33,329 bases of DNA from Gaiellales bacterium (GCA_038232215.1 JBBSIG010000001.1:1-33329), one strand, 5' to 3'. Counted from the first letter of the stretch, positions 1-33,329 are shown. Notes: a model not told the origin generated them from the letters alone. Numbers and translations: made by a program.

Positions 1-605
1 CGATCGCGCGTGACTTCGTCCTGCGCGGCGATCCTCAGCGGGCACACGCCGCGCTCCGGGACGCTGCGCGGTCCCTCGACGTTCGGGGCACGCACGTGCC
101 CGTGCTCGCGCCCGGGGACGAGCTGCTCGCAGTCTGTGTCACCGGCGCCCGCTCGGCGCCTGCTCCCAACGTCCAGTGGATCGCGGATGCCGCGACGATC
201 CTGAGGACGTCGTCGAACGAGATCGACTGGGACCGGCTCGTCCGGCTCGGCCGCGAGTGGGGCCGGACGCTCCGGCTCCGAGACTCGCTGGAGTACCTGG
301 GGCGCCTGCCGGGGGTCGAGGTGCCGGCCGAGACGGTGAGCCTGCTGGAGGCGTCTCCTCCGACCCGGCGCGAGAGGCTCGCCCACGCCTGGGCGGCCGG
401 CTCGCTGAACGCCCTCGGACGCCTGCCCGAGACGCTCGGGGAGCATCTCCTCGCAACAGCGGACAGGCCTCTCTCCGAGGCCCTTGCCGGCTTCGCGCGC
501 ATCCTGCGCGAGCGCTGGGGAGTTCGGCACGGCTGGCAGCTCCCTCTCGCCGGGGGGCGGCGTGCGGGCCGGATGCTCCTGGGCGGTCGGAGTCGATCCA
601 TCTGA
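1..605 (+). CDS. Nucleotidyltransferase-family protein (PF14907 / NTP_transf_5-like), C-terminal part. The 5' end lies outside the window.
   Basis: Frame 3 is open from base 3 to the TGA at 603-605, with no in-frame stop upstream of the tracked GTG at 96. The translation (...PGDELLAVCVTGARS...VQWIADAATIL...EIDWDRLVRLGREWG...LRDSLEYL...) resembles, from memory, the helical C-terminal half of the 'uncharacterised nucleotidyltransferase' family. The stop lies 4 nt before the next gene start. Confidence 0.6.
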   Translation, partial: IARDFVLRGDPQRAHAALRDAARSLDVRGTHVPVLAPGDELLAVCVTGARSAPAPNVQWIADAATILRTSSNEIDWDRLVRLGREWGRTLRLRDSLEYLGRLPGVEVPAETVSLLEASPPTRRERLAHAWAAGSLNALGRLPETLGEHLLATADRPLSEALAGFARILRERWGVRHGWQLPLAGGRRAGRMLLGGRSRSI

Positions 606-609
606 GAGG

Positions 610-1218
610 ATGATCCCCGTCTCCCTCACCTTCGACGACGGCCCCTCGACCTGGACGGAAGCCATCCTCGACCTCCTGGCCGCGCACGACGCCCACGCGA
701 CGTTCTTCGTCGTCGGCGGGAGCGCCGACCGGCGCCGCGACACACTGATGCGAATCGCGGCCGAAGGGCACGAGGTGGGGAACCACACGTGGTCGCATCC
801 GTCCCTCGCACGCGAGTGCGACGACGGACGGGTTCGGGACGAGCTCGAGCGCACGAACGAGCTCGTGGCCGACGTCCTAGGCGCGCCGCCGACTCTCTAT
901 CGCGCGCCTCACTACGACGTCGACGAGCGGGTCGACGCGATCGCCTCGCGGCTGGGGCTGACGCACGTTCGCGGCGACGTGGCTCCGCCGGACTGGCACG
1001 ATCGCTGGACTGCCGGTCTCACCGTGACGTTCGTCCTTCGGCAGATCCGACCGAACGGGATCATCGGCCTCCACGACGGCGTCCCGCCCGCGGAGGCCGG
1101 CGCTCGCAGCCGCCAGGCGACCGTGGACGCGGTCGCGGCGATCCTCCCGGGCCTCGAGGAGCGCGGACTCACATCCGTTCCCGCCTCGCGGCTCCTCGCA
1201 CGGACGGAGTCGATCTGA
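610..1218 (+). CDS. Polysaccharide deacetylase (NodB homology domain), no signal peptide
   Basis: ATG at 610 is preceded by GAGAGG (604-609). NodB motifs are visible: TFDDGP, HTWSH (His-x3-His), YRAPHY, IIGLHDG. The tracked start at 484 would overlap the upstream gene by 120 nt and adds Arg/Ala/Gly-rich junk, so 610 is preferred. Confidence 0.9.
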   Translation: MIPVSLTFDDGPSTWTEAILDLLAAHDAHATFFVVGGSADRRRDTLMRIAAEGHEVGNHTWSHPSLARECDDGRVRDELERTNELVADVLGAPPTLYRAPHYDVDERVDAIASRLGLTHVRGDVAPPDWHDRWTAGLTVTFVLRQIRPNGIIGLHDGVPPAEAGARSRQATVDAVAAILPGLEERGLTSVPASRLLARTESI

Positions 1219-1295
1219 TCGCCCGCGCTGAGCCCGCTCTCCGGCGCCGGAGCTACGCGCTTCGAGCTCGCGTCGATCTCGTTCGCTCGATCGGC

Positions 1296-2369
1296 GTGCG
1301 GCACGCCTGGCGGCGCCTGCGGGACGATCGGCGACACGGTCAGGCGCTCGTCGAGCGTCGGGTGCGCGTGCCGGACGAGATGTGGCGGGAGGGTGCTGCG
1401 CTGCTGGGGGCCGACGTGCGAGAGCTGGCGCCCACCCTGCTGGAGTTCCGGCTCGACGGGGCGACCGTCCGCATCAGGGGGCAGACGACTCCGTTCGCGG
1501 ATCCCGTCTCCACGGAGGTCGCCTCCGACAAGCCCCTCGCCTATCGGATTCTGTCGGAAGCCGGTCTTCCCGTTCCCGCGCACGCCGTGGTCGACGCCGG
1601 CGACCTCGGGGCGGCGGCCGCATTCCTCGAGCGTGTGTCGCCCCCGTGCATCGTCAAGCCGGTACGTGGCGGCGGCGGCGAGGGCATCACCGGCGAGGTA
1701 CGGACGACGGAGCAGCTTCGGCGCGCGCTCACGCGCGCCGGGCGATTCGATCTGCGCGTGCTCATCGAGCAGCAGCTGGAGGGAGACTCCTACAGGCTCC
1801 TGCTGCTGGACGGGAACGTGCTCGACGTGCTCCGCCGCTCGCGGCCGCAGATCACGGGCGACGGCATTGCCACGATCCAGGAGCTTGTCTTCGCCGAGTA
1901 CGCTCGCCGCATCGACGCCGGGGGGGCGGCGGGACTGAAGAAGTTCGTGGTCGATCTCGACTGCCTCTTCGCGCTCGAGCGCGCCGGCCGGCGGATCACC
2001 TCGGTTTTGCCCGCCGGGGAGGCGATCGTGATCAAGACCGCGACGAACTACAACGGCCCCGGCGAGAGCGAGACCGTCTTTCCCCCGATTCCCCGCGAGC
2101 TCGTCGAGCCGGCGCGGGTGGCCGCAGAGGCGCTCGGCGTCCGGCTGGCCGGTGTCGACGTCCTGACCACCGATCCAGGACGGCCGCTCTCGGAGAGCGG
2201 AGGAGTCGTCCTCGAGGTGAATCCGGTCCCCGGGTTGACACACCACTACAACGTGGCCGACCCGGCCCGCGCGACGCGCATCGCGGCGCCGATCCTCGAG
2301 GCGCTCTTGCAGCCGCAGGCGAGTGTCGACGGTGCGAGCCGCCGCGCGGTTCGCGCCGGACGACCGTGA
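1296..2369 (+). CDS. Stand-alone ATP-grasp ligase resembling the ATP-grasp (G) domain of cyanophycin synthetase
   Basis: Collinear with the CphA ATP-grasp region as I remember it: SDKPLAYRILSEAGLPVP, CIVKPVRGGGGEGI, RVLIEQQLEGDSYRLLLLDGNVLDVLRR, PQITGDGIATIQELV, IKTATNYNGPGES, LAGVDVLTTDPGRPL, VVLEVNPVPGLTHH. No Mur-ligase-like second half. Start is uncertain: GTG 1296 is the first canonical start after the upstream stop, ATG 1380 is an alternative, and the tracked 789 start lies inside the deacetylase gene. Confidence 0.85.
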   Translation: MRHAWRRLRDDRRHGQALVERRVRVPDEMWREGAALLGADVRELAPTLLEFRLDGATVRIRGQTTPFADPVSTEVASDKPLAYRILSEAGLPVPAHAVVDAGDLGAAAAFLERVSPPCIVKPVRGGGGEGITGEVRTTEQLRRALTRAGRFDLRVLIEQQLEGDSYRLLLLDGNVLDVLRRSRPQITGDGIATIQELVFAEYARRIDAGGAAGLKKFVVDLDCLFALERAGRRITSVLPAGEAIVIKTATNYNGPGESETVFPPIPRELVEPARVAAEALGVRLAGVDVLTTDPGRPLSESGGVVLEVNPVPGLTHHYNVADPARATRIAAPILEALLQPQASVDGASRRAVRAGRP

Positions 2370-3672
2370 CGTGACGCCCTTCGCGGCCGCGAAGGGCGTC
2401 TTCGTCGCAACCGGCGACGAGCGGCAGCAGATCGAGGGTCTCGGCTTCGAGCCGCGGGCGCTCATCCTCTGGTGGGCGCTCCAGACGGGCGAGGGGGTCG
2501 AGCGGGGCAACCGCGGCGGGCTCGGCTTCTCGGCGAGGGGATCGCGAAGCGCAGCCGTCGCCTGGGCCTCGGACGACCAGGCCGCGCCCACGCGAACTGC
2601 GCGCTGGGGAGAGGAGGCGGCCCTCGTCGGGCTCGACGATGCAGCCGCCCCCGCTCCGGCGCTCCGAGCCGAGCTCTCCTGCTTCCATCCGGACGGCTTC
2701 GCGCTCGAGTGGTCCGTTCGCCCGGCCTCTGCCTGGACCGTCCACTACCTCGCGCTCGGTGGAGACGACCTCACCGGCTCACGCGTCGGCTGGCTCACGA
2801 CGCCGGTCTCGCCGGGGCGCCAGCGCGTTGCCGGTGTCGGCCTCCGGCCGGACGTCGTCCTCGTCGCGCCCACCGGCCTCGAGCATCTGGCGACGCCCAC
2901 GCGCGGGCTGTCGGCGGGCATCGGCGCCGCGGGCGCCCGGCGCAGGCAGGCGGGGGTCGGCTTCGCCTCCCGCAACGGGGCCGAGGCCGGCGACGTGGCC
3001 GGCGGGCAGCGCGGCGACGCAGCCGTCGTGGCCGTCTCGGGCCGGGACGAGTTCGCAGCGCTCGCGACTGTCGCCTCGCTCGATCCCGACGGGCTCACGA
3101 TCGACTGGGCAGACGTCTGGCCGACGCCCAGGCGGATCCCTTACCTGGCGCTCGCGGGAGTTCGGTGCATGGTCGGGACGGACTTCTCGCCGAGCTCGCC
3201 CGGCGCGGGTCGCACGCGCGTCGGCTTCCGTCCACAGGCACTGCTCCTCTTCACGTGGGGACTCGGCGCCTCCTCGCAGCCCACGGACATCGGCCGGCTC
3301 AGCATCGGAGGCGCCTCCTCTCCCGGCGCGAGCGGTTGCGCGAGCTGGGACGACCGGGACGTCGAAGCCCGCCCCACGAGCACGCACGTGTGCTCGTCCA
3401 CGGGAGACGTGATCGTCGTGACGAACACGCAGACGGGCGGCGTGCACGCCGCCGCCTCGCTGCGCTCGCTCGACTCCGACGGCTTCACGCTCGACTGGAG
3501 CCGGTCGGACGGGCTACGCCGGCAGTTCGTCTACGTCGCGCTCGCGGCTCCGGGCCGCCCGGGGCTGAACGAGATCGTCCGCAGGTCGGGCACGCGGATC
3601 GCGTCGGCCGTGAAGAGGGTGCGTCAGCGAATCGCGGAGCGCCAGCGCTCGGCGTCGTCCCGCGGTGCGTAG
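2323..3672 (+). CDS. Hypothetical protein built from three tandem ~125-aa repeats. No family recognised, no signal peptide or TM segment.
   Basis: GTG at 2323 (alternative GTG at 2371, 1 nt after the upstream TGA at 2367-2369). This is the only frame here with protein-like composition (W, F, Y, D, E present) and G/C at third positions. The internal triplication at the protein level argues strongly that this frame is translated. Confidence 0.7.
   Translation: MSTVRAAARFAPDDRDVTPFAAAKGVFVATGDERQQIEGLGFEPRALILWWALQTGEGVERGNRGGLGFSARGSRSAAVAWASDDQAAPTRTARWGEEAALVGLDDAAAPAPALRAELSCFHPDGFALEWSVRPASAWTVHYLALGGDDLTGSRVGWLTTPVSPGRQRVAGVGLRPDVVLVAPTGLEHLATPTRGLSAGIGAAGARRRQAGVGFASRNGAEAGDVAGGQRGDAAVVAVSGRDEFAALATVASLDPDGLTIDWADVWPTPRRIPYLALAGVRCMVGTDFSPSSPGAGRTRVGFRPQALLLFTWGLGASSQPTDIGRLSIGGASSPGASGCASWDDRDVEARPTSTHVCSSTGDVIVVTNTQTGGVHAAASLRSLDSDGFTLDWSRSDGLRRQFVYVALAAPGRPGLNEIVRRSGTRIASAVKRVRQRIAERQRSASSRGA
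2392..3546 (+). repeat. Three intragenic tandem domain repeats (aa 24-146, 153-279, 282-408 of the 2323-3672 product)
   Basis: Three anchors recur at nearly constant spacing. Anchor 1: GLGFEPRALILW / GVGLRPDVVLVA / RVGFRPQALLLF. Anchor 2: HPDGFALEW / DPDGLTIDW / DSDGFTLDW. Anchor 3: HYLALGG / PYLALAG / VYVALAA. Anchor 1 to anchor 2 is 84, 84 and 86 residues by my count. The repeats are diverged at the DNA level, so this is an old protein-level triplication. Confidence 0.8.
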
Positions 3673-4484
3673 CCGAGCGATCTTCGCGCCTCCTCGAGGT
3701 CCCAGAGGCGCCAGGTGTTCGCCGAGACGCCGTAGAAGACGCCGTAGCGAAGCGACGGCGGCGCCTCCAGGCAGCAGCTCACGAGATGCACGAGGTCTCC
3801 GTGGGTGAGGAGCGTGGCCAGGTGGCGCGCGCTCGCCGGGCGATTCTCGCGGTTGACCGTGCCGATCCGCAGGCAGACGACCGAGAGGCCGTGCTCGTCG
3901 GCGTAGAGTCGCCCCGCTGCCTCGCCGAAGGCCTTGCCGAGGCCGTACGCTCCGTCCGGCCGGATCGGCGCGTCCACGCCGAGCCGCGGGAAGCTCGCGG
4001 GATCGAGCTTGCCGTAGTCGCCGGCGACGACGGATGCATACGGCTCGTCGCGCTCGTACATGCCGACGACGTGGTTGGAGCTTGCGAAGACGAGGCGGCG
4101 GACTCCCGCGAGGCGTGCAGCCTCGAGCGCGTTTCGCGTTGCCGGCAGGTTGTTCTCGTACACCGACTCCCAGGAGGCGGCAGCGTCCGGGTCGGCGGCC
4201 AGGTCGACGACTGCGTCCACCCCCTCGAACGCGGGCCGGATCTCGTCGAGCCTCTTCATGTCGGCGACGACGTCCGTCCCGGAACCGCGGCTCGCGTCGA
4301 GGCCCCGGACGGCGTAGCGATCGCTCAGCCCGGCGCGCAGGATCCCGCCGATCAGGCCGCCGGCCCCGGTGATCAGGATGCGCTGCTTTCCGTCTGCTGC
4401 GAGTGGTCGGACGACCGCCCGCTCTCTAGAAGCGGGACGACGCAGCTGCCGGAAACGCCCGAGGACGTGCACCCGAGCCATCAT
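3624..4484 (-). CDS. NAD-dependent SDR (epimerase/dehydratase fold), uronate-dehydrogenase (Udh)-like
   Basis: Rossmann motif ILITGAGGLIGG, catalytic YGLGK, plus Udh-like blocks FASSNHVVGMY, IRPDGAYGLGKAFGE, CLRIGT, GVSANTWRLWDL, LGYAPRDDAE. Start is taken at the ATG-ATG pair (4484/4481). The tracked GTG at 4526 would leave only 18 bp to divergent lysS. GTG 4472 is also possible. Confidence 0.85.
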   Translation of the reverse strand: MMARVHVLGRFRQLRRPASRERAVVRPLAADGKQRILITGAGGLIGGILRAGLSDRYAVRGLDASRGSGTDVVADMKRLDEIRPAFEGVDAVVDLAADPDAAASWESVYENNLPATRNALEAARLAGVRRLVFASSNHVVGMYERDEPYASVVAGDYGKLDPASFPRLGVDAPIRPDGAYGLGKAFGEAAGRLYADEHGLSVVCLRIGTVNRENRPASARHLATLLTHGDLVHLVSCCLEAPPSLRYGVFYGVSANTWRLWDLEEARRSLGYAPRDDAERWRSAIR

Positions 4485-4544
4485 GCCGCAGGTGCGCGAG
4501 ACGGGCACGGGGAGCGCCGGGGCCACTCACTAGACTCGCTCGCC

Positions 4545-5918
4545 ATGCTTCCGAAGCGATTCGGGGATCGTGACGACGTCGCCTCCGTCCGACTCGAGGC
4601 GGGGGGGCTCGAGCCTGGGCAGGAGGCAGAGACGCGCCGTCGCCTCGCGGGACGCGTGCTCGCCCGGCGCGGTCACGGGCAGCTCGTGTTCCTCGACCTC
4701 GTCGACCGCTCGGGGCGGATCCAGCTGCTCTGCGACATGAGCCGCTCGGGACCCGTCGAGGTCGACCTCGGTGACGTGATCGGTGTGACCGGAGCCCCGG
4801 CGCGAACACGGAGGGGTGAGCCCTCGCTCGCCGTTGACGAGCTCGTGCTGCTCGCGAAGATCCGGCAGCCGCTGCCGGACACGTTCCACGGCCTCACCGA
4901 CACGGAGGCGCGCTACCGCCGCCGCTACCTCGACCTGATGATGAACCCCGAGTCGAGGGCGGACGCGCTCCTCCGCTCCCGGATGGTGAGCGCGATCAGG
5001 CGCCGGCTCGACGCGGAGGGCTTCGTCGAGGTCGAGACGCCGATCCTGCAGCCGCGCTACGGCGGCGCCTTCGCGGAGCCGTTCGTCACCCACCACAACG
5101 AGCTGGACCGCGACCTCTACCTGCGCATCGCGACCGAGCTCTACCTGAAGCGGCTCATCGTGGGCGGCCTCGAGCGCGTGTACGAGATCGGCAAGGACTT
5201 CCGCAACGAGAGCGTGTCGTACAAGCACCAGCCCGAGTTCACGATGCTCGAGTGGTACGAGGCATTTGCCGACTACCGGGACACGATGGTGCGGATCGAG
5301 GAGCTCGTGGGAGCGGTGACGGCGGAGGTGACCGGCGGGACGACCGTCGGCTTTCGCGGGCACGAGGTCGACCTGGCCCCGCCCTGGCGGCGCGTCGAGC
5401 TCGTCGACGCGCTCGCCGAGCACGGGCTCTGGACGCGCGACCCCGACGAGCTCCGCGCCCGCTTGACCGAGCGAGGGGTAGACACGCAGCACGACGGGAC
5501 GTGGGCCCAGCTCGTCGACCATGCGCTCGGCCACTTCGTCGAGCCGGCGCTGATCGAGCCGACGATCCTGCACGATTATCCCGTCGAGCTCTCGCCGTTC
5601 GCGCGGACGACCGACGACGATCCCACGATGGTCGAGCGCTTCGAGTACTTCGTGGGCGGGATGGAGCTCGGCAACGCCTTCACGGAGCTCAACGACTCGG
5701 TGGAGCAGGCCGAGCGCTTCGCGCTGCAGGCGGGCGAGCGGCAGGCGGGCGACCCGCTCGCCGAGGGCGGCGACCCTGACTACGTCGAGGCGCTCTCGTA
5801 CGGGATGCCGCCGACCGGCGGGATCGGGCTCGGGATCGACCGGTTGGCGATGGTGCTAGCCGGGCGCGAATCCATCCGCGACGTGATCCTGTTTCCCGCG
5901 CTCCGCGAGCGGCGGTAG
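4545..5918 (+). CDS. lysS: Lysine--tRNA ligase, class II
   Basis: ATG at 4545. OB-fold N-terminus (GRVLARRGHGQLVFLDLVDRSGRIQLL) and class II motifs are present: FVEVETPIL, KDFRNESVSYKHQPEFTMLEWY, YGMPPTGGIGLGIDRLAMVLAG. The tracked 1148-aa ORF (2472-5918) is this gene plus an open upstream frame of Arg/Pro/Ala junk. Confidence 0.95.
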   Translation: MLPKRFGDRDDVASVRLEAGGLEPGQEAETRRRLAGRVLARRGHGQLVFLDLVDRSGRIQLLCDMSRSGPVEVDLGDVIGVTGAPARTRRGEPSLAVDELVLLAKIRQPLPDTFHGLTDTEARYRRRYLDLMMNPESRADALLRSRMVSAIRRRLDAEGFVEVETPILQPRYGGAFAEPFVTHHNELDRDLYLRIATELYLKRLIVGGLERVYEIGKDFRNESVSYKHQPEFTMLEWYEAFADYRDTMVRIEELVGAVTAEVTGGTTVGFRGHEVDLAPPWRRVELVDALAEHGLWTRDPDELRARLTERGVDTQHDGTWAQLVDHALGHFVEPALIEPTILHDYPVELSPFARTTDDDPTMVERFEYFVGGMELGNAFTELNDSVEQAERFALQAGERQAGDPLAEGGDPDYVEALSYGMPPTGGIGLGIDRLAMVLAGRESIRDVILFPALRERR

Positions 5919-5920
5919 CC

Positions 5921-7933
5921 GTGAGGACGGCGCTCGCGGCGGTCCCCGCGCGCCTGCGCGAGGCCCCCGGTCTCGTGCCCGGTCTCGTCGCCCTGAGCGT
6001 CTTCTTCGTCTGGGCGTTCCACGGCGGCGGCTACGCGGCCACGGTCTGGTACCCAGGAGCGCTCCTGCTGCTCGCCTTGCTCGGAGTGGTCGCGCTCGCC
6101 TTCCGAGGGCTGGTGCGCGACCTTCCTCGCCCCGTCCTCCTCGCCTCGGCCTTCCTCTCGGCCTTCACGGTTTGGAGCTACCTGTCCATCTTCTGGAGCG
6201 GCGTCAAGGGCGACGCCTGGGACGGGGCCAATCGCACCCTCCTCTACCTCACGGTGTACGCCCTCTTCGCCTGGCTCCCGTGGCGGCCCTGGGCCGCGGG
6301 GGCCGCGCTCGGAGCGCTCTCGCTCGCCGCCACGGCGACGGGCGCGATCGTCATCTGGCAGGCGAGCACGTCGTCCGACCCGTCCACCTTCTTCATCGGC
6401 GCCCGCCTCGCGGACCCGCTCGGCTACGCGAATGCTCTCTGCGCCCTCTTCCTGATGGCGCTCTGGCCGGCCCTCTACCTCGCCTCCCGGCGGGGACTCC
6501 CGGCGCTCCTGCGCGGGGTCTTCCTCGCCGCGGCGGGGATTCTCGTCGAGCTCGCGCTCCTCTGCCAGAGCCGCGGCTCGCTCTTCGCCGCGCCGGTCGT
6601 CGTCGCGTTGTACCTCGCGGTCGTCCCCGGCCGAGTGCGCTCCGTGCTCGCGCTGGGCTCCGTGGCGGCTGTCGCCGGCCTCGCGCGCGGCACCATGCTC
6701 GCGGTCTACCCCGCCGCTCAGGACGGAGATCTCCACGCCGCGCTCCTCGACGCACGCCGCACCCTCGGGCTCTCGGCACTCGTGCTGCTCGGAATCGGCA
6801 CGGCCGTCGCGCTGGTCGATCGGCCCCGCCTGATCACGGAGAGCCTCGCGCGGCGGGCCGGCTGGGCCCTAGCCGCGATCGGCGTGGTCGCCGTGCTCGC
6901 GGGGTCGGCCCTGCTCCTGACCCTCGAGAGGCCCACCGATCGGGTCGCACAGGGGTGGCGGGAGTTCACCGCCGGCCAGACGAGCAACCCGGAGGGCTCC
7001 TACCTCACCGGCGGCCTCGGCAGCAACCGGTACGACTTCTGGCGGGTGGCGGTGAAGGAAGTTGTCCGGGCGCCGGTGGTCGGCGTCGGCGTCGACAACT
7101 TCGCGATCGACTACCTGCGCGAGCGCAGGAGCCTCGAGGAGCCGCTCTACCCGCACAGCCTCGAGCTCCGCGTGCTGGCGCAGACGGGAATCGTGGGCGC
7201 CGCCCTGTTCCTCGGGTTCCTGCTCCTCGCGCTCGCCGCCGTCTGGCGGGCCGGCGTGCGAAGCGGCCCCGGCGCCGGTCTCGCCGCCACCGCCGTCGTC
7301 GTCTTCGGCTACTGGCTCGTGCACGGGTCCGTCGACTGGTTCTGGGAGGCGCCGGTGCTCGGCGGGATCGCGTTCGCGGCCCTCGGCCTCGCCGCGCGGG
7401 CGCGCGGAGCCGACCCCGAGCGCTCCCGGGCTCGCTCGCCGCGCCCGGGAAACCGGCTCCTCCTCGGCGCTCTCGTCGCGGCCGTGGCGGTCGCCGGTGT
7501 CTGTTCGTACGCCTTGCCCTGGCTGAGCGCCGAGTACGTGAGCCAGGCGGCCGAGTCCTGGCCGGCCGATCCCGACGAGGCCTTCGACCGCCTCGACCGC
7601 GCCCGTCGCCTGAACCCGCTCAGCGATCAGCCGGACCTGATCGCCGGCGCGATCGCGGCTCGGCTCGACGATCGAGCGCGGATGCGGCGATCGTTCCGGC
7701 GAGCGCTCGTGCGGAATCCATGGAGCTGGTACGCTCGCCTCGAGCTCGCCGTCGTCGAGTCCAGCTCGGGCAGACGCGAGCCGGCATTACGGCAACTGAA
7801 CGCCGCGCGTAGGCTGGATCCGCTGGAGCCCACCATCCAGGCCGCGATCCGCGAGGTCCACGCAGGGAGGCAGCTCTCTCAGCGCGAGCTCGAGCGGACG
7901 CTCCTCGAGCGCGCAGCCGCGCGCGAGAAGTAA
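5921..7933 (+). CDS. O-antigen ligase/polymerase family (Wzy_C) polytopic membrane protein with C-terminal TPR-like repeats
   Basis: GTG at 5921, 2 nt after the lysS stop. About 12 hydrophobic spans. Wzy_C-type loop: SNRYDFWRVAVKEVVRAPVVGVGVDNFAIDYL...YPHSLELRVLAQTGIVGAALF. After the last TM comes a soluble tail with repeated ...A(R)RLNP / AARRLDP helical-pair repeats (TPR-like). Confidence 0.85.
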   Translation: MRTALAAVPARLREAPGLVPGLVALSVFFVWAFHGGGYAATVWYPGALLLLALLGVVALAFRGLVRDLPRPVLLASAFLSAFTVWSYLSIFWSGVKGDAWDGANRTLLYLTVYALFAWLPWRPWAAGAALGALSLAATATGAIVIWQASTSSDPSTFFIGARLADPLGYANALCALFLMALWPALYLASRRGLPALLRGVFLAAAGILVELALLCQSRGSLFAAPVVVALYLAVVPGRVRSVLALGSVAAVAGLARGTMLAVYPAAQDGDLHAALLDARRTLGLSALVLLGIGTAVALVDRPRLITESLARRAGWALAAIGVVAVLAGSALLLTLERPTDRVAQGWREFTAGQTSNPEGSYLTGGLGSNRYDFWRVAVKEVVRAPVVGVGVDNFAIDYLRERRSLEEPLYPHSLELRVLAQTGIVGAALFLGFLLLALAAVWRAGVRSGPGAGLAATAVVVFGYWLVHGSVDWFWEAPVLGGIAFAALGLAARARGADPERSRARSPRPGNRLLLGALVAAVAVAGVCSYALPWLSAEYVSQAAESWPADPDEAFDRLDRARRLNPLSDQPDLIAGAIAARLDDRARMRRSFRRALVRNPWSWYARLELAVVESSSGRREPALRQLNAARRLDPLEPTIQAAIREVHAGRQLSQRELERTLLERAAAREK

Positions 7934-7952
7934 AGAGTCTTTGAGCGTGCCG

Positions 7953-7981
7953 TTGACAGGGTCGGGCGGCGCACGTACTGT
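7953..7981 (+). promoter_or_regulatory. Sigma-70-type promoter candidate: TTGACA (7953-7958), 17-nt spacer, TACTGT (7976-7981)
   Basis: Read directly from the 108-bp, locally less GC-rich intergenic region upstream of the LPXTG gene. The -35 is a perfect consensus and the spacer is the optimal 17 nt. A stem-loop (cggaag-tagggg-cttccg, 7988-8005, extendable to 7985-8010 with a 2-nt bulge) lies in the predicted leader. Confidence 0.5.
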
Positions 7982-8030
7982 TTCGAACGGAAGTAGGGGC
8001 TTCCGCGTTCAGAACCTGCGGCGTTCGTCT

Positions 8031-8036
8031 AGGAGG
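8031..8036 (+). promoter_or_regulatory. Shine-Dalgarno AGGAGG, 5 nt upstream of GTG 8042
   Basis: Sequence tctAGGAGGaaactGTG. This is the strongest SD match I see in the window. Confidence 0.8.
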
Positions 8037-8041
8037 AAACT

Positions 8042-8401
8042 GTGGCAAAAGTGATGACAGGGCTTGCGGTGATGGTCACCGCGCTCGCGCTCGCCTCGAC
8101 CGCGCTTGCGGGCAACGGGGGAGTGACGAAGGGATACAAGGGACAGGGCGCAAGCGTTCAGAGCCAGATCTCGAGCGGCGTCGAGGGCAAGAGCGGCGTC
8201 AAGGGTCGCGTGGTCAGCCGCACCGCTCCAGCGGCGGCGAACCGGGCGACTCCGGCGAAGGCGACCCCTCAGACGCAGGGCGCTGCGACGATCGGCAAGC
8301 TGCCGTTCACGGGTCAGGACCTCGGTCTGCTCGTGGCCGGCGGGATGCTGCTGTTGATCGTCGGGGCGGGCTTCCGGCGGCTCAGCCGCGAGAACGCCTA
8401 G
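8042..8401 (+). CDS. Small secreted LPXTG cell-wall-anchored low-complexity protein (119 aa)
   Basis: Sec signal MAKVMTGLAVMVTALALASTALA/GNG. The ~65-aa mature part is Gly/Lys/Ser-rich, then Ala/Pro/Thr-rich (SRTAPAAANRATPAKATPQTQGAAT). LPFTG lies at nt 8300-8314, followed by hydrophobic DLGLLVAGGMLLLIVGAGF and the basic tail RRLSRENA, which together form a classical sortase sorting signal. It has a strong SD and promoter. ATG 8054 is an alternative start. Confidence 0.85.
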   Translation: MAKVMTGLAVMVTALALASTALAGNGGVTKGYKGQGASVQSQISSGVEGKSGVKGRVVSRTAPAAANRATPAKATPQTQGAATIGKLPFTGQDLGLLVAGGMLLLIVGAGFRRLSRENA

Positions 8402-8500
8402 CACTCGGCTAGCAACAACCACGCAGCACGCCGCAGGCCCAGTCCGTCCGGCGTCCCCGAACGGGTCAAGTTCGACCAGAGGACTGTCGAAGAGAGCTGC

Positions 8501-9979
8501 ATGAGCACATCGCCCGCCCGCTTCGAAGTATCTTCCGCCCCGGACCTCCGGGGCGGAAGGCGTGGATGGGTTCGATTCGCTCCGGGCGTCAGCTGGACGG
8601 CCACGTGCCTCGCGGTCGACGGGCTCATGCTCGCGGCGGGTGCGGCAACGGCGGCGTTCGGCTCGCGCGCGGCGGGCGTACCCTCGCCCTCGCTCGGCTG
8701 GTTGATCCTCTTCCCGCCGCTCGTCGTCTCGCTGCTGGCGGCGCGCGGGGCGTACACCCCGCGGCTTCGCCTGCAGATCCTGGACGACCTCCGTCTGGCC
8801 GTGGTCGCCACCTCCGTCGCGACGACCGCGCTCATCTCGCTGCGCGTCCTCGCGACCGGAGACCCGAACATCGCCGCCCAGTCGGTGCGGCAGTGGCTGT
8901 TCGCCACCGCGTACCTGGCCGCCGGCCGCACCGGGCTCCTCCTCGCCCAGGTGCGCGCGCGCAGGCGCGGGGAGGACGTGCAGCCGACGCTGATCATCGG
9001 AGCGGGGAAGATCGGTCAGCTCACCGCGCAGCGACTCGCCGAGCAGCCCGAGCTCGGGCTGAAGCCGGTCGGCTTCCTCGACAAGGAGCCGCTCGACGAC
9101 GGCCGCAACACCGCGGGCCTGCCCGTCCTCGGAGCCAGCTGGGACCTGACGGACGTCATCTCCAGGTACGGCGTCAAGCACGTGATCCTCGCCTTCTCGA
9201 CCGCCCCGCACGCGGTCATGCTCGACATCGTGCGCCGCTGCGAGGCGCTCGGAGTGGCGCTCTCGTCCGTTCCGCGGCTGTTCGAGAAGGTGCAGAGGGA
9301 CGTCACGGTCGAGCACCTGGGCGGCCTGCCGCTCATCTCGCTCAGATCGGCAGACCCCAAGGGGTGGAAGTTCGCCATCAAGTACGGACTCGACCGCGTC
9401 ATCGCCGCCGTCTCGCTCCTGCTGGCGCTGCCCGTGCTGCTCGTGACGGCCCTAGCGGTGTGGATCTCCGTCGGTCGCCCGATCCTGTTCAGCCAGGAGC
9501 GGGTGGGGCGCGACGGACGCATGTTCTCGATCCTGAAGTTCCGCTCCATGAAGCACGCTCCCCGCAGCGAGGAGGCGTTCGACCCCTCGGTGCTCCTGCC
9601 CGCGGGTCGGGCGCCCGGCGGCGTCGAGGGAGCGGACCGCCGGACGCGCACGGGAGCGATTCTCAGGAAGACGTCGATCGACGAGCTGCCGCAGCTCCTG
9701 AACGTGCTCAAGGGCGAGATGAGCCTCATCGGCCCCAGGCCGGAGCGGCCCGAGTTCGTGGAGCTCTTCGAGCAGCAGATCTACCGCTACCAGGAGCGGC
9801 ACCGCGTGAAGTCCGGGATCACCGGCTGGGCCCAGATCCACGGCCTGCGCGGCAACACCTCTCTCGCGGACCGAGTCGAGTGGGACAACTACTACATTCA
9901 GAACTGGTCGTTCTGGCTCGACGTCAAGATCGTGCTGATGACCTTCGTCGCCATCTTCCGTTCCAAGGAAGTCGAGTAA
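8501..9979 (+). CDS. Undecaprenyl-phosphate hexose-1-phosphate transferase (WbaP/WcaJ-type polyprenyl glycosylphosphotransferase), the initiating enzyme
   Basis: Four to five N-terminal TM spans, a Rossmann-like middle (TLIIGAGKIGQL...VKHVILAF), and a C-terminal bacterial sugar transferase domain: GRPILFSQERVGRDGRMFSILKFRSM, IDELPQLLNVLKGEMSLIGPRP, KSGITGWAQI, DNYYIQNWSFWLDVKI. ATG at 8501 with GAAGAGAG upstream. Confidence 0.95.
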   Translation: MSTSPARFEVSSAPDLRGGRRGWVRFAPGVSWTATCLAVDGLMLAAGAATAAFGSRAAGVPSPSLGWLILFPPLVVSLLAARGAYTPRLRLQILDDLRLAVVATSVATTALISLRVLATGDPNIAAQSVRQWLFATAYLAAGRTGLLLAQVRARRRGEDVQPTLIIGAGKIGQLTAQRLAEQPELGLKPVGFLDKEPLDDGRNTAGLPVLGASWDLTDVISRYGVKHVILAFSTAPHAVMLDIVRRCEALGVALSSVPRLFEKVQRDVTVEHLGGLPLISLRSADPKGWKFAIKYGLDRVIAAVSLLLALPVLLVTALAVWISVGRPILFSQERVGRDGRMFSILKFRSMKHAPRSEEAFDPSVLLPAGRAPGGVEGADRRTRTGAILRKTSIDELPQLLNVLKGEMSLIGPRPERPEFVELFEQQIYRYQERHRVKSGITGWAQIHGLRGNTSLADRVEWDNYYIQNWSFWLDVKIVLMTFVAIFRSKEVE

Positions 9980-10098
9980 CGGGAGCTCCGCTCGCCGTCC
10001 GAGAGGTACGCTCGTCCGGGGCGCTGCTCCGGGCGTCGAGAGTGACGTAGGTCACCCGCGCAGGAAGCGCCCCGGACCGCCCAACCCTCAGGAGAAAG

Positions 10099-11322
10099 AT
10101 GCGTCTCTCTCTCGACCGGCCGGTACAGCTCGCGAAGCGGCTACGGCGGAGGTTCTATCTCGCCGACTACGACGACGAGAACCTCCGCCTCCGCTGGCTG
10201 CGAGCCGCGCCGGAGGCTCCGTACACCGAGCGAGTCTTCGACGTCCGGCCCGACCCCGCGAGCGTCTCTTCGGTGCTCGTGTTCAAGCCCGACGAGATCG
10301 GCGATGCCGTCTACTCGCTTCCCGCTGTCGTCGAGCTGCGGCGCTGGTTCCCGAAGGCGAGGGTGTATCTGCTCTGCCAGCGGCTCACCCGCAGCCTGTT
10401 CGAGCGCAGCGGGCTCTTCGACGAGATCGTCGCGGTGGACCCGAGGACGAGACTCTCCCGACCCACGTTCTCGGTCGAGAAGGCGCTGGCGGGCTTCTCA
10501 GTCCGGTCGTTCGACGTGTCGATCTTCCTTCGCACCTATCAGGCGTACTTCGACCAGTTCCTGCGCATCCCGAGCGAGATCAAGGTTCATCCGATCGACC
10601 CGCTGATGCGCTCGGACTCGGTGTATCGAGCGCACGTCTCGCTCTGGGCCGAGGAACGGCGCCACCAGTCGCTGCAGCTCCTCGAGATCGTGTCGCGCCT
10701 CACCGGACGCACGTACACGTTCGACGACGTGAGCTTTCCCGACTTCGAGTGGACGGACGACGACCGCTCGGCTCCCGAGCGCGCGTTCGAGGGCGCCGCG
10801 CCGCCCCGGTATGTCGTCGTGCATCCGTTCGCGAAGCACGAGACGCGTCAGTACCCGCTCGAGTACTGGGTGCGCCTGCTCTCGGATCTACGCCGGCGGC
10901 TGGCTGCGACCTGGGTGATCGTCGGCGGCCCGGACGACCCCCGGCTCGAGAACCTGCCCGGCGTCGTGCAGACCCAGGGGCGCCTGTCCCTCTCCCAGAG
11001 CGGATACCTCGTCTCGCGGGCGAGTGCGTTCGTCGGCGTCCTGAGCGGCCCGGCGCACTGGGCCGGAGCGCTGGGGGTGCCTACGGTCACGATCATGAGC
11101 GGACACTCCATGCCCGTGGAGTGGGCGCCGCTCGGGCGCTCGCACGTTATCCGCGCGGATGTGCCGTGCGCGCCGTGTCACCAGCCCACGTGTCCCGTGT
11201 ACGGGCTCGCCTGCCTGCGGGAGCTGCGTCCGGAGCGGATCGCACCGGAGATCGAGCGATTCCTCGAGTCCGCGCTTACGGGGTCCGAAGCGGGAAAGGC
11301 TCGAGCCGCGGCGCCGGGTTGA
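10099..11322 (+). CDS. Glycosyltransferase family 9 (heptosyltransferase-like)
   Basis: ATG at 10099 with AGGAG at 10090-10094. GT9 N-terminal signature SVLVFKPDEIGDAVYSLPAVVELRRWFPKARVYLL. C-terminal half: YVVVHPFAK...RQYPLEYW, IVGGPDD, SGPAHWAGALGVPTVTI. Confidence 0.85.
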   Translation: MRLSLDRPVQLAKRLRRRFYLADYDDENLRLRWLRAAPEAPYTERVFDVRPDPASVSSVLVFKPDEIGDAVYSLPAVVELRRWFPKARVYLLCQRLTRSLFERSGLFDEIVAVDPRTRLSRPTFSVEKALAGFSVRSFDVSIFLRTYQAYFDQFLRIPSEIKVHPIDPLMRSDSVYRAHVSLWAEERRHQSLQLLEIVSRLTGRTYTFDDVSFPDFEWTDDDRSAPERAFEGAAPPRYVVVHPFAKHETRQYPLEYWVRLLSDLRRRLAATWVIVGGPDDPRLENLPGVVQTQGRLSLSQSGYLVSRASAFVGVLSGPAHWAGALGVPTVTIMSGHSMPVEWAPLGRSHVIRADVPCAPCHQPTCPVYGLACLRELRPERIAPEIERFLESALTGSEAGKARAAAPG

Positions 11323-11353
11323 TCGTCGCCTGAGTCGTCTGCGCCGAGCCTGA

Positions 11354-12088
11354 TCAGGAAGTCGGGTCGCTGCGGCGGTCCGGCTCGAAGCCCTCGAGGA
11401 CGAGCGACGGAGTGGTCTCGGTGAGCTGGAGACGGGCTTCGACGCCGTACCGCTCCTCGATCAGGGCAGCCGCTTCCCGCAGGTGGGGGCGGCGGTGCAG
11501 GCTTCCGTGTGCGTCGCTGGCTACCAGGTCGCCGCGTGCCGTCTCGAGCAGACGCCAGGCGGCGGCCTCGGCGCCGTCGCCCCAGCGGCCGAGCAGGCTC
11601 GGCGCGACGACCTGCATCAAAGCGCCGTCGCGGCGAGCTGCGTCGACGATGTTCGGCTCGCGCTGGATGGCTCGCGAGCGTTCCGGATGCGCGAAGATCG
11701 GTACGAGACCGAGCTCCGCGAGCCGGGCGCCCGCGACGTCCAGGAACCCGGCCGGCGTCAGAGGCTGGACCTCGACGAGCAGGTATCTCCCGGCGATCGC
11801 CCTCGTCTCGAGATCCTCGTCCGAGGCGGACACCACGCTGTCCGGGCCCATCTCGGCCCCGAGCCGCGTCCGGAGCGCGATGCCTCTCGCTGCCAGCTCG
11901 GCGTCGAGCGCCTCGAGCGCCGCGAGCGCCCGCGCGTGGTTGGTCGTAAAGCGCCGTGAGTAATGCGGTGTGCAGACGACCGCGGTGATGCCGTCACGGA
12001 CGAGGGCGCTCGCGAGCGCAACCGCCTCGACGCTCGTCGCCGGACCGTCGTCCAGCTGCGGCACGAGGTGACAGTGGGTGTCGATCAA
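11354..12088 (-). CDS. CpsB/YwqE-type PHP-domain protein-tyrosine phosphatase
   Basis: LIDTHCHLVPQLDDGP at the N-terminus (HxH metal motif), TPHY, FAHPERS, ASDAHG. The only start that keeps the HxH motif is TTG at 12088, which overlaps the upstream TGA (TTGA, 12085-12088). The tracked 665-aa ORF is an upstream open-frame artefact. Confidence 0.9.
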   Translation of the reverse strand: MIDTHCHLVPQLDDGPATSVEAVALASALVRDGITAVVCTPHYSRRFTTNHARALAALEALDAELAARGIALRTRLGAEMGPDSVVSASDEDLETRAIAGRYLLVEVQPLTPAGFLDVAGARLAELGLVPIFAHPERSRAIQREPNIVDAARRDGALMQVVAPSLLGRWGDGAEAAAWRLLETARGDLVASDAHGSLHRRPHLREAAALIEERYGVEARLQLTETTPSLVLEGFEPDRRSDPTS

Positions 12089-13272
12089 GTGGCCGAGCTT
12101 GCGCTCAGCGGCTTGCGCGCTCCACGGGGTGCCCACGCCGCCTGGTACACGCGCTCGTGGTCGCTCAACCACCGCTCGCCGTCGTCGTCCGACGCGACGG
12201 GCTCGACCGCTTCGACGGCGCGTTGCCAAGCTGCCGGCTCGCGGAGCGCTCGAACTCGCTCCACGATCGCGGCGACGGTGGGCTCCACCGCGATCACGCC
12301 GGGGTGTGCGCCGATCGCCTCTCTGAGACCGCCCCGGGGCGAGATGAGCACCGGTCTGCCCGCGGCGAGCCACTCGAGCACCGTGTACGGAGGGCCTCCT
12401 GGCTCCTTCCAGAGCGAAGGGACGATCCCGAGGTCGCAACGCTCGAAGAAGGAGCGCTTCGCCGCTCCGCTCACCTGGCCCTCGTATCGAACCTCGGATC
12501 GGCGGGCAGCGGCCTCCACCCGCTCGCGGAGAAGCCCGTCCCCCGCGACGTGAAGCGTGCAGCCCGCTGCGGCGATGGAAGCTGCGGCGTCGAGCAGGAC
12601 GTTGACGCCCTTGGTCACGCCGAGCGACCCGATGAACCCGATCGTCGCGAGCTCGCGCGAAGGTGGAGAGAGCGGCCGGTCGAACGGCGAGCTGAACGCG
12701 TGCTTGATCACGTGGAAGGAGGCGCTCGGGAAAAACGACGAGTGCGTCTCCGCGATAGAGCGCGAGACTGCGATCACCTGGCCGACCGCACCGCTCCAGC
12801 GGCCGAGCCGGCGTCTCCTCAGTCCGCAGAGCAGCGGGTGGGGCCGGCAGGGAGTTCCGTCCGGCTGCAGCAGGGTCACGCGCGGGCAGAGCAGCTGGTA
12901 GTCGTGCAGCGTGTGCACGACCGGGACTCCGAGGCGTCGGCAGACCTCCCACACCGCCGTGCTGAGTCCCGGCAGGTTGTTCGAGTGCACCAGGTCGGGA
13001 CGTTGTGAGGCGATCGCTTCCGCCAGCCGCCGCGAGGGACGAGCGAGGACGTCGCCCGCATGGTTCTGCAGTCGCCGAACGGGACTCTCGCGCCAGTCGC
13101 GGCCGTGGAGGACGACTGACGCCGCCTCGGGGTCGCCGACCGGAAACGCGCTCAACACCGAGACGTCGTAGCCGCGGGCGCGCAATCCGTGGGCCAGGTC
13201 GGCGACGTAGCGCTCGGCGCCGCCGAGTGACGTATCGGCTCCGTGCGCGTTGACGAGGAGGAGGCGCTTCAA
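12085..13272 (-). CDS. Glycosyltransferase family 4 (GT-B fold)
   Basis: LKRLLLVNAHGADTSLGGAERYV... N-terminal domain (HSNN, HTLHDY). C-terminal domain: IGFIGSLGVTKGV, LHVAGDG, IVPSLWKEPGGPPYTVLEWLAAGRPVL. The only plausible start is TTG at 13272, overlapping the upstream TGA (TTGA, 13269-13272). Confidence 0.9.
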   Translation of the reverse strand: MKRLLLVNAHGADTSLGGAERYVADLAHGLRARGYDVSVLSAFPVGDPEAASVVLHGRDWRESPVRRLQNHAGDVLARPSRRLAEAIASQRPDLVHSNNLPGLSTAVWEVCRRLGVPVVHTLHDYQLLCPRVTLLQPDGTPCRPHPLLCGLRRRRLGRWSGAVGQVIAVSRSIAETHSSFFPSASFHVIKHAFSSPFDRPLSPPSRELATIGFIGSLGVTKGVNVLLDAAASIAAAGCTLHVAGDGLLRERVEAAARRSEVRYEGQVSGAAKRSFFERCDLGIVPSLWKEPGGPPYTVLEWLAAGRPVLISPRGGLREAIGAHPGVIAVEPTVAAIVERVRALREPAAWQRAVEAVEPVASDDDGERWLSDHERVYQAAWAPRGARKPLSASSAT

Positions 13273-14726
13273 GCGGCCGTCGGCGATGGCTCGTGCTCTG
13301 CCCGCGGAGGCAGAGCCGGGCGCTCCGGAGCGGTGGCGGCAAGGCCGACACCCACTACGAGCATGCCCAGGAAGGCCGTTGGAAAACCGGTGAACGACGC
13401 GCGCGTGACGGCGTCCAGGAGCACGACCGCCAACAGGCCGAGCACGACCCAGCCCGCCTGCTGCCTGCGCGCAGTGGCCCCTCGGGCGAGCACGATCAGG
13501 CGGCCGAGCAGCGAGAGCTGGACGATCAGGCCGACGAAGCCCACGTCTGCGATCGTTGCGAAGTAGCCGGAGTCGACGGCCGCGAGGTTGGGCTGGTTCG
13601 GCGCGAGCCGGGTCTGGCTGACGCCCACCCTCGCACGCTCGGCCGCGGTGCCGACGACCCCGACGCCCCGGCCGAATGCCCAGTCCGAGGAGTCGCCCAG
13701 GGCGACTTTCCAGGATTGCGTGCGCCCGTTCACCGTCAGGTACGTCGACGAGCTGCCCTGGAACGTTCGGGTCTCGGTTCCGCCCGAGGAGGCGATCAGC
13801 GTCGCCACGCCGCCGAAGAGCGCGGCGGCGAGTAGGAGCACGGCGGTCGCCGTCCGGCCCTGACGGGCGAGCCAGAGCCCGATCAGCGCGAGGCCGATCA
13901 GCAGCGCGGTGCGCACGAATGACACGAGGAGACCGAAGGCGAGGAGCCCGAGCGCAAGCGCGACGAAGAGACCGCGGTTCCTCCAGAGGAGCACCGCCGC
14001 GATGCCGAAGAGCAGGAAAGCCGCGTAGTCGAACGGCTCGTCGAAGGTCCCGAAGCTGCGGAGATACGGCCCGATCGTTCTCACCTGGGCGCCGTATGCG
14101 TAGCCGAGGTCGACGAGGCGGGCACCGCCAAGGACCTGCTGCAAGAGGCCGTACAGTGCAGCGCCGCAAGCTGTCGCCGTGAGCGAGGCCACCGCCCAGC
14201 GGAACGTCCGGCGGGGATCGTCGAGCGAGAGGCCGACGAGGAGCAGCAGGAGCGGCTCGGACACGAGCCGAACCCCGTGGAACCAGCCGGGGCCGAAGCG
14301 GCTCCCACCCGTGACGCCCGCGCCGATGTCGAGCACGTAGAGGCCGATCAGGAGCAGGACCAGCACGATGAGCGGACGATCGGCCCGCCAGCCCAGGCGG
14401 GCGCCTCGCCGTTGCACGAGCAGCACTCCGGCTCCCAGGGCGGCGGCGATCGTGACGACGTCCTTCGTCGCCCCGAGCTGAGGAGACACGAGTACCTTGA
14501 GCGTGGGAAGTGCGGCGAAGTACGGGATCGTGAGCGCCACGGCGACGTGGGGCACGACGATGTACCCGACGAGGACCAGCAAGAACGTGCACAGGCCAAG
14601 CAGGATTCCGAGGGTGAGCGTGCCTCCTGCTCGCGTCGACCACACTGCTGTGAGCAGCGTGAGGGCGGCACCGACCGCAGCCGTCGCGGCGTCGGCCCCG
14701 AGCACGGCGGGACGGAGCCGGCCCAT
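13269..14726 (-). CDS. O-antigen polymerase/ligase family (Wzy_C) membrane protein, a candidate Wzy polymerase
   Basis: ATG at 14726. About 10-12 hydrophobic spans with a large loop NGRTQSWKVALGDSSDWAFGRGVGVVGTAAE...AAVDSGYFATIADVGFVGL, typical of the Wzy_C family. Confidence 0.8.
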   Translation of the reverse strand: MGRLRPAVLGADAATAAVGAALTLLTAVWSTRAGGTLTLGILLGLCTFLLVLVGYIVVPHVAVALTIPYFAALPTLKVLVSPQLGATKDVVTIAAALGAGVLLVQRRGARLGWRADRPLIVLVLLLIGLYVLDIGAGVTGGSRFGPGWFHGVRLVSEPLLLLLVGLSLDDPRRTFRWAVASLTATACGAALYGLLQQVLGGARLVDLGYAYGAQVRTIGPYLRSFGTFDEPFDYAAFLLFGIAAVLLWRNRGLFVALALGLLAFGLLVSFVRTALLIGLALIGLWLARQGRTATAVLLLAAALFGGVATLIASSGGTETRTFQGSSSTYLTVNGRTQSWKVALGDSSDWAFGRGVGVVGTAAERARVGVSQTRLAPNQPNLAAVDSGYFATIADVGFVGLIVQLSLLGRLIVLARGATARRQQAGWVVLGLLAVVLLDAVTRASFTGFPTAFLGMLVVGVGLAATAPERPALPPRAEHEPSPTAA

Positions 14727-14822
14727 CTAGGCGGTTGCTCGGAAAATCGAATGCCGCCCGGGGACGTCCCGGCGCCGTGCCGGGGGCGTCAGCCGGCGCC
14801 GCTTGATCTTCCGATCGATCGT

Positions 14823-16337
14823 CTAGCCCCGGTAGTAGCTGTAGCTCTCGTCGGGCAGTGCGTCCGTGAAGACGGCGCCCATCGTCTTCGGGGGCCAGCT
14901 CTGCGACTGCCGGCTGAGCGCGCGCAGCGTGCGGCGCGTCACCTTGCCCTGCCGGACGACGATCAGCACGACGTCCACGTGGCGCGAGAGCTCGGCCATC
15001 TCGACCGTCAGCAGCGCGGGTGGGGTGTCGAGGATCAAGACGTCGGTGTCGCGGCTGAGGTCTGCCAGCAACTCCGGCAACTGCGGGGAATGAGCGACGG
15101 TTCCGACCGGAACGGAGCCCCCTGCGGGGAGGAGTCGGAGCGACTCCGCGCTCGGGCCGTCCGGACCGGTCTCGCGGCCTCGAACGAGCGCGTGGGCCAT
15201 TGCGGCCCGCTGAGCGGTCGGCCTGCTGCCGTTCAGCGTGACGGTCCAGAGCGCCTCCTCGAGGTCGGCGTCGTTGCCGATCACCTGCGCGACCCCGAGC
15301 GCGTCTCTCGGGATGCGGAAGATGTCTCCGAGCGACGGCTTGCGCACGTCGAAGTCGGCGATCAGGACGTCTGCGCCGCGCCGGGCGAACGCCACGGCGA
15401 GATTCGAGGCAGTGGTGGTCTTGCCCTCGCCGGCCGTCGCGCTCGTCACCGCGATGATGGTCCGCTCGGAGTCCTTGCGCATCCGCGCGAGGTTCGACGC
15501 GAGCAGGGCGTAGGTATCTCCGTAGCGCTCCTCGTTGCGCCCGAACATGACGAGCCGCGCACGTCGGGGCAACGTGCCGATGGTCGCCAGCACGGGTATG
15601 TCGAGCAGCTCTTCGATGTCCGCCTCCGACCGGACCGTCGTGTCGAACGCCTCCCGGGCACCGACGAGGAGTAGGGCGATGACGAGTCCGATCGATGCTC
15701 CGAGGATCGAGTCCTTCACGGGAGCCGGCCGGGTCTTCGTCGCCGATCTCGCGTGCTCGACGAGGATCGCGTTGCCGCTGATCAGCTTCCTGAACGTCGT
15801 GAGCCTGGTCAGCTGGTCGTTGAGGGTCGTGCTCCTACCGACGGTCGCGATCTGAGCCCTGAGCTGGGCGATCGCGTTGTCGACGCTCGCACCGATCACG
15901 TCTCCGCGCCAGCCCGGATACGCCGATGCGACGGCGTCCGCGATCCTCGCGGCGCGCGCGGGGTCGTCGGTGCTCGCCGAGAAGGTGAGGGCGTTGCTCC
16001 CTCCGCTCACGCCCGTGACGGCACGAATCGCAGAGCCCGATCCGAGCGAGCCTCCCGTCCGCTCGGCTACGCGATCGTAGAACTGGGGCGAGTTGGCGAG
16101 GGACAGCTCCGCGTCGTCCAGCCTTTGCGGGTCCTGGTACGGGGGCTGGATCCCCGTGACCGCATACGCGAGGTCGTTCGTGCCGGTGAGCAGGACTTGC
16201 GCGCTCGCCGCGTACTGCGGCCCCTGGAGCTGTCGCATCGTGTTGACGGTTGCGACGCCGACCGCGACGAGAAGTGCGATCAACCACAGCGACCGGCGGA
16301 GAGCCGCCCTGAGGGCCTCGACGCCGCCCGGCCTCAC
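14823..16337 (-). CDS. Polysaccharide co-polymerase (Wzz-like) fused to a BY-type protein-tyrosine kinase (Wzc / CpsCD-like)
   Basis: N-terminal TM (LWLIALLVAVGVATV), extracytoplasmic coiled region, and a second TM (ILGASIGLVIALLLVG). The kinase part has Walker A (SATAGEGKTTTASNLA), Walker A' (VLIADFDVRKP), Walker B (VLILDTPP) and a C-terminal Tyr cluster (ESYSYYRG). GTG start at 16337. Confidence 0.92.
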   Translation of the reverse strand: MRPGGVEALRAALRRSLWLIALLVAVGVATVNTMRQLQGPQYAASAQVLLTGTNDLAYAVTGIQPPYQDPQRLDDAELSLANSPQFYDRVAERTGGSLGSGSAIRAVTGVSGGSNALTFSASTDDPARAARIADAVASAYPGWRGDVIGASVDNAIAQLRAQIATVGRSTTLNDQLTRLTTFRKLISGNAILVEHARSATKTRPAPVKDSILGASIGLVIALLLVGAREAFDTTVRSEADIEELLDIPVLATIGTLPRRARLVMFGRNEERYGDTYALLASNLARMRKDSERTIIAVTSATAGEGKTTTASNLAVAFARRGADVLIADFDVRKPSLGDIFRIPRDALGVAQVIGNDADLEEALWTVTLNGSRPTAQRAAMAHALVRGRETGPDGPSAESLRLLPAGGSVPVGTVAHSPQLPELLADLSRDTDVLILDTPPALLTVEMAELSRHVDVVLIVVRQGKVTRRTLRALSRQSQSWPPKTMGAVFTDALPDESYSYYRG

Positions 16338-16645
16338 TGGAACCCACCGGCTGGTCGAGTGGCGGCCCGCGGACTCGGCGTACGCGACGGCGTCGAGCTG
16401 TATGCAGCGCCGATCTCAGTCATGTCCGATTCTCCGCAGGTTAGCCGTTGTCGATCCGAACGGAGGTCGCCCCTTCTTCGGCTCGCTTCCATGATTCCCT
16501 CTCGATCTCGCATGTGCCGGTCGCCCGGGCTCGAGGTTCAAGTCGTCCGCAGCCCGCCACGTCTCATCCCTCGGTTGGGGGGCGCCGCCCTCCGAGGAGC
16601 TGCCGATCTCGAAGCGAGGTCGCAATCAACCTGCGGGAGCTGCTC

Positions 16646-18403
16646 GTGCCTGGAAGCCGTTCCAAGACTCATCGCTCGCCGACGCGTTTGCTCGCTCTCC
16701 TCGGGATCCTGCTTCTCCTCGCCACCGTGCTCGCGGGCGAAGCCTCGGCTCGGCCGGCCGCGCGCACGGTCCAGGTCGCGATCCCGCTCGCCGGAGTTCG
16801 TTGGGACGGTCGAACGTTCACGACCGCGCTCGCGCTGCGACGCCGCCTCGAGCGACGAGGGAACAGCTTCGACATGTTTCTCCGCAAGCATCCGAGCGCC
16901 GTCGCCTCGTTCCGGCTGAGGGAGGTGCGGGTCGGCGGCAAGGTCTTCTACACGAACGGGGCGGCTCGAGCCCGCCTGCGATCCGCGGGAATCAGCGACC
17001 GGCGCTGGCGTGTGTCCCACGCTCGCAAGGTCGCGACCCTCGCGTACAACGAGTGGGCGATCCGCCACCGGCGCGCAGCCCCGAACGCGTCGGCCTCTAG
17101 CGTCGAGCGGCCCGAGCTCGGGCCGACGATGGCCGTCGACGGCTCCACGGCAACCCGTTGGGCCTCAGCGCACCTGGACGGGCAGTGGTGGCAGATCGAC
17201 CTCGGCAGCGTGCGCTCGATCAGCGGTGTGAGATTGAACTGGGCGAGGGCGTACGCGTCGCGGTACAGAGTCTCGACGTCGGTCGGGGGCAAGCGCTTCG
17301 CCGTGGCTACGGAGCAGACGATCGACGGCCCCGGGTGGCGGTCGACTGGCTTCGCGCCCCGTGCTGCCCGGTACGTGAGGATCCTCGGCGTCTCCCGTGC
17401 CACGCGGCTCGGGATCTCTCTGCGGAACGCGCGGGTCTACCGGCTCGGACCACGCGCGGCGGGTCGCCCCCCGGCCTCGCCCGAGCTCGCGAAACCAGGC
17501 GAGGTGACCGAGGGCGACTCGAGCGAGCAGCCTGTCGATCAGGGCGCTGCGCCTGCGGCGCTTCCACGCTTCGGGATCTCGCCCGGTTACAAGATCCTCA
17601 ACCGCTCGCCGGCCGACCGTGCCTTCGAGCTCGATCAGATGAAGGGCGCCGGCGCGCAGATCGTGCGCCTCGACTACGTCGAGCCGGAGAAGGCCGACGT
17701 CGTCATCGAGGAGGCGCTCGCGCGCGGCCTGGAGCCGCTTCTCTGTGTGGGAGGAACCACGCGGGCGCCCGGGCCTTCGCTCTCCGACTACACAGCCCTG
17801 GCCACCACGGCGGCGGCGAGGTGGGGCGGGAAGGTTCGTTTCTTCGAGCTGATGAACGAGCCCAATCTGAACGGCTGGACCTCCGCGACGTACACCCCCT
17901 ACCTGAAGGAGGCCTACGCCGCGATCAAGCGATCCAGCCCGGGCGCGACGGTCCTCACCGGCGGGTTCTTCACCGCTCCGCCCGGGACCGACGCCTACGC
18001 GCCTAGCTGGATGCAGGGCATCTACGCGCACGGCGGCAAGGGGAGCTTCGACATGGTCGCCGTGCACCTGTACGAGGACCCCAAGGCACGCGGCGCGTGG
18101 AACATCTGGGATCAGACCTTCAGCCTGACGCCCTCCGTCCGCTCGGTGATGGACGCAAACGGAGACGGCGACAAGCTGATCGTCTCCACCGAGTCGGGCG
18201 CCAACGTGGACAAGGTGGGCGAGGAGAAGCAGGCGATCACGGTGCGGGACGCCTACACGGAGTTCGCGTCCCGACCGAACACCGGGTTCATCATCCAGTA
18301 CTCGATGATGAACGACGATGTGAACGGCTACGGGATGTTGCGAGACGACAGATCGCGGCGCCCTGTCTGGGACGTGTTCCACCAGCTCGCGACCGGGACC
18401 TAG
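16646..18403 (+). CDS. Secreted glycoside hydrolase: F5/8 type C (discoidin, CBM32-like) domain plus clan GH-A TIM-barrel (GH5/GH39/PslG-like)
   Basis: GTG at 16646 with GGGAG 8 nt upstream gives a Sec signal (RSPTRLLALLGILLLLATVLAGEASA/RP). Discoidin-like block: MAVDGSTATRWAS...QWWQIDLG...ISGVRLNW...YRVSTS...RYVRI. Catalytic-type motifs: FFELMNEPN (acid/base) and IVSTESG (nucleophile). The tracked 16448 start adds a non-protein-like leader. Confidence 0.85.
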   Translation: MPGSRSKTHRSPTRLLALLGILLLLATVLAGEASARPAARTVQVAIPLAGVRWDGRTFTTALALRRRLERRGNSFDMFLRKHPSAVASFRLREVRVGGKVFYTNGAARARLRSAGISDRRWRVSHARKVATLAYNEWAIRHRRAAPNASASSVERPELGPTMAVDGSTATRWASAHLDGQWWQIDLGSVRSISGVRLNWARAYASRYRVSTSVGGKRFAVATEQTIDGPGWRSTGFAPRAARYVRILGVSRATRLGISLRNARVYRLGPRAAGRPPASPELAKPGEVTEGDSSEQPVDQGAAPAALPRFGISPGYKILNRSPADRAFELDQMKGAGAQIVRLDYVEPEKADVVIEEALARGLEPLLCVGGTTRAPGPSLSDYTALATTAAARWGGKVRFFELMNEPNLNGWTSATYTPYLKEAYAAIKRSSPGATVLTGGFFTAPPGTDAYAPSWMQGIYAHGGKGSFDMVAVHLYEDPKARGAWNIWDQTFSLTPSVRSVMDANGDGDKLIVSTESGANVDKVGEEKQAITVRDAYTEFASRPNTGFIIQYSMMNDDVNGYGMLRDDRSRRPVWDVFHQLATGT

Positions 18404-18418
18404 CTCCTCTGCCCGAGA

Positions 18419-18447
18419 CCGGCCGGGCGGGGGCCAGCCGCGGCCGG
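18419..18447. terminator. GC-rich stem-loop between convergent genes (possible bidirectional, U-tract-less terminator)
   Basis: ccggccg (18419-18425) pairs with cggccgg (18441-18447). Inner ggc (18426-18428) pairs with gcc (18437-18439). It lies in the 76-bp gap between the hydrolase stop (18403) and the GT2 stop (18480). No flanking T/A tract, so the function is uncertain. Confidence 0.3.
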
Positions 18448-18479
18448 CGTGTCCCGGCAAGTCGGAAGCGGACCTGCGT

Positions 18480-19454
18480 CTACGACACTCCCGGCCGGCG
18501 CCTGGTTGCGAGAAGCCCTCGCAGCATGCCGGCGGACTCCGCCGATCGCTCGCGCTGACCCGCCACGCGCCACACCGCCGAGCGCACGGCCACGCCGGCC
18601 GCGATCAGGGCGATGGTGGCAGTCGCGGACAGGGGCGCGAGCTGAGCACGGATCATGGCCGCCTCCGCGCGACCGATCCGGGCGGCTCGCGCGGGATCGC
18701 TCCACGTCTGGCTCGCCGAAGCCTTCCCGATGTGCACGAACTCGGCCTCGCCCGCGAACCATGTCTTCCAGCCGAGCTGGCTCGCCCGCCAGCAGAGGTC
18801 GAGATCCTCGCCGTACATGTACTCGTCCTCGCCGAAGCCGCCGAGCTCGTCCCACGCTTCCCGCCGGACTATCGTCACCGCTCCGCTAGCCGCCTCCACC
18901 TCGCCCGAGGAGGCGTGGTCCCAGTGAGTGCTCCACCTCGGCTGCAGCCGGTTCGGGAGGAAGCGGCTCAGCCCGCTGGCCCGCACGAGGGCGACCGCCG
19001 GCGAGTACAGGGGCACGACGTTGGGTTGCAGAGTGAGATCCTCGTTCAGGAGGCGGGGGACGGCGATTCCGACGGATGGGCGGCGGGCCGCGTCGGCCAG
19101 GGCGCGAATGCTTCCCGGCCGATGGAGGAACGCGTCGCTGTTCACGAACAGGATCGCGTCCGACGGAAGCGCTCTCGCGCCTTCGTTGTTTCCACGCGTC
19201 GAGCCCAGGTTCTCGGCCAGCTGGACGAGCTTGCAGTCGGGGAGCTCGCGCTCGAAGCGGTCGGCACTGCCGTCGGTCGATCCGTTGTCGACGACGACGA
19301 GCCGCTCCGGCGGGAGTCCGTCCGCGAGCAGGGCCCTCGCGCTTCGGAGCGTGTAGTCGGGTGTGTTCCAGCTCAGGATCACCGCGCTGATCGAGCCGAG
19401 CCGGTGCTCGTCCGGCCCACGTTCGCCGCTCGTCGCCTCGCTTGCCGCCGTCAC
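18480..19454 (-). CDS. Glycosyltransferase family 2
   Basis: ISAVILSWNTPDYTLRSARAL, VVVDNGSTDGS, ENLGSTRGNNEG, ILFVNSDAF, SGAVTIVRREAW..GGFGEDEYMYGEDLDLCWR. GTG at 19454, 1 nt after the hldA stop. Confidence 0.9.
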   Translation of the reverse strand: MTAASEATSGERGPDEHRLGSISAVILSWNTPDYTLRSARALLADGLPPERLVVVDNGSTDGSADRFERELPDCKLVQLAENLGSTRGNNEGARALPSDAILFVNSDAFLHRPGSIRALADAARRPSVGIAVPRLLNEDLTLQPNVVPLYSPAVALVRASGLSRFLPNRLQPRWSTHWDHASSGEVEAASGAVTIVRREAWDELGGFGEDEYMYGEDLDLCWRASQLGWKTWFAGEAEFVHIGKASASQTWSDPARAARIGRAEAAMIRAQLAPLSATATIALIAAGVAVRSAVWRVAGQRERSAESAGMLRGLLATRRRPGVS

Positions 19455-19455
19455 G

Positions 19456-20418
19456 TCAGCTCCGCAGCTCGTCGAGCGTGACGCTCGACGTCCCGACCTT
19501 GCCCACGGCGATCCCGGCCGCCGTGTTCGCCACCTGGAGGGCGGGCTCGAGCGCGGTGCGGCGCCCGAGCGCCATGGCGAGCGTGCTCACGACCGTGTCG
19601 CCGGCGCCGGTCACGTCGAAGACGTTCTGCGCCACCGCCGGGACGTCGATCGGCTCACGACCGTCCTGGAAGAGGAGCATGCCCTGCGCACCTCGCGTCA
19701 CGAGCAGCGCGCAGCCGTCGAGGACGGCGGAGAGGCGCCGGCCGATCTCGAGCAGGTCCTCGTCCGACTGGATCTGCACGTGGGCCGCGCGCTCGGCCTC
19801 GTGGATGTTCGGCGTGATCACGGTGGCGCCGCGGTACTTCGTGAAGTCGACCCCCTTCGGGTCGACGACGACCGGCTTCGAGTGGGCCCGGGCGAGCTCG
19901 ATCACGCGCTGCGCGACACGCGGGGAGACGACGCCCTTCGCATAGTCGGAGAGGATGATCGCGTCCGCTCGGACGAGCTCGCCCTCCGCCCAGCGGATCA
20001 GTCTGTTCTCGAGCTCCTCGCCGAGCGACGCCCGCCCTTCGAGATCGGCGCGGACGACCTGCTGGCTGTTCGCGACGATCCGGGTCTTGGTCGTGGTCGT
20101 CCTCGTCTCGTCTCCGATCAGCCCCCCGTGGTCCACGCCTCGCTCCGTGAGCGCCTCCCTCAGCCGGTCCGCCTGCTGATCCCGCCCGACCACCCCGCCG
20201 AGGGACGCCAGCCCGCCGAGCGCGACGATCCCCGCCGCGGTGTTCGCTGCTCCGCCCGGGACGTAGGTCCGGCGCTCGACCTCCACGACCGGAACCGGTG
20301 CCTCGGGGGAGATGCGGCTGACGTGGCCCCAGATGTACTCGTCGAGCATCACGTCGCCGATCGTCATGACCCGCGTCCCGGGGAAGCCGGCGAGGAGATC
20401 GTCGGAAGGGTGTCTCAC
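19456..20418 (-). CDS. hldA: D-glycero-beta-D-manno-heptose-7-phosphate kinase (PfkB family; RfaE/HldE domain I type)
   Basis: RVMTIGDVMLDEYIWGHVSRISPEAPVPVV, VPGGAANTA, TTKTRIV, PfkB C-terminal motif FDVTGAGDTVVS, and IAVGKVGT. GTG at 20418 overlaps the gmhB TGA (GTGA). The tracked 410-aa version is an upstream extension through gmhB. Confidence 0.92.
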   Translation of the reverse strand: MRHPSDDLLAGFPGTRVMTIGDVMLDEYIWGHVSRISPEAPVPVVEVERRTYVPGGAANTAAGIVALGGLASLGGVVGRDQQADRLREALTERGVDHGGLIGDETRTTTTKTRIVANSQQVVRADLEGRASLGEELENRLIRWAEGELVRADAIILSDYAKGVVSPRVAQRVIELARAHSKPVVVDPKGVDFTKYRGATVITPNIHEAERAAHVQIQSDEDLLEIGRRLSAVLDGCALLVTRGAQGMLLFQDGREPIDVPAVAQNVFDVTGAGDTVVSTLAMALGRRTALEPALQVANTAAGIAVGKVGTSSVTLDELRS

Positions 20419-20963
20419 GCCGGCCCGCCGTCGCCGACGATCTTCGAGGCGACCTCCGCCCAGCTCCGGGCGACACGGTCGGGGGTGGAAGAGAGGTCGG
20501 CCGGCGCCGGGGTCGGCCGGAGCAAGACGGTGCTGACCCCGGCTCTTCTGCCGGCCTCGACGTCGCTCGGCTTGTCGCCGACCATGAACGAGGCCGCGAG
20601 ATCGAGGTCGAGCTCCCCGGCGGCTCGCATGATCAGCTCGGGCGAGGGCTTTCGGCAGCTGCAACCCTCGTCGGGCGCATGCGGGCAATAGTAGGAGCCG
20701 TCCAGGTGGATGCCGTGTGCCTCGAGCTCGGCGAGGAAGCGCCGGTGCACCGCGCTGGCCTCCCCGGTCGTGACGATTCCCCGGCCGACTCCGGACTGAT
20801 TGCTGATCACGACGAGTCTGAAGCCGGCGAGAGACAGGCGGGCGAGAGCCTCCACCGTGCCCGGGAGGAGCTCGACCTCGTCCGGATCCCTCGGGTAGCC
20901 CGCATCGCGGATCAGCGTGCCGTCCCGGTCGAGGAAGACGGCCGGGTGCTCAGTGCCCGGCAT
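20415..20963 (-). CDS. gmhB: D-glycero-D-manno-heptose-1,7-bisphosphate 7-phosphatase (HAD-IIIA)
   Basis: AVFLDRDGTLI (DxD nucleophile motif), VISNQSG, Zn-finger insert YYCPHAPDEGCSCRKP, and MVGDKPSDVEAG. ATG at 20963 gives an E. coli-like N-terminus. GTG at 20975 is the longer alternative. Confidence 0.92.
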   Translation of the reverse strand: MPGTEHPAVFLDRDGTLIRDAGYPRDPDEVELLPGTVEALARLSLAGFRLVVISNQSGVGRGIVTTGEASAVHRRFLAELEAHGIHLDGSYYCPHAPDEGCSCRKPSPELIMRAAGELDLDLAASFMVGDKPSDVEAGRRAGVSTVLLRPTPAPADLSSTPDRVARSWAEVASKIVGDGGPA

Positions 20964-22065
20964 GTGCAGGATCACCGTGGCGGATTCGCGTAATCAGGTC
21001 CGTGCTCGAGCGAGACGGCATCAGCGGCAGGAACTCCACGCGTCCGCCATACGACTCGACAATCGGGAGCTCGGGGATCGGCTTCCCGCCTGGCGGCGCG
21101 TAGTCGGCGCCCTTGCAGTGCACCTCCGGCTGCAGCTCCGCCAGCGCGCTCACCGGGCTGACGTCGTCGAACACGGTCACCGCGTCCACCGCCCGCAGGG
21201 CGGCGAGCACCGCGGCCCGCTCGTCTGCCGCGACGAAGGGACGTTCCGGCCCCTTGAGCTCGCGGACCGAGTCGTCGCTGTTGACGCCGACGACGAGGAC
21301 GTCGCCGAGTTGCCTGGCCGCCTCCAGACTCTGAACGTGACCGGCGTGCATGAGATCGAAGCACCCGTTCGTCCACACGACTGTGTGTCCCTGCCTCCGC
21401 CACCGAGCGCGCAGCGCGAGGAGATCGTCCCAGGCCAGCACCCTCCCGGGGCTCGCCTCGTCGTCGGCGGCCGGCTGCCGCGCGAGCAGGACCTCGACGC
21501 TCTCGCAGAGCGCGTGCTCGATCGCCAGGTGCCCCTCCTGGATGCGCGGGGCGGCCGCTGCGGCGACGCCGACCACGACGTCCGCTCTAGCGGCGAGCTC
21601 TCCTCCGCTCGGGCCTGTCAAGGCGATCGTCCGCAGACCGCGCTCGCGCGCCGCCTCGATGCCCGCGACGACGTTCGGCGACGATCCGCTGGTGCTGATC
21701 CCAAGCGCAACGTCGCCGCGCCGTCCGAGCGCCTCGAGCTGACGGGCGAAGATCCGGTCGAAGCCGTAGTCGTTGCCGATCGCCGTCAGGGCGGACGTGT
21801 CCGTCGTGAGGGCGATCGCGGGCAGTCCGTCCCGCTCGAGCAGGAAGCGCCCGACGAGCTCCGTAGCCATGTGTTGAGCGTCGGCCGCGCTGCCCCCGTT
21901 GCCGAAGACCAGCAGCTTCCCGCCGCCCCGGAAGCACCTCTCGAGCACGGCGCTCGCCTCCGCGACCTCGTCGATCGGCGCACCTACGGCTTCGAGTCGC
22001 TCTCTCGTGCCCTCGCTCACCGAGCTCAGGAATCGCCGTGTGCGCTCGGGCGGTCGGTCACTCAT
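20950..22065 (-). CDS. gmhA-hldC: Bifunctional fusion: sedoheptulose-7-phosphate isomerase (GmhA, SIS domain) plus D-beta-D-heptose-1-phosphate adenylyltransferase (HldC / HldE domain II)
   Basis: The N-terminal ~195 aa match GmhA: GGKLLVFGNGGSAADAQHMATELVGRF, LPAIALTTDTSALTAIGNDYGFDRIFARQLEALGRRGDVALGISTSGSSPNV, TIALTG, RIQEGHLAIEH. The C-terminal ~165 aa match the cytidylyltransferase-fold HldC: VVWTNGCFDLMHAGHV, VLVVGVNSDDSVRELKGPERP, VHCKGADY. It is a single uninterrupted frame with a short Ala/Asp/Pro linker around 21435-21480. Confidence 0.92.
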   Translation of the reverse strand: MSDRPPERTRRFLSSVSEGTRERLEAVGAPIDEVAEASAVLERCFRGGGKLLVFGNGGSAADAQHMATELVGRFLLERDGLPAIALTTDTSALTAIGNDYGFDRIFARQLEALGRRGDVALGISTSGSSPNVVAGIEAARERGLRTIALTGPSGGELAARADVVVGVAAAAAPRIQEGHLAIEHALCESVEVLLARQPAADDEASPGRVLAWDDLLALRARWRRQGHTVVWTNGCFDLMHAGHVQSLEAARQLGDVLVVGVNSDDSVRELKGPERPFVAADERAAVLAALRAVDAVTVFDDVSPVSALAELQPEVHCKGADYAPPGGKPIPELPIVESYGGRVEFLPLMPSRSSTDLITRIRHGDPAHAGH

Positions 22066-23158
22066 CGTCGAGGAGGGTCGTCATGGTCTCGTGAACGCGT
22101 GCGACGGAGATGCCTCGCATGCAGTCGTCGCGCTGCCCGTCGTACTCGAAGCCGAGGTTGAGGAAGCCGCAGCCTTCGTACGCCGAGCTGACCGAGCGGG
22201 CTCGCTCTCCGAGCGGCCCCCAGCGGAGCTCGGCAGTGGGGCCGTTGAGCCCTACCGTCCGGGCCCCGGAAGCCGCGGCCAGGTGCATCAAGCCGGTGTT
22301 GACGCTCACGACGGCCGAGCTGCCGCGGAGAGCGGGGAGCAGCTCGTCGAAGCCGGTACCGCTGAGATCGACCATGTGACGACCGAGACCTCCCGAGAGA
22401 CGAATGAAAGCCATACACCGATCGGCATCCGATCGCGAACCCGTGAGCGCCACCGAGCAACCGCTCTCGACGACGCGCGCGGCGAGATCCTGCCAGCGAT
22501 CGGAGGGCCACTCCTTCAGGTGGCTTCGGTAGCCGCCAGCCCACATGTGGAAGACGACGTACGGCTCGGGCGGGGGCGGCGCGCTCGGCGCTCCACGAGG
22601 CTCGATGCGCGGTAGCCCGAGGGACTCGACGCCGATCGCCCCGACGAGCGCACGGTAGTTCTCGAGCTCGTGCCTGCCCCCGGAATGCGAGACGACGGCG
22701 TCGTAGAGACGATGCCGATGCTGGCCGGGAGTCCGGAAGCCGACGGTGTAGGAGGCGTGGGAAAGTGCCGAGAGAAGCGCCTCGATGCGGGGCCACGGGC
22801 CGAAGTCGAGCAGCACGTCGACCGGGTGGCGCCGCAGCGTCCGCGCCGCCTCGAGCGGTCGGGACATGGGCAGCGTGACGACCTCGACTTCGTCGATCAG
22901 CCTTGCCACGGCCGCGTTGTCTCTTCCCGCGAAGAAGGTGATCTGGGCGTCCGGCAGGGCCGCCGAGAGATCGCGCACGATCGCCGAGAGCAGGACGGTG
23001 TCGCCGATCGCGCTGGACTTGAAGATGCCGATCCGACGTATCGCCTCCGGTAGAGGCCGCCTCCGCCGGGCGAGGTCGGCGGAGGCGAGGAGCGGGATGC
23101 CGACGTAGCGGTCGAGCAGCCGCAGGGTCGGGTTGCCTCGCTCGGGCGCTCCGCTCAT
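22058..23158 (-). CDS. Glycosyltransferase family 9 (heptosyltransferase)
   Basis: RIGIFKSSAIGDTVLLSAIVRDLSAALPDAQITFF, YVVFHMWAGGYRSHLKEWPSDRW, VALTGSRSD, VNTGLMHLAAASGARTVGL. ATG at 23158 overlaps the upstream TGA (ATGA). Its 3' end overlaps the gmhA-hldC start by 8 nt, so it is directly coupled to the ADP-heptose genes. Confidence 0.88.
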   Translation of the reverse strand: MSGAPERGNPTLRLLDRYVGIPLLASADLARRRRPLPEAIRRIGIFKSSAIGDTVLLSAIVRDLSAALPDAQITFFAGRDNAAVARLIDEVEVVTLPMSRPLEAARTLRRHPVDVLLDFGPWPRIEALLSALSHASYTVGFRTPGQHRHRLYDAVVSHSGGRHELENYRALVGAIGVESLGLPRIEPRGAPSAPPPPEPYVVFHMWAGGYRSHLKEWPSDRWQDLAARVVESGCSVALTGSRSDADRCMAFIRLSGGLGRHMVDLSGTGFDELLPALRGSSAVVSVNTGLMHLAAASGARTVGLNGPTAELRWGPLGERARSVSSAYEGCGFLNLGFEYDGQRDDCMRGISVARVHETMTTLLDDE

Positions 23159-24663
23159 CTCGTCGCCAGTGAGGCGCGGGCTGACGACCAGAGGCTGCCT
23201 CCGATTCTCCGGACGCTGCCCGGCAGGGCGAGAACAAGGCCCGCGTAGACAACGAGGCCGAGCAAGGTCGCGAGCGGCCAGGGGCCTGGTACGACGAGGA
23301 TCACGGCCGCCATCACCCCGGCGACAACGAGCAGGAGGGCGGTGTAGCCCAGGTGCGGTCGGAATCCGTTCGTCCTGCGCACGGCATAGCCCAGCGCGAG
23401 CAGCACGCAGAGCTCGGAGGCGACGCTCGTGACTGCCGCGGCCTTGTAGCCGTAGCTTGGGATGAAGACGAGGTTCAGCACGACGTTCAGGACGAGGACG
23501 GCGGTCACGATCTCGAGCAGGAGCTTCTCCCGGCCGGAAGCGATCAGGACGTAGAGGAAGAGCGAGCTCGGGAAGGTCAGGAGCAGATAGGGGGCGAGCA
23601 GCTGAAGCGCGCCTGCTCCCGCCTCGAACTTGCTTCCCGCCGCCAGCACGACGAGCTGGGGCGCGACCGTGATCCCGACCACGACGGCCGGAAGCGCCGC
23701 GGCGAGCGTGACGTCGAAGCTCGATTGCAGGAAGGAGCGCGTGCGCGGGTCGCGTGTCTGCAGGAACCTCGTGATCGTCGGGAAGAAGGTCGCCACGAAG
23801 GCAGTGTTCACGAGAGTCGACAGCTCGACGAACTTGTACGCGACTCCGTAGAGGCCGACTTCTCGAGACGGTCGCAGCAGCGCGAGCAAGAAGAGATCGA
23901 TGCGAAAGTAGATCAGCCCGATCACGACCGCCGCACTGAGGACGATCGACGCTCGTAGCAGCCTCAGCCAGTACGCGCGATCGATGCGCGGTCGAACGCG
24001 TACGACGCGCCGCACCGCGAGGTAGGTCCCGGCGAGCGTGACTCCGAGCCCCAGGACGCTCGCCCAGACGACTCCCGCGAGCCCGAAGCCGAGGGCGATG
24101 AACGCCAGTGTCAGCCCCAGAGTGACGGCGCGCCCGACGACGGTCGCGGCGACCGACCAGTGGATCCTCAGTCGAGCTTGCAGGACGGGCAGCAAGCTCA
24201 GGTTGACAGCCGTGAAGAACGCACCCAGCGAGCCGATCGCGACGGCCAGCCTGACACCGCCGGCCAGGGGCAGCACGAACGTGGCGGCGAGCCCGACGGC
24301 TAGAAAGCAGAGCGACACGACCACGCGGAGGGCCACCGACGCGCCCACGGCTCGCTCGGCCGACTCGGGCTCCCGCGCGATGTCGCGCACGATCGCCGTC
24401 GAGAGGCCGGCGTCGACAATCTGGACCACGAAGAAGAGCATGACGTTCGCCGTCGCGAGCTCTCCGTACACGGACGGGCCGAGGGCGCGCGTGGCGGCCA
24501 CGAAGACGAGCCAGCCGAAGACGACCGTGGCGACGCTCCCGGCGAGCTGGGACCCCGAGTTCGTCGCCAGCGCCGTGACCAGGCTGCGGCGCGGTGCTCC
24601 CGGGCCGCGCCCGGGTTGCCGGCCCGCGTTCTCGTCGAGATCGGATGCGTTCGCTGAAGACAT
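23155..24663 (-). CDS. Wzx-type polysaccharide flippase (MOP superfamily), copy A
   Basis: ATG at 24663. About 14 hydrophobic spans. The N-terminal pattern SQLAGSVATVVFGWLVFVAATRALGPSVYGELATANVMLFFVVQIVDAGLSTAIVRDIA is typical of polysaccharide-biosynthesis/Wzx proteins. Confidence 0.88.
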   Translation of the reverse strand: MSSANASDLDENAGRQPGRGPGAPRRSLVTALATNSGSQLAGSVATVVFGWLVFVAATRALGPSVYGELATANVMLFFVVQIVDAGLSTAIVRDIAREPESAERAVGASVALRVVVSLCFLAVGLAATFVLPLAGGVRLAVAIGSLGAFFTAVNLSLLPVLQARLRIHWSVAATVVGRAVTLGLTLAFIALGFGLAGVVWASVLGLGVTLAGTYLAVRRVVRVRPRIDRAYWLRLLRASIVLSAAVVIGLIYFRIDLFLLALLRPSREVGLYGVAYKFVELSTLVNTAFVATFFPTITRFLQTRDPRTRSFLQSSFDVTLAAALPAVVVGITVAPQLVVLAAGSKFEAGAGALQLLAPYLLLTFPSSLFLYVLIASGREKLLLEIVTAVLVLNVVLNLVFIPSYGYKAAAVTSVASELCVLLALGYAVRRTNGFRPHLGYTALLLVVAGVMAAVILVVPGPWPLATLLGLVVYAGLVLALPGSVRRIGGSLWSSARASLATR

Positions 24664-24801
24664 GGCGGGCAGGCGTTCGCGGGATCGTCGGGTGCGCCGG
24701 TGCAGGGTGGATCGGGCGAATGCCTCGATGCCGCACGACCCCCTCGAGTCAGCTCGATTGTAGCCTCTGTCCGGATCCGACTACGCTCGCGAAGAGCCCC
24801 T

Positions 24802-25515
24802 TTGAGATCGCTGCTGAGAGAGAGACTGTCCCGGGAGCGCCGGCAGAGCCTTCGTCGCGGGATGCATCGGCTCAGGCGACCGGCGTGGTTGGGAACGCTT
24901 CGTCGAACGACACCTCTCAGCGACGTCTGGGGCCTCGAACGAGGGACTCCCGTCGACCGCTACTACATCGAGCACTTCCTCGAGTCGAATCGAAGGGACA
25001 TCCGCGGCCGTGTACTCGAGGTGCGGGACAGCGGCTATACGGACCGGTACGGCCTGGACGTCGCCGAGCGTTGGGTGGTCGACATAGACGCTCGCAACCC
25101 GAAGGCAACGGTGATCGCCGACCTAACGGCGCCGCACGAGATCGAGTCGGATTGCATCGACTGCTTCGTCCTCACCCAGACGCTTCAGTTCATCTACGAG
25201 ACACGCGCGGCTCTGCACCATGCTCACCGCATCCTTCGGCCCGGCGGCGTCCTGCTCGCCACGGTCCCGGCGGTGAGCCGTATCGCACCTCGGCTTCTCG
25301 AGAACGACTACTGGCGCTTTACGGAAGCCTCGTGCTCTTCCCTCTTCCGTCAGGTGTTCTCGGCCGAGGCCGTGCACGTGCGCTCGTACGGAAACGTGCT
25401 GACCTCGATCTCATTTCTGATGGGGATGGCTCACGAGGAGCTCAAGGTGAGTGAGCTGGAAACCCACGATCCATCCTTCCCCGTCATCATCGGGATCCGG
25501 GCTCAGAAGCGCTAG
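24802..25515 (+). CDS. Class I SAM-dependent methyltransferase of the glycan-cluster type
   Basis: LRRTTPLSDVWGLERGTPVDRYYIEHFL, GRVLEVRDSGYT, VIADL, FDCF-like IDCFVLTQTLQFIYE, HRILRPGGVLLATVP, YWRFT and GNVL match a family I recall from O-antigen/glycolipid clusters. Start is uncertain: TTG 24802 (GAAGAG upstream) is chosen. GTG 24700 (the tracked start, only 36 bp from divergent wzx) and ATG 24862 are alternatives. Confidence 0.8.
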   Translation: MRSLLRERLSRERRQSLRRGMHRLRRPAWLGTLRRTTPLSDVWGLERGTPVDRYYIEHFLESNRRDIRGRVLEVRDSGYTDRYGLDVAERWVVDIDARNPKATVIADLTAPHEIESDCIDCFVLTQTLQFIYETRAALHHAHRILRPGGVLLATVPAVSRIAPRLLENDYWRFTEASCSSLFRQVFSAEAVHVRSYGNVLTSISFLMGMAHEELKVSELETHDPSFPVIIGIRAQKR

Positions 25516-25528
25516 AGAGCGCACGCAG

Positions 25529-26944
25529 TCATCGCTCCCAGCGGCTCCAGCCGGGACCGAGCAGCGGATCGGTGAGCCAGAAGTACGCGACGCGCTCGAT
25601 CGGCGGCAGCGAGGCACGGCCGCTCGGCGCGAACCTGTCGACCGCCGCCGTGCGGGCCACATGGGAGAGGCCGTGGTGGAGCCAGCAGAGCGTCGCGATC
25701 GGGCCGACGGCGGATGGAGGCACGTCGCACGCCTCGACGGCTCTGCGGACCCAGGCGAAGAGCAGTGGAGAGCGCGGCGACCCGCCGCGGAAGAGGCGGG
25801 CGGCGTGCTCGTCCCGGCCGTCGCTCGAGACGCGGTCGAGCGCCGCGACGGCATCGGTGAGGAAGTAGAGGAGATCCCAGAGCGGCAGCCCGTGCGCCCG
25901 GGCCGATTCCCAGTCGACGGCCGTGAACGCGGCTCCCTCGCCCACGATGTTCCACGAGCCGAGATCGTTGTGCTGCAGCACCGCCGGGACGGGAGGCAGG
26001 GTCGAGACGAGGTCGGCGGGCGCCCCCGACTCCGTCCAGCGGGGGACGACCTCCTCGGACAGACGCCGGCGCTCTGCGTCCAGGCGCGCAGGCTCCGCGG
26101 CAGTCGCGCGCCCGAGCTCGACGATCCAGGAGGCGATGCCGTCGACGAGCCCCAGCTTGGTCGCCTCCGACGTCGGCCCCTCGAGCACGCGCCGGACGCG
26201 CTGCCCGACCGCGGCCGACTCGACGAGCGCGTGCAGACCGTCTGCCGTGAAGCGGCCGAGCAGGCGAGGCGCGTGTCGCGCGACCGCCCCCCCGGCGGTC
26301 TCGGCGAGCCTCAACCCTCGCTCGTCGCGGTCGAACGGATCGCTGTAGCCCGGCACGCGGGCGAACTTGAGCACCCAGGCGGGCGCCGGGGAGCCGGCCG
26401 GGAAGAGGTGGAAGACGTTCCGGCTGAGCTCGTCGCCCTGGCCGAGGGTGAGGAACCACGACGAGTCGGCGGGAATCCCGAGCTCTCCGGCCAGCGAGAC
26501 GAGAAACGGGGGGCCGCCGTCGCGCTGGCCGACCGTCGTGGTCGAGCGGAGCTCCGGGAAGCGGCCCGTCTGGAAGAGCCTCGCGAGCAGCGCGTTTCGC
26601 ACGGTGCGCCAGCGGCGATCGGCGGCTGACCAGCGGCTGACCGCATAGCTCGCCGCGGCGGGCTGGTCGAGCGGAAGCAGGATGTCCGGGCGGTCGACCG
26701 TCGGGCGCGGGAGGTAGCGACGCACGACGAAGCCGCGCGACTCGAGCAGCCGCCTCGCGCCCGAGCCCTCCAGGAGGATGCTGTGGGCGCCCGACTCGAG
26801 TGCCTGGTCCGCGAGCCGAGCGGGGGCGACGGCGAGGTCGGGAGTGTCGGCTGCCGCGGCTTGCGGGTCGAGCACGTCGACGCCTGCCTGCTCGAGGCCG
26901 TCCCGCCAGGTGTCGAGCCCGCCGAGCACGAGGGCGCTCGACAC
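25529..26944 (-). CDS. Aminoglycoside-phosphotransferase / choline-kinase / WaaP-like (protein-kinase fold) phosphotransferase with a ~150-aa N-terminal extension
   Basis: ATP-lysine context PAWVLKFAR, Brenner motif LQHNDLGSWNIV, and metal-binding motif TAVDWESA followed by PLWDLLYFL. GTG at 26944. The alternative 519-aa ORF (25512-27071) in another frame is Arg/Pro/Ala junk. Confidence 0.8.
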   Translation of the reverse strand: MSSALVLGGLDTWRDGLEQAGVDVLDPQAAAADTPDLAVAPARLADQALESGAHSILLEGSGARRLLESRGFVVRRYLPRPTVDRPDILLPLDQPAAASYAVSRWSAADRRWRTVRNALLARLFQTGRFPELRSTTTVGQRDGGPPFLVSLAGELGIPADSSWFLTLGQGDELSRNVFHLFPAGSPAPAWVLKFARVPGYSDPFDRDERGLRLAETAGGAVARHAPRLLGRFTADGLHALVESAAVGQRVRRVLEGPTSEATKLGLVDGIASWIVELGRATAAEPARLDAERRRLSEEVVPRWTESGAPADLVSTLPPVPAVLQHNDLGSWNIVGEGAAFTAVDWESARAHGLPLWDLLYFLTDAVAALDRVSSDGRDEHAARLFRGGSPRSPLLFAWVRRAVEACDVPPSAVGPIATLCWLHHGLSHVARTAAVDRFAPSGRASLPPIERVAYFWLTDPLLGPGWSRWER

Positions 26945-26985
26945 CGGACGAGAGAGCAGGAAGCGCGGATCGACGCGGCGGAGGC

Positions 26986-28083
26986 TCAGGGCAGGAGCTC
27001 CGCATACAGGGACTCGTAGCCGGCCGCCATGGTCGGCGCGGTGAACCGCTCGCGGGCCAGAGCCCGCCCACGCTCGCCCATGGCGAGCCGCTCCGCCGGG
27101 TCTTCGAGGAGCCGCCGCAGAGCTCGGGCGAGGGCGTCCGGGTCCTCCGGCGGCACGAGCAGGCCCGTCTCGCCGTCGATCACGGCCTCGGAGACGCTGC
27201 CGACGTCGGTCGCCACGACCGGGAGGCCGGCGAGCATCGCCTCGACGATCGCGAGGGGGAACGCCTCGAAGCGGGAGGGCAGCACGAAGACGTCGAGCGC
27301 GGGCAGGTAGCTCCGCGAGTTCGAGACCCAGCCCGTCACGAGCACGCGCTCGGACACGCCGAGCTCGTCCGCGAGCGCCACCAGCGGCTGCCGCTCCCGG
27401 CCGTCGCCCACGAGCAGCGCCGTGACGTCCGGCAGCGCGGGAAGCGCCCGGAGCAGCACGTCGAACCCCTTCTGCGGGTGCAGCCTGCCGGAGGAGCCGA
27501 TCAGCGGGCCCGGAACCGGACGGGCCGCCGGCTCCACCTCGCGCTCTTGGACGCCGTTGTGGATCGTCCGCACCGAGCCGCTCGCGCGACCCAGCAGCGC
27601 CTCCAGCTCGCGTGCTGTCCGCCGGCCGACGGTGACCTCCGCCGCGAGCCGCCGCGAGACGAGCCGCCTCAGGCGGCGTTGGCGCTCGTTCGGCGGCGGG
27701 ACCGGCAGGTGGACGACGGCGATCGTCCGCAGCCGAGGCACGAGCACGGCGGCCGAGAGCGCGTAGAGCGAGAACCAGGGGCTCGCCAGGTTCACCTGGA
27801 AGAGGTCAGGCCGAAGCCGTCGCAGTGCCTGGAGGTGCGCCAGAGTGCCTCGCCAGTCTCGCCAGCCCCGAACCGGCGGCACGAGGAACGACTTCGCGGC
27901 GGGGCGATGGTTGGCGATCCATTCGACGACCGCGCGGTCGACCCCGAGGACGGTGACGTCGATCCCGGGACCGAGCGCGCCGACGAGCGTCGCGAGGCTG
28001 CCTTCGGCACCGCCGAACTCGCTCGAGTCCGAGTAGACGACGAGGCGGGTCGTCCGGAGCTGCGGGTCGGTCGCCACGGGCAC
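26986..28083 (-). CDS. Glycosyltransferase family 4
   Basis: RLVVYSDSSEFGGAEG N-terminus, IGSSGRLHPQKGFDVLL, LVGDGRER, and the E-x7-E region LPSRFEAFPLAIVEAMLAGLPVVATDVG. GTG at 28083. Confidence 0.9.
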   Translation of the reverse strand: MPVATDPQLRTTRLVVYSDSSEFGGAEGSLATLVGALGPGIDVTVLGVDRAVVEWIANHRPAAKSFLVPPVRGWRDWRGTLAHLQALRRLRPDLFQVNLASPWFSLYALSAAVLVPRLRTIAVVHLPVPPPNERQRRLRRLVSRRLAAEVTVGRRTARELEALLGRASGSVRTIHNGVQEREVEPAARPVPGPLIGSSGRLHPQKGFDVLLRALPALPDVTALLVGDGRERQPLVALADELGVSERVLVTGWVSNSRSYLPALDVFVLPSRFEAFPLAIVEAMLAGLPVVATDVGSVSEAVIDGETGLLVPPEDPDALARALRRLLEDPAERLAMGERGRALARERFTAPTMAAGYESLYAELLP

Positions 28084-28103
28084 CCGTATCGTTCCGGCTG
28101 CGG

Positions 28104-29483
28104 ATGGGACGTTCCTCCCCCACCTCCTCGGTCGCGGCGGGCGAGAAGGCTTTCCTGCACGGTGTCTCCGGGCCGGCGGGGACTGCGCTCGCCGACGGCG
28201 CGAGCGTGCTCGGCGGGCTCCGTCCCCTCGTTGGCCCGTTCCTTCTGCCGGTCGCGGACGTGACCGGGCCCGAGCGCTTGCTCGCGCGAGCCCGCGCCGG
28301 GCTGCCCGAGGGCGCCGCCCGGGCCGAGGCCGTGGCCGTGCGGCTTCGCCGTGAGGGCGTGGCCCTCGAATGGGGCCAGTCGATCGTCTTCGGCGACGCC
28401 CCCGCGCTCGACCGGTTTCTGTATGAGCGCGGCCGCTCCTCGATCGACCTGATCCGGGCCGACCCCTCGCTCCTGACCGAGCTTCAGGTGGGCTCCTGGT
28501 TCAACGCCGGCTGGCGCGGGCGTCTCGTCCGGCGGGCCGCCGTCAGCTCGCCGCGCCCCATCCGCGGCATTGCCCGGGTCACTCGCTTCGCGCTCGACGC
28601 AGCCTTCTGGGCGGGCGTCCGCTCGGCCGCGACCGCGCGGGAGTGGGAGCGGCTCACACGGAGCTCGTACGTCGCGCTCCTGTACCACCGGCTGGCCGGA
28701 GAGGCGAAGCCGGGCCAGGAGCGTCTCGATCTTCCGCCCGACCAGCTCGACCGCCAGCTGCGGCTGCTGCGGGTGCTCGGCTTCAGGCCGCTCTCCCCCG
28801 AGCAGCTCGACCTGTTCCACACCGATCCCGGCGCGATCCTGCCGAGACGCAGCTATCTCCTGACGGCCGACGACGGCTTCCGTGACTGCGTCGTCGCCCT
28901 GAGCAGGCACGTGAGCTGCCACCCGCAGCTCTTCGTGCCGACGGACGCGATCGGGGGCGGAGCCTGGTGGGCCGACGGCGAGCCCGTGGCCACTGCGGGG
29001 GAGCTGCGCGAGTTCGTGGCCGCGGGTGGGAGCGTGGGCTCCCACGGCCGCAGCCATCCGACGCTGCCCGAGCTCGCGTTGGACGAGCTCGAGCGGGAGC
29101 TGGCTGGGTCGCGCGACGATCTCGCCGCGCTCCTCGTCCGGTCGCTGCCGTTCGTCGCCTATCCCCACGGGCGGCACGACCACGCCGTGCGGGCGGCCAC
29201 GATCGCGGCCGGCTACCGCGCCGCCTACACGACCGAGCCGGGTCGAAACGGCGCCGGCACCGATCCGTACTGCCTCCGACGGATCGGACCGAAGGTGTGG
29301 GACAGCCCGCTTGCGTTTCTCTGGAAAGCGATCACCGGGGAGCTTGTGCCGCGTCGCTGGGAGCGGGCTCTGCTGCGTCGCGCGCGACGCGGATCCCGCC
29401 CGCTCCCACCCACGAGTCGCCGTACCGCCGGCGCAGCCTCCGACCGACCCTCCCCGGAGCCAGGAACGCCGCTGCCGCCTTGA
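28104..29483 (+). CDS. Polysaccharide deacetylase family protein (NodB-like) with an unassigned ~170-aa N-terminal region, no signal peptide
   Basis: VALLYHRLAG, LLTADDGFRD (Asp-Asp), GSHGRSHP (His-x3-His), FVAYPHGRHD, CLRRI. Start is uncertain: ATG 28104 is only 20 bp from divergent GTG 28083, and GTG 28260 is an alternative. The last ~50 codons overlap the convergent GT2 gene. Confidence 0.8.
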   Translation: MGRSSPTSSVAAGEKAFLHGVSGPAGTALADGASVLGGLRPLVGPFLLPVADVTGPERLLARARAGLPEGAARAEAVAVRLRREGVALEWGQSIVFGDAPALDRFLYERGRSSIDLIRADPSLLTELQVGSWFNAGWRGRLVRRAAVSSPRPIRGIARVTRFALDAAFWAGVRSAATAREWERLTRSSYVALLYHRLAGEAKPGQERLDLPPDQLDRQLRLLRVLGFRPLSPEQLDLFHTDPGAILPRRSYLLTADDGFRDCVVALSRHVSCHPQLFVPTDAIGGGAWWADGEPVATAGELREFVAAGGSVGSHGRSHPTLPELALDELERELAGSRDDLAALLVRSLPFVAYPHGRHDHAVRAATIAAGYRAAYTTEPGRNGAGTDPYCLRRIGPKVWDSPLAFLWKAITGELVPRRWERALLRRARRGSRPLPPTSRRTAGAASDRPSPEPGTPLPP

Positions 29484-30387
29484 GCCTCGTGGTCGTCGAG
29501 AAGCCCTTGCCGACCACGATCGCGAGCGAGCGGCGGCGTGCGCTCCGATCCTCCTCGAGCAGCGCGCTGCGCGCCTCCACGAGCGCCAGCTCGCAGCGCT
29601 GAGCGGCGAGCGAGCGCGTCACGATGGCCCGCTCGCGCGCGTCCAGCGACGGGTGCCTCGCCGCCTTCCCGAGCGTCGTCACCCGCCCTCGAATCAGCCG
29701 CGCGCGGTCGCTCGAGAGGCTCGACTCGCGGAGTCGGTAGAGGGCGAGCGGCTCGTCCACCGCACCCGCGAGCGCGCCGTCGAGGATGAGCCGGGCCCAG
29801 AGGTCCCAGTCGGTCGTCCACCTGATCGACTCGTCGAATCCGCCCACCGCGAGCAGGCGCTCCCGTCGGACGGCGGCCAGGCCGAAGACGAAGTTCCGCT
29901 CGAGGATCGCCGCGCGCTGATCCTCGACCTCGAACGTCCAGCCCTCCGTGTAGCAACGCCGGGCGACCTCTCCGTTCACCTCGAGCAGGGCGTCGCTCGT
30001 GAGGATGTCGAGATCGGGGCGGGCGGCAGCGAGCTCGCCGAGGGCCTCCAGCCGCTCGGGAAAGTAGAGGTCGTCGGCGTCGAGGATCGTCACGAACTCT
30101 CCCGAGGCGGCCCGGGCGGCGGCGTTCTTCGCTGAGGCCTCGCCGCCGTTCTCCTTGCGCACGAAGACGATGCGGTCGCGGTACGGCTCGAGCGCCTCCT
30201 CGAGAGCGTCGGTCGACCCGTCGTCGCACACGACCACCTCGTGCGGAGCGAGCGTCTGCTCGAAAGCCGAGTCGAGCGCCTCTCCGATCACGTCGCTGAC
30301 CTGGTAGGCGGCCACGAGGACGGAGAAGGTGGGGACCCGTCCGGGGCGCACGGCTGCTCGTGGCGGCGGAGCGAGGAGGCTCCTCAT
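29332..30387 (-). CDS. Glycosyltransferase family 2, paralog A
   Basis: TFSVLVAAYQ, VVVCDDGSTD, KENGGEASAKNAA, ILDADDLYFPERL, plus a long helical C-terminal half. ATG at 30387 overlaps the upstream TGA (ATGA). It is collinear with paralog B at 31957-32982. Confidence 0.9.
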   Translation of the reverse strand: MRSLLAPPPRAAVRPGRVPTFSVLVAAYQVSDVIGEALDSAFEQTLAPHEVVVCDDGSTDALEEALEPYRDRIVFVRKENGGEASAKNAAARAASGEFVTILDADDLYFPERLEALGELAAARPDLDILTSDALLEVNGEVARRCYTEGWTFEVEDQRAAILERNFVFGLAAVRRERLLAVGGFDESIRWTTDWDLWARLILDGALAGAVDEPLALYRLRESSLSSDRARLIRGRVTTLGKAARHPSLDARERAIVTRSLAAQRCELALVEARSALLEEDRSARRRSLAIVVGKGFSTTTRLKAAAAFLAPGRVGRRLRRRYGDSWVGAGGIRVARDAAEPAPSDAAQAPR

Positions 30388-31967
30388 CGCGCGGGCATCC
30401 CGGCGGAGAGCCGGCACACGCGTCCGACCAGGCCGCCGGCCCGTCGCCCGGCGAGCTCGTCGAGCCACTGCGCGTCGACGGGCGAGACGACGCGGAGCAC
30501 CATCGCGAGCAGAGCGAAGACGGCGCTTCCGACGATGACTCCTGCCGCGACGCCGGCCGCGCCGCCGAGCGCCGAGAGCGCTCCCCAGGCTGCCAGGCCG
30601 GCGCCGGCCGAGGCGAGCATCGCCCGCAGGATCGCCGCCGGCTCCCAGCGCACGTCCCCTAGCAGCCGGCAGGAGTAGCCGACGACGATCAGGGCCGCGA
30701 CCACCTGCGCGCCGGAGTTGGCCAGCGCGGCGCCGATCGCCTCGTGATCCGGAATCAGGAGGAGGTCGAGTCCGATGTTGACCACTGCGGCAATGGTGCC
30801 GGAGATGAGCGGGAAACGTATCTTCCCGAGGCCGACGAGCAGCGAGTAGCTGACGCCCATCAGCGGGATCAGCGGGCTCGGGGCGAGGAGGATGAGCAGC
30901 ACTGCGCCCGTTCCCTCGTAGTCGCTGCCGTAGGCGAGGCGGAGCGTGGCCGGGCCGAGGACGAGCGCGCCGGCGACCACCGGGAGGGTAGAGAGGAGCA
31001 GGAGCCGCAGCGCCCGCGAGTACCCGGCTCTGATGCGGTCGGTTGCGCCCGCCCCGAAGAGCGTCGCGAATGCCGGCGAGATCGCGCCGGCGATGGTCTG
31101 CGGCACCGTGACGAGCGCTGTGGACGCCGCGAACGCGATCGAGTAGAGCGCAATCTGCGTGTCGCCGGAGAAGCGCTCGAGAAAGAAGAACTCGGACCGC
31201 CGGAACACGACCAGCGTGAGGATGACGCCGAGGGACGCGCCGCCGGCGTAGCGTATGAACTCGCGCCCGAGTCGGCCGGTCGGCCCGCGCCGTGGGGCCA
31301 GCTCGCGCAACAGCCGGCGCGCGAGCAGGCCCGTCCACAGCAGGTTCGCCACCCCGAGTACCGCCTGGACGGCGAACATCCCCACGATCCCGCCGCCCGC
31401 GACGAGCACGAGGACGGTCGCGACCGTCGACAGCGTCCCGGTGACGAGCAGCACGATCGACGCCTCGCGCCAGCGCTGTGCCCCCCAGAGGACGGAGTTC
31501 GGAATGCGGTGCAGGATCCCGGCCGCACAGACGATCGCCGAGAGCAGCCAGGCGGAGCGCGGCGCGGCGCCGAGCAAGCCCACGGCGACGAAGGCGGCGG
31601 CGCCGAGCGCGGCCGCCCCTGTCTCGATCCGCCAGGCCCGGTCGACGATTCCACGGAGAGCCTCCGGCTCCCCTCGGCCACGCGCCTCACCGACGAAGCG
31701 GAGGAGGGAGGTCGGCAGGCCCCCGGTGAGCAGCATCGTGGCGGTGAGAGTTGCGAACGCGATGTAGCTCTGGCGCCCCATGCCGTCTGGGCCGAGGTAC
31801 CGCGCCGCGACGACCGACACCAGCAGCGTGTAGAGCTGCGGCGCGACGCTGCCGAGCGCGGTCCAGGAGCCTCCCCGCGCGAACGATGCTCCGGTGGTCG
31901 CCTCCGCTGCGTCCTTCGCAACGCGGGAGTCCGACTCCGGCGGCTCAGAGCGCTCGCTAGCGATCAC
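30384..31967 (-). CDS. Wzx-type polysaccharide flippase (MOP superfamily), copy B
   Basis: About 14 hydrophobic spans. The N-terminal pattern is GSVAPQLYTLLVSVVAARYLGPDGMGRQSYIAFATLTATMLLTGGLPTSLLRF. GTG at 31967 is the first start not deep inside GT2-B, and overlaps its TAG by 11 nt. The tracked 610-aa version extends through GT2-B. Confidence 0.85.
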   Translation of the reverse strand: MIASERSEPPESDSRVAKDAAEATTGASFARGGSWTALGSVAPQLYTLLVSVVAARYLGPDGMGRQSYIAFATLTATMLLTGGLPTSLLRFVGEARGRGEPEALRGIVDRAWRIETGAAALGAAAFVAVGLLGAAPRSAWLLSAIVCAAGILHRIPNSVLWGAQRWREASIVLLVTGTLSTVATVLVLVAGGGIVGMFAVQAVLGVANLLWTGLLARRLLRELAPRRGPTGRLGREFIRYAGGASLGVILTLVVFRRSEFFFLERFSGDTQIALYSIAFAASTALVTVPQTIAGAISPAFATLFGAGATDRIRAGYSRALRLLLLSTLPVVAGALVLGPATLRLAYGSDYEGTGAVLLILLAPSPLIPLMGVSYSLLVGLGKIRFPLISGTIAAVVNIGLDLLLIPDHEAIGAALANSGAQVVAALIVVGYSCRLLGDVRWEPAAILRAMLASAGAGLAAWGALSALGGAAGVAAGVIVGSAVFALLAMVLRVVSPVDAQWLDELAGRRAGGLVGRVCRLSAGMPAR

Positions 31968-32982
31968 GAGGATCGGGTCGGCGCAGCCGGGTGGTGCCGC
32001 TCTCGCGGTCGCGCGCGACGAGCCGTCGGCCGACCGATCGGGGAGCGAGGACCGCCCCGGCGGCCTTGAGGCGCGCGCGAGCTCCGATCCCGGGTCGAAG
32101 CACCACGTCCAGCGCGCGACGGCGTGCGTCCGGGGCCCCGGCGAGGAGCGCGGCCTCCGCTGACGTAAGTGCGACGCGGCGGCGGTTGAGCGCGAGCGAG
32201 GCCTCGAGCACACCACGCTCCTCGGCCGAGAGCGCGGGCTGGGTTCGCTTAGCCTTCTCGAGCACCAGCACCCGTTCCTCGAGCGAGCGCACGCGGCTTG
32301 CGCTCAAGCTGCCCTCCCTCAGCCTGTAGCGCGTCAATGGCTCGTCCACGAGCCCGGCCGCGGCGCCGCTCAGGATGAGTCGCATCCAGCAATCCCAGTC
32401 GTAGGCGATCGCGAACGACTCGTCCCAGCCGCCGAGCTCGAGGAGACGCTTCCGCCTTACGGCCGGAGCGAAGATGAAGCAGGCCGTCAGGATGCCGGCT
32501 CGCTGATCCACGACGGGGAAGCGGTTGGCTCGGTTGAAGCGACCCGCGACCTCGCCGCCGAGCTCGAACAGGGCGTCGCTGGTGAGAATGTCGAGGTCGG
32601 GTCGCGCCGCGCCGAGCTCGCCGAGGGCCTCTATCCGCTCGGGGAAATAGGCATCGTCCGCGTCCAGCACGACGACGAAGTCGCCAGACGCGGCGCGGGC
32701 GGCGATATTGAGTGCGGACGCTCCGCCGCCGTTCTCCTTGCGCAGGAGCGTGATCCGGTCGCGGTAGCGTGCGAGCGCGCCCTCGATGTCGTCGGCCGAG
32801 CCGTCGTCGCAGACGATCACCTCGAGCGGCGCGACCGTCTGTGCGAGGGCCGAGGCGACCGACTCGGCCACCGTGTCCGCCGCCTGGTAGGCCGGAGTCA
32901 GGACGGAGAACGTCGGGACGCGGCCCGGCTGCGACTCAGCGGGCGGGGGAGGCGCGATCGAAGGTCTCATGGAATCCGACAT
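31957..32982 (-). CDS. Glycosyltransferase family 2, paralog B
   Basis: TFSVLTPAYQ, VIVCDDGSAD, KENGGGASALNIA, VLDADDAYFPERI. ATG at 32982 is chosen. ATG at 32970 aligns residue-for-residue with the start of paralog A (MRPSIAPPPP.. vs MRSLLAPPPR..) and is equally likely. The tracked 33132 start adds Arg/Gly-rich junk. Confidence 0.9.
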   Translation of the reverse strand: MSDSMRPSIAPPPPAESQPGRVPTFSVLTPAYQAADTVAESVASALAQTVAPLEVIVCDDGSADDIEGALARYRDRITLLRKENGGGASALNIAARAASGDFVVVLDADDAYFPERIEALGELGAARPDLDILTSDALFELGGEVAGRFNRANRFPVVDQRAGILTACFIFAPAVRRKRLLELGGWDESFAIAYDWDCWMRLILSGAAAGLVDEPLTRYRLREGSLSASRVRSLEERVLVLEKAKRTQPALSAEERGVLEASLALNRRRVALTSAEAALLAGAPDARRRALDVVLRPGIGARARLKAAGAVLAPRSVGRRLVARDRESGTTRLRRPDPRDR

Positions 32983-33053
32983 CCCTTGCACCACGCCTCC
33001 TGTCTCGGCCGGAGGGGGCCGCCGCATGAGTGGACGACTGCCCTGTCGGTCAC

Positions 33054-33329
33054 CTACGCCTCGACGAGCGAGCGGTAGAGCCTGTCGTACGCCTCGACGG
33101 ACGCCTCCCAACCGAGGTGCGCGCAGGCCCACTCGCGGGCCCCTCGGGCGATCGAGACGCGAAGGTCCGGATCTGCGAGCAGGCGCCCGATCGCGGCCAC
33201 GAACTCGTCGTCGCCCTCGGCGAGGAGGATCTGCTCGCCGTCGGCGAGAGCGAGCCCTTCGGCCGCGAGCTTCGAGGCCACCACGGCCTTCCCCGCCGCG
33301 AGCGACTCGAGCAGCTTCACTCGCATCCC
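33054..33329 (-). CDS. Glycosyltransferase (GT4-type) C-terminal fragment. The 5' end lies beyond the window.
   Basis: ...KLLESLAAGKAVVASKLAAEGL...DGEQILLAEGDDEFVAAIGRLLADPDLRVSIARGAREW...W is the typical last ~90 aa of a GT-B/GT4 enzyme. The frame is open to the window edge. Confidence 0.7.
   Translation of the reverse strand, partial: GMRVKLLESLAAGKAVVASKLAAEGLALADGEQILLAEGDDEFVAAIGRLLADPDLRVSIARGAREWACAHLGWEASVEAYDRLYRSLVEA

Follow-up and report, generated by a model that had tools for sequence, protein, structure and literature searches.

A conserved Wzy_C/TPR enzyme, mini peptide and glycosylphosphotransferase gene core in Thermoleophilia as a plausible dedicated protein O-glycosylation system

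In a 33,329-nucleotide stretch of DNA from a Gaiellales bacterium (the window), a gene for a 119-residue surface peptide (mini; 8042-8401, + strand) is located between the genes of a polytopic Wzy_C-family membrane enzyme with a C-terminal TPR tail (5921-7933, + strand) and an initiating polyprenyl-phosphate glycosylphosphotransferase (PGT; 8501-9979, + strand). Judging from gene order in related genomes, the succession Wzy_C/TPR, mini, initiating PGT is a conserved three-gene core across the class Thermoleophilia, and family searches indicate that the mini proteins are an undescribed family of small surface-tethered peptides. The arrangement suggests that the mini peptide may serve the cell as a stalk dedicated to carrying its polysaccharide, and the locus represents a plausible dedicated protein O-glycosylation system, differing from known ones. 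We consider it quite possible, if a little short of probable, that the Wzy_C/TPR protein is a ligase that glycosylates the mini peptide, and that members with an LPFTG motif are then joined to peptidoglycan by sortase.

The synteny sample consisted of 80 species-level Thermoleophilia genomes, with the Wzy_C/TPR gene as anchor. Out of at least 563 matches, the 80 loci with the highest scores were used, and these represent closer relatives only. Within this sample, the mini gene adjoined the Wzy_C/TPR gene in 75 of the 80 genomes, and the PGT gene followed directly after the mini gene in 60 of the 77 loci that could be assessed, so that the co-occurrence to be expected from the initial annotation does extend to relatives. 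In five of these best-scoring 80 loci the TPR tail was kept and no mini gene was found within 10 kb. The pairing of enzyme and mini peptide also occurs in L087 and L091. It was retained at 32% enzyme identity, in divergent orientation. A 39%-identical paralogue of the enzyme is followed by a second, unrelated-looking mini family (CQAYNPQLC...LPFTG). In rearranged loci the mini gene keeps one of its two partners, the enzyme gene or the PGT gene; one of them, L085, has the mini and PGT genes together while no Wzy_C/TPR gene adjoins them.

The 119-residue ORF is a real coding gene, as its coding signature and purifying selection indicate. The GC content at its codon positions is 0.68/0.56/0.85, and comparison with an 85%-identical homologue revealed differences at codon positions of 9/7/27, corresponding to 22 synonymous and 14 non-synonymous codon changes. 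The signal peptide, LPFTG motif, membrane span and Arg-Arg tail previously claimed for it are all present. The Sec signal peptide (aa 1-23; 8042-8110), with a basic n-region and a hydrophobic core, was read from the sequence by inspection, with cleavage between ALA and G, and is kept in all homologues. It is followed by the N-terminal motif KGYKGQGASVQSQ (8129-8167), for which alignments gave the family consensus GY-x-G-x2-G-x-VQ, by an Ala/Pro/Thr-rich segment (aa 59-83; 8216-8290), which is a lineage-specific, unconserved insert, and by the LPFTG sorting motif (aa 87-91; 8300-8314) and then Q-D. Sequence and alignment place a hydrophobic span and a basic tail (FRRLSRENA) at 8315-8398, the span after LPFTG comprising 20 residues, then RRLSRENA. 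The mature protein up to LPFT is 67 residues long. It has no Pfam match at E≤0.01, including Gram_pos_anchor, and was not recognized by the NCBIfam LPXTG anchor model in a curated-model search; matches to other small sortase-substrate families in NCBIfam were below threshold (16-18 bits against cut-offs of 47-95).

At E≤1e-3 the mini family comprises 713 clusters; almost all are 85-130 residues long and match over their full length. Its members are annotated as 'hypothetical protein' in their source records, and neither Pfam nor NCBIfam holds a model that covers them. Tyr32, Gly34 and Gln40 are invariant across a diverse alignment. Of 209 members, 131 match the strict pattern Y.G.{3,6}Q, and in the majority of the remainder the spacing varies. 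By this alignment, the conserved element of the mini proteins is the N-terminal GY-x-G...Q motif with its invariant Tyr, and not the Ala/Pro/Thr segment. We propose the motif as a candidate site for TPR docking and/or glycan attachment. As for the C-terminal signal, exact LPFTG occurs in 143 of the 153 top family representatives, and Asp or Glu at position +2 in 143. The motif is kept in members of the Gaiellales type, whereas syntenic orthologues from Solirubrobacterales carry LG(L/I)SG-x-D in place of LPFTG, so sortase anchoring is probably not family-wide, and this loss of LPXTG across a whole order suggests that wall anchoring is inessential to the role of the family. LPFTG-type mini paralogues also occur in Solirubrobacterales.

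Upstream of the mini gene, a pattern scan identified a promoter-like sequence, TTGACA-17-TACTGT (7953-7981, + strand). It is the single match to TTGACA-N16-18-TANNNT in the window, where 0.02 would be expected; a stricter scan of positions 1-20000 based on TATAAT returned zero promoters. Of 59 related loci, 16 have a motif of the TTGACA/TANNNT type ahead of their mini gene, where the background rate is 0.0035 per 220 nt, and the upstream intergenic region is 96% identical to that of the related locus L004, exceeding the identity of the coding sequence. An AGGAGG ribosome-binding site (8031-8036, + strand) lies 5 nt ahead of the GTG start, and the mini genes of relatives are likewise preceded by GGAGG-like sites. 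The window contains 10 instances of AGGAGG followed by a start codon, which makes the site of the mini gene a good one, not a unique one. Both expression signals agree with their initial annotation. Such a strong, conserved promoter fits a substrate needed in stoichiometric amounts. No + strand terminator was found between 8401 and 8501, and the mini and PGT genes are probably co-transcribed.

Concerning the neighbouring enzyme, the 5921-7933 product matches Pfam Wzy_C with 47 bits (3e-12; cut-off 31.7). It has 15 predicted TM helices, with the N-terminus inside, and a C-terminal TPR region at approximately aa 532-670. The tail itself has no Pfam match at E≤0.01. In a profile search against TPR proteins in the PDB, tail residues 547-633 were matched with an E value of 4e-17, and an AF2 model of the protein (pLDDT 83, pTM 0.86) supports the TPR tail. 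Together with the Pfam domains (CoA_binding_3 and Bac_transf) and TIGR03025 match (381 bits) of the PGT, these results confirm the two flanks first assigned to the mini gene. More than 2000 homologues of the enzyme go by the names 'O-antigen ligase' or 'TPR repeat protein', and Pfam detects TPRs in many of them. Arg218, Arg370, Arg375 and His412 are invariant in their alignment, and the latter three sit in a loop (335-415) predicted to be outside. The short loops contain 18 Lys and Arg residues on the 'inside' versus 2 on the 'outside', which, with the predicted topology, agrees with the extracytoplasmic TPR tail claimed at the outset; the catalytic loop and the tail are predicted to share the outer side of the membrane.

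Sequence alone cannot tell Wzy_C polymerases, ligases and O-oligosaccharyltransferases (O-OTases) apart. We regard the enzyme as a candidate glycan ligase or O-OTase, and four observations argue for a ligase over a polymerase. The enzyme is conserved (39-51% identity) between the window and the related loci L089 and L077, whose glycosyltransferase sets differ; both the window and L089 contain a second Wzy_C-like gene; the invariant Arg/His set occupies an outward loop; and the top structural match of the model in Foldseek is the ligase WaaL (7TPG). As a rule, Wzy polymerases change along with the repeat unit; this protein is instead conserved across differing loci and is not the sole Wzy-like protein. 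WaaL, the best match to the membrane domain, carries out the type of reaction proposed here, in which an acceptor on the outer side of the membrane receives a glycan from Und-PP. It differs in having 12 TM helices, in lacking a TPR tail and in its acceptor, lipid A-core, which is absent from monoderm actinobacteria. The tail of the window enzyme resembles the TPR domains of OGT, CHIP and SGT. Among the NCBIfam models for O-OTases and O-ligases, TfpM gave 18 bits (cut-off 600) and PEP_O_lig_1 22 bits (cut-off 188).

On the opposite strand, the locus further encodes a CpsB-type phosphotyrosine phosphatase (11354-12130; Pfam CpsB_CapC, 7e-37), a second polytopic Wzy-like membrane protein (13269-14726) and a Wzz-like chain-length determinant fused to a BY-kinase (14823-16337; Pfam/NCBIfam). 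The second Wzy-like protein had been taken for a Wzy_C protein and the possible true polymerase. Its match to Wzy_C is sub-threshold (E 0.0027, 18 bits), and just a short motif aligns to the profile of the Wzy_C/TPR enzyme; both loci examined in full, the window and L089, have a separate candidate for the repeat-unit polymerase beside a flippase, that of L089 being an analogous second Wzy_C gene. The reported lack of an LCP ligase in the window was reproduced, with zero LCP domains in any major ORF, and the domain is also absent among the genes listed for L085, L089 and L091, though the genome may carry an LCP gene outside the window. To our knowledge, the LCP phosphotransferase route is used by all Gram-positives studied. 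The major ORFs of the 33-kb window yielded no sortase domain, nor did a motif scan of approximately 1.7 Mb of related flanks from the 80 loci reveal one.

In the mechanism that we propose, the PGT would start the glycan on undecaprenyl phosphate, and the variable glycosyltransferases, flippase, second Wzy-like polymerase and Wzz/kinase would build and polymerize it. The Wzy_C/TPR enzyme would act not as a polymerase but as a ligase, in the manner of WaaL, PglL or WsfB. Its outward TPR domain may dock the secreted mini peptide by its GY-x-G...Q motif, and the catalytic loop would then move the Und-PP-linked glycan onto the peptide. The best candidate site is Tyr32, by comparison with Tyr-linked S-layer glycans, with neighbouring Ser/Thr residues as an alternative; Ser/Thr-rich linkers in some members may offer additional sites. 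Against the proposal, the mature peptide of the shortest members has approximately 28 residues and very few Ser/Thr, and Tyr as the attachment site is a guess. Sortase would join LPFTG-type glycopeptides to peptidoglycan, linking the glycan to the wall via a peptide stalk and not via LCP, and in the Solirubrobacterales members without LPXTG the carrier would remain membrane-anchored. A more specific version is tentative, on the doubtful side of possible: a heteropolysaccharide carried on Tyr of a 28-70-residue mini peptide (a 'bacterial proteoglycan core') that is spliced to the wall by sortase and replaces LCP, with the LG(L/I)SG variant membrane-anchored for non-covalent display.

Several known systems share parts of this arrangement. 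WsaB of Geobacillus stearothermophilus and WsfB of Paenibacillus alvei are Gram-positive Wzy_C O-OTases that come with a Bac_transf PGT (WsaP, WsfP) and have the acceptor gene nearby. A Wzy_C domain with C-terminal TPR, as in the window enzyme, has been reported for WsfB and PglL (PMC2943079). In the S-layer systems a long polysaccharide is moved en bloc to protein, in P. alvei to tyrosine, the WsfB product being of 22-25 repeats (PMC2943079). Their acceptors are large self-assembling proteins held non-covalently by SLH, and their glycans are exported by an ABC transporter, whereas here we find a foldless peptide of 28-67 residues tethered by LPFTG or a membrane span, and a locus of the Wzx/Wzy/Wzz type. 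The likeness of WsaB and WsfB to the window enzyme is one of architecture and gene context. O-OTase genes commonly adjoin their acceptor gene, and PglL, PilO (TfpO), PglS and TfpM resemble the present case in that a Wzy_C enzyme lies beside a co-oriented, dedicated small acceptor gene (PMC3643930). TfpW, a GT-C enzyme with periplasmic TPR, is likewise encoded next to its co-oriented acceptor gene, pilA (bioRxiv 10.1101/2020.04.19.049825). These five enzymes are Gram-negative with pilin acceptors, and the mini peptide is not a pilin.

A dedicated carrier of this kind was not known at the outset, but two actinobacterial proteins offer precedents. GspA of Actinomyces oris is an LPXTG protein bearing a glycopolymer, and the GspA-LcpA-SrtA system corresponds to our proposal in its carrier, in the adjacent modifying-enzyme gene and in anchoring by a housekeeping sortase (PMC6381275). 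GspA, the monomer of which runs at the 25-kDa marker in SDS-PAGE, is modified by an LCP phosphotransferase, whereas the window has a Wzy_C/TPR enzyme and zero LCP. SspA of Actinoplanes missouriensis, small like the mini protein (a 191-residue precursor), sortase-anchored and intrinsically disordered, is needed for a Wzx/Wzy-dependent polysaccharide matrix; neither a covalent glycan link nor an adjacent Wzy_C/TPR gene has been reported for it (PMC13293333). PEP-CTERM/exosortase systems also tie C-terminally sorted proteins to exopolysaccharide loci (PMC1569441). The window enzyme weakly matches PEP_O_lig_1 (TIGR03097) and the TPR protein PrsT, far below cut-offs, and those systems use PEP and exosortase where the mini family uses LPFTG and sortase.

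The gene arrangement would suit a substrate and a binding partner equally, and TPR domains are peptide-binding modules. The mini peptide may thus be an unglycosylated partner or foothold that binds the TPR domain or the polymer and tethers or organizes the assembly site at the wall or membrane. The authors of the SspA study speculate in a similar direction, suggesting that SspA interacts with Wzy or acts as a foothold (PMC13293333). The scarcity of hydroxyl residues in the shortest peptides also points this way. We judge this reading unlikely, with an appreciable chance of being right: the promoter and ribosome-binding site, very strong and conserved, point to a product made in bulk, in stoichiometric quantity, and not to a regulatory partner, and the Tyr is invariant. 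In addition, with the enzyme conserved regardless of repeat-unit chemistry and another polymerase candidate in each locus, the Wzy_C/TPR protein would have no acceptor unless the mini peptide is one.

The L085 pair and the five enzyme-bearing loci without a nearby mini gene (among the best 80 of at least 563) would be accommodated if the mini protein were an independent, abundant coat peptide that is merely co-regulated, and the enzyme, in a family that also includes polymerases, were a polymerase or a ligase to a non-protein acceptor such as lipid or peptidoglycan. This seems to us quite improbable, as the adjacency in 75 of those 80 loci, its persistence at 32% identity and the second mini family are hard to explain in this way, and the enzyme lacks the variability normal for polymerases. 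Finally, although low-complexity Ser/Thr/Pro/Gly linkers are common (for instance in the PT-rich mini proteins of L050, L053 and L054), Solirubrobacterales forms are Gly/Ser-rich and LCP is absent from the window, the original proposal that aa 59-83 form a PglL-type acceptor sequon, in a protein serving solely as a sortase-anchored O-glycosylated stalk in place of LCP, is very unlikely, since the segment is missing in 40%-identical homologues, in P0003, P0004 and P0125, in 80-residue Gaiellaceae members and in most of the family, and so is not the conserved acceptor, and since LPXTG is not universal.

Monoderms are known to fix polysaccharide to their envelope by two routes: LCP enzymes ligate it directly to peptidoglycan, or S-layer proteins are glycosylated with it. 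If the mini peptide is indeed glycosylated by the Wzy_C/TPR ligase, a sortase-anchored peptide would provide a third. It would also be the smallest known dedicated O-glycosylation acceptor, and its conserved tag of approximately 15 residues would be attractive for glycoengineering and bioconjugates. The mechanism would assign a testable function to a large undescribed family of mini proteins and to a widespread, uncharacterized Wzy_C/TPR family of soil Actinomycetota that are themselves abundant and poorly studied, and it offers a concrete molecular hypothesis for the requirement of SspA in a Wzy-dependent matrix. Mechanism aside, the three-gene core is a useful annotation marker for such loci.

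Between the genes of a Wzy_C-family membrane protein with a C-terminal TPR tail (Wzy_C/TPR enzyme; 5921-7933, forward strand) and of a WbaP/WcaJ-type initiating phosphoglycosyl transferase (PGT; 8501-9979, forward strand), an open reading frame at 8042-8401 on the same strand encodes a surface peptide of 119 residues, the mini peptide. Its signal peptide (MAKVMTGLAVMVTALALASTALA, cleaved before a Gly) is followed by 67 mature residues of low complexity, the sorting motif LPFTG (aa 87-91), a hydrophobic span of 20 residues and a C-terminal RRLSRENA tail. Translation starts at a GTG codon 5 nt 3' of AGGAGG, and a MAK/MK N terminus is common to the homologues. The sequence matched the initial annotation exactly in the length of the gene, LPFTG, the tail and AGGAGG. 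GC content at the three codon positions (0.68/0.56/0.85) resembles that of the adjoining genes. When the gene was compared with an 85%-identical homologue, substitutions were distributed 9/7/27 by codon position, with 22 synonymous and 14 non-synonymous codon changes. The mini gene is thus a genuine gene; a chance reading frame or chance co-location was ruled out because of this substitution pattern and the conserved synteny (75 of 80 loci) described below.

The promoter-like sequence TTGACA-17-TACTGT pointed out in the initial annotation (7953-7981) proved real and unusual, as it was the sole match to TTGACA-N16-18-TANNNT in 33 kb, with 0.02 expected. A stricter TATAAT-based scan of the first 20 kb of the window found no promoter. 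The TTGACA-TACTGT motif was also present 5' of the mini gene in 16 of 59 related loci (background, 0.0035 per 220 nt). Promoter and leader were compared with loci L004, L006, L007, L009, L021, L023, L026, L028 and L041; the region 7934-8041 was 96% identical to L004 420-527, while identity in the mini coding sequence was lower, about 88%. The promoter is strong and conserved. The motif is found 176-192 nt 5' of the start codon in several Gaiellaceae loci, so leaders there would be about 150 nt long. A riboswitch or leader RNA element was dropped from consideration, since the short leader of the window displayed no special fold (folding z-score −0.46) and no Rfam family was found anywhere in the window.

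We then considered 80 genome loci at species level, taken from MAGs of Gaiellales and Solirubrobacterales, anchored on the Wzy_C/TPR enzyme and representing the best 80 of at least 563 matches. The mini-family HMM matched an ORF in 58 of these, nearly always directly 3' and on the same strand, and a diverged mini gene occupied a 700-900-bp gap 5' of the PGT gene in 17 others, giving 75 of the 80 loci in all. No mini was found within 10 kb in the remaining five, whose enzymes retain the TPR tail. The PGT gene came directly next in 60 of 77 assessable loci. These counts bore out the expectation that the three genes would co-occur in relatives, and the three-gene core is conserved. Rearranged gene orders were informative: mini-PGT-enzyme in L020, a mini-PGT pair divergent from the enzyme gene in L044, and enzyme and mini together with a divergent PGT in L024, L027 and L029. 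Among distant family members, P0270 sits 3' of a gene ending in TPRs, P0190 has a PGT gene on one side and, on the other, a divergently transcribed Wzy_C/TPR gene of 32% identity, and P0150 precedes a PGT gene without an adjoining Wzy_C gene. A second family of small LPFTG proteins (mature SSSSTCQAYNPQLCS...LPFT) is encoded directly 3' of a 39%-identical Wzy_C/TPR paralogue in Solirubrobacteraceae. Its member at L091 7956-8210 is an 82-aa precursor with two Cys, and another is present in L090; the gene order is PGT, ATP-grasp, deacetylase, GT4, Wzy_C/TPR (672 aa) and mini. Taking into account the synteny, the rearrangements and the pairing with distant members and with the second family, it is well supported that the enzyme, the mini peptide and the PGT are functionally coupled. 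Immediately 5' of the Wzy_C/TPR gene, a lysyl-tRNA synthetase is encoded in the window (4560-5918, forward strand) and in L034, L040, L060 and L089, and the conserved core therefore begins at a housekeeping boundary.

The Wzy_C/TPR enzyme was then examined. Pfam did not call the C-terminal TPR, although the enzyme-family profile matched consensus TPR structures (E 4e-17), and the AF2 model (pLDDT 83, pTM 0.86) displayed a helical-repeat tail resembling, in fold comparison, the peptide-binding TPR domains of OGT, CHIP and SGT. The protein has 15 predicted transmembrane helices with the N terminus inside. Lys and Arg in short loops numbered 18 on the side assigned inside versus 2 outside, which would put both the Wzy_C loop (335-415) and the TPR tail (532-670) on the outer side. 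The tail is thus predicted to face outward, in agreement with the extracytoplasmic orientation initially proposed. R370, R375 and H412, all in the loop, are invariant, as is R218. The best structural match was the WaaL ligase (7TPG), found by fold search only; searching the PDB with the membrane-domain sequence returned nothing meaningful.

Two roles can be weighed for this enzyme, repeat-unit polymerase and ligase. It is 39-51% identical throughout the 80 loci (the best 80 of at least 563 matches), and the nearby glycosyltransferases differ. A second Wzy_C-like gene is present in the window (13269-14726, reverse strand) and in L089, where it adjoins a flippase gene; the second protein of the window matched the Wzy_C/TPR profile over a 16-column motif only (probability 0.35), which does not establish homology. 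Because the enzyme is kept while the glycosyltransferases vary, and a second Wzy_C-like gene accompanies it in the window and L089, the pattern would fit a ligase whose acceptor and reducing-end sugar are both constant, and not a repeat-unit polymerase.

Gene content identifies the window as a polysaccharide locus of the Wzx/Wzy type, and the names of homologues indicate Gaiellaceae (Thermoleophilia, Actinomycetota). It encodes GT4 and GT2 glycosyltransferases, a CpsB phosphatase, a Wzz/BY-kinase fusion, two flippases, deacetylases and the second, weakly Wzy_C-like membrane protein. Heptose genes, including two GT9 heptosyltransferases, are located at 19456-22065 (reverse), 10099-11322 (forward) and 22061-23218 (reverse). 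The heptose-nucleotide pathway comprises a PfkB kinase, a GmhB-like HAD phosphatase and a SIS isomerase fused to a cytidylyltransferase-like domain; given this pathway and the two GT9 enzymes, the locus glycan probably contains heptose. A secreted GH5 (cellulase-family) enzyme (16448-18403, forward strand), in whose window copy an F5/8 type C lectin domain was confirmed, may depolymerise or trim the polysaccharide of the locus. GH5 genes recur beside the three-gene core in L018, L024, L027, L082 and L089. ORFs 2323-3672 (forward, 449 aa) and 25529-26944 (reverse, 471 aa) carry a coding signature and had no Pfam match at E≤0.001.

Concerning the mini peptide itself, a word-indexed search retrieved no more than three relatives, at 85%, 40% and 39% identity. 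Each sits on a contig of about 1 kb that carries the C terminus of a Wzy_C/TPR protein 5' or the N terminus of a PGT 3' of the mini gene. A degenerate-pattern scan of GTDB genomes, based on the four-sequence alignment, gave 35 pattern matches, none of which was confirmed. An exhaustive profile search identified 713 clusters at E≤1e-3, nearly all of 85-130 aa and matching end to end. No Pfam or NCBIfam model covers them and source annotations are hypothetical; by sequence comparison, the mini peptides constitute a new family. To learn if large proteins of these lineages share the sorting signal, a profile of LPFTGxD-TM-RR was searched by itself; all matches were proteins of at most 74 aa from Gaiellaceae and Solirubrobacteraceae, probably reflecting pre-filter bias. 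Many of these matches were N-terminally truncated gene calls of minis, so public annotations apparently often call minis wrongly or miss them.

Four parts are conserved in the family: the signal peptide, an N-terminal motif and, at the C terminus, the membrane span and RR tail. The motif has the consensus GY-x-G-x2-G-x-VQ, with Y32, G34 and Q40 invariant in a diverse 20-sequence alignment; the linker between motif and sorting signal is highly variable. It is an Ala/Pro/Thr insert in the window protein, PT-rich and mucin-like in L050, L053 and L054, and about 100 residues of Gly/Ser/Ala/Thr in Solirubrobacterales. The initial annotation had proposed the Ala/Pro/Thr-rich segment (aa 59-83) as the glycan acceptor. 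It cannot be a conserved acceptor of the family, as both distant relatives (40% and 39% identity) are without it and the linker is near zero in 80-aa Gaiellaceae minis, for which the mature peptide is predicted to be QQPTQSGYGGTGGNIQGDVEGGGSLPFT, some 28 residues long.

The sorting motif divides by lineage. Exact LPFTG with Asp or Glu at +2 was found in 143 of 153 top representatives, whereas syntenic Solirubrobacterales orthologues carry LG(L/I)S(G/A/S)-x-D, which is not LPXTG, at this position. The latter proteins (160-210 aa; L042, L045-L049, L055-L057 and L061-L084, for example L046 5374-5931 and L062 12130-12744) share the N-motif LLSGYGGPG(E/Q)G(N/S)QAILGS, followed by about 100 residues of Gly/Ser-rich linker, and LG(L/I)S(G/A/S)-x-D(L/V) before their membrane span could represent a sortase signal in decay or a signal for some other processing. 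An extra LPFTG mini with a Pro/Thr/Ser-rich linker is encoded divergently, 5' of the Wzy_C/TPR gene, in L050 (8552-9061), L053 (8287-8979) and L054 (8461-9195), all on the reverse strand. An LGLSG-type mini is also present 3', and each locus would therefore harbour two paralogous carriers.

No LCP domain was found in the window, consistent with the lack of a LytR-CpsA-Psr ligase initially noted, and no sortase domain was found there. Scanning all ORFs of the fetched loci for the sortase motif TLxTC gave three matches, all in junk frames, and a search for literature on sortase in Thermoleophilia found nothing relevant.

The elements of this system have precedents. According to a review of the S-layer glycome, WsaB and WsfB, Gram-positive O-OTases, contain Wzy_C; WsfB and PglL carry a C-terminal TPR, and in P. 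alvei a polysaccharide of 22-25 repeats is linked to tyrosine (PMC2943079). The Wzy_C/TPR enzyme shares both Wzy_C and the C-terminal TPR with WsfB. PglL-type genes usually adjoin the acceptor gene (PMC3643930), and TfpW, with a periplasmic TPR, is encoded beside pilA (bioRxiv 10.1101/2020.04.19.049825). The LPXTG protein GspA of A. oris first receives its glycan from an LCP enzyme encoded next to it and is subsequently anchored by sortase (PMC6381275). SspA of A. missouriensis, a sortase-anchored disordered protein, is needed for a Wzx/Wzy-dependent matrix, and its authors speculate on an interaction with Wzy (PMC13293333). The window system is thus a new arrangement of known elements; the searchable literature yielded no other case in which a Wzy_C/TPR enzyme is combined with a minimal tethered peptide that has no further function.

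The initial interpretation as a whole is partly supported. We infer that the mini peptide is a putative acceptor of the Wzy_C/TPR ligase, that the conserved N-terminal motif, probably its Tyr, would serve as the docking or attachment site in place of the Ala/Pro/Thr segment, and that sortase would then anchor the LPFTG forms. Read in this manner, the novelty of the system would lie in a variant of dedicated protein O-glycosylation combined with wall anchoring.
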